From a virus (taxonomy: Duplodnaviria; Caudoviricetes): DNA of 59,936 bases. The translations under genes and the position numbers were made by a program. Each line of letters begins with the position of its first letter. The stretch's first letter is position 1. Where the stretch lies: positions 1 to 59,936 of IMG/VR virus record IMGVR_UViG_3300006735_005664. One strand, written 5' to 3'. Below the pieces are notes generated by a model. That model searched no databases. It was not told the origin of the DNA and saw only the letters and a program-made list of their open reading frames with translations. Shown piece after piece: positions 1 through 59,936 of the stretch.

Positions 1-1
1 T

Positions 2-3000
2 AATGGAGATAATTATAGTAGGAAAGTTTTAGATATAAGCAGAAAAGATTTAGAGTATTTAAAATATAAAAAAAGATTTCTTAAGGATGCAAAATCAACT
101 CAAAATTTTAATCAGTTAGTTGATAATACTAATGGTAATTTTAGATTAGTTGAAACAACAAAACCAAACGGTAGAAAATCTTATAGTCTTCAGTATAGAA
201 GTACTCATGGATATAAAACTTTTTCTACAGGTAACGAGGATTCTGGACTTGCAAATTTAACACCAGAATATATTGATGATCTAAAAAGAAAAGGTTGGAA
301 AGGTATATCTCAATACAGCAGTTGGTATGATTTAACACCTGAAGAAAGAAAACAATATGGACGTGAAGAATGGATTAACACACCTTTTCAAACAGATTTA
401 CGTATAGATAAAGATGGTAATACATGGAGTGGATGGGACTCTTATGGAAACATTAGTAAATCAAAATCTCCTTTACACTACACACTTAGAGATCAGGATT
501 TATATATGCTTCCAGAAACTATAAAACAGAAATATGATCTTCTTGGGAATGACCGTTTGCAAATGGATCCAGGAAATGGTGAAATATATTTAGTTAACAA
601 TAGGGGAAGTCTAAGATCTGTGATTAGTCAAAAAGATATGAAATGGTTTCAAAATCCTGGTAGATTAAAAAAAGCGCATGATGATCCTAAATTTAATTTT
701 AAAGAAGATAATGTTCTTGATTATTTAAATAATTATGATTTTAAATATTGGACAGATACTCAACCCATAGAATCAGAAGCTCAGAATATTAAAATAGAAA
801 AACAACAACCTACACAATCTGTTGTTACTGATTCTGATAAAAATCTTAATGATGATGTATCAATAGAAACAAATATGCCTGAAGTAGTTCTTACTCCTCA
901 AATGGAAGAAGCAAGAAATAAAAAATCTGAACCAAAAGAATTTGCAAATGTTAGGGGATCTACTAAGTATGTAAATAAATCTGCGGATGCTATATTAGAC
1001 TCAATTAATAAAAATGATTATAGTGAACAAAATCTAAATAGAGATTTAGATATGTTTAAAAAATATTATGGAGAAGACAATCTTGCACTATTAAAAGATA
1101 GAATGTCAGAAATTCCAAAAGCACAAAGAGGTTCTGAAATAAGAAATATAGAAGAAAAAGATAAAAAAGAACCAGGATGGCTTGCAAAACGTTTAAGAGA
1201 ATCTGTAACTCCTATTGGTTATAATTTAACTCACGCCACTAAAGAAGTTATAGCAGGAAAAAAATTACCATTTGAATGGGATGGTAAATCTCAAACATGG
1301 GAAACATTTGGAGAAAATCTTGGAATGAGTCCTGAGATGTCTGAAAATATAAAAAATACTTCACAAGATTTATGGGATCAATATTTAGGTTTTAAACCTG
1401 AAAATGAAACAATAAAACAATCATCATTTATTCCTTCTAAAGGAAGTGGTACTGGAAAATATTATTCTTTTAACAATACAGAAAATATATGGAATGATGC
1501 TGTAAAAAACTATGGATCTAGTTTATTTGGGGCATATAAACCAGGAGATGAAAATAATGTTGTATGGGTAGAAGACTCTAGTGCTGGAGGGTTTGGTTTA
1601 AAAAATTATAAATTAGAAAAAGGATTTGATAAGGAACGTAATCTTCCTTATATATCTTATTATGATGAATTTGATTTTGATATTCCTGTTGCAGGATTTG
1701 CTAAAATAAAAGGTGAAAAAATAGCTGGAGATCCTTTTGAACTATATGGTAGACTTTATTATGATGAAAAACCTGATCTAGATGGAAATATAATTCCAAT
1801 AAATGAAGACGATATAAATGACTACCATACAGATCGTGAAGCTTTAAAGGCTGGTATAATTTATGTAGAAAGCAATGATGGAAAATATATGAGTAATGCT
1901 GAATCTACTTCCACAGGTTTATATGGTCAATTATTTTCAGAAGTAGAAGATAATGAAAAGTATGATGGTAATAGAGATGACTTTAAAGTGGATGTAAAAG
2001 CACAAGATAATATCTTTAATGAAAGATATAATGGTACTTTATTTAAAAATCAAAAAGGATTACAAGAATCAGCAGATGATTTATATACAGAATATAAAAA
2101 TCAAATACCAGAATTTCCGTATGATAAAACAGAAGTTGCGGCATTAATTAATTTTTTAGGTAGACAAGGCACTAGAGAATTTTTATCAAAAGTTGTTAGA
2201 GATGGTAAAGATATAGAAGAAGTATTTCCTAATTTATATTCAGAAGATGCAGATCAAAATAATAAAACACCTAATGAATATATAGAGCAATTTAGAGATG
2301 GTGTTAAAAAATATAAAAAATATGCTACATTTGAAGATTATGTTCTTAAGGTCTTACCTCAAAATATATCAGAACAATTATTAATTGATTATGATGAAGA
2401 AGAAATAGAAAATAAAGAGTTTTCAAAAGGAGGAGAAATGAAAGGTAAATTCTATAGGAAGTGGGATACCTTAATGCATCAACTGGATAAGTATGAAAAT
2501 GGTGGAAAAGTATCTGGCGTTGTTAAAGATGAATTAATGCTTTATGATTTAATAGACAAACCAAAAAGAAAATTTAGCACAGGTGGACCTGTAACTGATG
2601 GTTCTGATTGGAAAGGTGTTCCTCAATCTCAAATGACTGATATTCAATATGAACGAATGTTAGAAGATATGAAAAAAGGAAAAGGAAAAAAAGAAAAAGA
2701 AGAAGAACCAGTTATTATACCACCAGATGTAGATAAATATGAACCAGAAAATATAAAAGAAGAAGAGGAAAAAATAGTTATTAATAAGAAAGAAACTAAA
2801 CCTAAACCTAAAGTAAATAAAATAAATGTTAGTAATGATTATGATAATCTTTCATTTGGTCCAGCATTTGATAAGTTTAGATCTGAATTAGGTCCAAACC
2901 GTATATTTACTTGGAGAGGAAATAAATATCAAACTAATAAACATGGAGAACCTTGGAATCCTTCTGAAGCAGAACTTGAAATAAATAATTTAAATAACAA

Positions 3001-5386
3001 AACAACACACACTAATATTCAAACAGAAAAAAAATTAGTTAATTCTATACATACTAATAAGGTATCTCCTGATTTAGAGACTGCTACAAACACATGGAAA
3101 AATATAAAAAATGTAAAGAGTAATAATGATGATGTTAATAAATTACAAAATATTGATAAAATTCATTATTACCATAATCAAGATCTTCCGGAAAATGAAC
3201 TATATGAAACTATTGAGTATACAGTTAAAGATGGAGATGATTTAAATTATATTGCAAAAGATAACTTAATTAGTATGGGTAAACTCATGCAAGATAATAA
3301 TTTAAATAGTAATACTATTCAATCTGGTCAAACTTTAACTATAAGAAAACCTAAATTAAAACCTTATATAGTTATAGATAAAAAGGCTGGTAAAACTTAT
3401 GTTTATTATCCAGGAGATTCTCAACCTTATGATTCTTACAATACTTTACTTGGTAAAAATACTGGAGATGAGCAAACTGTTACTAAAGCTATAGATCAAA
3501 ATAATGATGGTGTAATTAATGATAAAGATAAAGTTAATGGTAAATTTATATTTGATCCTGGATCTGGTAATAGAAAAACAGGAGCTGGTATTTTTACTAT
3601 ATCAAAGGTAAATTCTGATTCTCAATTTTGGGATGAATCTGGACAAAACCGTCCTACACCTTCTTTTAATCTTACAAATGATAATCAACCAGATGGTCAA
3701 GAAATAGGAACTACTATACATGGTATAAAAACTGATAATGAAGCAGGACAAAAAAGAAAAGATGCTTTATATAGTTCAACTTCAGGTGATAATAGAACAA
3801 CCTATGGGTGTGCTAATTTAGGTTGTAGTGACTTAATTGATATGTCTAATATTGTAGAACCTGGAACTAAAGTTTATATTCTTCCTGATAATCCTAAAAA
3901 TTATTTTAATTATCAAGATGGTCAAATTGTATTTAAAGCAAATGAAGAAGCTCCAAAAAATAAAAAAGGTCAATTTATAAATCCAGAGACAGGAGAAGTA
4001 TCAAATGTAGGATGGTATCAAGATGAAAGAGGTACATGGCAAAAAGGTCAAGGAATCAATAGAACTAAAAATACAATTAATTATAATCCTATACGTATAT
4101 CTGTAGATAAAAATAAAATACAAGAAACTGGTATAGATTATAATTCTACTCCACATCAAGAAAATATTGAATTTAATAAAACTACTAAACCTTATTTAAA
4201 TTCTTTAGTAGAAAATAAATCAAAGATTTTAAAAGCTCTTTCATCTGAAGGAATTAATAGTGGTATTTCTAGTGATACGTATGACAGAATAGTACAATTA
4301 TCTTTTGGTATTTATGGAGTAGAAAGTGGAATGGGTAATGAAAATACTGAAGCAATGAATATTGCTTTAAGTCTTGGTAAAACTTTCAACTTAACCGAAA
4401 CTAATCCAGATGTTCAAAGAAAATATGATGGTTATGGTTTTTGGGGTATGGACAATATAGGAAAAATGAAACTTAATGCACAAGATATAGATGATAGTGT
4501 AGGATGGACACAAATTAGATGGGGTAAAATAAGACCAAAAGGAACAAGATATAAAGACAGCAATGGTGAGTGGCAAGTTGCAAAAAAAGATATGGGTACT
4601 CAAGCACTAACTCCTAAAGAAATGAAACTCTTAAATAAACTAGGTATTAAAGATCAACATGATTTAATGGATCCTAAAAAAGCAGCAATAGCTACTCAAG
4701 CTCTTTTAAGTATGAGATATAATACTAGATTATCACATTTAACAGAAGATGAAAAAAATAGTGATATGATATATGATGAACTTGCTGGAACTTGGAATAC
4801 AAATAAAAGTTATTCAAAAAGAGTTTCAAATTATTTTGAATTTATAGATGTATATACAGCTAATATGGATGATATTGAAGAATCAGATATAAAAGAAAAG
4901 GCTCCATCAAATATTCCATTTATTCAAGGAGCAGAAGGAGAACCTACTATTCAAACTGAACCTGACATTATTTATCTTGATATATTAGGAAATGAAGTTT
5001 CTGCTGATAGTGTAAAAGCAATATTTTCTAAAAATCTTACTGATGGAAAAATTAGAAAACATACACCTACCCCTGGTGTTAAAACTGAAGGAAATTATAA
5101 AAGTGAAGAAAAAGAAACACCTCTTCCACCCCCACAATTTGGTTTATCTAACATAGGTCCTAGAATTGCAACTTGGGTTTATGATTCAGTGGTGAAGAAA
5201 GTAGATGGAGGACAGATAGATTCAGATACACAAAAACAAATATATACAGATTATATAAATGGAAATTTTGACAATACAAATCAAGAAGTTAAAGTTAAAA
5301 AGTTAATTGATAAAATGAATAGAGTTTATTATAATACATCTAAAGCTGCAGGAGGACATGTTTATGATTATATTAGAAAATTATAA
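2..5386 (+). CDS. Large virion-associated peptidoglycan-modifying protein (two lysozyme/SLT-like domains, LysM, YkuD-like L,D-transpeptidase); 5'-truncated by the window edge
   Basis: The frame is open from base 2 to the Met at 506, so the true start lies upstream. SLT-like IIYVESNDG...STSTGLYGQL (~1841-2300); LysM EYTVKDGDDLNYIAKDN...IQSGQTLTI (~3215-3343); YkuD-like YIVIDKK...IGTTIHG...RTTYGCANL (~3365-3885); second lysozyme-like GIYGVESGMG...SVGWTQI...LMDPKKAAIAT (~4290-4840). Confidence 0.8.
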   Translation, partial: NGDNYSRKVLDISRKDLEYLKYKKRFLKDAKSTQNFNQLVDNTNGNFRLVETTKPNGRKSYSLQYRSTHGYKTFSTGNEDSGLANLTPEYIDDLKRKGWKGISQYSSWYDLTPEERKQYGREEWINTPFQTDLRIDKDGNTWSGWDSYGNISKSKSPLHYTLRDQDLYMLPETIKQKYDLLGNDRLQMDPGNGEIYLVNNRGSLRSVISQKDMKWFQNPGRLKKAHDDPKFNFKEDNVLDYLNNYDFKYWTDTQPIESEAQNIKIEKQQPTQSVVTDSDKNLNDDVSIETNMPEVVLTPQMEEARNKKSEPKEFANVRGSTKYVNKSADAILDSINKNDYSEQNLNRDLDMFKKYYGEDNLALLKDRMSEIPKAQRGSEIRNIEEKDKKEPGWLAKRLRESVTPIGYNLTHATKEVIAGKKLPFEWDGKSQTWETFGENLGMSPEMSENIKNTSQDLWDQYLGFKPENETIKQSSFIPSKGSGTGKYYSFNNTENIWNDAVKNYGSSLFGAYKPGDENNVVWVEDSSAGGFGLKNYKLEKGFDKERNLPYISYYDEFDFDIPVAGFAKIKGEKIAGDPFELYGRLYYDEKPDLDGNIIPINEDDINDYHTDREALKAGIIYVESNDGKYMSNAESTSTGLYGQLFSEVEDNEKYDGNRDDFKVDVKAQDNIFNERYNGTLFKNQKGLQESADDLYTEYKNQIPEFPYDKTEVAALINFLGRQGTREFLSKVVRDGKDIEEVFPNLYSEDADQNNKTPNEYIEQFRDGVKKYKKYATFEDYVLKVLPQNISEQLLIDYDEEEIENKEFSKGGEMKGKFYRKWDTLMHQLDKYENGGKVSGVVKDELMLYDLIDKPKRKFSTGGPVTDGSDWKGVPQSQMTDIQYERMLEDMKKGKGKKEKEEEPVIIPPDVDKYEPENIKEEEEKIVINKKETKPKPKVNKINVSNDYDNLSFGPAFDKFRSELGPNRIFTWRGNKYQTNKHGEPWNPSEAELEINNLNNKTTHTNIQTEKKLVNSIHTNKVSPDLETATNTWKNIKNVKSNNDDVNKLQNIDKIHYYHNQDLPENELYETIEYTVKDGDDLNYIAKDNLISMGKLMQDNNLNSNTIQSGQTLTIRKPKLKPYIVIDKKAGKTYVYYPGDSQPYDSYNTLLGKNTGDEQTVTKAIDQNNDGVINDKDKVNGKFIFDPGSGNRKTGAGIFTISKVNSDSQFWDESGQNRPTPSFNLTNDNQPDGQEIGTTIHGIKTDNEAGQKRKDALYSSTSGDNRTTYGCANLGCSDLIDMSNIVEPGTKVYILPDNPKNYFNYQDGQIVFKANEEAPKNKKGQFINPETGEVSNVGWYQDERGTWQKGQGINRTKNTINYNPIRISVDKNKIQETGIDYNSTPHQENIEFNKTTKPYLNSLVENKSKILKALSSEGINSGISSDTYDRIVQLSFGIYGVESGMGNENTEAMNIALSLGKTFNLTETNPDVQRKYDGYGFWGMDNIGKMKLNAQDIDDSVGWTQIRWGKIRPKGTRYKDSNGEWQVAKKDMGTQALTPKEMKLLNKLGIKDQHDLMDPKKAAIATQALLSMRYNTRLSHLTEDEKNSDMIYDELAGTWNTNKSYSKRVSNYFEFIDVYTANMDDIEESDIKEKAPSNIPFIQGAEGEPTIQTEPDIIYLDILGNEVSADSVKAIFSKNLTDGKIRKHTPTPGVKTEGNYKSEEKETPLPPPQFGLSNIGPRIATWVYDSVVKKVDGGQIDSDTQKQIYTDYINGNFDNTNQEVKVKKLIDKMNRVYYNTSKAAGGHVYDYIRKL

Positions 5387-5403
5387 ATTAGATTATCTCC
5401 TTA

Positions 5404-5423
5404 TTATTTAGTATATTATTATA
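5404..5423 (+). promoter_or_regulatory. Putative late-type promoter motif (T-rich)-G-TATATTAT
   Basis: TATATTAT at 5412-5419 in the intergenic gap; the motif recurs before other + strand units. Confidence 0.45.
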
Positions 5424-5440
5424 TATAGTGTATTTTTTAT

Positions 5441-8400
5441 ATGAGTAAAAAAAGTAAAAATATAAATTGTCCAACAGCATGTGAATCTCCTGATTTACAA
5501 GCTGCTAATGAGAATGCTGCTGTAGAAAATGCAAGCTATAGACAATCTGAAGGAAAAAATGGATGTGAAGGATGTGCTCTTTTTGATGTTTCTAACAGAA
5601 TGAAAAAATGTATTGATGATAATTCTGGTAATGTAGGATATTGTTGGTCAAATTATTTTAAATGCAAAGCAGGAATGACTTGTGATGCTTTTGAAGAAGG
5701 TGGTCCTTTAACTAGTGACAGTGCATCAGAAGAATTGCAAAATAGATTTAAAGAAGAAGCACTTAGTAATCAACCTATTCCAGTTACTGCTCAGGGAGCA
5801 GAATCTCAAACGACAGAACAAATGATGCAGAATCCACAAATACAACAGCAATCAATGCAAGGCCCACCTCCAGAAGGAATGATGCCTCCTCAAGCTATGA
5901 TACCTCAGCAAGGAATGCAACAACCTATGTTTCAAGAAGGTGGAGAAGAAGATAATCCTGTTACACCAGAACAAGAAGAGTTAATGTTGAACTACTGGGA
6001 ATCTCTTGATACTAATGAAGATGGTCAATATAATGAACAAGATAGTATATATTATAATCCTTACTATCATTCTGTTTATGATTTTCGTAGTGATGCTCCT
6101 AAAAACGAAGAAGGAGATTTTATAGATCAAAACATGTTTGATTATGATGAGGAAGGTAATCCTCAAATGTCACAAGAAATGTATGATAAATATGCTCATT
6201 ATATATTACCTAATTTAAATGAACAGGGTAACTATGCTAGTATTTTTGATGATTCTGATCAACTAATAATACCACAAAGAGATGCACAAGGTAATATATA
6301 TTTACCTGGATATGAAATGGCAGATGAAGTAATGACAGAAGACGTATATTCTGATGTTGAAAGAGAACTTCCACAAAAAATAATTGATCAAGTAGGAGAA
6401 GTAGCATTTGATGCTTGGTTAGTTGGACTAGGTAGTCAACAATTAGTTAATCCTACTTCAAAAGTAGTAAATAAGGTTAGCGAAAAAGTAATTAAAAATA
6501 AAGTAATAAAAGAAGGTACTAAACAAGGTGTTAAAAATCTTCTTAAACTAGGTACTAAAGGTGCAGGTGCAGTAGCATGGCCTCTTGAAATTGCGGATTT
6601 TGCATACCAAACTATTAAAGGAGAACCTGAAAACTATTGGTTGTGGAAAGATATTGCTAAACCAGCAGCAAATTGGGTATGGGACAAATGGGGAGATGCT
6701 CTTGATTGGGGTAATGAACAACTTAGAAAAGATAATCAATTCCGTGAAACTCAAGATAATTTAAATTCTAATAATCCAGAAAACAAAAAAGAGGGATTAA
6801 ATCAATTGTATCAAGGTTTTGGTGGTTACTCTATTCCTACAAGATATTGGCAACAAGGTGGTGAGCAATTACCATATGTAACTAGAGAATATGATAGTCT
6901 TGATGAATATCATACAGCTAAAAGTCAAAGAAAAGGAAATAGTCTTGGTGTATCACCATTAGCCGGTGTAGGAGATACAAATATAACAGATGTATTTGGC
7001 CCACTTCTTGATACAAATAAAAAAAGAAAAACACATACATTATATAATGAAAGTGATGAAACAATGTTTTATGATCCAACAAATCCTACTAGATTATATA
7101 ATGATGAAGAGTGGGAACAATATAATACTCAAAAAGGTTCAGATAACTTTGTTGCAGCATTAAATAAAAGGCATGAGCAAATGCCAGATAAATATCAAAA
7201 GGTTACAGGCTTTGATCCAGTAACAAAAGAAATAACATATGCAGGAGATAAATTAGAAGGTGACTTATTAAATGAAGGATGGCAAGATCAAGTTGAAAGT
7301 GGTAATTTTCCAGAATATCATGGTTGGACGCAAACAGAAGATTCTGTAATAAATGATGGAGTAATGACAGGGTTTGATAAAGGAACTAATATACTTGATG
7401 AAGATGAAACAGGACAATATACTTTTGGAGAAGGAGATGACAAAAGAACATTCAAAAAAACATCTTATCCTACAGAAGCTTATGGTGGAGATATAAGACA
7501 TTTCTTTCCTGAATTTGAATTAGGTTCTGAAACTCTTGACGCATATGGAATAACCAGAAGACCGCCTAATCCAAGTTCTCAAATGGATGTAAGAAAACCT
7601 ATCAGTCATTATCAAACAGGTGGTATTTATGATCATGAAATTAATCCATATACTACATATGATGAGAATGGTAATATAGTTGGTACTGATAATCCTTTTT
7701 TAACTGAAGAGTCAATGGAAACTAGAAATTATACTAAAGATGTATATGACCGTTCAGAAAATGAAGGAGGTACAGGATGGGGTTATGGTAATCCAGAAAG
7801 AGATCTTGACTATGTTCCACAATCAGCATGTCCTTGTGATGATGGAACAATGTCTATAGATTGTTGTAAAAAAGAACCAAAAGCTGAAGATCCATGTCCA
7901 CCATGTAATGGAATAGTTCCAGAAAGAGATGCTAATGGTGATTGTCCTCCTTGTGATCAAAATGATGATGGTCAACCGTGTCCTTGTCCAGATGGAACAG
8001 AATCTATTGATTGTTGTGATGAAACTGATCTTGGAAATAGAGATGATAGTGCACCAGGAGGAAGAGGTAATTTTGATGTTGGAGCAGCTGCTGTTGGTTT
8101 AATTGATACACTTAGACCAATAAATAGAATGTTTAGAGCTAAAAAAGAAAGGGATAGAGCAAATGATTTAAAGAGAAATCAATTAGCAGATAATCAATTT
8201 ACTGTTGCAGGTAATCAAGAATCAAAAGGAGATTATGATGTTAATACAGGACAACTAAAACAAAACAAAAGAGTTAGAAGTAGACAAGGTAAATACGGAG
8301 CCGAACTATCAAAATTTTTATTTGGTTCAGAGTATCAAGATGGAGGATCTTATAAAATACAAGATGAAATAGATGGTGGAGATATAGTAGATTTAGATGA

Positions 8401-8452
8401 AAAAACAATTAAACAACTAATAGCTGCAGGAGCAGATATAGAAATATTATAA
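5441..8452 (+). CDS. Acidic virion-region protein with N-terminal Cys-rich domain, Q/M/P-rich linker and C-terminal CPC/CPPC repeats
   Basis: 1003-aa ORF; CEGC...C...GYCW...C...C cluster; two CPCxDGTxSIDCC units; several x-Q-x-GG motifs. Function not assignable. Confidence 0.7.
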   Translation: MSKKSKNINCPTACESPDLQAANENAAVENASYRQSEGKNGCEGCALFDVSNRMKKCIDDNSGNVGYCWSNYFKCKAGMTCDAFEEGGPLTSDSASEELQNRFKEEALSNQPIPVTAQGAESQTTEQMMQNPQIQQQSMQGPPPEGMMPPQAMIPQQGMQQPMFQEGGEEDNPVTPEQEELMLNYWESLDTNEDGQYNEQDSIYYNPYYHSVYDFRSDAPKNEEGDFIDQNMFDYDEEGNPQMSQEMYDKYAHYILPNLNEQGNYASIFDDSDQLIIPQRDAQGNIYLPGYEMADEVMTEDVYSDVERELPQKIIDQVGEVAFDAWLVGLGSQQLVNPTSKVVNKVSEKVIKNKVIKEGTKQGVKNLLKLGTKGAGAVAWPLEIADFAYQTIKGEPENYWLWKDIAKPAANWVWDKWGDALDWGNEQLRKDNQFRETQDNLNSNNPENKKEGLNQLYQGFGGYSIPTRYWQQGGEQLPYVTREYDSLDEYHTAKSQRKGNSLGVSPLAGVGDTNITDVFGPLLDTNKKRKTHTLYNESDETMFYDPTNPTRLYNDEEWEQYNTQKGSDNFVAALNKRHEQMPDKYQKVTGFDPVTKEITYAGDKLEGDLLNEGWQDQVESGNFPEYHGWTQTEDSVINDGVMTGFDKGTNILDEDETGQYTFGEGDDKRTFKKTSYPTEAYGGDIRHFFPEFELGSETLDAYGITRRPPNPSSQMDVRKPISHYQTGGIYDHEINPYTTYDENGNIVGTDNPFLTEESMETRNYTKDVYDRSENEGGTGWGYGNPERDLDYVPQSACPCDDGTMSIDCCKKEPKAEDPCPPCNGIVPERDANGDCPPCDQNDDGQPCPCPDGTESIDCCDETDLGNRDDSAPGGRGNFDVGAAAVGLIDTLRPINRMFRAKKERDRANDLKRNQLADNQFTVAGNQESKGDYDVNTGQLKQNKRVRSRQGKYGAELSKFLFGSEYQDGGSYKIQDEIDGGDIVDLDEKTIKQLIAAGADIEIL

Positions 8453-8454
8453 TT

Positions 8455-9660
8455 ATGGGAAGAAAAGTAAGAATAAAAAGTTTACCTAAAGGTTACTCTA
8501 TTTCAGAAGGCAAAGTTATCATGCAAGAAGGAGGATCTAAAACAGGAGATCAAAGCAATTTTGGGCTAACTACTTTTCCTGAAGTTGCAAATCTTAATGG
8601 TGGTGATAATACTTCTTATTTTCCATCAGGAGGTTCTGTTAAAAAAACTTTACAACCTGTACCTAGAGATGAAGCAAATCTTGAAGCAGAAAAAGGAGAA
8701 ACTGCTTTAACTGATATGAATAATGATGGAGACTTTGAATTATATAATATAGGTGGTAAAAGACATCATTCAGGTGGAACTCCATTAAATTTACCTGATC
8801 AATCATTTATTTTTTCTGATACTTCAAAAATGAAACTTAATAAAGGTGAGTTAGCAGAAATAGGTATAGACTCTGAAAAGAAAATAACTCCTGCAAAAGT
8901 TTCAAAAAATTATGATCTTAATAAATTTATAGAAGTATTAGATGATCCTCATTCTGATAAAATTTCTGTTGATACTGCAGAATATATGTTAGATAAAAAT
9001 AAAAATAAACTTTCTCAATTAGCTTTTATACAGGAAGCAAAAAAAGGTTTTGAAGAAGGAGTACCTTTAGCAGCTCATCCCTATTTAAAGTCTCAAGGAA
9101 TTAATCCTGGAGAATATGCTGTAAAAATAAAACAAGTTAATATGGAAGAAGAACAAGCTAAACAAGGTTTAGAAACTCCTCCTACTAATAATGAAAGAAT
9201 GATGGTTCTTCAACAGTTTATACAGCAATCACAACCTAAACCTCAACGTATTCCAGAACTTGGAGAAGTTGTTGCACAAGAGTCAAATGAAATGACACAA
9301 CTACCTATGGCACAATTAGGAGGAGAAGGTATAAGAAATTTTGCTCAAAAAGAAATGGAAAAATTACAAGGATCTAATTTATCTAATCAAATGGGCTTTG
9401 TTAATCCTTTTAAACCAAAAGGTAAAGGTAGTGTATTTAATACTACAGATTTAGCAATAGGAGAAACTGAACAATTTCAAAAAGGAGGATCAAAAAAGAA
9501 AAGAACTGACTTACAAGAAAATTGGGGTAGTGATGAGTGGGTTGATTTTAAAGATAAGTTTTATGATTTATATGCACAAAGAACAAACAAAACACTAACA
9601 GATGAGGATAAAGAAAAATTAGATCAAATGTTCTATAAAGATATGGAAAAAAAAAATTAA
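8455..9660 (+). CDS. Putative virion (internal/ejection) protein, N-terminal part; probably one gene with 9660..10946
   Basis: 401-aa ORF containing NLEAEKGET...GGKRHHSGG. It ends just after an A10 run, with the next ORF in the -1 frame. Confidence 0.65.
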   Translation: MGRKVRIKSLPKGYSISEGKVIMQEGGSKTGDQSNFGLTTFPEVANLNGGDNTSYFPSGGSVKKTLQPVPRDEANLEAEKGETALTDMNNDGDFELYNIGGKRHHSGGTPLNLPDQSFIFSDTSKMKLNKGELAEIGIDSEKKITPAKVSKNYDLNKFIEVLDDPHSDKISVDTAEYMLDKNKNKLSQLAFIQEAKKGFEEGVPLAAHPYLKSQGINPGEYAVKIKQVNMEEEQAKQGLETPPTNNERMMVLQQFIQQSQPKPQRIPELGEVVAQESNEMTQLPMAQLGGEGIRNFAQKEMEKLQGSNLSNQMGFVNPFKPKGKGSVFNTTDLAIGETEQFQKGGSKKKRTDLQENWGSDEWVDFKDKFYDLYAQRTNKTLTDEDKEKLDQMFYKDMEKKN

Positions 9661-10946
9661 TGCATGAGAATTTAGATAAAGATTTTTTAAAAGGTGATGA
9701 CTGGGATACAGCATGGACAGAAGATGATGATGGTAATTCTATTAAAGATCATAACTGGAAGTATAAAAGTGCTGTAGATAAAATCAAAAGTGATCATGGT
9801 TATGAAGGAGAAGCATTTACTCAAGATGAGGTTGTTCAAATGGAAGATTTTTATAAGACCATGAATGCTATGGGTAATGATGATCAATATAAAAGTTTAT
9901 TAGAAGGAACTCAATTTTATGATTCAGGAACAGGTGATCAAAGAATGGGTGAAGATTATGATTCTTCAGGATATTATGGAAATGATTTTGTTGGATTTGG
10001 TGTTAATACACAATTTGAAGAAGAAGGAGATGGTCCACCTCCAACAATAAATGCTCCAGAACCAAATGATCCAGATTTTTGGCTGCAAGATAAATTAGGA
10101 ATAGCTAATGCTGTTGCAAATAAGTTCGGCTTAAAGAAACGTTATCCAGTTGGAGTAACATATCAAGAGAATTTAATAGAACCTTTATATCAAGATCCAG
10201 GAAGAGCAATAGCTGCTATTGGAGAACAAGCAGCAATTGCAGCTAATTCAGCATCTACATTTGCAGGCCCTCAAAGAGCAGCTGCAGTACAAGCTAAAGC
10301 ACAAGGTGTTGCCGCAGAGCAGATAGCAGATACATTAGCTAAAGTTGATAATCAAAATCAAAAGATTGCATCTGAAACTAATATGAGAAATGCAGAAATT
10401 AAATGGAAAACACAAGATGCAAATAAAAAAGAATTAAAAGAACTGTATAATAATACAAACCTTACAGAAGAAAACTATGATAATCAGTTAAGAGCTGCTA
10501 ATGAAGTTATTACAAAAAGAATGCAAGAGGCTTACACTAACAGAGCTAACACTGATAATCTTAATAAGTTATATCCTCAATTTGATATTGATCCATCAAC
10601 AGGAGGTCTGATAAATATAACAGATCCAAAAGCTTTCTATGCTCATTTAAATAAAGATCAATCTGAATTTGATAAAAGATTAAACAAATTAAATAAATTA
10701 GATGAAAAAGGTTGGATTCCTGAAGATGGTATAGATGATAAGACAATACAACTATTATTAAAGAGTGAAGGTCAAAATCCTAGTTCAGATATGGAAAATT
10801 CAATCATGTCAGGTGGCTATCAAAATCCTGCTGCTTTTACTAATACTTTTGATCAACAGAATATATCAAGATATGGTTCTGAATATAAACCTTTTGCATT
10901 ACAAAGAAAAAAAAGAAGACTTAAAAATGTACCGGATGTATTTTAA
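9660..10946 (+). CDS. Putative virion (internal/ejection) protein, C-terminal part, with Ala/Gln-rich helical region
   Basis: 428-aa ORF overlapping the previous stop (TAATG); Ala/Gln-rich segment AIAAIGEQAAIAANSAS...QAKAQGVAAEQ typical of ejected core proteins. Confidence 0.65.
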   Translation: MHENLDKDFLKGDDWDTAWTEDDDGNSIKDHNWKYKSAVDKIKSDHGYEGEAFTQDEVVQMEDFYKTMNAMGNDDQYKSLLEGTQFYDSGTGDQRMGEDYDSSGYYGNDFVGFGVNTQFEEEGDGPPPTINAPEPNDPDFWLQDKLGIANAVANKFGLKKRYPVGVTYQENLIEPLYQDPGRAIAAIGEQAAIAANSASTFAGPQRAAAVQAKAQGVAAEQIADTLAKVDNQNQKIASETNMRNAEIKWKTQDANKKELKELYNNTNLTEENYDNQLRAANEVITKRMQEAYTNRANTDNLNKLYPQFDIDPSTGGLINITDPKAFYAHLNKDQSEFDKRLNKLNKLDEKGWIPEDGIDDKTIQLLLKSEGQNPSSDMENSIMSGGYQNPAAFTNTFDQQNISRYGSEYKPFALQRKKRRLKNVPDVF

Positions 10947-10970
10947 TACACCTTAAAAGTGTAGCATTAT

Positions 10971-11008
10971 TAGTTTTAAAACTTAAAAAATTTTATTATT
11001 TTTGATAT
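10971..11008 (+). promoter_or_regulatory. Putative promoter TAGTTTTAAAA...TATTTTTG, 4 nt before the ATG
   Basis: TAnnTTTG at 10997-11004; the upstream TAGTTTTAAAA is shared with 40710. Confidence 0.45.
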
Positions 11009-14000
11009 ATGGCCAGTTATTTACCAAATCACCAAGGATACATACCGCAGTTGCAGACGTTTACGCCTGACTATAAGTTCTTATCTAATGTTCTTCAGCA
11101 AAGGCAAAATAGGTATGATCAAAATTATAATGCTATAAATAACCTATATGGCCAAGTAGTATATGCTCCATTAACTAGAGATGACAATAAAGAAAAAAGA
11201 GATCAGTATGCAAATGATATAAGCAACTCTTTAAAACAAGTTTCTGGTTTAGATCTTTCCTTACAGCAAAATGTTGAAACAGCAAAAGCTTTATTTAAAC
11301 CTTTTTATGATGATGAAGAGTTGGTTCAAGATATGTTTAGAACTAGAAGATATCAAGAAGAATCACAAAATATGATGGAGATGAAAAACTCTAACATTAA
11401 AAAAAGAAGAGATAACTATTGGACTTATGGTGATAGATTTTTACAAATGAATATGGAAAAGTTTAAAACTCTTTCAGCTGATGAAGCATATAATTTACCT
11501 ATGCCTGAGTATGTAGAAAATCCTAATCTATTTGAAGAAGGTCAAAGATTATTAAGTGATCCTAATCTTGATGGAGATACTAGTGATGCTATGAAAATAG
11601 AGTATACAGATACATCAGGAGACTTTATAGTTACGTATGAGAACGGAAGAGCAATGACTAATTTTCCATACATTGATGAAAATGGTGTACAACGTTATAA
11701 AAATTGGGGAACAGAATGGTTAGCACAAGCTCTTCAAGATGATCCTAAAGTACAAAGAGGTTACTATGTAATGGGACAAGTTGTTGCAGAAGATTGGATT
11801 CAATCTAATTTAGAAGAGTATGGAGGTAACCGTTTTGCAGCTCAAAAAGCATGGGATGATAAAATTATAAAAGAATCTGTAGATGCACAAATAATAAAAT
11901 TATCAGAAACAGAAACTGCTTTGTTAGCTGCATCATTATCTGCTGAAAGTTGGGAAGAATATAAAAAAACTAATGGTATTGTAGAAGGAACAGCAGAAGC
12001 TAAATTATTAGATAGAAAAAAATATGAACTTCAATTAGCTCAAGATGCTAATAAAAGATTAATTGATAGAATAGAAAATCAAAAATCTCCAACTGATGAT
12101 CCAGAAGGATATCATCAAAAAGCTTTAGTATCATTTATGTCTATGCAGATAGGTGAGCAAATGGATGCTGCTGCTACAAAGTATGCACAGGGTACTTCTA
12201 AAGTAGAGTATGAAGTAAATGAACCTAAGCTTCAAGAAAAAAAACATTTATTTGAAAAAGGAATGCAAGAAGCTAAACAAGCATTTGAATGGGATAAAAT
12301 GATGCAAGAGCATCAAAATAAATTAGAACAAATAGCTGCTGAAGGAGGAAAGGGAAAAGGTGATAATAAAACAGGTAAAGGAAGTCAAGCAGATATGATA
12401 TCTGGCATGCTTGATGATATAGTAATGTCAGGTAATCTTAATCTTATTGGTCCACCAACACAAGAAAATCCTGAACAACTTTCTTCAGGATGGGAAGCTT
12501 TATATTCAAGTTATGAAGGAACAAAAAAAATGAAGTGGGCTCAAATAAGTTTATTATATAATAATATAAAACTTGCACAAGATCAACTAAGTGGTGGAGC
12601 TGGTGCAGGATCATTTCAAGTTATAGATGGTGGTAAAAAAGTAACAAAAAGTTTAGAAGAAGCTATGATGTTTCTTTTACAACCTGAAAATTCTGATGAA
12701 TTAGATAGAATTTATTCACAAATTCAAAAATGGACTAATGAAACAGATGAAGTTGAAACAGAAAATGGAATGGTTACTTTACAAAGATTTGCTCAAGGTG
12801 ATCCTGGATGGAATATGTATGTTGGAGATGATCCTAATACTAAAGAATTAGAAGGTACACCACTAAGAGTTTTACTTGCTGCTAATGAAACAGATATAAT
12901 GGGTAATACACTTATGTTACCAGAAATATCAAAACAGTTTAAAACAGATATTCAAAAAAGTTATAGGTATTTAAAACAAAATCAACCAACTAGTGAATAT
13001 TCTATTAATGCTAAAAATGGATATGCAGATAGAGTTGCACCAACAGCTGTATGGGAAGGTATGAGATGGGGTTTTACATGGGGTGATTTATATGCTCCAG
13101 AAGATGCAACAAGACAAGATGGTTCTTCACATTGGGATTGGATGGAGAAAGAGTTTAAAGCTCGTAATTTACTTAAACCAGATGACCAATTAACAGCTGA
13201 AGAATTAAAAATGTCTATAAGAGAAAGAATCATGAATACTCCATTAGATTATATGGTAGATAAGGATTATAGAAACTTTCAAATGTTAAGTTTACAAGGT
13301 CTTTCTACTGGTGGTAAAGATGAAAGTGGATGGTATCATGATAATAATGCTGAACAACGTACAAAAGAATATCTTAATAAATATTTTTGGGATGATGTTG
13401 ATGGTGCAAAACAACAAAAATTCTTTAGTGGTTGGAATAGTGGTAGAGGAGAAGTTTGGAATTTTGATAAAAGTAAAGGTTGGTACTTTGATTCTATAAA
13501 AGCTCAAAATCTAATTAATGAACATATGGTTAATATGGATAAAGAATTAAATAATTTATGGAGTGATGATAAAGCAATGCTAAAAGAAAAAGGTGTACCT
13601 CATCCAACTGTAGTACAAGATGTATATAATTTAGATGTAGATGATGCAGGATCAGGATTAATAGTATATCCAGTTAGTAATACTAATTTTGACACAAGAG
13701 AACCATCTGAATCAGCAATGGATAATTTTACAGCTGCTATACAAGCATTTAAAGCTGAAGATGCAATAGCAACTATAATTGGTGGTGATTGGAGTACAAA
13801 ATTTCCTGAAGAAACTATAGATGATCCTATGGCAAAACAAGCACTATCTCTTTTATTTGGTCAAGTACAAACAGGATTAAATAGTGACTTAGAGAGTAAT
13901 CAAACAAATTTTTTAATGAGCTGGACACAAGCAGGTGGTGGTGAAGGTTCTAGAACTGATGCAGATGGTGATGGTGTAGATGAGTATCATTCTCTTTATA

Positions 14001-14515
14001 CATTTGATTTAACAGACTCTGGTATACTTGATAAACTTAAAACTATAGAAGGTCCTGGGTATCAAGATGGAGAATTAAAAGATAAGATTAAATTTGAAGA
14101 ATCTGATCTTTATAAATCTAAAAAAATATCAATGCTTGTAGATCAAGAATTTGATAAAATACATAATAATAAAAATCTTATTAATAATAAACCAGATGGA
14201 TTAACATTGCTTGTAAATGAAATGGGCACCTATACACCAGACAAGATTCCAGGAGGGGGAACACTTACTGTATATAAAGATGATGCTGGTAATTTTAGAA
14301 TGAAAGTAGAAAGTCAAGGATTCAATCCTGTTACAGGAAACATAGAATGGGATCCAGGTTTAATAACTAACAGAATTATTGACCCTCAAATGATTTCTGC
14401 TGAGGTTGCACAACAACAATTTGATTTTCAAACTTTATCAATAGCAAATAGTTATATGCAAAACCAATGGAAAGAATTAAAAAAAGAAGAAGCTAACAAT
14501 GCAGAAAACCAATAA
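11009..14515 (+). CDS. Large virion protein immediately upstream of the virion RNA polymerase
   Basis: 1168 aa with a helical N-terminus; position matches the first member of the three-giant-gene block around the vRNAP in crAss-like phages. Confidence 0.65.
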   Translation: MASYLPNHQGYIPQLQTFTPDYKFLSNVLQQRQNRYDQNYNAINNLYGQVVYAPLTRDDNKEKRDQYANDISNSLKQVSGLDLSLQQNVETAKALFKPFYDDEELVQDMFRTRRYQEESQNMMEMKNSNIKKRRDNYWTYGDRFLQMNMEKFKTLSADEAYNLPMPEYVENPNLFEEGQRLLSDPNLDGDTSDAMKIEYTDTSGDFIVTYENGRAMTNFPYIDENGVQRYKNWGTEWLAQALQDDPKVQRGYYVMGQVVAEDWIQSNLEEYGGNRFAAQKAWDDKIIKESVDAQIIKLSETETALLAASLSAESWEEYKKTNGIVEGTAEAKLLDRKKYELQLAQDANKRLIDRIENQKSPTDDPEGYHQKALVSFMSMQIGEQMDAAATKYAQGTSKVEYEVNEPKLQEKKHLFEKGMQEAKQAFEWDKMMQEHQNKLEQIAAEGGKGKGDNKTGKGSQADMISGMLDDIVMSGNLNLIGPPTQENPEQLSSGWEALYSSYEGTKKMKWAQISLLYNNIKLAQDQLSGGAGAGSFQVIDGGKKVTKSLEEAMMFLLQPENSDELDRIYSQIQKWTNETDEVETENGMVTLQRFAQGDPGWNMYVGDDPNTKELEGTPLRVLLAANETDIMGNTLMLPEISKQFKTDIQKSYRYLKQNQPTSEYSINAKNGYADRVAPTAVWEGMRWGFTWGDLYAPEDATRQDGSSHWDWMEKEFKARNLLKPDDQLTAEELKMSIRERIMNTPLDYMVDKDYRNFQMLSLQGLSTGGKDESGWYHDNNAEQRTKEYLNKYFWDDVDGAKQQKFFSGWNSGRGEVWNFDKSKGWYFDSIKAQNLINEHMVNMDKELNNLWSDDKAMLKEKGVPHPTVVQDVYNLDVDDAGSGLIVYPVSNTNFDTREPSESAMDNFTAAIQAFKAEDAIATIIGGDWSTKFPEETIDDPMAKQALSLLFGQVQTGLNSDLESNQTNFLMSWTQAGGGEGSRTDADGDGVDEYHSLYTFDLTDSGILDKLKTIEGPGYQDGELKDKIKFEESDLYKSKKISMLVDQEFDKIHNNKNLINNKPDGLTLLVNEMGTYTPDKIPGGGTLTVYKDDAGNFRMKVESQGFNPVTGNIEWDPGLITNRIIDPQMISAEVAQQQFDFQTLSIANSYMQNQWKELKKEEANNAENQ

Positions 14516-14517
14516 TA

Positions 14518-17500
14518 ATGGCAGAAGAAAAAGAAATAACTAATAATTTGCCTCAACCAATACCTCCCGCAAAAGATGGAGTTAATCAAACTCCTATTGT
14601 TGATGAGACAAATTTTAATATACCTAATTATCCCAAACCACAAGAGTTTGATAGTATAGCAGATTCTATTATACAAGGTGTACAGAATGAAGCTCCTACA
14701 ATAGATGACAATACAAGAGCTGCACTTGAAGCTGCTTCATATGATATTAATAAAGTACTTCCTCAAATAGGAGGATATAAAAAATATTTAAGCCCAGGTC
14801 CTTCTGGACAAGGGTTTAATCCTTGGGAAGCTAGTACAAATAATTTTAATTTAAATACTGTAGAAGGTAGAAGAGCTTTTATGGCAGGTAGTAGTCAAAG
14901 AGCTGCACAAAATTTTCAAGACACAGGTAGAGGAACACCTTCTTCAGGAGCATGGCAAGATCCTGTTGTATTTGGAATGCGGGCTATGAATGCTGATAGA
15001 TATTGGAATCATCCTAAATTTGAAGAAATAGGATATCATCCATTTCAAGATAATGAAAGCTATTATAATACTAATAGTAGTTGGTGGGATGATATGAATA
15101 GATCTAGAGGAGCTTTTAGTACAATGTTTGGTCCTGCTTTTACAAGTAACTGGAGAGCTATTAGAGACTTTTTTCATGGTGATAATTTAGCAATGGACTA
15201 TAAAGGTTCTGAAGCTATGGCAGATGCCATGAGAATAGGATCTTCTAGTAGAGGAGGTATAGGTGGTTTTGCTAATGATCTTTTTATTAACAGTGCATAC
15301 ACTGCTGGTATTATTAGTAGTATGTTTGTTGAAGAAGCAGCTTTAACAATGGGAACAGCTTTTACTGGGGGTGCAACTTCTGGTATACAAGCCCTAAGAA
15401 CTGCTGGTCATATGAAAACACTTTTTAATTTAGGAGATAAAATTAGTGATATGAGTAGAACAGTGGGTAACTATTCAACTGATTTTCTCAGACAAATAGG
15501 CGATGTTGAATATGCTAGAAAATTTTATAACTGGACAAAGGGTAGTACATTCACACCTAGATCAGCTAGATGGTTAGCTAGTCAGCTTGCTCCAGAAACA
15601 TCTTATGCTATGTCTAAAATAAATTCAACTAGAAATACAGTTGAAAATATGGGTAACTTAGCAAAAACAGGAAAGTTATTTGGTGGATTTTATAGAGATG
15701 CAAGAGCTTTAAGTTTAGCTTGGTCTGAATCTAAATTAGAAGGGGGACTCCAAGAACTAGAAAAAAGAGAAGAATACTACATGAGAATGTTAGAGGAGAA
15801 CGGTGGTAATCCTTTATCTCAACAACAATGGGAAGCTTTAGATTATTTAGCAAAAGCAGATGGTCTTAGTACTGCATGGAAAAACTTTCCTATAATATGG
15901 TTAAGTAATAAATTTGTACTAGATGGAGCTTTAAGAGGTTTTAAACCTTTAGGTAGAATGCTAGATGAAACTATGGAAGGTGCAGGTGGTAGAATAATGA
16001 GAGGAGAAGTTAGTGGAAAACAAATGTGGTTTGATGCAGGAACAGGTCTCAAAAGAGTTTGGAATGCTGGATTCAAAGGTAATGCCCGTTTATTTGGAGC
16101 AGCAGCTCTAAGATACTCTACAGCTAATTTTGCTGAAGGTTTTCAAGAATTAGCACAAGAGGGTGTTTCTGCTGGTACAGGACGTTATTATGATGGGTTA
16201 TTTGAAGAAGCATTATCAACATCCATAGATCTTGATATTGCTGCTGTAGAATCTGCTAGAAAGACAAATACATATGAAGATGTAATGAAGGGTATTTCTG
16301 CTGGTTTTCAAGGAGAGTCAGTTAACTTTCATACGTTTATGTCAGGATTTTTAATGGGTGGTATGGTACAACCATTTCAAGCTGTTTTATTTAAACATAT
16401 GCCAAATCTCTATAAAAGAGTTTCAGACCCTAAAGAATTTAAAGCATATCAAAAAGCAAAAGAAAAATACATAACAAATTCTGTTAATACTCTAAATGAA
16501 TTATGGAATGAAAACCCTAGAAAGTATTTTGATATAACAAAGCTAGATGCATTAAATCAAAGATCATTAAATCAAGAAATGTTAAAAGCATCTTATCTAA
16601 ATGATATAATGGCTTTTAAAGATGCTAAAGATCAAGCAATCTTTAGTAAACTATATACAATGATTAAGCTTGGTAAGGGTGCACAATTTTCAGAGCATAT
16701 TAAAAACTTTTTAAATATGACTGATGAAGAATTGTTACAAGCATTTCCAGAAGCAGATGCATCAGTTAAAGATATAAGAAAAAGATTTGAGGGAATGGAT
16801 AAAAAGCTTCTTGATATGCAAGATAAATATCATAAGTTAAATGAAAAATATGTAAATCCATTTGATGAAAATAAATATGAGTTTGGATCTAGAGCTTATG
16901 CTCAAGAAGCTATAAGGCAAATGGCATATGATCATGCCAAAATGATGTTAATGTTTACCAATAACACATATGAAAGATCAGTAGAAAGAATGAATTCAAT
17001 CTATGAAAAACTTTCTGTAGATCCTGTTGTTGATAAAATGGCTGCTAATGATATCAATGCCTTATTAACTAGAGAGGGCATGATGAAAGAGATAAGAATA
17101 TTAGAAGATGAACTAGCAGTTCCTCCTGGTAAAACAGCAAAAAAAGAATATAAAGAAATATATAAACAAAAACAAGAAAAATTAAAGCTTCTAACTGATT
17201 ATAAAAATGTTTTAAATAGTGATAAAAATAAAAATAAAGACGGCACATTTAAAAAAGCTAAACTACCACTTCTTAAAAAAGCTTTTTTAAAGTATGTTAA
17301 TCATATTAAAGACACTTCAAATGGTAAGCTTACAGATAATGATGGAATAGATCAAGCAATTGAAATGATAGTAGATCATAAGATTTTAAACGGAAGACTT
17401 TCTGATTATGATAGAGCTAGAAGAATATTAGATAATCCAGATCATTTAGTTGAAGTTGCTGATAGAGTTGCTAATGCAATGAATAGAGTATGGGAGGCAA

Positions 17501-20500
17501 ATAAAAAAGAATATAAAATATATAAAGACACAAAAGAATTTGTTAATAATCAAGAACGCTCTAAAGTATTAACAGATTTAGCTAAAGAAGGTATTTTTGC
17601 TGATTCAGATCAAGCAATAATCTATCTTAAGTCTGGAGTTGTTCCTGATATATGGTATAGTGAGGATAGTAAAATTACTCCTATGACAGCTTTTGAAAAT
17701 CCTAATGCTTGGAAAACAAAAAATAGAATTTTAAGAAATCATAAAAAAATAAAAGAAGAAGAAGCAAAATCAGATGCTGTAGAAAAACAAAAAGTTAAAA
17801 ATCAAACAGAAGGTGATCAGGGAGATATAACTGATAAGGAGGTTAAAGATGTAAAAGAAGGAAAAAATAAAACTGAAAGAAGTGTATTTCAAGAATTCTT
17901 ATCTACAGATCCTAATACTGAAAAGATATTAGAAAAACAATATGAACAATATGAAGAGCAGTATGATCAGTTAATAACTAAACCTGCTTTTTATGAGTTC
18001 AATGAATGGATTCAAAGAGGTGATGGTGGTGCTCCAGTATTGAGGGCTAGAATGAAGTTGTATAATTTATGGAATGCACAGTCAGCAAAAGCAAAAGCAA
18101 AAGAACCTTTTGAACTTTGGTTAAAACAAAATCAAGGTAGAGCTGATGTTAATAATATTATTACAAATCAAAAATCCGCAAATGGTGAAAGTTTGGTAGC
18201 GGCAGATGTTATGTATGATACAGTGATGAATGAAAAATCAGAACTTCAACATACGTTAGACACAGAAGAAACTCAATTATATATTTTAAAAGATGCAGGA
18301 ATAGCTGTTATAAGAGTGGATGTATTTGATGAAGACACTCAAACTAAATCAAAGTATTTTAGAATAATAACATTAAACGGTAAGGATGCTTATGATGTAT
18401 ATGAGGATTTAGATAAAACTGGAGAGGTAATTAAAAAAACTTATAATAGAAAAACAGATGTAGATAATGCTGCTAAGTTTATCAAAGACAATAAAGTTAA
18501 AGGTGATACTTTTAAATTTGAAATTGCTCCTGGAGAATTTCAAGATCTTACTACTAAACAGCATATATATAAAGATAATAAAAAGTATATAGTACAATCA
18601 AGAAAATCACTAGTTGAAGAACATGGTAATCTATTTGTTACACCACAAGAAGGTGGAGACCCTATAAAGATTAATCCTGGTGAGTTTACTTCAGAAGGGT
18701 GGACTATAGGTGAAACATCAGCAGAAAGAAAAGATAAACCTGTACAGCTGTCAACAACTGAAGATGTTAGTAGCTTGACAAGACTTAGAGTAAATGAACC
18801 TATATCTTTTTATAAGTATATTTCAGATGAACAAGAAGCACAAGGCTACACTTCTGAAGAAGCTATACAAGATTTTGAAGAAACTTTAAAAAGACTTACA
18901 CCTGAAGATAGAAAAAACTTAACATTGAAAATAACAAAAGGTGAAAACTTTGAGGCGGTTATTGAAAATGCACCTGAAGATGCTAAAGGAATACAAAAGC
19001 ATTTTAAAGATTTTCCACAGTTTTATAATCAACAAGAAGATGATTTTTATAAAGCTAATTCTCAACTTAAAAGAGGTGCCTCTAAATTTAATGTAGTATT
19101 AATGTTAAATGACCAACCTATTGGGAGAATGTCATCATTTCATGATGCTGTTTTATTAGATAAAAACGGTGAAAGACTTGATCCTTTAACAATAACTGCT
19201 GATCAAGCAAAAAGATTATTTAGAACAAAAGGTCATGGTAGAGATGCTCACATAACTATTCAAAATAATTATGCATACTCATTAATGATAGAAAAAAAGT
19301 TTGATGATCTTTTAAAAGGAAAAGATACTGCTGATGTAAAAGTTGAAGATCTTAAAGATGATAATATTCATCTTCTTCTAGATCCAGGTAGACCTGCTTA
19401 TGGTAACAGAAAGAAAAAGAAACTATTTACTAAAATAAATGATCTTGATTATTGGGATATAGGGGAATATAAAGGTCAAAAAATATTTTACGTAGTTAAT
19501 CAACAAAGAAGATCTGGTAAAGCTGCTAGAGTAGAATCACCACCTATTACTAATCATCCACAAGAAGAAGCTGATATTCCTGCTTTTGAAAATCTTAGAG
19601 ATGAAGTAGATGCTATAATGGGTAATCAAGGTAAGACATCTTTTGATTACAAATTAAGAATGGGAAGATATATTATGTTTGTTAAGACTCCTAATGGAAC
19701 TATGACTGCTATTGAATTAAAGTCTCCACCCTTAACTGATGCTAAACTAAATGAAATATTTACAGATCTTAAAACTAAATCTGCAGAAATAGCTGACAAT
19801 CATATAGTTAATGAAAATAAAAGTAATGAAAGCTATTCAGATCAAGCAGAAGAAATTGCATATAACTTTGCTGATCAATTAGCATCTGAATTATTTATAG
19901 CTTCAGAAACTGAAGGTCAAAACATATCAATAGAACTTCAACCATACGGAGGAGTTGTTATTAGTGACTATAACACAACAAGTAAGAAACAAAGACATAT
20001 TACTATTTCACGTGGTAAGATGAAACAAATAGCAGACTTAAATGAGTTTATAGAATTTACTAATAAAAAGTGGACTGATGAACATGGTACTGACAACAAA
20101 ATAGAATTAAAAAAAGAATATTTAAGAAAAAATATTCCAAATAATATATCTGTTGAAGACTTTAAATCCGACATGACTGCTAATATACAACCTCATATAA
20201 GATATCAATTAGGTTTAAATCTTGAATATACTGGTGATGTTGAGGCATTAAAAGAAGCTCATGCACAAGCTAAAAAAGATAAGATATTAAAAAAAGAAAA
20301 TGCTGGATCTGTAGAAACAACTACAACAGATAAAAAAGAAATCAAAGAATTAAATAGAGAAACATTTAAAGCAATTGCTGCAAGTCAATTTAGAAGAGTT
20401 CCTGAAGGTATAATCAGAAGTATTGCACAAAAGATAGTAAACAAAGAAGAACTTACTCCACAAGAACAAGCAATAGCTAATTCACCTCAACAAAAAAGTA

Positions 20501-23500
20501 GAATTGCAGCTGAAAGAATGTCTTTAATGAATTCTCAGAATAGTCCAGAATCTGAAAAAAGAGTAAAGTCTGGTGACTTATTTAAAAGTAAAACTAGGAA
20601 AAATGAAAAAGCTCAAACTGATAAATTAAAAGAGCAAGCAGATCAAGCATGGATGGAAGCATTTGAAGAAGGTTTGATTAAATTTAATGGTGATAAAAAA
20701 GCAGCTAGTAAAATGGCTGATAATGATAAAAAATATATATCATTAATGGCTCAGTATAAAGATGCTAGAGAGAACTTGCCAGGTTTAAAAGTATTAGATA
20801 GCTTAGATAATTTTGACGAAGAAGATATACAAAAAATTGAAGATTTTGTTGAATGGGCTAAACAAAATTTACCTGACTGGATTCAAATAGAAAGTATAGA
20901 AGATCTAGGTGAAAGACTTAAGAATAGTGGCATGACAGTGGGAGCATTCTTAATGCATTTAAAAAACTCAGCACTTGGAGTAAGTGGAGGATATATAGGT
21001 AAAATTTATGTAGGTAAAAAAACTCCATATAAATACCATGAGGCTTTTCATGCTGTATTTAGAATGATGCTAAGTGAAGAACAAATCAATAAATTTTTAA
21101 ATCTTGCTAAAAAAGATGTAAATAAATTATTAAGATCCACCAAAGGTTATGAAATGATACCAGGGTTTTTTGCTAAAAGTAAGAAACAAGCTCTTGACAA
21201 ATTAAGAACGCTAAGTCCTGTGTATGAAAAGATGAGTGATAAAAAGCTAGAAGATGTATTAAATGAAGAATATTTAGCAGATCAATTTGAGATGTTCAGA
21301 CAAAATCCTAAAACATCAAAAGTAGATTCTCAGGTTAAATCTTGGTTCACAGTTGTATGGGAATTTATTATGTCAATCTTTACAAAGATGGGCAGTAAAA
21401 ATAATACACAAGAAGATCCAATGCATGAATTATTTAAAGATATTGATTCAGCAAAATATAAAACAGCTAATGTTCAAAATAATAGATTTACAGAAGCTGC
21501 TGCAAAATTAAACGGTGGTATTACTACACCTGCTTATAAGTTATTAACTAAAGATGAAATAGAAGTTCCTGTACAAATTAGAAGAGCTGGTGAATTAATA
21601 ACTGTTAAAAAGAAAATAAAACAAACCTTTACAAGTGATGAGTCAGATTTACTTGTTAGAAATTCTGTTAGTGCATATTGGGATTTACGTGCTAAATTAA
21701 AAATAGATCAAAAGAAAAAGAAAGTAGCAGACAAAGCTAGAAAAGCAGCTGAAAAAAATGTTATACATGAAGCTGTTAATTTAGTTATTCAATATCATGA
21801 TCCTAATGGTCCAGCATGGGATAACTTAGATATGAAAACAGAAGCTGGTAAAAAAGAATATAAGCAACAAAAAGATAAATACGAAGCTCTTTTAGCTTAT
21901 AGAAAAGATTTTAGAGATGCTGTTAGAAGTTATCTTGATTTAGTACAAAAACAAGATCAAGATATGATAGATGATTATGATTTGGCAGATAATGCAGAAG
22001 TTAAAAGTACAGAAGATTGGGATGAAGAAGCAAATCAAAGAGGAGGATATAGAAATCTTCCAACACAATTAAGAATGTTTATAGCTACTACTGTTATTGC
22101 AGAGCAAGATAAACATGGCAACCCTATATACTTAAATCCTGATGCTCCAAAAAATAAAAGAATACAACTTAAGGCTGGTGTAGATTATATTCAAGCATAC
22201 AATGGTTTATTAAAATCTGTATCAGGTACTTTAGATGAAGTAGATATGTTAAAGAAAATGTATTTATTTTCAAGAACAAATAATCATAGTAGAGCTGTAA
22301 TTAGAAAGTTCTTTAATAAAATATTTGGTAAGAACGGTATGCAGATTGTTGAGCAAACAGTTATAGAAAATGGACAGTTGCCTGCACAATCTCAAATAGC
22401 TGATCCAGAATTTTTAAACATGATGTTTAATGGTTTCTATCAATTCAGAGTTGATTATATATTTGCACTAAGAGATAAGAAAACTGGAGAAACTAGTTTG
22501 TTTGCTGCAAATCATAAAGATGATGCTCACAATCAGACAACAAAATGGAATGCTGCTCATCAAACAAAAATTAAAGCATTAAGAAATAGAAACTCAATGT
22601 TAAAAGGAGGAGCTTTAAGAAAGTTAAATAGTTATGTAATTAATCCTTTAACTAATGATTTAAGATCAACTGAATCTCCAAAAAGCTTTGAGGCCTTAGA
22701 GGATAAGTCAAGAAGATATGCAGAGCAACTAGAGGATTTAACAGGAATAAGTTTAAGTGCAAATTATATTGCATATAGTATATTACAAACTAAAGATCCT
22801 TCTGATCCTAACTTAATTGCATTAAAGACAGCATATACAGAACAAGGAATAACATTTGAAGATCTTGAAGAGTTATCTATATCCCTACAAAAGGGTGAAG
22901 AAATATTTTATGATCATCAAGAAATTGATAACCCTGATAAAGTTAAAGACAATGATGGTAATGAAACTGTTCCAGATACTGAAATAGTAGAAGGGGGTAT
23001 AAAAGGTAGATTAAAAAAGTGGGCATTAGGAAATGCTGTTTTTGATGAAACAGTTGGATCAACAGTATTTTTAGATCCAAAAGGTAATTTTATATATGCA
23101 CATCAATTACCTACTTATCATTTAGAAAAAGTTGCCATGATTAATTCTGCAGAAGGAATTAAAATGGAAAAAGATGCTAACCCTGATTATGTTAAAAATT
23201 ATTTACTTAATGATCCAGCATTTAATTCTTTAGCTGAAAATCAACAGTTAAAGGTTTTAAGAATGATAGGGTTTAAAGAAACAACAACTAGTCTTACAGC
23301 AGATGGAACTAGAGTTGAAAATAAAGGTTTAGATGCAAATGCTATGCCTGGTAAATCTTATGGAGAGCTTACTGATGCAGAGCAGCAAGCTAATTTAATT
23401 AATATGTATCTTCTTAATGTTAGTCAAAGGTCAGGTAAACTTAGACAAGAAAATTATTATACTGAACAAAAAGGTAGAAGAAATAATACAATAGAATTTG

Positions 23501-26500
23501 CTACATCTCCAGTTATGATTAGAGTTATTGAGGCTTCAAATACTGCTGACTGGGTAAATCTATCAGTTATTAAAGCTGTAGAGCTTGATAAAAAATCAGG
23601 TGAAATTGTATTAACTGATAAATTAGTTAATGGATTTTTAGATAAAGTTGAAAAAGAATTTAATTTAATTTCAGATGAATCAGCAAAACTAAGTGATCCT
23701 GAATGGATGGACAAAGAAGATGTATATGATGGATATCATACAGATAAAAAAGGAAATATAGCTTCTAGTATAAAACAAATTGAGGAGCATGAGAATGATA
23801 AAAAGAATAAAAAGAATCAACATCAACAATATAGAGCATATAAGTTTACAGAAAATGAATCTGTTTTAGTTATAAGAAAACCTAAAGAAAAAATAGATAC
23901 TCTAACAAATGATAACGTTAGAGGTACATTAGGTAATGTTGAATATGGAAGAATAGAAACAGGAGATCAAAAAGTATTTGTAAAAGATAATTTAATTAGT
24001 GGTTTACAAGCTGGTGGTAGAGCAGAAGTTATGATCGGAGAAGAGATATTTATGATAGATCATCTAGGTAGAAAAAATAGAACCCAATATGATCTACTTA
24101 AAGCTATTCTAGATGGTGAATTTGGTACTGCTGTTAGCACTGAAGTAACTGATAAACATTCTAAAAATAATAAAATTACTTTATCAGATCCAGAAGGAGG
24201 TTCATATGAGTTCTATACAGAAAGTGCTAAGCTTGCTAAGTTTTTTAATAATCCTAAAATAGATAAAAATATTTATAGAATATTACCTAGAGAAGATTAT
24301 TTAAACGAGCTAAAAGAAAAAGGTCAAGTAATGAGTTTACAAAAAGGGACTGTTGATATGTCTCTTAAACAAGAATTAGAAAGATTAGCAAGACAAGGTG
24401 ATGTGAGTTTTTCACAAGCTTTAGATAAGTTAGATACATTACGTGAAGAAAAGGGTTTAAATAGTGTAAGAGATACTGTTAAAGCAGCTTTAAAATCTCA
24501 ATATAATTTATATAACATTGCTATTAATAAAATAGGTGTTATGGACAGGCTTGATGCACGCTTAAAGAACGGCATAACAGCTGATAGTGCTAAGAAAAAA
24601 GGATATGCTAAAAGCGGTAAAAATAAAGCAACTAGACATACATCTAAATTAATGAATCTTACAGAGGATGTTGAATACAATTTACAACAAATATTTTTTA
24701 GTAATTGGCTTAATACTAGTTCTCTTAATGAAGTATTACTAGGCAATGAATCAATATCTTTAAAAGATGGTGTTGATAAAATTAAAAGAGCAAAAATGCA
24801 AAATGCAGCTGGTCCTAATGCAAGATCAGTTGTTACAAAACCAGAATGGGGTATAAATGATATTACCACACATGTAGATGGAATTGTAATTGAAGATCCT
24901 GAGTTTGAAAAAACATATGATGGAACTGGTAAAGGTCATCAACAAACTGATGCTCAAGTTTATATGACTATTAAGGCTTTTAAACAAACTTGGTTTGGTC
25001 TTGGTAAATTAAACAAACAACAAGCAGAATTGATTGAAAAAGTTACAAAGGGACAACCTATAACAGCAGAAGAATTTTTTGGAGCTGTTGATAAAAATAG
25101 TTTAGGTTATAAACAATTTGATGCGCAATTAAATTCTAAAAAATATGTTTATGGAGATGGTATGCGATATGTAAAGATGTCTGTATTTGTTCTTACTCCA
25201 GAATTTGATAGTCATAAAGATGGCAAACCTTTAGAGAGTAGAGTAAAGCTTTATAACTTAAGAAAAAAGATGGAGGAATATGAAGCAAAGAATAAAACTA
25301 TTATGTGGGCTATTCCTAAAAGTGCATCTAAAATGGCAAATAAAAATGTTATTAAACCTGAAATAGCATTTAATAGTGATACTAATTATGACGATACTTT
25401 TGGAAAAGGAAATAAGAATGTTACAAAATTTGATGCACGTTGGTTAAGATTACAACAAGTTACTCCATCTAATAAAATAGAAATTGTTGATCCTAGACAA
25501 ATAAAAAATCTTATACTTAATGAACAAGATGATAGTGTAACTGTTATACTTGAAGGTAAGGAATATACAGTAGGTGAAATTAAAAAACTTTATGAATTAT
25601 CTTTAACACATAGAGTTGAATTAAAATACTTAAATAGAAGAAATCTTATATTTGATGTTGACAGTGCTCTTGGAGAGTTAACAAAAAGTATTGCATCTGG
25701 AGGAATTACTCCAGACTTACAATCATTTTTAGATTATGCAACAGCAGCTTTAGAGGCTTCTCAATCTAAATCTCAGTTCATAGAATTTTTCAGTATGGAA
25801 AATAATACATCTAAGTATGAGCTAAACAATCCTATTACTATACAGAGATATACAGAACTAATAATGAGCTTCTTCGGTCAAGGAGTATTGTCTGAAAAAC
25901 AACCAGGACACACAGTTACTCTTGCATCTGATTATGGTGTAGATGTAATTAAGCAAGTAGAAGAAGTTGATGGAAATGGAAACCCAATAGCATGGAGAGT
26001 TGTGCGCACAGATGAATGGACAAATAAATCTGAAGAAGAAAGATCTACATTATCTGCAATTAAAGAAAATAAAGACGGAACTTTTTCAGGGTTAGCAAAA
26101 GATCAATATTATGTAGATAGACTAAGACATGATATAGTTGAATACAAAAGAGGCAAGGATGGTAAACTAATAAAAAAGAATGGTAAACTTGTAAAAACAA
26201 AACAAAGATTTTCTGAGTTTATGATACCTCCTCATTTTTCAGAAATGATGACTAATCTTGATCCAACAAAACCTATACCAGATACATTAGCTAAAATGTT
26301 TGGTGTACGTATACCATCTCAAGATAAACATTCAGCAATAAACTTAAAGATTGTAGATTTTATGCCTGTTTATTATGGATCTACTGCTATATTTTCAAGA
26401 GAACTTATTGAGGTATCTGGAGCTGACTTTGATATTGATAAACTTTATATTCAAAATAAAGAATTCTATGTTAATGAAAAAGGTGAGTTTAAAGAATACG

Positions 26501-29500
26501 GTAAAGCAAAAAAAGAAAAAGATCAATTTGCAGATTATATAAGATATACGTTAAAACAATTTAAAAATAAACAGTCTAGTGAAGCATTAGCACTTAAAAA
26601 GTGGAGAAGAAGAGCAGACTCAACAGACAAAAAAACTCAGACTGACATTATAAAAGATGTAAATGTAATAGAAAAAGAATTTGATTATTGGTTTAGAACT
26701 AATAAAAGTAATTTAGGGGTTAGTACAGATGACAGCCCTTCTTATAAAGAACTAATAGAAAATTCTGCTAAAAAAACATTTGCTGATACAGAAGGTTATG
26801 ATTATGATGAGCTTTCCGGTAAGTTTCAACCTGTATATAAAGAAGATACAGAGATCACAGAAAGAGCATCAAATGAAGAGATCTTACAATACTTTAAAGA
26901 AAATAAATTTATAGCTGGTGCTTTAGGTATTTTAAAACTACCAATTAATTTTACTGAATATAAACAGTTTAAAGAAGATAATAAAGTTGAAATAAATAAT
27001 GATTTAACTTTTTATGCAGAACCTTATGCTGGTGGATATAATAATCAAGTTCTTGATTATAAAATTGCTTTACTTGGTAATGATCATATGACCAAAGTAG
27101 AGTCTGGATCTACAGCATCTATTAAAAATGAACCAGCAGATTTAGGACCCCTAACAGATATAGTAGAAGAAATAGAAAATGATCTTCCTAATTTAGCTGA
27201 AGAATTTAATGAAGATGGTCTTGATGTCAATAATATGCTTGGTATTCTAAAAGCTTGGTCAAATAATAAAGCTGGTGCAAGAAATATTGGAGCTGCAGTA
27301 TTACCTAATGTATATTTAGGATGGCTTAAAAATGCTAATATACAACTAAGAGAAGCTAATTCTAAAGGTACACCAATTCCGTTATTAAGATTAAATAAAC
27401 ATGATTATAAAAACTTTGGTATTAATTATGAAATAGATACTAAAACAGGAAAAGAAAATAAGTCAGGATATAGAACTCAATATATCATTTCTGCTCTTAT
27501 AACAGCAATGACAGATAATGCAAAAGAACGTCTTGCTGCAAAGCTTGGTTTAAATAAAGATGCTCTAGCTGTTGTAACTAACATGGTTGCTTTAGGTGTT
27601 AACATTAAAACAGCTATATACTTAGTTAATTATCCTACAATTAAAGACGCTTACTTTAAAGCTATGAATAAAAAATCACCCACTGATCCAGGTATAAGAT
27701 CATTAATAATGGGACAGATTATAAGTTTAGATAAAGGAGAGGTTGCAGAGTTATCTAAAAAGGTTGAAGTTACAGATGGTTTACTAAGAGAACATATATT
27801 AGATTTTAAGAATGCTCAAGAAACTGCAATTATAAATCAAGAACCTTTAGCTAATGAATGGAAAGCAGAAGAACTTGCAGTTCTAAAGCAGTTTATGAAT
27901 ATATGGATGATAAAAGACTCTACTTCAAAGCTTAGTACTATTGCTAATATTCAAAAGGGAATGGGTAGAGATATGCAAACTATTGAGGCTAAGAGTGCTG
28001 ATTTTGAAGCACTAGGTTTAGAGTTATCTGATCAAGATTTTTCAGAAACAAATATTCCATTTGATATAAGACATTTAGTTAAAAATCCAGATACAATTAT
28101 GGGTGTTAACTATTTAATGTATAAACAATTTACAGAAAGAATTTTACCACAAGCTCTTGTAGTAGCCTCTAAACCATTTAAAAAACTACATAATATTATT
28201 AGAGAAAATTTTGGAGCACTACCTCCAGCACTTGCAGAAGCTGCAATTGAAAAATCTAGAAAAGATATTTTAACATATGTTAATGGCTTAGCTTATATGA
28301 ATCTTGTAGCAGGTACAAATAATTTTACTGCAACATCATTAAATAACTCTCTTATATATCAAGAAATGGACGGACCTGTTGATATATATGATGTTGTTAA
28401 TAAAACAAGAGCTTATCTAAAAGAAAAAAATGTTGAAAACAAATTCTTAGAAAAATTTATCTTTAATGATAAAGCATATACTGGAGAAAATAAATCAGCA
28501 TTAAACCGTATTACAGCTAATCAATGGACTCAACTAGCTCCAAGTCAAATTACAGAGCTACAAGACGGACTACTTTCTTTATGGAGTGGTAATGAAGTGG
28601 AAAGAGAAGCAGCAACACATTTAATTAACTACTTATTAGTTAAAGATGGATTCCAATATAAATCAGATTCATTTTTAAACATTGTTCCTCCAGTAATGTT
28701 AAGTACATTCTTGCAAGCATCAGAGGCTGTAAAAGAATTATTTTCACAAGACAATCCTACGGATACAGGTTTTGAAAATGTATTTGGACAAGGTGTAAAC
28801 TTTGAAGTATTAGCAGAATATATGACAGAATATTTTGAATCAGCTTCTACTGAACATTTTGTGCAACCAATTATTGCTCAAGATCAATGGGGTAAACTTA
28901 TACAAATGGCTTATGGTGTACAAGCAGAAGTAGATACCGAAATATACTCTTCAATGATAAATGAAAAAGTTGCTTTAGGAAGACCTAATGCAATATTTGT
29001 AACTCAAGATACTCAAGCTCAAGATGTTATAAGAAATAATAGAGTTAGAAATTTACCAAATGTGTTTACTATACCTACTAGAAAATCTAAAAAAGAACCT
29101 TTTACTGATGATGAGATTTTAGAAAATAAAGATATTATTACTGAAGCTTTAGATAAAATAAGAGATGTAATTGGTGAATCTGGAATGCCTTTAAATCTTG
29201 ATGTAGAAGGATTTGGTGTAGGTAAAGGTTGGGATATGGAAACAGATGCTCCTGAAACTTTTAAATTTTTATCAGATGAACTAAAAAGATTATTTGCATA
29301 TAAACAACCATACTTTAGATCAGAAAAAACTAAATCTAAAGACGGTGTTACAAAAGTTATTTCCGGAATGCAAACTGGTGTAGATCAAATAGGTTTAGAA
29401 GTTGCTAAAGAATTAGGAATAAAAACAGGTGGTACAGCTCCTAGAGATTTTGTAACAGAAGAAGGAAAAGCAAAAGAACTTGCTGAAGAATATGGTGTTA

Positions 29501-31065
29501 AGGAAGTAACTGAAGACAGTAATAAAAAATATGGTAAACCTGAAGAAGAACTTTATTCAGCTAGAACTGAATTAAATGTAATGAATTCAGATGGTACTGT
29601 GTATTTTAATTTTGGTGAAACTTCACCAGGATTACAATCTACTAAAGGTTTTGTTGAAAATGTATTAGCAAGAAAAATTCAAGATCCTGAAAATAAAAGT
29701 AAACAAATTATAAGACCAGACAAACCTTTTATATTAAATCCTACAGTAGAACAACTAAAAGAATTTATTAAAAATAATAAAATTAAAACACTTAATGTTG
29801 CTGGTAATAGACTTAGTAAAATGAATTCTGACCAACAAAAAAATGTTAAAGAAATTTTAGAAGATGCATTGGGTGTAGAAAAGAAAGGAGGTAAAAAAAC
29901 AAGAGTAGCAGGATCAGTGGATAAAGTAACAGAACAAAAGTATGCATCATATTTAAATCTTCAAGAACCAGGTAAAGCTATAATGATAGTTGATGCAATG
30001 TTAGGTACAAGAAGAGATAAAACTAAAAAGAAAGTTGTATTTAGTAAAGGTTATAAAAAAAGAAAAGGGGAAACTCAAAAGCAATATAATGCAAGAATTA
30101 AAAAAGCAAAAGCTAATAAATCTCAATTAAAAAGAAGTGGGCGTAAGACTAAAGTTATAACCATAAACAATCAAGAAATAGATGTATTTACTTTTAAGAC
30201 ACATGAAAAAATAAGAGTTCCTGTTGTTTATAAAGATTTAAAAGATGGAAAAATAAAAAAACATAAAACAAAAAAAATTACAATACTTCTAAAAAGAACT
30301 AAACTATATGTTCCTTACACAGCAGAAGAGATACCACAAGCAGGAGATGTTTTTAATTTAGATAATCCAGAAAGCACTGTGTGGGGCACTAGAGCAGAAT
30401 ATGTACAAGTTCTTAGCCGAGGTAGTAAACAACAAAACGGAATGTCTTTTATTTATGATCCTGTTGATGGCGGTGTTATTATAAGAAGACCAGCATATGA
30501 TGCATTAAGAGAAGCACAAAAAGCAGCTGAAGTTGTTAATGATAAAACAGGTGCTGGTGGTAGCAATGTAGTACTAGAAGCACAATTGGAAGCAGCTGCA
30601 AATAGAGTAGCAAAGTCTGGTACTAAAGGTAATATTAATAATACAAATATTAATCAAGTAAATTCAACTAATGATAATATTGAATTGATAGCCGGTAATA
30701 CAAAAGTAGGAGATACTAAAGATGAGTATATTGGAAGTATAATAAAAAAGAATTTAATAGGAAAGGATAAACCTAAAGCTGAAGGAAGTGTTGGATCTAG
30801 TTTATTTAAAAAACAAAGTAAGGTACAGGATATAAAACCTAAGATTACTAAGAAAGATTTAACTGAAAAAAATGAGAATCCTAACAAAAATTATAGTAAC
30901 TTGCGACAATATTTAGAAGAATTAGGAGGACCTAGAAGATTTAAACTTGCTTCAATTATGGGATTTTCAGATGGTAATATATCTACATTTGAAAATGATT
31001 TAGATAAATCATCATATACTGAAAAAGAATATTTAGAGGACTTAAAGAAATGTTATAATTCATAA
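14518..31065 (+). CDS. Giant virion-packaged DNA-dependent RNA polymerase (crAss-like, phi14:2 gp66-type double-psi beta-barrel), multidomain
   Basis: 5515 aa; FGVRIPSQDKHS followed by VSGADFDIDKLY (DFDID at 26425-26439), the catalytic signature of crAss-like vRNAPs; zincin YHEAFH (21037-21051) with downstream EEYLAD; SLOG-like domain near the C-terminus. Confidence 0.9.
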   Translation: MAEEKEITNNLPQPIPPAKDGVNQTPIVDETNFNIPNYPKPQEFDSIADSIIQGVQNEAPTIDDNTRAALEAASYDINKVLPQIGGYKKYLSPGPSGQGFNPWEASTNNFNLNTVEGRRAFMAGSSQRAAQNFQDTGRGTPSSGAWQDPVVFGMRAMNADRYWNHPKFEEIGYHPFQDNESYYNTNSSWWDDMNRSRGAFSTMFGPAFTSNWRAIRDFFHGDNLAMDYKGSEAMADAMRIGSSSRGGIGGFANDLFINSAYTAGIISSMFVEEAALTMGTAFTGGATSGIQALRTAGHMKTLFNLGDKISDMSRTVGNYSTDFLRQIGDVEYARKFYNWTKGSTFTPRSARWLASQLAPETSYAMSKINSTRNTVENMGNLAKTGKLFGGFYRDARALSLAWSESKLEGGLQELEKREEYYMRMLEENGGNPLSQQQWEALDYLAKADGLSTAWKNFPIIWLSNKFVLDGALRGFKPLGRMLDETMEGAGGRIMRGEVSGKQMWFDAGTGLKRVWNAGFKGNARLFGAAALRYSTANFAEGFQELAQEGVSAGTGRYYDGLFEEALSTSIDLDIAAVESARKTNTYEDVMKGISAGFQGESVNFHTFMSGFLMGGMVQPFQAVLFKHMPNLYKRVSDPKEFKAYQKAKEKYITNSVNTLNELWNENPRKYFDITKLDALNQRSLNQEMLKASYLNDIMAFKDAKDQAIFSKLYTMIKLGKGAQFSEHIKNFLNMTDEELLQAFPEADASVKDIRKRFEGMDKKLLDMQDKYHKLNEKYVNPFDENKYEFGSRAYAQEAIRQMAYDHAKMMLMFTNNTYERSVERMNSIYEKLSVDPVVDKMAANDINALLTREGMMKEIRILEDELAVPPGKTAKKEYKEIYKQKQEKLKLLTDYKNVLNSDKNKNKDGTFKKAKLPLLKKAFLKYVNHIKDTSNGKLTDNDGIDQAIEMIVDHKILNGRLSDYDRARRILDNPDHLVEVADRVANAMNRVWEANKKEYKIYKDTKEFVNNQERSKVLTDLAKEGIFADSDQAIIYLKSGVVPDIWYSEDSKITPMTAFENPNAWKTKNRILRNHKKIKEEEAKSDAVEKQKVKNQTEGDQGDITDKEVKDVKEGKNKTERSVFQEFLSTDPNTEKILEKQYEQYEEQYDQLITKPAFYEFNEWIQRGDGGAPVLRARMKLYNLWNAQSAKAKAKEPFELWLKQNQGRADVNNIITNQKSANGESLVAADVMYDTVMNEKSELQHTLDTEETQLYILKDAGIAVIRVDVFDEDTQTKSKYFRIITLNGKDAYDVYEDLDKTGEVIKKTYNRKTDVDNAAKFIKDNKVKGDTFKFEIAPGEFQDLTTKQHIYKDNKKYIVQSRKSLVEEHGNLFVTPQEGGDPIKINPGEFTSEGWTIGETSAERKDKPVQLSTTEDVSSLTRLRVNEPISFYKYISDEQEAQGYTSEEAIQDFEETLKRLTPEDRKNLTLKITKGENFEAVIENAPEDAKGIQKHFKDFPQFYNQQEDDFYKANSQLKRGASKFNVVLMLNDQPIGRMSSFHDAVLLDKNGERLDPLTITADQAKRLFRTKGHGRDAHITIQNNYAYSLMIEKKFDDLLKGKDTADVKVEDLKDDNIHLLLDPGRPAYGNRKKKKLFTKINDLDYWDIGEYKGQKIFYVVNQQRRSGKAARVESPPITNHPQEEADIPAFENLRDEVDAIMGNQGKTSFDYKLRMGRYIMFVKTPNGTMTAIELKSPPLTDAKLNEIFTDLKTKSAEIADNHIVNENKSNESYSDQAEEIAYNFADQLASELFIASETEGQNISIELQPYGGVVISDYNTTSKKQRHITISRGKMKQIADLNEFIEFTNKKWTDEHGTDNKIELKKEYLRKNIPNNISVEDFKSDMTANIQPHIRYQLGLNLEYTGDVEALKEAHAQAKKDKILKKENAGSVETTTTDKKEIKELNRETFKAIAASQFRRVPEGIIRSIAQKIVNKEELTPQEQAIANSPQQKSRIAAERMSLMNSQNSPESEKRVKSGDLFKSKTRKNEKAQTDKLKEQADQAWMEAFEEGLIKFNGDKKAASKMADNDKKYISLMAQYKDARENLPGLKVLDSLDNFDEEDIQKIEDFVEWAKQNLPDWIQIESIEDLGERLKNSGMTVGAFLMHLKNSALGVSGGYIGKIYVGKKTPYKYHEAFHAVFRMMLSEEQINKFLNLAKKDVNKLLRSTKGYEMIPGFFAKSKKQALDKLRTLSPVYEKMSDKKLEDVLNEEYLADQFEMFRQNPKTSKVDSQVKSWFTVVWEFIMSIFTKMGSKNNTQEDPMHELFKDIDSAKYKTANVQNNRFTEAAAKLNGGITTPAYKLLTKDEIEVPVQIRRAGELITVKKKIKQTFTSDESDLLVRNSVSAYWDLRAKLKIDQKKKKVADKARKAAEKNVIHEAVNLVIQYHDPNGPAWDNLDMKTEAGKKEYKQQKDKYEALLAYRKDFRDAVRSYLDLVQKQDQDMIDDYDLADNAEVKSTEDWDEEANQRGGYRNLPTQLRMFIATTVIAEQDKHGNPIYLNPDAPKNKRIQLKAGVDYIQAYNGLLKSVSGTLDEVDMLKKMYLFSRTNNHSRAVIRKFFNKIFGKNGMQIVEQTVIENGQLPAQSQIADPEFLNMMFNGFYQFRVDYIFALRDKKTGETSLFAANHKDDAHNQTTKWNAAHQTKIKALRNRNSMLKGGALRKLNSYVINPLTNDLRSTESPKSFEALEDKSRRYAEQLEDLTGISLSANYIAYSILQTKDPSDPNLIALKTAYTEQGITFEDLEELSISLQKGEEIFYDHQEIDNPDKVKDNDGNETVPDTEIVEGGIKGRLKKWALGNAVFDETVGSTVFLDPKGNFIYAHQLPTYHLEKVAMINSAEGIKMEKDANPDYVKNYLLNDPAFNSLAENQQLKVLRMIGFKETTTSLTADGTRVENKGLDANAMPGKSYGELTDAEQQANLINMYLLNVSQRSGKLRQENYYTEQKGRRNNTIEFATSPVMIRVIEASNTADWVNLSVIKAVELDKKSGEIVLTDKLVNGFLDKVEKEFNLISDESAKLSDPEWMDKEDVYDGYHTDKKGNIASSIKQIEEHENDKKNKKNQHQQYRAYKFTENESVLVIRKPKEKIDTLTNDNVRGTLGNVEYGRIETGDQKVFVKDNLISGLQAGGRAEVMIGEEIFMIDHLGRKNRTQYDLLKAILDGEFGTAVSTEVTDKHSKNNKITLSDPEGGSYEFYTESAKLAKFFNNPKIDKNIYRILPREDYLNELKEKGQVMSLQKGTVDMSLKQELERLARQGDVSFSQALDKLDTLREEKGLNSVRDTVKAALKSQYNLYNIAINKIGVMDRLDARLKNGITADSAKKKGYAKSGKNKATRHTSKLMNLTEDVEYNLQQIFFSNWLNTSSLNEVLLGNESISLKDGVDKIKRAKMQNAAGPNARSVVTKPEWGINDITTHVDGIVIEDPEFEKTYDGTGKGHQQTDAQVYMTIKAFKQTWFGLGKLNKQQAELIEKVTKGQPITAEEFFGAVDKNSLGYKQFDAQLNSKKYVYGDGMRYVKMSVFVLTPEFDSHKDGKPLESRVKLYNLRKKMEEYEAKNKTIMWAIPKSASKMANKNVIKPEIAFNSDTNYDDTFGKGNKNVTKFDARWLRLQQVTPSNKIEIVDPRQIKNLILNEQDDSVTVILEGKEYTVGEIKKLYELSLTHRVELKYLNRRNLIFDVDSALGELTKSIASGGITPDLQSFLDYATAALEASQSKSQFIEFFSMENNTSKYELNNPITIQRYTELIMSFFGQGVLSEKQPGHTVTLASDYGVDVIKQVEEVDGNGNPIAWRVVRTDEWTNKSEEERSTLSAIKENKDGTFSGLAKDQYYVDRLRHDIVEYKRGKDGKLIKKNGKLVKTKQRFSEFMIPPHFSEMMTNLDPTKPIPDTLAKMFGVRIPSQDKHSAINLKIVDFMPVYYGSTAIFSRELIEVSGADFDIDKLYIQNKEFYVNEKGEFKEYGKAKKEKDQFADYIRYTLKQFKNKQSSEALALKKWRRRADSTDKKTQTDIIKDVNVIEKEFDYWFRTNKSNLGVSTDDSPSYKELIENSAKKTFADTEGYDYDELSGKFQPVYKEDTEITERASNEEILQYFKENKFIAGALGILKLPINFTEYKQFKEDNKVEINNDLTFYAEPYAGGYNNQVLDYKIALLGNDHMTKVESGSTASIKNEPADLGPLTDIVEEIENDLPNLAEEFNEDGLDVNNMLGILKAWSNNKAGARNIGAAVLPNVYLGWLKNANIQLREANSKGTPIPLLRLNKHDYKNFGINYEIDTKTGKENKSGYRTQYIISALITAMTDNAKERLAAKLGLNKDALAVVTNMVALGVNIKTAIYLVNYPTIKDAYFKAMNKKSPTDPGIRSLIMGQIISLDKGEVAELSKKVEVTDGLLREHILDFKNAQETAIINQEPLANEWKAEELAVLKQFMNIWMIKDSTSKLSTIANIQKGMGRDMQTIEAKSADFEALGLELSDQDFSETNIPFDIRHLVKNPDTIMGVNYLMYKQFTERILPQALVVASKPFKKLHNIIRENFGALPPALAEAAIEKSRKDILTYVNGLAYMNLVAGTNNFTATSLNNSLIYQEMDGPVDIYDVVNKTRAYLKEKNVENKFLEKFIFNDKAYTGENKSALNRITANQWTQLAPSQITELQDGLLSLWSGNEVEREAATHLINYLLVKDGFQYKSDSFLNIVPPVMLSTFLQASEAVKELFSQDNPTDTGFENVFGQGVNFEVLAEYMTEYFESASTEHFVQPIIAQDQWGKLIQMAYGVQAEVDTEIYSSMINEKVALGRPNAIFVTQDTQAQDVIRNNRVRNLPNVFTIPTRKSKKEPFTDDEILENKDIITEALDKIRDVIGESGMPLNLDVEGFGVGKGWDMETDAPETFKFLSDELKRLFAYKQPYFRSEKTKSKDGVTKVISGMQTGVDQIGLEVAKELGIKTGGTAPRDFVTEEGKAKELAEEYGVKEVTEDSNKKYGKPEEELYSARTELNVMNSDGTVYFNFGETSPGLQSTKGFVENVLARKIQDPENKSKQIIRPDKPFILNPTVEQLKEFIKNNKIKTLNVAGNRLSKMNSDQQKNVKEILEDALGVEKKGGKKTRVAGSVDKVTEQKYASYLNLQEPGKAIMIVDAMLGTRRDKTKKKVVFSKGYKKRKGETQKQYNARIKKAKANKSQLKRSGRKTKVITINNQEIDVFTFKTHEKIRVPVVYKDLKDGKIKKHKTKKITILLKRTKLYVPYTAEEIPQAGDVFNLDNPESTVWGTRAEYVQVLSRGSKQQNGMSFIYDPVDGGVIIRRPAYDALREAQKAAEVVNDKTGAGGSNVVLEAQLEAAANRVAKSGTKGNINNTNINQVNSTNDNIELIAGNTKVGDTKDEYIGSIIKKNLIGKDKPKAEGSVGSSLFKKQSKVQDIKPKITKKDLTEKNENPNKNYSNLRQYLEELGGPRRFKLASIMGFSDGNISTFENDLDKSSYTEKEYLEDLKKCYNS

Positions 31066-31068
31066 GCT

Positions 31069-34000
31069 ATGGCAAAATGTTTTAATAGAAATACACCGGA
31101 GTATCAAGCTCTTCAAGAAAAATTTGAAACAACTACTGTTACAAATAGTGTTATAAATGCTTGGCAAGTAGTTAACAATTCAGATGCTATACCTACAATT
31201 TATCAAGCAGAAAAATTTACCTCAAAACAAAAGGCTTTTAAAAGTCTTGGTACAAACGCTTTAAAAGATGCTGTCTTAAATAACTTAAGAAGAAAAAAAC
31301 TTATAAGTAAACTATATGGAAGATACTATATAAACAATTCAGCACCTCAAGCATTTGAATCTGATCCTGCTGTACTAAAAGCTAACACAGATAAAGTAAT
31401 GCAGATGTTAGATTGGTGGGGTGTAAATCTAGACTCTGTTATAATAACTCCAACCCAAAAATCTGTTAGAATAGATATTAATGCAAATGAAATTGGAGTT
31501 AATGATGCTGTACTTCAATCTAAAGATAGTACACATTTACCAGATATAATTTCTCATTTAACAAGATTATTTCCAGACGTTAACATTATGACAATGGAAG
31601 TTCAAGAGGCAGAAAAATATTATAATTCATTACCACAATTTAGATATCTTCAAGAAAGAGTTAAAGATTTTAATAAGGTTAGAAGTTTTTATGATGGAAA
31701 CGGTAATGCTGTCCTTATTAAAGGAAGGGTTAATTCAGAAATAGCAATAGAAGAAGTGTTACATCCTTTCATTAATTCTCTTGCTATGGATAAACCTACT
31801 TTGTTTGACAATTTAACAAGAGAAGCTAGGGCAAACTTTCCCAAACTACGTCAAGAAATTGATGATGCTTACAATAATGATCTAGGTTTTACACAAGAAG
31901 ATAGAAATAGAGAGCTTGTTACCCAATCATTATCTAGATATTTTAAAAGAGAATATGAAACACAACCAACACAAAGTTGGAAGTCTCAAGTTAAGCTCTT
32001 ATTAAAATGGTTAATGGATATAATTAATGATCTTAGCAGATATGTAGTTGGATCTGATTTAAAATTACGTCCAGGTATGATAGACAATAGAACTACAATG
32101 TCTGATATTGCTAAGCTTTTAAATACAGGAGACTTAGAATTTGTACTTGGAGATGATATTGGAAGAGATAGAAAAGTATTTCATAAACTTACTGATAGAT
32201 TACAAAAAGTCTTAGACTACCAATTAGAACAAGCAGAAACAGAGTATCAAGGAGAGATAGCAGAAAGATTATTTAATATTAAAACTGATAAAACAGAGTT
32301 TGATGATTTTACTGTAGGGCTATCAGGTAATCCAAACTATCCTTTGTTAATGTTAAATAGAGCAGATCATAAGTATATAAATCCAGATAGTTTAATGGAA
32401 TTTAATGGCTTAACAAGTAAGATTGGTGGTCATATGTCTAAAAGTTATAAAATAAAAGATGGCCAAACAATACAAGATATACTTAAAGAAAATGATATAG
32501 AAAATATAGATGATGTTATAGAACTGAATCCTATAGGATTAGACATATTAAATCTTGAAGATGCTGAGGGAAATACATTAACAGAAATTTTTATACCTGA
32601 AACAGATTATCAAACTAATATAGATATTGGTAATGATTTTGATTCCTTAGTAGAAGCATATCTTTTAGATGAACCTATTGATACAGTAGACCTTAAGGTT
32701 GTAGATAAAAAAGTTGCAATAGAGTTTACTAAACAAATGTCTAATAGACTTGAAGGTATTAGAAGAGGAGGTGGAATTTTAATTCCTCAAGTTGTTGTGT
32801 CAGATGGTGCCTCAAGAACAGGAAGTGCTGTAGATTTATTGCTTATACAACCCGATGGATCAATAAATATTATAGATCTAAAGACAAGTAAGAATGAAAT
32901 ATTTGATGTTAATGAAAATGGAGAATTAAAATATGATATAAAATATCCTGTAAAATATGGAAGTATTTTTTATAATGAATCTCTTCCTCACAACAAACAA
33001 GTAAAGCTTTCTAAAAGACAGCAACATAATCTTCAGGTTAATGCTTATTCTCAAATTCTTAAAAATCAAGGTCATAATGTTACCAAAGCAACCACCTTGC
33101 ATGTTCATACACCTACTGTTGGTGAAAAGAAAAATCAAAGGTATACACAAAACTTTACTATAGAAAGAGAAATAAACCATATGGAAACTGCAGATGTACA
33201 ACTACCAGATGGTACATTTGCTGGTGAACAATTAATTGCACCTGGAATAGATCCTCAAGCTGAAAAGAAAATGGAGGATATAGCTAGAAAAACTGGACAA
33301 ACTTTAGAAGATGTTTCTGAAAGTGAAAAGATAGCAGAAGAACAAGCACAAACGCATGCAACAGAACAAGCTATAACAGGATTATTAACAGACTTTTCAA
33401 CAGCCTTAGTTACAAGAAAAGATGCTGTTAAAAAAATAAGAAATCAAGCAGTTTTATTACGAGACAAACAAGAGATATTAAATGATATAGACAATGTAAC
33501 AACACAAATTAATATTGCAGTAATAGAAGGCAGGGTGGGACCTTTATATACACAGCTACTTAAACAGTCTATTGATATGATGGATGAGTTTATAGTATTT
33601 GCTAATGATCCTAATAATTGGGGTAAAGAAGAGTTTATTGGTAAAGTATTAAACTTTCAATCCATGGTTAATACATATATAGGATTGACTAAAATAAAAA
33701 ATGTAAAAGGTCTTAAGCGTGAACAATCAGATGCAGTACTAAAACTTATAGAAAGATTAAACACTATTAATGGTGTGTCTGATGGATTAAATAATATTAA
33801 AGAAGGTGAAGAAGGATTAATAAATCAGTCTATTGATAATTATGTTAAAACATATGTATCTGAAAACTCTAATAAAGATTTTACTAAAGACGAATTAGAA
33901 GATCTTCTTAGGTTAGGAAAAGACATTGGTATGATTGAATATCAAACAGGTGATATGGCTACATCTTCTGATACTATATTAGCACTAATGGATAAAATCT

Positions 34001-36843
34001 TTAAACAAAAAAGACAAGAAGTTCTTGATAAGATTGCAGATAGAGAAGATATGATTAGAGAAAAGGCAATGAAGCTTCAAAAATTTTATCCTACTAATAA
34101 AGTTAATTATGACTTTATGTTGGTAATGGGACCTGATGGCATACCTACAGGAAACTATGTTACTAAAATGGGACAAAAGTATGTTAAGATGGAAGAAGTT
34201 CTTGCTGATAAATTAAAAGATGAGGTTGGTGATCCTTTGGAATATGTTGTAAAAGACAATAAAGAAGATTACACAAATGCAGAATTAGAATATAATAGAA
34301 AGCTTTTTGAAGATAGACAAGCATTTAGAAATTTTAAACAAGCAGAAACTCAATATAATGGTGAGCTATTAGACGGTGATTATCATAAATATACTGATGA
34401 ATTTAAAGAAGAAAGAAAAAAATATATGGTTTGGGTTGTTAATCCTAACACTGATAGAGGAAGATGGAAAAAAAGAGGTAGAGTTTCTACTGAAGAATAC
34501 ATAAGGTTTAGAACTAAATTTTATGAAAGTAAACCTTTTAAGAAAATGAAAAGAGATAATAATAATCAACCAACAGGTGTAGTAGAAGATGAGGTTGGTA
34601 AATTTATTAAAAGTGAATATGTAGAAGCTAGAGAAATAAGTGGTACTGGAGAAGAAATGAGAAGTGAAAAATACCTAAAACTTCAAAATCCTCAAACAGA
34701 ATTACAGCGGGCTGAAAAAGAATTCTATGATATGTTTGTAGATAACTTTGAAAATGATCTTTTAAAAAAATTACCCATGCATGTTGCTCAACAAATGTAT
34801 GGAAGAATGCCTTTAATCAAAGATAATCTTTATAAAACTTTAAAAAAGAAAGGTAATTTATTTACTAGACTTTGGTCTAAAACTAAAAACGGTGCCACTA
34901 ATTTATTCACAACTTCACAAAGTAGTAAAATAGTTTTAACAGATGAGAATGGTAGATTTAAAAATACTTTACCTATGTTTTATGTTGGTAAAGTTCAAGA
35001 TGAAAAAACACTTAAACAAATTGACAACAAACTTAATTCTTTAAAGGAGCAATATAACGCCAAGCAAATCAGTGAAAGTGAGTATAAAGAACAAACTGGA
35101 GATCTTATAGACAAAAGACAGAGACTTCAGGCAAGACCTAAAGCAGAAGAGCTTAGTACAGATATGGCAGATAATCTTATGAGATTTAGTTCTATGGCTG
35201 AAAATTATGAAGTTATGAGTGGTATTGAAGATACACTTAGCTCTATGATTAAAGTTTTAGAAAGGAGAGAATATGCTCCAGCAGGTTCTTCAAAAATTAA
35301 AACTTATATTAAAGGTAGACTTAAAGAAGTGGGTATAAAAGGAAGAGACACTAATACTTCAGAGCCTAATATTGTTAGAAGGGCTAGAAAGTGGATGGAG
35401 ATGGTATATTATGATAATGATGAAAAAAGTCAAAACTTTTTTGATAAAGTTGCTAAAGGTTTAATTAATTATACATCCTTAACTTATGTTGGTTTTAACC
35501 CTTGGGGTAATATAAATAACTATGCTATAGGTAGATTAAATAATATGATTGAAACTGTAGGTGGTTTATACTTTGAAGGTGCAGCAATGAGAAGAGCAAC
35601 TAAAGAATTTAATACTAGAATGATACCTGACTTTATGAAAAGGATGGCTGGCAAAACAGCTCTTAATGATGTACTAGGTATGAGCCCTAGTGATTATGCT
35701 AAATTGAAACCAGGAAGTAAATATGAAGCTCTTGTAGATCTTTTTAGAATGATGGATGATAAGGCAGATATACGAGAACAAGGTCAGTTATCAGGAAAAG
35801 AATCTACTTTTAGAAGAGTGTCTGGTTGGGGTTATATTTTAAATGATAGCTTTGAGTTTAATGTACAGAGTAAAGTGGGTATGGCTATACTAATGTCTAC
35901 TAAAGTAAAAAATAGTAAGACAGGTGATGTTATATCTTTATTTGATGCTTATCAATATAATCAACAAACCGGTGAACTTACTATGAAAGAAGGTTTTGAT
36001 ACTGTTATAGATTTCAAAACAAAGAAAGAAAAGAAAATGTCAGATAATGTTAGGTATGATATTAGAAATAACATACGTGAAGTTAATAAACAGATACATG
36101 GTAACTATGCTTATGAAGATAGAATGGTTATGCAGTCTAGTTCATTAGGACAATTAGCGGCACAATTTCATAAATGGATTGCACCGGCTATTAAAGCAAG
36201 ATATAGATCAGAATATTTTGATGAAAATTTAGGATGGGTTGAAGGTAGATATAGAACATTCTGGAGTTTTATGCTTCATACAGTTAAACATGTTGGTAGA
36301 GCTAAAGAAGCTGAAAAAGAATGGAAAGCAGATCAACATCCTGACAAAGTCAATATGAAATTAAGAAACATATATAGAACTACAGGGGAGTTGTCTTTAA
36401 TTGTACTTACTTTAATGATGAAAATGATTTTTTCAGGTTTATATGATCCTGAAGATGAAGATAAATCTGCAACAAGAAAAAGAGCAGAAAATGCTATCAT
36501 GTATCAATTAGATAGACAAAGAAGAGAGATGTCACAATTTTTACCTATAATAGGTTTTGCTGATGCATATATGATGATGAAGTCTCCAATCTCTTCTACT
36601 AGAATGCTTGGAGAAATGGCAGAGGCTTTAATGACTATGATTCAAACACCAATGGTTTTAACTGGTGCAGCTATTTCAGGAAACATGGATGATATAAAAT
36701 TAGATAAAAGAATTTATTACCAAAGAGGAAATAGAAAAGGACAATTAAGAATGAAAAAAGAATGGATGGATGTGTTTCCTATTCTTTATGCTCTTAATAG
36801 ATGGCTTTCATATGATAAAGTTAAAAACTTTCATGTTAAATAA
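31069..36843 (+). CDS. Large virion protein downstream of vRNAP with degenerate zincin and PD-(D/E)XK nuclease domain
   Basis: 1924 aa; AIEEVLHPF...ELVTQ (zincin-like, first His lost); TGSAVDLLLIQPDGSINIIDLKTSK...QVNAYSQIL nuclease motif (~32820-33060). Confidence 0.75.
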   Translation: MAKCFNRNTPEYQALQEKFETTTVTNSVINAWQVVNNSDAIPTIYQAEKFTSKQKAFKSLGTNALKDAVLNNLRRKKLISKLYGRYYINNSAPQAFESDPAVLKANTDKVMQMLDWWGVNLDSVIITPTQKSVRIDINANEIGVNDAVLQSKDSTHLPDIISHLTRLFPDVNIMTMEVQEAEKYYNSLPQFRYLQERVKDFNKVRSFYDGNGNAVLIKGRVNSEIAIEEVLHPFINSLAMDKPTLFDNLTREARANFPKLRQEIDDAYNNDLGFTQEDRNRELVTQSLSRYFKREYETQPTQSWKSQVKLLLKWLMDIINDLSRYVVGSDLKLRPGMIDNRTTMSDIAKLLNTGDLEFVLGDDIGRDRKVFHKLTDRLQKVLDYQLEQAETEYQGEIAERLFNIKTDKTEFDDFTVGLSGNPNYPLLMLNRADHKYINPDSLMEFNGLTSKIGGHMSKSYKIKDGQTIQDILKENDIENIDDVIELNPIGLDILNLEDAEGNTLTEIFIPETDYQTNIDIGNDFDSLVEAYLLDEPIDTVDLKVVDKKVAIEFTKQMSNRLEGIRRGGGILIPQVVVSDGASRTGSAVDLLLIQPDGSINIIDLKTSKNEIFDVNENGELKYDIKYPVKYGSIFYNESLPHNKQVKLSKRQQHNLQVNAYSQILKNQGHNVTKATTLHVHTPTVGEKKNQRYTQNFTIEREINHMETADVQLPDGTFAGEQLIAPGIDPQAEKKMEDIARKTGQTLEDVSESEKIAEEQAQTHATEQAITGLLTDFSTALVTRKDAVKKIRNQAVLLRDKQEILNDIDNVTTQINIAVIEGRVGPLYTQLLKQSIDMMDEFIVFANDPNNWGKEEFIGKVLNFQSMVNTYIGLTKIKNVKGLKREQSDAVLKLIERLNTINGVSDGLNNIKEGEEGLINQSIDNYVKTYVSENSNKDFTKDELEDLLRLGKDIGMIEYQTGDMATSSDTILALMDKIFKQKRQEVLDKIADREDMIREKAMKLQKFYPTNKVNYDFMLVMGPDGIPTGNYVTKMGQKYVKMEEVLADKLKDEVGDPLEYVVKDNKEDYTNAELEYNRKLFEDRQAFRNFKQAETQYNGELLDGDYHKYTDEFKEERKKYMVWVVNPNTDRGRWKKRGRVSTEEYIRFRTKFYESKPFKKMKRDNNNQPTGVVEDEVGKFIKSEYVEAREISGTGEEMRSEKYLKLQNPQTELQRAEKEFYDMFVDNFENDLLKKLPMHVAQQMYGRMPLIKDNLYKTLKKKGNLFTRLWSKTKNGATNLFTTSQSSKIVLTDENGRFKNTLPMFYVGKVQDEKTLKQIDNKLNSLKEQYNAKQISESEYKEQTGDLIDKRQRLQARPKAEELSTDMADNLMRFSSMAENYEVMSGIEDTLSSMIKVLERREYAPAGSSKIKTYIKGRLKEVGIKGRDTNTSEPNIVRRARKWMEMVYYDNDEKSQNFFDKVAKGLINYTSLTYVGFNPWGNINNYAIGRLNNMIETVGGLYFEGAAMRRATKEFNTRMIPDFMKRMAGKTALNDVLGMSPSDYAKLKPGSKYEALVDLFRMMDDKADIREQGQLSGKESTFRRVSGWGYILNDSFEFNVQSKVGMAILMSTKVKNSKTGDVISLFDAYQYNQQTGELTMKEGFDTVIDFKTKKEKKMSDNVRYDIRNNIREVNKQIHGNYAYEDRMVMQSSSLGQLAAQFHKWIAPAIKARYRSEYFDENLGWVEGRYRTFWSFMLHTVKHVGRAKEAEKEWKADQHPDKVNMKLRNIYRTTGELSLIVLTLMMKMIFSGLYDPEDEDKSATRKRAENAIMYQLDRQRREMSQFLPIIGFADAYMMMKSPISSTRMLGEMAEALMTMIQTPMVLTGAAISGNMDDIKLDKRIYYQRGNRKGQLRMKKEWMDVFPILYALNRWLSYDKVKNFHVK

Positions 36844-36844
36844 T

Positions 36845-36884
36845 TTAACATAAGCTTAACATAAAACTTACAGATAATTAACAA
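36845..36884 (+). promoter_or_regulatory. Four direct repeats at 11-bp period (TTAACAT, TTAACAT, CTTACAG, TTAACAA); OmpR/PhoB-family-like operator
   Basis: Units start at 36845, 36856, 36867 and 36878, just upstream of TATCTTAT (36893-36900) and the ATG at 36905. Confidence 0.5.
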
Positions 36885-36904
36885 GAGTTCACTATCTTAT
36901 ATAT

Positions 36905-36979
36905 ATGAAGATAGATGTAACTCCATATATTTATATACTACTGATAGTGTCAGTTTTTACATTAGGAATATGCCTATAA
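36905..36979 (+). CDS. 24-aa hydrophobic peptide (MKIDVTPYIYILLIVSVFTLGICL)
   Basis: Translated by hand; a single TM-like stretch; ATG 4 nt after a promoter-like octamer; overlaps the next small ORF. Confidence 0.4.
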   Translation: MKIDVTPYIYILLIVSVFTLGICL

Positions 36980-37140
36980 ACAAAAAGATTCTTAAAATAA
37001 CTAAAGAAGAGTATGATAAACTTAATAAAGAATATTCATATATCTTAGATTTATATATGTCAGATAATACATATTATGTTATTGGAACTTTTGAGGACCT
37101 TAAGGGTGTGGGTCTTGATCCTGGCGTTCCTTTTGTTTAA
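36970..37140 (+). CDS. 56-aa hypothetical protein (MPINKKILKITKEEYDKL...)
   Basis: Translated by hand; fills the gap before the convergent RNR gene; phage-like composition. Confidence 0.55.
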   Translation: MPINKKILKITKEEYDKLNKEYSYILDLYMSDNTYYVIGTFEDLKGVGLDPGVPFV

Positions 37141-37165
37141 AAGGACAATGCCTGCAGCCACTACC

Positions 37166-37198
37166 GCAGCAATATCCCCTTTTACGGTGATATGCTGC
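37166..37198. terminator. GC-rich hairpin between convergent genes
   Basis: GCAGC-A-ATATC ... GATAT-GCTGC stem; no strong T-tract next to it. Confidence 0.35.
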
Positions 37199-37235
37199 AG
37201 TCATAACCATCTTACCTTTTTCAAAATAATAATAC

Positions 37236-39095
37236 TTACTTGACTTCACAAGCACCACCAGCACATGCTAATTCTCCTGTTAAGTTGGTTTCATCATCTT
37301 GTTCAACAATCTTAGATAGATCAATGTCCATTAATGATTTAACCATTTCATTATATTTCTTTTTAGTAATATCTTCAAACGGAGCTTGTGTATATGTACC
37401 ACCATCATATGGTAGAACAGCAAGACCATTGTAGTGATCTCTATTTTTCCACATCCAGTCACCAGCTAAGTCCCAGTCTTCATCTTTTAAACTAATTGTA
37501 GCAGAAACATTATGAGTATTAGACCCAGTTCTATGTCCAGTCTTTACCCATTCAGTTGCTACTTTCTTTACTCTCTCCAATAATTGGAAAGCAGATTCAG
37601 TTCTTAAGATAGAGCCTTCCGGGGCTTTTTGGGGTATACTTATAACTGCAGTGTCATGACCCCGGAAAACACAATCTTCTACTAGATCAGGATGATTCTT
37701 AGCAAGATAACCATATATAGCTTCATTCTTTCCTACACGGATTCTTCTTACATAGTAATCATTATGCCAAGCATGAATACCAGAACTTGTACCTAAAGTT
37801 AATGATGTTGTACCAGCAGGTTTTACTGTTGTGCATCTAGCTGCCTTCTTAATTCCAATTAATTTAGCTACTCTTGCATTCTCTTTCTTTACCACAGAAG
37901 CGGCTACCTTCATGTCATAACCAAGTATTCTACCAGATCCTATACCAGTCATAGAAACACCAATCAATGCATCTTTTTCTGTAGTCTCTTGCCATACTGG
38001 TCTGAGATAGTGGAAGTTAGTGTATCCTGCTTGAAGTGTTCCTATAAATGCAGCAGCCTTAACTCTTGACTCTAAGTCTTCTTGAGATTCAATATTACTT
38101 ACATTAACTTCACAAAGGTTACAGAACTGAAAGGGACGTAGAGCAATTTCACAACAAGGGTTTGTACCCCAGTCTTTATCATTGTTAAAGTAAATACCAG
38201 GTTCACCGGCTTTACTCAACTCTACTCTTTTCCATAAATCCATAAAGAAAGACTTAGTTATTTTATGTCTCATTAATACTGCAGAGTTATTAGCTCTACC
38301 ACGTTGTGGATTAAGTTCCCACCAAGCACCAGCCTTACAAGATATCATTTCATCATCAGCAGCACTAAACAAACTAATTAACGCAGCTCTTCTAATCCCA
38401 CCAGCTAATACAGCATCTGCAATGTGACAAATTATATCATGTGTTTCTAATGTAGACAATGCGTCTCCATCTTCTTTATTATCTAGTATACCTGTGATCT
38501 TGAGTATGCATTCTTTTAATGGTTGTGGTCCAGGAGCTTTACCACCTGATGTTACTAGTCTTGCTCCTTTAGGTCTAATATCTGAATAGTCAAATAGTAT
38601 ACGTGACCCTTTACCGTTTAAGTATGACTTCATTAACATCTTAATAGCATCTGCCCATCCTTCAATAGAGTCACTAATTAAATAACGCCTAGTTCTTTTT
38701 GGATATGGTTTGTTTATTAATGGAAGCTTATCCACATGATGTCTTTGTACAGAGTAACCAACACCGGTTCCTCCAAGTAATAAGAACATGGTTTCACTAA
38801 ATGCATCTATATGATCTATAGGAAGGTATGCACAGTTATATATTCTATTAGGACTAATCTCAATTGGTTTACCACCAAACTGCATGGACCTCATAGAAGG
38901 TAATACTTTCTTTTCACTAACATAACTATAAGCAGTTATGATTTCATTCATAAGCTTTGGGTATGATTTAATATGCATTTCCATATTTCTTGTGACTAAC
39001 TCTTTCCAAGTCTCTCTTCTCTTTAATTCTGGATTATACCGTGCATATTTCATATGGACAGTGATATCACTAAGAATTTTGTTATTTAATTCCAT
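37236..39095 (-). CDS. nrdJ: Class II (adenosylcobalamin-dependent) ribonucleotide reductase, monomeric type
   Basis: YNCAY, GGIRRAA, GTNPCCEI, TVKPAGT and C-terminal CAGGAC motifs; 619 aa; no beta subunit nearby. Confidence 0.92.
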   Translation of the reverse strand: MELNNKILSDITVHMKYARYNPELKRRETWKELVTRNMEMHIKSYPKLMNEIITAYSYVSEKKVLPSMRSMQFGGKPIEISPNRIYNCAYLPIDHIDAFSETMFLLLGGTGVGYSVQRHHVDKLPLINKPYPKRTRRYLISDSIEGWADAIKMLMKSYLNGKGSRILFDYSDIRPKGARLVTSGGKAPGPQPLKECILKITGILDNKEDGDALSTLETHDIICHIADAVLAGGIRRAALISLFSAADDEMISCKAGAWWELNPQRGRANNSAVLMRHKITKSFFMDLWKRVELSKAGEPGIYFNNDKDWGTNPCCEIALRPFQFCNLCEVNVSNIESQEDLESRVKAAAFIGTLQAGYTNFHYLRPVWQETTEKDALIGVSMTGIGSGRILGYDMKVAASVVKKENARVAKLIGIKKAARCTTVKPAGTTSLTLGTSSGIHAWHNDYYVRRIRVGKNEAIYGYLAKNHPDLVEDCVFRGHDTAVISIPQKAPEGSILRTESAFQLLERVKKVATEWVKTGHRTGSNTHNVSATISLKDEDWDLAGDWMWKNRDHYNGLAVLPYDGGTYTQAPFEDITKKKYNEMVKSLMDIDLSKIVEQDDETNLTGELACAGGACEVK

Positions 39096-39148
39096 GTTTT
39101 AATATTTAATAGTTAATAAATGTAGCTCCCTGAGATAAACAGGTAATA

Positions 39149-39156
39149 ATAATATA
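39149..39156 (-). promoter_or_regulatory. Putative promoter octamer TATATTAT upstream of nrdJ
   Basis: Minus strand reads TTTTTGAC-TATATTAT-TAT, the same motif as at 5412, 40736 and 48339. Confidence 0.4.
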
Positions 39157-39164
39157 GTCAAAAA

Positions 39165-39338
39165 TTATGAGTTATATTTGACGTAAGTGAAATTTATTTT
39201 AAAAAATAAAAAACCCAATTCAATTTGTAGTGCTGGATGCCATTTTTTATCTTCAAATTGCATTTCACAATTATGAATATAGAGTCCAATTAAAGGACTT
39301 TGTGGAAGTGGTTCAATACCAAATTCATATCTTTTCAT
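39165..39338 (-). CDS. 57-aa hypothetical protein (MKRYEFGIEPLPQSP...)
   Basis: Translated by hand; preceded on the minus strand by TATATTTG (39389-39396). Confidence 0.55.
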   Translation of the reverse strand: MKRYEFGIEPLPQSPLIGLYIHNCEMQFEDKKWHPALQIELGFLFFKINFTYVKYNS

Positions 39339-39360
39339 ATAGTTGATTTTTAATTGATTG

Positions 39361-39396
39361 TTATTTTTTGTATATTGTATTTATAATACAAATATA
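39361..39396. promoter_or_regulatory. Overlapping opposite-strand promoters: + strand TTTTTTG-TATATTGT (39371-39378) and - strand TATATTTG (39389-39396)
   Basis: Located at the strand switch between divergent genes; TAnnTTTG is the Bacteroidota -7 promoter element. Confidence 0.5.
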
Positions 39397-39410
39397 ATAA
39401 AATAAACGTT

Positions 39411-39743
39411 ATGGTAAAAGTAAGTCAAGGGGCTGATCACAAACTAGAAATACTAGCAGAAATTGGAAGGTCTTTAAAACAATTAGAGTTTGGAACTCAA
39501 GGTGCTAAACTAATAAATGATACAGCAACCGATGCACATACTGAAGGTTTTTATGCAATACAAGCAATTAATTCTTGTGTATTAGACTTTACAAGTGGTG
39601 CATCTACTCAAAGTAAAGTTGGAACAGGAATGAAAGGTTTTGATGCAAATCTTTCAATACCAAATGGAGTAATTGTATATGGTGATTTTACAAAAATTAC
39701 TTTAGCTTCTGCTGGAACTTGTATAGCTTATTTTAATAAATAA
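39411..39743 (+). CDS. Small beta-rich protein, probably virion structural
   Basis: 110 aa, Gly/Thr/Ala-rich; first gene of the + strand island. Confidence 0.6.
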   Translation: MVKVSQGADHKLEILAEIGRSLKQLEFGTQGAKLINDTATDAHTEGFYAIQAINSCVLDFTSGASTQSKVGTGMKGFDANLSIPNGVIVYGDFTKITLASAGTCIAYFNK

Positions 39744-39746
39744 ATT

Positions 39747-40712
39747 ATGTCAGGAATAGGAATAGGTATTGGAGTTCACAAAAATACAATAATTAGTGAT
39801 CCTGGAAGAATTGTTGTACCACCAGTAGCTTTAGTTGGATGGTGGGATTTTACAAAAATAGAAACATTATTTGTAAGTAGAGCGGGAACTACTGCTGTAA
39901 CTAGTAATGGTGATGAAATAGGTTGGGTAAAAAATATTGCTCCTGGTGATGGAAATGGAGATAAATTAGGTGCTTTTTTAAGATCTACAACTGATACTTC
40001 TACTCATAGACCTGTTTTTAAAACAGGAGGTGTAAATGGTAACAGTTATGCTGATTTTGGTGTTGACGGTTCTGTTACTAGTCAAATAGGTTTAAGAGCT
40101 GGTTATTTTGATACTGCAGCTTGTAATTTAGATGGTGGAGAAACAGCAACTAAATTTTCTGATTTAAATCTAAATATGGAAGATTGCACAATGTTTGTAG
40201 TAGCTAAACATGATACTGGAAATTTAGGAACTTCATCTAATGATTATCTAGTAAATTTAAAAGGTTATGGAGGTGGTGGTACTTCAGAGTCTGCAGGTTC
40301 TAATTTTAATTTAGAAAATGCTGGTACTGATTATATACGGTGGAGTTATAGTGATGCATCAGGTTTGGAATCCGTAAGTACTTTTGGTTCAGGTCCAGGA
40401 ACTTCTTTACAATGTTTTACATTGATTGGTGGAGAAGGAACAAATGCAATGCAGTTAGAAATTGATGGGACTCAAGAAGATCAAGATGATAGTAAAGAGG
40501 TTACAATAAATTTTTCAAAAGAAGATACCGCTATTGGTGGATCTCCACGTGTATCTGTAGGATCTTATGTTATTCAACCTACAGGTGCTACAAGTAGCAC
40601 ATGGCAAGGAGATGTATATGAAGTTATGATTTACAAAGGTCTTCTTTCAGCAGATCAATTATCAGATGTAGAGACATATATAACAAATAAGTATGGAATA
40701 ACCTTCAGTTAG
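39747..40712 (+). CDS. LamG/concanavalin A-like jelly-roll protein (fibre or receptor-binding candidate)
   Basis: LVGWWDF near the N-terminus, TMFVVAK, and C-terminal WQGDVYEVMIYKGLLSADQLSDVETYITNKYGI typical of LamG-like domains. Confidence 0.7.
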   Translation: MSGIGIGIGVHKNTIISDPGRIVVPPVALVGWWDFTKIETLFVSRAGTTAVTSNGDEIGWVKNIAPGDGNGDKLGAFLRSTTDTSTHRPVFKTGGVNGNSYADFGVDGSVTSQIGLRAGYFDTAACNLDGGETATKFSDLNLNMEDCTMFVVAKHDTGNLGTSSNDYLVNLKGYGGGGTSESAGSNFNLENAGTDYIRWSYSDASGLESVSTFGSGPGTSLQCFTLIGGEGTNAMQLEIDGTQEDQDDSKEVTINFSKEDTAIGGSPRVSVGSYVIQPTGATSSTWQGDVYEVMIYKGLLSADQLSDVETYITNKYGITFS

Positions 40713-40746
40713 TTTTAAAAATCATATTTTTTTATTATATTATTAT
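40710..40746 (+). promoter_or_regulatory. Putative promoter TAGTTTTAAAA...TATATTAT, 3 nt before the ATG
   Basis: TATATTAT at 40736-40743; same architecture as 10971-11008. Confidence 0.45.
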
Positions 40747-41055
40747 ATGGAGCAGTACATCTTTACGGTTATCATTACAGCTTTAACTGTATTATTTAGT
40801 GCAGAAGCGTGGAGATATTATAGATCTAAACTTAATATTAATTATAATAAAGAATCCATGGCTGAAAAAAAAGAAAGAGCATACGTTGATAGTTTAGAAG
40901 GAAGAATCTGTAAATTAGAAGATTTATTAAGTGCAAGTTCAGCAGAAAAAGATGACCTCCGAGATAAAGTAATTGACTTAACAGCTGAAGTTGCTACTCT
41001 ACGTGAAAGAGTTAAATCACTTGAAGCTGAAAATGATAGACTAAAAAGAGTATAA
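40747..41055 (+). CDS. N-terminal membrane anchor plus coiled coil (possible lysis accessory protein)
   Basis: YIFTVIITALTVLFSAEAW followed by a long heptad pattern. Confidence 0.6.
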   Translation: MEQYIFTVIITALTVLFSAEAWRYYRSKLNINYNKESMAEKKERAYVDSLEGRICKLEDLLSASSAEKDDLRDKVIDLTAEVATLRERVKSLEAENDRLKRV

Positions 41056-41057
41056 TT

Positions 41058-41447
41058 ATGATGAACAGAAACATGGTACGTCTTAGAAATAGATCTTATG
41101 ATAGATTAAGAGACAAGCCTTTTATGCAAAGAGGGGGGCCTATGCCAGCACAACCGCCTGTTCAAGCACCAATGCCAAACATGGATAATGCTCAAGTAGC
41201 TTTTAATAAAGTCAGAAAAGATGCCATTAATGGTATATTAAATGAAAATATAATTCTAAAAAAAGAAAATCATTTAATAAAAACTGAAATGAAAAAACAA
41301 CAACTGATCAATTCAGGAAGAAAGAAACCACAAGATTTTGAAAAAAAAAGAACACCTAGACAAATGGGTGGTGTTATCAATGTTAGACAAATTGAAGCAC
41401 AAAAGAAAGTAAGAAGAGGTGGATTTATAACAATGAAAAATAAATAG
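41058..41447 (+). CDS. Basic protein with three di-Gly motifs
   Basis: 129 aa; FMQRGG, RQMGG, VRRGG. Confidence 0.65.
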   Translation: MMNRNMVRLRNRSYDRLRDKPFMQRGGPMPAQPPVQAPMPNMDNAQVAFNKVRKDAINGILNENIILKKENHLIKTEMKKQQLINSGRKKPQDFEKKRTPRQMGGVINVRQIEAQKKVRRGGFITMKNK

Positions 41448-41449
41448 AT

Positions 41450-41860
41450 ATGGCAACTACTACAGCTCAATTAAAATTAGATAGTGCAGCAGGAAGTTTA
41501 TTAACTTCTGTTTTAGCTATTGATGATACAATGACTTTGTATGATAAGGGCACAACTACTGGTATGACAAAAACTACCGGTTTAGCTAGGCAAACATTTG
41601 CAGCTGCAACAGCTACTAGAATTTTATCAGCTTCTGATTATACAACTAATAAATGTCATAAGTTATATATAAAGAATACAGATTCTTCTGGTACACATAC
41701 TGTAGAAATAAAAATAGGTGATTTATCTGGTACTAATGTAAATTTAGGATTTTTAGATCCAGATCAATGGGCTATAGTACCATGGTCAGCAGGAGCTGAT
41801 GTAAATGTAGAATGTACATCTGCATCAACAGTAGTTGAATGGATGTTAATTTTTGAATAA
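41450..41860 (+). CDS. Beta-rich 'MATL-family' paralog 1 (putative capsid decoration/structural)
   Basis: MATTTAQLKL...LYIKN...LDPDQWAIVPW; clearly similar to three neighbours. Confidence 0.7.
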   Translation: MATTTAQLKLDSAAGSLLTSVLAIDDTMTLYDKGTTTGMTKTTGLARQTFAAATATRILSASDYTTNKCHKLYIKNTDSSGTHTVEIKIGDLSGTNVNLGFLDPDQWAIVPWSAGADVNVECTSASTVVEWMLIFE

Positions 41861-41878
41861 TAAATAAAATAAAAAGAT

Positions 41879-42256
41879 ATGGCAACTTTAAACGCGCAAA
41901 CTAAATTAACAGTATCAGACATAGTAGCTGATGATATTGCATTAGATGTAACAATGTCTCCAAGTGTAATAGCTGGAGGTGTTACAAGTAAAAAATTAAC
42001 TTCAGCTAGAGCAACAGGTTCTGCCTTAACAGTTGTAGAAGCAACTTATTATGCAGAAGGAACTGTTATTTATTTAAGAAATATGAGTTCTCATGAAACA
42101 ATTTCTGTAGAGTTAACTGCAGGAACTACTCATTTAACTTTAGGTCCTTTAACTTGGACAGTATTTCCTTGGAAAGCCGCTACAGATATATTAGTTTTTT
42201 CAACAAATGGTACAGAAGCTCCTACATTAGAAGTGGGTATATTTTCAGGATCATAA
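41879..42256 (+). CDS. Beta-rich 'MATL-family' paralog 2
   Basis: MATLNAQTKL...GGVTS...IYLRN...LGPLTWTVFPW...APTLEVG. Confidence 0.7.
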   Translation: MATLNAQTKLTVSDIVADDIALDVTMSPSVIAGGVTSKKLTSARATGSALTVVEATYYAEGTVIYLRNMSSHETISVELTAGTTHLTLGPLTWTVFPWKAATDILVFSTNGTEAPTLEVGIFSGS

Positions 42257-42277
42257 TAATAAATAAAATAAATAGAT

Positions 42278-42646
42278 ATGGCAACATTAACAGGACAATT
42301 AAAATTAGACATTTCAGGAATAACTTCTGATGCAATTTCTATAGATGAAAGTTTTACATTTACAGCTACCTCTGGTGGAGTTACTAGTAGATCTATTGAT
42401 ACAACAGCTACTTCTGGAGAAAAAGTTATAGAAGCTGATGAATATGCAGCAGGTGATATTGTATATTTAAGAAACAGATCTACAGGAACTGATGTTATTA
42501 CAATTAGATTAGGAGCTGATGTAGATGGAGAATTTGAATTAAAGGCTGGACAGTTTGCAATATTTCCTTGGGCAAAAAATGCAGATGTATTGGCATATAC
42601 AAGTGCTAATGCTCCTGTATTAGAAATTGGAACATTTGCAGCATAG
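42278..42646 (+). CDS. Beta-rich 'MATL-family' paralog 3
   Basis: MATLTGQLKL...GGVTS...VYLRN...LKAGQFAIFPW...APVLEIG. Confidence 0.7.
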   Translation: MATLTGQLKLDISGITSDAISIDESFTFTATSGGVTSRSIDTTATSGEKVIEADEYAAGDIVYLRNRSTGTDVITIRLGADVDGEFELKAGQFAIFPWAKNADVLAYTSANAPVLEIGTFAA

Positions 42647-42649
42647 GTC

Positions 42650-42934
42650 ATGGCAAAAGAATTAAATGAAGACACAGGTTTTAAGGTTAGTATAAAAACC
42701 TTAATTGGTATAGGTGTAGCAATGGCTACAGTTATTGGAATGTGGTTTGCGCTTCAAGCAGATATTGAAGAAGCTAAACTACTTCCTGAGCCACCTGCAC
42801 CAGATGTAACAAGGATGGAGTTTGATATGAAGGATAAAAATATACGTCTCACTATTGAGAACACTCAAGATGATGTGACAGAGATCAAAGAAGATCTTAG
42901 ACGTATAGAGGACAAAATTGATGATTTAAAATGA
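42650..42934 (+). CDS. Single-pass membrane protein with C-terminal coiled coil
   Basis: TLIGIGVAMATVIGMWFAL TM segment, then a Pro linker and heptads. Confidence 0.65.
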   Translation: MAKELNEDTGFKVSIKTLIGIGVAMATVIGMWFALQADIEEAKLLPEPPAPDVTRMEFDMKDKNIRLTIENTQDDVTEIKEDLRRIEDKIDDLK

Positions 42935-43254
42935 AAAACCTAATGATAATATTTCTGCTACTTGCAGGCATAGTTAGTGCACAAGTAGAAGTAATTCATT
43001 TTAATGCGGGATGGAATGCATCTAATGATGTTAAGTGGGTAGATGATTTAAATGATTGCGAGATAAAATATATTGACATAGCAAAGAATACTAAAGCTCA
43101 AACTAAATATGAAATAACTGTTGTTCCAACAATATTAATATTGGATGATGGAGAAGAAGATGAAAGATATGAAGCAGATATATCTTTTAGTATGAAGGCT
43201 ACTAAAGAAGAAGTGCAAGAATACATTGATGAATTAGTAATAAATAAATTTTAA
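42931..43254 (+). CDS. Exported thioredoxin-fold protein lacking CXXC
   Basis: Signal peptide MKNLMIIFLLLAGIVSA-Q; VIHFNAGWN in place of FxAxWCxxC; YEITVVPTILI cis-Pro loop. Confidence 0.7.
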   Translation: MKNLMIIFLLLAGIVSAQVEVIHFNAGWNASNDVKWVDDLNDCEIKYIDIAKNTKAQTKYEITVVPTILILDDGEEDERYEADISFSMKATKEEVQEYIDELVINKF

Positions 43255-43255
43255 A

Positions 43256-43351
43256 ATGAAGAAATTTTTGTGTAAATTATTATGTATAGTTAGTTTCTAT
43301 ACAATATGTTTAAAATGGTGTGGTAAAACATGCTGTAAAGATAAGTGTTAA
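43256..43351 (+). CDS. 31-aa Cys-rich peptide (MKKFLCKLLCIVSFYTICLKWCGKTCCKDKC)
   Basis: Translated by hand; 7 Cys; starts 1 nt after the upstream stop and fills the gap. Confidence 0.55.
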   Translation: MKKFLCKLLCIVSFYTICLKWCGKTCCKDKC

Positions 43352-43370
43352 TTAATAAATAATAAAGAAT

Positions 43371-43742
43371 ATGGCAACTTTAACAAGTGTATTACAACTT
43401 TCAACAAGCGGTGTAGCAAAAGATAGAGTAAATGTTACTTTTTCTAAAATAGCAAATATAAAAAATCCTGCTATTCAGACTGGTACAATGAACATATCAA
43501 CTATTGTTCCTATAGCTACTGCACCTTCAGGTTCAGGAGCTAGTGACGGTATGTATATGTATATAAAGAATTTGGATGCTAGTGCGTTTTTGAATGTTAC
43601 CTTTGACTCAAACAATACATTAAAGATAGGACCGGGTGAGGTTAGTTTCTTTTGTGTTCATGATGCAAGGGTTGTAAAAGGTACTGCTAGTACTGGAACT
43701 ATAAAAATAGAGTACGGCACATGGACATTAGATAAGTATTAA
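43371..43742 (+). CDS. Beta-rich 'MATL-family' paralog 4 (more diverged)
   Basis: MATLTSVLQL...MYIKN...IGPGEVSFF...IEYG. Confidence 0.65.
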   Translation: MATLTSVLQLSTSGVAKDRVNVTFSKIANIKNPAIQTGTMNISTIVPIATAPSGSGASDGMYMYIKNLDASAFLNVTFDSNNTLKIGPGEVSFFCVHDARVVKGTASTGTIKIEYGTWTLDKY

Positions 43743-43753
43743 AAATAAGTACT

Positions 43754-46700
43754 ATGTCTAGGTATGTAATGTTGATTGTGTGTATACTATCAAGTATAGC
43801 ACACTCACAGTCTGATTCATGGATTGAAATAGAATTTCAATTTGACGGATATGCTGAGGAAGTGTCATGGAGTTTTTATAATTCTACTGATACTATTTCT
43901 GTTGATACAGGTTTCTATTCAGAGGGACAACCTAATGCATATCAATTCATAGAATTAGATTCTGGAGATTATACATTTCAATTAATGGATTCATGGGGTG
44001 ATGGCTTGTCATATCCTGAAGATGGTTGGTGTTTAGTTTCTAATGCTTGTCAAGACACTTTATTCTTTGTAGAAGGTGATTATGGTATGGGCCTAATTGA
44101 ATCCCTTACAATTGCTCCCTGTGCTCCTCCTGAGCCTGCAGTAATTGATTGTATGGATGAAAACGCAACAAACTATAATCCAGATGCTGATGTAAATGAT
44201 CAGTCTTTATGTGAATATCCACCATGTGAAGGTTGGGGTGAACCTTTTGTAGATCAGGTATGTGATGGTGGTCAAGCACTTCTTTATTGGAATTGGGAAG
44301 CTTCAGATAATCCTAATTGTAATGTAATTCAAATAATTTATAGCGGTGAAAACACTAACTCTTACAACTTTGATGTTGATATAGACAATGGTATATGGGG
44401 TGTTTATACTGGTAATGGTCAGATGCCTCCTAACTGGGAAGAGGAATATTCATTCCAAGCAATGTTTGCTGATAGTACTATGTCAGATACATTATTTCAT
44501 ACACCATACCCATGTACACAAGGATGTACAGATGATAATGCTCCTAATTATAATCCATGGGCTACAGTAGATGACGGATCTTGTGGAGGTCAAGCATGTG
44601 ATGCGGGATACACTTCTATAACAGTAGATATAACTTTAGATAATTGGCCAGGTGAAACAGGATGGTCAATTGTTAGTGGTGGGGTAATAGATGAGCATGC
44701 TGATGGAGATTATGACTATCAAGATATAGGTCAAACATTTTCATATTCTTATTGTGTAATGGAAGATGGATTTGAATTTATTGTTTCAGATACCTTTGGA
44801 GATGGATTAGCCGGTTCTACTTCAGGTGGAGATCTTGATGGAGACATTGTTATAAAAGGATGTGACGGGGATACAATAACAGCTTTATCTTCCGGAACTT
44901 GGTTAAACGCAGCACAAGACACGGTAGGTGTTGGTTTTGGTAGTGTAGCTTATTCAGGATGGCAACAAGCTACTATATGTGAAACAAATGATGTTTCAGG
45001 ATGCACTGATCCAACATATCAAGAATTTAATCCAGAAGCTGTTATAGATGATTACTCATGTGTTACAGAGCATATATACGGTTGTATAAATGAAAATGCT
45101 TTTAACTATGATGAAAACGCAACAGCAATGGATATATATCCTAACTGTAACTATGAACTATGGATAGGAGATGCAGCTGCTGATGGTTGGGGTAACTCAT
45201 TCTTAGGAGTTGTACAAGGTGACAATCAATGGTCATTCACAATGGGTCCAGGAGAATATGAACAAACTTTTCCTATTTGGCTAGAAACAGATAAACCGGT
45301 AAAGATATTTTACTTTGAAGTAGGTGGAGCACAAACTCCTCCAGAAGAGGTGGCTTTTCAAACACTACATAATTCATTTAAGTTAACAAATGATAATGGT
45401 GTAATACTAATGTATGAAGGAGGAAATCCTTTTGCAGGTAACGGTCAAGGTGCGCTTCAAGCTTTTGAACCTCCATTTTTTCAGACATATCAAGCAATGC
45501 CTTTCTGTGGTACACTCTGTATTCCTACAGTAGAAGGTTGTTTAGATGCTACAGCACTAAACTATAACGAAGAGGCAAATACAGATGACGGTAGCTGCAT
45601 AGAGATTATAGAAGGTTGTACTAATGAATTAGCTTTCAACTATGATGAAGAAGCTAACTATGATGACGGGTCATGTGAAGCTGTAGTTGTTGGTTGCATG
45701 GATGAGATAGCATGGAACTACAATGAGGATGCTAATACAGATGGTGGTGACTGTATATATTTAGGATGTACAGACATTGATGCTTGTAACTACAATGCTA
45801 ATGCTAATGCAGATAGTGGGGGTTGTACTTATCCTGATGACTACTATAATTGTAGTGATGTGTGTATAAATGATGCTGACGCAGATGGAGTATGTGATGA
45901 GCTTGAAGTACTAGGATGTACTAGTGTAGCTGCTATTAACTACAATCCAGAAGCAACTGATAATGATGGTTCTTGTATAGGTATAGTTTATGGATGTACA
46001 GACCCAGTAGCGTTTAACTATGATGAAACTGCTAATACAGACAACGGTTCTTGTGTACCTGTAATATTTGGTTGTACAAATTCAGCGGCATTAAATTATA
46101 ATGCTACTGCTAATACTGATAACGGGTCATGTATTACAGTAGTAACAGGTTGCACAGACTCAGCAGCACTTAATTATAATGAAAATGCAAATGTAGAAGA
46201 TGGAAGTTGTATAGATGTAGTATACGGATGTACTGATTCTACTGCACTTAATTACAATGAATTAGCAAATACAGATAACGGTTCTTGTATTACTATTATT
46301 TATGGATGCACAGACCCTGATGCTCTTAACTATGATGAGCTAGCTAACGTTGATGATTTTAGTTGTATTGATCCAGTATATGGTTGTACAGATTCAAATT
46401 CTTATAATTATAATGAATTAGCTAACGTAGATAATGAAAGTTGTATAGACTTTGCATATGGGTGCATTGATTCAGATGCTCTTAACTATGATGCTTCAGC
46501 AAATACTTTAGATCCTGATGTACCATGTTGCTATGTTAGTGGATGTACTGATTCAGCTGCATTAAACTACAATATAAATGCGTGTTATGATGATGGGTCA
46601 TGTGTAGAAATTATAGAAGGGTGTGCTGATCCTAATGCATATAACTATGATCCGCTAGTTAACTTACCAGATAATACTGATTGTCTTTATGATGCTGGTT

Positions 46701-47077
46701 GCTATGGTGGGCCAGGTGAACCTTATTGGTTAAATGATCCTTGTTATGCTTGGGTTATAGATGTGGATAGTTATTGTTGTACATCTATATGGGATGATAC
46801 TTGTCAATCTATGTATAACTATTGTGAAGATGGGTGGCCAGTTAGTATAGATGAACTATCAGGTAGTGATATAGTTGTTTATCCAAATCCTACAGCAAAT
46901 ACTTTTACTATAGAAACAAGATTAAATGTTGATGTAGAACTATATAATATGGTAGGTGAGCTTATAAAAGTAGATAATATAAAAAGAATAGATGTATCAG
47001 ATTACCCTGATGGAATATATAATTTGATTATTACATATGATAAAATAAGAATAACAAAGAAAATAATTAAACTATGA
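43754..47077 (+). CDS. Secreted acidic Cys-repeat protein with type IX secretion (type A) C-terminal sorting domain
   Basis: Signal peptide ending AHS-Q; about 18 GCxDxxAxNYxxxAxxDxGSC units; C-terminal IVVYPNP...VELYNMVG...DGIYNLII...KKIIKL (46871-47074). Confidence 0.85.
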   Translation: MSRYVMLIVCILSSIAHSQSDSWIEIEFQFDGYAEEVSWSFYNSTDTISVDTGFYSEGQPNAYQFIELDSGDYTFQLMDSWGDGLSYPEDGWCLVSNACQDTLFFVEGDYGMGLIESLTIAPCAPPEPAVIDCMDENATNYNPDADVNDQSLCEYPPCEGWGEPFVDQVCDGGQALLYWNWEASDNPNCNVIQIIYSGENTNSYNFDVDIDNGIWGVYTGNGQMPPNWEEEYSFQAMFADSTMSDTLFHTPYPCTQGCTDDNAPNYNPWATVDDGSCGGQACDAGYTSITVDITLDNWPGETGWSIVSGGVIDEHADGDYDYQDIGQTFSYSYCVMEDGFEFIVSDTFGDGLAGSTSGGDLDGDIVIKGCDGDTITALSSGTWLNAAQDTVGVGFGSVAYSGWQQATICETNDVSGCTDPTYQEFNPEAVIDDYSCVTEHIYGCINENAFNYDENATAMDIYPNCNYELWIGDAAADGWGNSFLGVVQGDNQWSFTMGPGEYEQTFPIWLETDKPVKIFYFEVGGAQTPPEEVAFQTLHNSFKLTNDNGVILMYEGGNPFAGNGQGALQAFEPPFFQTYQAMPFCGTLCIPTVEGCLDATALNYNEEANTDDGSCIEIIEGCTNELAFNYDEEANYDDGSCEAVVVGCMDEIAWNYNEDANTDGGDCIYLGCTDIDACNYNANANADSGGCTYPDDYYNCSDVCINDADADGVCDELEVLGCTSVAAINYNPEATDNDGSCIGIVYGCTDPVAFNYDETANTDNGSCVPVIFGCTNSAALNYNATANTDNGSCITVVTGCTDSAALNYNENANVEDGSCIDVVYGCTDSTALNYNELANTDNGSCITIIYGCTDPDALNYDELANVDDFSCIDPVYGCTDSNSYNYNELANVDNESCIDFAYGCIDSDALNYDASANTLDPDVPCCYVSGCTDSAALNYNINACYDDGSCVEIIEGCADPNAYNYDPLVNLPDNTDCLYDAGCYGGPGEPYWLNDPCYAWVIDVDSYCCTSIWDDTCQSMYNYCEDGWPVSIDELSGSDIVVYPNPTANTFTIETRLNVDVELYNMVGELIKVDNIKRIDVSDYPDGIYNLIITYDKIRITKKIIKL
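45520..46685 (+). repeat. Intragenic array of about 14 Cys-containing repeats, core period 26 aa (78 bp)
   Basis: For example YGCTDPVAFNYDETANTDNGSC, FGCTNSAALNYNATANTDNGSC, TGCTDSAALNYNENANVEDGSC; diverged at the DNA level. Confidence 0.9.
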
Positions 47078-47265
47078 AATACTTAGCAGCAATATGGGTT
47101 CTATTAATTGTAGGTTGTGGATTATTTAATCCTGCAAAGTATAATCCTAATCCAAGACCAGTGGTAGAAGAGTGTTGTCCTAAAGATTCAATAAGAGTTG
47201 ATACAATAAGATTAACAAACGGAGTAGATCATATTATAATGTTAGATACAGTTAAAGTAAAATGA
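47074..47265 (+). CDS. Small putative lipoprotein
   Basis: MKYLAAIWVLLIVG-C lipobox-like signal; 4-nt overlaps with both neighbours. Confidence 0.65.
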   Translation: MKYLAAIWVLLIVGCGLFNPAKYNPNPRPVVEECCPKDSIRVDTIRLTNGVDHIIMLDTVKVK

Positions 47266-48320
47266 GAATAATTTTATCCATATTATTACTTTTATCATTT
47301 ACGATAAATGCACAAGAAGAAAATAAATTTAAGAAAGAACTTAAAAAGACTTTTAAGTTTTCTACATTCTATGCTGCAGTAAACGGTGGAACTTCTATTT
47401 CAGATCAGAATGTATATTCTGTATTAGACCAACTTCAAACCGATGTAATAGAAACCCCATTTGATTATGCCTTAACTCTAGGTGTAAGAAAGATACAGAG
47501 ATTTGGATACGAGAACAAGGCTAACACATTCAAGGATGGTACAGAAGCTTCATACTCTGATGCCGCTACCATTGGACGAACTAAAGGATTTGAGTTTTTA
47601 TTTGAGATGGATTACCAAAGAAAGTTTGGTGATACATACATAGACCAAAATCATTTTTTACGATACTTAGCAGACAAATGGGTTGTTAAAGTAGAGTACT
47701 TACAAGACGGTTTTGCTGATGTAGAGTATATGGAGGCATCACAAAGATACAGACATAAACTAGGAAAGAGAATTTCTCTTACTGCTGGAGCTGTACAACG
47801 AATATCTGAACCTTATGGTTTTGATCCATTAGCTGACTGGGTGTTATCCAATGGGAATATACACTATACAAACCTTGCTTTAGAGGAAGGGTACACAATT
47901 GGTTTTGACCCAACAGGAATAAGCTACTTTAACCCTAGTGGATCGGTAGTTGCTACAAGTAGTGAAGTTTGGGAAGAAGTGGTGATCCCACAAGTTCTTG
48001 ATGATTATGTTAAAGCAAGTAAAGATGCATTACCTGTACAGTGGTGTCACTCATTAGTAATTGGTTTTGATTATTACTACTACACTAAAAGTATCTGGTT
48101 ACACTCATGGGGTAATGTACTTCCTGTTCATCTTAATACAGGAGGAGACTACTCATATCACAACTTTAATGGTGGTAATTGGATAGATTATTCTGCTGGT
48201 TTAATTTTTGGATATAAGATTAATAAGAATCTTGGTCTTTTTATTGAAGGTAAATATAACAAGTATTGGAACAGGGACTGGCATGATTTCAAGTTTGGAA
48301 TAAATTATATTATTCTTTAG
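47262..48320 (+). CDS. Putative outer-membrane beta-barrel protein
   Basis: Signal peptide ending INA-Q; aromatic-rich amphipathic strands; terminal strand HDFKFGINYIIL. Confidence 0.7.
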   Translation: MRIILSILLLLSFTINAQEENKFKKELKKTFKFSTFYAAVNGGTSISDQNVYSVLDQLQTDVIETPFDYALTLGVRKIQRFGYENKANTFKDGTEASYSDAATIGRTKGFEFLFEMDYQRKFGDTYIDQNHFLRYLADKWVVKVEYLQDGFADVEYMEASQRYRHKLGKRISLTAGAVQRISEPYGFDPLADWVLSNGNIHYTNLALEEGYTIGFDPTGISYFNPSGSVVATSSEVWEEVVIPQVLDDYVKASKDALPVQWCHSLVIGFDYYYYTKSIWLHSWGNVLPVHLNTGGDYSYHNFNGGNWIDYSAGLIFGYKINKNLGLFIEGKYNKYWNRDWHDFKFGINYIIL

Positions 48321-48330
48321 ATTTTCCCTA

Positions 48331-48350
48331 TTTTTTTGTATATTATAGTA
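48331..48350 (+). promoter_or_regulatory. Putative late-type promoter TTTTTTTG-TATATTAT
   Basis: TATATTAT at 48339-48346, ahead of the small-gene cluster. Confidence 0.5.
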
Positions 48351-48369
48351 TAACCAAAACCGTAAAATT

Positions 48370-48519
48370 ATGAACTGGATTAACAGTTGGCGTGAAGGTA
48401 ACAAAAAGAATATTGTTGACTTCACATTTAGATTTGGGGTAATAACCCTATTTGAATTAAATTGGAACCCGAAGAAAAGCTTTAGGTTAATAGTATTAAA
48501 TTTTGGATTTGAGCTATGA
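48370..48519 (+). CDS. 49-aa hypothetical protein (MNWINSWREGNKKN...LNFGFEL)
   Basis: Translated by hand; follows the promoter motif; its stop overlaps the next ATG (ATGA). Confidence 0.6.
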   Translation: MNWINSWREGNKKNIVDFTFRFGVITLFELNWNPKKSFRLIVLNFGFEL

Positions 48520-48845
48520 TGAAAGGTCTTAAAAATATTAGTATTACTGATACTAGAACACAAATGACTTTTTGTGCAAGCTGTAAAACATGCCCAGCAA
48601 TAGACATTTCCAAAGACTCAGATAAAGTAATAGTGGGTGGTAAAGACGAAGGTTACACCCACTTCACTAAAGATCAGTTTGCTTTATTTGTAAAAACAGT
48701 TAAAGAAGGCATGTATGATAAATATTTCACTAAAGACTGTGTCTGTGGAACTACATCTAATGAAGATGGTACTTGTGATGGAACTCACAAAAATGTTTGT
48801 GATGAACCTTCAGATCTGAATGAAGATGTACCATTTGGAGATTAA
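48516..48845 (+). CDS. Small Cys-rich protein: DUF397-like N-terminal region plus CDGSH-type iron-sulfur motif
   Basis: CASCKTCP...FTKDQFALFVKTVKEG; CVCGTTSNEDGTCDGTH. Confidence 0.65.
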   Translation: MMKGLKNISITDTRTQMTFCASCKTCPAIDISKDSDKVIVGGKDEGYTHFTKDQFALFVKTVKEGMYDKYFTKDCVCGTTSNEDGTCDGTHKNVCDEPSDLNEDVPFGD

Positions 48846-48856
48846 ATATTAATGAT

Positions 48857-49144
48857 ATGCCAGGTAAACTAGGAAGAAAAATAGCACAACTTTTTAAAAA
48901 AGGTGCAAAAAAAACAAAAGATACTCTTAAAGAAATTAAGTACACTGTTAGAGATAAAGGTACTGTTAGAGACATGAGATGGAAAGAAAGAAATCCAGAA
49001 GGATATCATTATAACATGATAAGAAAGAATAAACCTTATAGTGGTACAGGATCTAATCAATTTGGAGGAGAACAAGTAACTAATCATAAAGGTATGAAAG
49101 TTCCAGGTATGTATAAAGATGGTGGTTCAAAATATAAAAAATGA
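48857..49144 (+). CDS. Small Lys-rich protein, MPGK family (VPGM / GGSKYKK end)
   Basis: MPGKLGRK...QFGG...KVPGMYKDGGSKYKK. Confidence 0.75.
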   Translation: MPGKLGRKIAQLFKKGAKKTKDTLKEIKYTVRDKGTVRDMRWKERNPEGYHYNMIRKNKPYSGTGSNQFGGEQVTNHKGMKVPGMYKDGGSKYKK

Positions 49145-49830
49145 GAAAAAGAGTATTAGGTGGACCGCGAAGAGTTAAGAAAAAACTAGTTATAAAAAAA
49201 AACGGTGGTAAAGTAGAACCTACTGGATCAACCGCTGATAAACAGTTAAAAGATTTAAAAGAACGTTATATGAAAAAAAATAAAAAAATGTCTTATAAAA
49301 AAGGAGGTCCAAAATATAAAAAAGGTGGTTCTAAACCAGATTATTTAGATTTTGACAAAGATGGTAATACAACTGAACCTATGAAGAGTACATATTATGG
49401 GGGTGGATCTATTTATACTAAAAAAGGTAAAAAGATTCCTGGAATGCAAATGGGAGGTGTACCAAGACCACAACAAATGCCACCTTCCGAAAAAGATATG
49501 ATAGCTATGCGTCAAAAACCTCAACCTGTAAGTCCTTCTGAGCCTGACTTTCCTCCTATGGAAGAAAATCAGCCTGATGCTAGAGGAAATTTAATTCAAA
49601 CACCCGGAATGAATAGATCTATGTTAACACAAGAGATGATAGATGCAGGATATACAGCAGATGAAAAAGGTTTTATTGATGGACCTAAAAATCAACCAGA
49701 AATGGCAGTTAGTGGAAATGCAAGAACGAGACATATGGACAGCTTGGGTAATAGATTATTAAAACAAAAAGGTGGAGCAGTATATACTAAAAAAGGAATG
49801 AGAGTTCCTGGAATGAGAAAAGGAAGATAA
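49141..49830 (+). CDS. Basic low-complexity protein with multiple di-Gly motifs and an EF-hand-like loop
   Basis: KNGG, YKKGG x2, YYGGG, MQMGG, KQKGG; DFDKDGNTTE; two YTKKGx(K/R)(I/V)PGM units. Confidence 0.75.
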   Translation: MRKRVLGGPRRVKKKLVIKKNGGKVEPTGSTADKQLKDLKERYMKKNKKMSYKKGGPKYKKGGSKPDYLDFDKDGNTTEPMKSTYYGGGSIYTKKGKKIPGMQMGGVPRPQQMPPSEKDMIAMRQKPQPVSPSEPDFPPMEENQPDARGNLIQTPGMNRSMLTQEMIDAGYTADEKGFIDGPKNQPEMAVSGNARTRHMDSLGNRLLKQKGGAVYTKKGMRVPGMRKGR

Positions 49831-49831
49831 A

Positions 49832-50062
49832 ATGCCTATTTTTAATAAATTAAGGAAAAAAAGAATAGAGAATAAGATTAATAAACTTAACTCTAGAACA
49901 GAAGAGCTTCAGGGTATACCAGAAGGCTACTTTCAACAACCTGCATGGGATGAAGGTGGTTCAGAAGTTGTAAAAAACACAAAAAAGGTAATAGACTTGA
50001 AAGATAGATTAAAAAAGTTTAAAAAATATGGTGGTTGTGTAGGACCTAATGGAGTATTATAA
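49832..50062 (+). CDS. Small basic protein ending KYGG-CVGPNGVL
   Basis: Shared C-terminal tag; starts MPIF. Confidence 0.75.
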   Translation: MPIFNKLRKKRIENKINKLNSRTEELQGIPEGYFQQPAWDEGGSEVVKNTKKVIDLKDRLKKFKKYGGCVGPNGVL

Positions 50063-50081
50063 ATATTAAAAAAGTAAAATT

Positions 50082-59936: not shown

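Follow-up and report, generated by a model that had tools for sequence, protein, structure and literature searches.

Flavobacteriales are major marine degraders of algal polysaccharide, and their surface proteins, gliding and many of their enzymes need the secretion system of type IX (T9SS). Small phage-encoded proteins of the host outer membrane are known from temperate phages, as in the Lom/Bor type of phage lambda. Cellular type A cargo of the T9SS, of the gingipain/RgpB type, has a Sec signal peptide, a passenger and an Ig-like C-terminal domain (CTD) matching TIGR04183 and PF18962, according to the accounts of CTD structure (PMC11285876) and of anchoring (Gorasia 2022, PMC9143113). Type B cargo is paired with an adjacent PorP/SprF-like barrel that is described as anchoring or shuttling the cargo (PMC9143113; Commun Biol 2025, PMC12618676). 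T9SS cargo has already been reported from phages. De Jonge 2019 (Viruses, PMC6949934) described gut phages ('cluster 2') in which ORFs with T9SS sorting domains adjoin crAss-BACON ORFs, and Bellas 2020 (Nat Commun, PMC7468147) described Cryophage ORFs with T9SS type A domains that were highly variable between variants, proposing hijack of the host T9SS without experimental test. Relative to what these two papers describe, new here is a cargo gene co-inherited with three envelope genes, encoding a predicted outer-membrane barrel, a single-pass membrane protein and a redox-dead thioredoxin-fold protein.

We analysed a 59,936-nucleotide stretch of viral DNA (the window) with a cargo ORF at 43754-47077 (+ strand, 1107 aa), and the coordinates of the preliminary description were reproduced exactly. 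As in Cryophage, a phage ORF ends in a T9SS type A sorting domain. Glacier cryoconite was the source of the Cryophage cargo, which in the account of PMC7468147 consisted of an endoglucanase, a GH39 and a PA14 protein. Here, by contrast, each genome encodes a single Cys-repeat protein that is non-enzymatic and hyper-acidic, the phages are marine and probably crAss-like, and the cargo has three envelope partners. Bellas 2020 termed its case 'a unique occurrence' (PMC7468147), whereas the family described here has more than 2400 members. Bacteroidota phages, repeat-rich proteins of carbohydrate-binding type and a T9SS domain on a phage ORF are common to our locus and 'cluster 2'. The 'cluster 2' phages differ in being gut phages with BACON repeats and adjoining head genes, and their description in PMC6949934 mentions neither Cys-loop repeats nor linked barrel, transmembrane (TM) or thioredoxin-like genes. 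Cellular type A cargo shares the signal peptide, passenger and CTD layout (PMC11285876, PMC9143113), but our protein is virus-encoded and its passenger belongs to no recognised enzyme or known adhesin family.

All the sequence features of a type A cargo of the T9SS are present in the protein, and we consider it likely that it is one, exported by Sec and then by the T9SS of the host. Database gene callers place the start 5 residues downstream (1102 aa); we favoured the first ATG because orthologue L001 has Ile at the position of the window's second Met. Signal peptides were called with a home-made heuristic that looks for a hydrophobic core followed by a small residue and Gln. In the cargo the predicted Sec/SPase I signal peptide (43754..43810, +, residues 1-18/19) has a hydrophobic core that starts at residue 6 (mean Kyte-Doolittle 2.81), then A-H-S and Q19, and predicted cleavage exposes Gln19 in keeping with the Q-rule, which is described as Bacteroidetes-specific (Bochtler 2018, PMC5837995). 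The same pattern was found in 33 of 35 distinct orthologue N-termini, the two misses looking 5'-truncated, against a background of 20% for the small-Gln dipeptide in a 20-residue window. The T9SS type A CTD and the stop codon occupy 46877..47077 (+, residues 1042-1107). PF18962 scored 40.3 bits (curated cutoff 27) and TIGR04183 39.2 bits (curated cutoff 23), and the CTD scored 47 bits in a six-frame scan. The domain sits at the extreme C-terminus (residues 1042-1106 of the 1107; for PF18962 residues 1042-1105, covering positions 1-74 of the 75 in its profile), and the CTD is present in 29/30 aligned orthologues, being truncated in L041. The Sec signal peptide ending in Q that the preliminary description had read from the protein thus agrees with the heuristic call, and its canonical CTD was recovered above the curated cutoffs by both of the profiles it had named for a check. 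As a presumed Ig-like sandwich, the CTD could in principle serve some other role.

Between signal peptide and CTD lies a hyper-acidic passenger of 1020 residues, predicted to consist of beta-sandwich domains and 18 one-disulfide loops. The whole protein has 190 D+E versus 14 K+R, 9 of these 14 sitting in the CTD, and 62 Cys. The N-terminal half of the passenger (43811..45535, +) contains four beta-sandwich regions (residues approx. 20-128, 157-255, 280-410 and 466-590) separated by four single Cys-loop units. AlphaFold2 modelled residues 1-599 from a 23-sequence alignment as all-beta with moderate confidence (mean pLDDT 73.8, pTM 0.39). Foldseek searches of PDB and BFVD returned only tandem beta-sandwich arrays with low TM-scores, and neither these nor Pfam profiles revealed an enzyme fold in the passenger. 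The Cys-loop array (45536..46693, +) adds 14 further 26-residue repeats, broken at residues ~693-720. A regular expression found 16 units, and two more with an internal Cys (Cys 672, Cys 931) brought the total to 18 on a 26-residue period, with the consensus xGCTDxxAxNYNExANxDDGSC in which both Cys are invariant. A large acidic protein with about 18 Cys repeats had been proposed from the first inspection of the DNA, and the counts confirm this; the beta-sandwich-like domains proposed with them are supported by the moderate-confidence model. The array is followed by a pre-CTD Cys-rich module (46682..46876, +) with seven invariant Cys (C20, C26, C40, C51, C52, C60 and C67 of the C-terminal 150 residues in an alignment of 30 orthologues), and this is the most conserved stretch of that alignment. 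The 18-unit repeat profile also matched residues 332-354 of MPEG1/perforin-2 (E 6.1e-7; PDB 6u23, 6sb1, 6sb3, 8a1d), the two sharing both Cys and the N-x-N, A-N and D-D-G-S positions. The metazoan pore-forming protein has one such loop compared to 18 tandem copies here, and our protein has no MACPF domain; the likeness in sequence could reflect either homology or convergence.

The cargo gene is a genuine phage gene. The window, with PHROG matches to RNR, DNA polymerase and exonuclease, represents one half of a tailed phage of ~120 kb, probably a distant crAss-like one. A complete and collinear relative, G001, encodes a portal (1.4e-99), a terminase (8.9e-71) and a head protein (8.4e-26) by PHROG, and together with the phage genes of the window this upholds the original description of the ORF as phage-encoded. 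Scans of G001 and G003 with Terminase_6N and Terminase_6C gave no match, the terminase of G001 being found later by PHROG. The relatives of this terminase are crAss-like phages of Bacteroides, Flavobacterium and Cellulophaga; all 127 matched records fell below 60% identity, with 24-27% among the matches listed. Searches of the giant ORFs against PHROG and Pfam gave nothing except LysM and YkuD in ORF 506-5386.

Alternatively, the ORF could be a recently captured host gene, carried as a moron that does nothing specific for the phage, or the product of a mis-join between host and phage sequence. Large secreted proteins with Cys repeats at 30-44% identity were found at four Flavobacteriales MAG loci, and GC over the gene is slightly raised, to 0.377 at 44-46 kb compared to about 0.30-0.33 in its surroundings. 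However, the likeness to the cellular proteins is limited to the Cys-repeat region and the partner genes are absent there. Contigs from three metagenome runs (X1, X2 and X3) bridge both junctions with 0-2 differences, so the assembly is not chimeric at the boundaries, a point on which the preliminary description had asked for read coverage. Synteny of the gene extends over 42 viral loci, which represent at least two phage lineages. CheckV-complete relatives carry the gene once, with one CTD gene per genome copy in 5/5 related virus records, and the Atlas clusters nearest to the passenger are viral. In a sample of 401 Flavobacteriales genomes, only 2 had a match to the profile of the neighbouring barrel gene, and one of the two was a phage-like contig. 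Purifying selection also argues against capture: whole-gene omega was 0.09-0.30. With this evidence we regard a recent capture or a mis-join as extremely improbable. The CTD itself is under purifying selection, with omega of 0.09-0.27 in 7/8 comparisons and 0.58 against L005. Beyond the viral loci, 2431 database proteins were related to the cargo at E<=0.001, with PF18962 on all 120 matches listed, and recurrence in these proteins and the 42 loci makes the architecture more than chance. A search of GenBank phages gave one weak partial match only (MH319765, 12% of the query). Runs X7-X23, in which word shares were small, were left out of any reading of habitat. The RNA run X24 gave only short divergent contigs (2-18 differences, depth 2-4) and no contig over the barrel gene; as these were shallow and a silent-stretch control was lacking, this run does not establish transcription.

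The partners of the cargo were found at 36-40 of the 42 loci despite a permuted order, with three cyclic gene orders. The preliminary description had dealt with the cargo ORF and did not include this four-gene co-inheritance. The single-pass membrane protein (42650..42934, +, 94 aa; homologue in 36/42 loci) has a short N-terminus, a single TM segment whose hydrophobic core (KD 2.14) starts at residue 19, a Pro-rich linker and a C-terminal coiled coil. It is highly conserved among 31 distinct orthologues (omega 0-0.23), and no credible Pfam or NCBIfam family emerged for it, even at lenient thresholds. Next to it lies the gene for a secreted 107-aa protein with a likely thioredoxin-like fold (42931..43254, +; 36/42 loci), which scored 22.0 bits against PF00085, below the gathering cutoff of 23.5, and 21.7 bits against TIGR01068 (E 1.7e-4), far under the cutoff of 96.8. 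Here W-N-x-x-N replaces the catalytic CxxC while the cis-Pro loop VVPT is kept, and CxxC occurs in only 1/35 orthologues, where it lies in the signal-peptide region. The heuristic called a signal peptide followed by Q in all 34 distinct N-termini of this protein and in all 30 of the barrel, so that the three secreted proteins of the module (cargo, barrel and thioredoxin-like) are all predicted to follow the Bacteroidota Q-rule.

The fourth gene (47262..48320, +, 352 aa; 40/42 loci) encodes a predicted secreted outer-membrane beta-barrel, an assignment of fold class only. Its AlphaFold2 model, of moderate confidence, has about 12 long strands (mean pLDDT 66.4). Foldseek gave 160 PDB matches at E<=0.001, of which all 50 listed were outer-membrane barrels with TM-scores of 0.2-0.6, including NanC (E 3.2e-7, TMt 0.60). 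The barrel (omega 0.065-0.098) has 3603 homologues and is second in conservation within the module, after the TM protein; no credible Pfam or NCBIfam family was found at lenient thresholds for the barrel or its cellular homologue. A T9SS cargo gene followed by an outer-membrane barrel gene resembles the type B pairs in layout only. Unlike in those pairs, the CTD is type A by HMM, there was no PF11751 match within the window at E<=10, and hhalign of the barrel alignment against PorP/SprF of five MAGs gave a probability of 6%. As kinship to PorP/SprF was not detectable, a partner role for the barrel is conjecture. Complex prediction with barrel residues 19-352 and the C-terminal 150 residues of the cargo scored 0.00, which is uninformative either way.

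The surroundings of the module also bear on whether it is a lysis accessory, part of envelope disruption, in which the cargo would weaken the outer membrane or jam the T9SS late in infection. A 3-TM holin-like protein (51135..51530, +, 131 aa), loosely associated with the module in 22/42 loci, is encoded about 500 bp downstream of it in six loci (L019, L021, L032-L035), while in the window the downstream distance is 2.8 kb; its score against PF11351 (GTA_holin_3TM) was 24.3 bits, just below the cutoff of 24.8, which weakens the holin call. A second ORF with a TM segment and coiled coil (40747-41055) matches a 'hol-like' PHROG, and the topology of the 94-aa protein is i-spanin-like. The predicted 63-aa lipoprotein (47074..47265, +; lipobox L-I-V-G-C) contains Pro and Cys and is o-spanin-like in size and composition, but it is a variable accessory with homologues in only 8/42 loci, lying between cargo and barrel in 7/8, whereas in L007 it is downstream of the barrel. 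Lenient thresholds included, no credible Pfam or NCBIfam family was found for it. No endolysin was found adjoining the module, and we know of no precedent in lysis for a 1107-aa adhesin-like passenger. A function in lysis is quite unlikely on this balance.

A similar weighing applies to the cargo as a virion component, a tail fibre or decoration whose CTD is only an Ig-like structural or binding domain. The proxy for repeat copy number ranged from 7 to 22 among orthologues and domain A, the passenger N-terminus, evolves fastest (omega up to 0.49), both of which recall receptor-binding proteins. The gene is co-directional with giant virion-type ORFs, the low-scoring Foldseek beta-sandwich matches include the T5 tail tip (7zhj_b) and minor tail proteins, and de Jonge 2019 (PMC6949934) weighed whether the BACON-repeat ORFs that lie near T9SS-domain ORFs are tail fibres. 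Against this, a cleavable Q-rule signal peptide, 62 regularly paired Cys and a selected CTD indicate folding outside the cytoplasm, a poor fit to cytoplasmic virion assembly. The constant neighbours of the cargo are envelope proteins and not tail genes, capsid and packaging genes of G001 lie at 15-31 kb and its cargo at 71-74 kb, and the best PHROG match of the cargo reached only E 0.13, with no structural family. We therefore hold a virion component to be highly unlikely. The preliminary description had also suggested that a host gene was captured and put to new use as a virion fibre; the size of the family, its viral nearest Atlas clusters, a cellular likeness confined to the Cys repeats and the export features all disfavour this.

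The host is very probably a member of the Bacteroidota, as first proposed, in view of the terminase relatives, the Q-rule and the Flavobacteriales Cys-repeat proteins, and the phage probably infects Flavobacteriales. PorP/SprF was encoded in 5/5 MAGs of the candidate host clade, Flavobacteriales that have either the module or Cys-repeat proteins. For an infected Flavobacteriales cell we propose a route in which Sec would carry the cargo across the inner membrane, its Cys pairs would oxidise in the periplasm and the CTD would then direct it through the T9SS translocon. By analogy to other type A cargo, the CTD would be removed and the passenger fixed on the cell surface or released. The outcome would be an adhesin-like coat, dense, polyanionic and probably able to bind Ca2+, with the cargo acting within an envelope module of barrel, single-pass membrane protein and redox-inactive periplasmic thioredoxin-fold protein. 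A phage-encoded protein that would sit in the host outer membrane has its parallel in the Lom/Bor type of lambda. The role that we prefer, and infer only tentatively, is remodelling of the infected-cell surface, blocking further phage adsorption to infected cells or debris, or altering adhesion. The roles offered in the preliminary description (receptor masking, aggregation, grazing avoidance or occupation of the T9SS) all stay candidates, and the sequence evidence gives none of them preference. If this widespread lineage, with >2400 cargo and >3600 barrel variants in public data, loads its own cargo on the T9SS, it would give viruses a common means of rewriting host surfaces during blooms, with possible effects on adsorption, aggregation and the attachment of particles. 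The conserved module is a concrete, clonable four-gene system, and in the Q-rule plus CTD there is a simple signature in the sequence by which uncultured phages can be assigned to Bacteroidota hosts.

A more specific and rather unlikely proposal is that the four genes form a self-contained, phage-supplied surface display. In this scheme the passenger with its 62 Cys would be kept in the periplasm by the redox-dead thioredoxin-fold protein and exported by the T9SS of the host. The phage barrel would catch it by the invariant pre-CTD Cys module and so play, for a type A cargo, the part that PorP/SprF barrels have for type B. In thousands of phage variants of marine Flavobacteriales, the polyanionic coat would then serve as a shield against superinfection and debris.

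Scans of 39000-52300 for sigma-70 promoters (63 vs 67.1 expected, with a promoter model that is wrong for Bacteroidota) and terminators (3 vs 4.0 expected) stayed at chance level. Between the thioredoxin-like gene and the cargo lies a 123-aa ORF (43371..43742, +) with no Pfam or PHROG match, which is not a constant member of the module (homologue in 10/42 loci). It is a paralogue of the ORF at 42278-42646, and both begin with MATLT.

The ORF at 43754-47077 (+ strand, 1107 aa) had been described as a phage-encoded substrate of the host type IX secretion system (T9SS), and that position and the features observed with it (signal peptide, Cys repeats, beta fold, C-terminal sorting domain (CTD) and acidity) were all confirmed. 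The HMM check proposed at that time matched the CTD of this cargo protein to PF18962 at 40.3 bits (cutoff 27) and to NCBIfam TIGR04183 at 39.2 bits (cutoff 23). Por_Secre_tail PF18962 was the sole Pfam domain in the protein, covering residues 1042-1105 and profile positions 1-74 of 75, and a six-frame scan of the entire record detected a single CTD copy (47 bits). The N-terminus, read heuristically as a signal peptide, runs from a charged start through a hydrophobic core to A-H-S and Gln19. The protein contains 62 Cys and 190 D+E residues versus 14 K+R, 9 of the 14 basic residues being in the CTD.

Chimerism was excluded by contig coverage, as both cargo junctions were bridged by contigs from three marine metagenome runs (X1, X2 and X3) of three studies, assembled independently, one of which may be the source sample. 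The 5' junction was bridged by X2 at 42650-46755 (2 differences), X1 at 42650-44320 (0) and X3 at 43373-44134 (0), and the 3' junction by X2 at 46727-47317, X1 at 46844-47322 and X3 at 46906-47234. The window is an entire, linear IMG/VR virus record with a CheckV completeness of 49% and encodes a ribonucleotide reductase (RNR; phrog_367, 2.1e-131), a DNA polymerase (phrog_1252, 4.4e-144) and an exonuclease. It is collinear throughout with G001, a CheckV-complete genome of 121,758 bp (identity 96% for RNR, 95% for DNA polymerase and 89% for the cargo), whose other half encodes a portal (1.4e-99), large terminase (8.9e-71), major head protein (8.4e-26) and tail-fibre-like protein. The G001 terminase matched 127 phage records in GenBank, none reaching 60% identity and those listed lying near 25%; these relatives are crAss-like phages, uncultured or of Bacteroides, Flavobacterium, Cellulophaga and Azobacteroides. 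Collinearity, structural genes and terminase matches together indicate that roughly half of a tailed phage of about 120 kb, distantly related to crAss-like phages, is present in the window. A tRNA-Arg (anticodon TCT; 52120-52194, - strand) lies where the + block switches to - strand replication genes.

Scanning viral contigs revealed cargo relatives in 42 loci at 32-89% identity, and a protein database search gave 2431 homologues at E<=0.001 (7994 candidates scored). PF18962 was present in all 120 homologues listed, some with a MAM domain as well. CTD genes occurred once per genome copy in 5/5 related virus records. One 245,646-bp record (G002) contained two module copies (L004 and L006) 118,740 bp apart, with cargos 85% and 79% identical to that of the window, and is probably two related genomes of about 120 kb joined in assembly. 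Selection was measured as omega by Nei-Gojobori for the window's cargo against eight orthologues. Omega of the whole gene was 0.09-0.30, and that of the CTD was 0.09-0.27 in 7/8 comparisons and 0.58 against the highly diverged L005. Domain A at the N-terminus varied fastest (omega up to 0.49), and the repeat-count proxy ranged from 7 to 22 across orthologues. The CTD was retained in 29/30 aligned C-termini and truncated in L041; the Cys-rich module just upstream of it, with seven invariant Cys, was the conservation peak of the 150-residue C-terminal alignment.

A regular expression identified 16 Cys-bounded units in the cargo, and two more with an internal Cys gave 18, with a period of 26 residues and the consensus xGCTDxxAxNYNExANxDDGSC, in which both Cys are invariant. 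The repeat profile (45536-46693; alignment A4) matched solved structures at one site, MPEG1/perforin-2 residues 332-354 (E 6.1e-7), and three more MPEG1 sequences at E 0.008-0.027; the metazoan protein has a single loop of this type, whereas the cargo has a tandem array. Secreted Flavobacteriales proteins, the largest reaching 3630 aa and 241 Cys (L044), are likewise filled with this 26-residue Cys-loop repeat. AlphaFold2, using a 23-row alignment, predicted residues 1-599 as all-beta (mean pLDDT 73.8), and searches of Pfam, PDB and BFVD turned up no enzyme family or fold for the passenger. PDB likenesses, all with low TM-scores, were tandem FnIII/Ig arrays, SiiE and ice-binding adhesins and the RPTP-mu ectodomain. 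The specific BFVD matches were family members deposited earlier, one bearing the automatic name 'Secretion system C-terminal sorting domain-containing protein [uncultured virus]' and a second from Virus NIOZ-UU157.

The cargo belongs to a four-gene envelope module with a single-pass protein (94 aa, 42650-42934), a thioredoxin-like protein (107 aa, 42931-43254) and a predicted outer-membrane barrel protein (352 aa, 47262-48320). By tblastn of the window ORFs, the 94-aa and 107-aa ORFs were each found in 36 of the 42 loci and the 352-aa ORF in 40. Gene order differs by lineage (TM, thioredoxin-like, cargo, barrel; cargo, barrel, TM, thioredoxin-like; or barrel, TM, thioredoxin-like, cargo) and the four genes are kept together throughout. 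The barrel protein has a signal peptide and about 12 long strands in its model (pLDDT 66.4); the 50 Foldseek matches listed for this model were all outer-membrane barrels, with low TM-scores and no T9SS barrel among them. Its 3603 homologues are without any Pfam domain, and the closest Atlas clusters are viral. The cargo-plus-barrel layout resembles type B cargo with a PorP/SprF partner (PMC9143113, PMC12618676), but the phage barrel was not detectably related to PorP/SprF (no PF11751 match; hhalign probability 6%). The 107-aa protein scored 22.0 bits as thioredoxin-like, under the cutoff of 23.5; it retains the cis-Pro loop and is predicted to be redox-inactive because W-N-x-x-N replaces the expected CxxC. 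In the 94-aa protein, a single TM segment is joined to a coiled coil by a Pro-rich linker. A 102-aa ORF at 40747-41055 (+), with an N-terminal TM and C-terminal coiled coil, resembles this layout and matched phrog_2658 'hol-like' (E 3.7e-7). On either side of the TM and thioredoxin-like genes lie paralogous + strand ORFs, at 42278-42646 (122 aa) and 43371-43742 (123 aa), which both begin with MATLT and had no family match. A predicted 63-aa lipoprotein (47074-47265, +) was detected in 8/42 loci, in the cargo-barrel gap in 7/8 and 3' of the barrel in L007. A borderline holin-like gene (24.3 bits versus a cutoff of 24.8; 51135-51530, +, in the window) lies about 500 bp past the module in a distant lineage of about 60 kb.

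The Q-rule, the terminase relatives and cellular matches in Flavobacteriales MAGs all point to a Bacteroidota host, as suggested in the preliminary description, and probably to one of the Flavobacteriales. A [small]-Gln pair behind a hydrophobic core was present in 33/35 distinct cargo, 30/30 barrel and 34/34 thioredoxin-like N-termini, against a background of 20%; this rule is described as Bacteroidetes-specific (Bochtler 2018, PMC5837995). Only four cellular loci resembled the cargo; all are in Flavobacteriales MAGs, share just the Cys repeats with it and encode secreted proteins of 1684-3630 aa without module partners. The barrel profile matched in 2/401 Flavobacteriales genomes sampled. 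One 43,296-bp contig (L058; G198:C32) carries the whole module (identity 47% for cargo, 62% for barrel, 76% for TM and 53% for thioredoxin-like) and outside it almost nothing common to G001; it represents a different phage lineage, phage-like sequence binned with a Flavobacteriales MAG, and hints weakly at the host. The other match, L060:9379-10593 (G065:C35), is chromosomal in its Flavobacteriales MAG and encodes a secreted protein of 404 aa that is distantly homologous to the barrel (29% identity), has no family name and is surrounded by housekeeping genes with no T9SS cargo adjoining. PorP/SprF proteins were encoded in 5/5 MAGs examined.

The cargo sequence thus carries export and sorting signals that are conserved and under selection, in a phage context and linked to a module. 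From these signals, the cargo would cross the inner membrane by Sec, its disulfides would form in the periplasm, and the CTD would direct it through the T9SS, so that the passenger may be displayed on the surface or released as a polyanionic, adhesin-like coat. We tentatively suggest that such a coat remodels the surface, either shielding infected cells and debris from adsorption or changing adhesion. Phage ORFs bearing T9SS sorting domains were known in print before, and have been reported adjoining BACON ORFs in gut phages (de Jonge 2019, PMC6949934). Q-rule proteins were noted in P. gingivalis phages (Matrishin 2023, PMC10367356). A search of the literature, supplements aside, found no account of the marine cargo family or the four-gene module.

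Elsewhere in the window, seven very large co-directional ORFs occupy 2-36843, among them a 5515-aa ORF (14518-31065, +) for which PHROG searches of each half gave no match. This block is 28-43% identical to G001 compared to 95-96% for RNR and DNA polymerase, so divergence or exchange is far more rapid in the block than among the replication genes. In a 1626-aa protein (506-5386, +), a YkuD L,D-transpeptidase domain (E 2.8e-9) lies C-terminal to a LysM domain (E 5e-11); such a pairing of peptidoglycan-acting domains is unusual within a giant phage protein.
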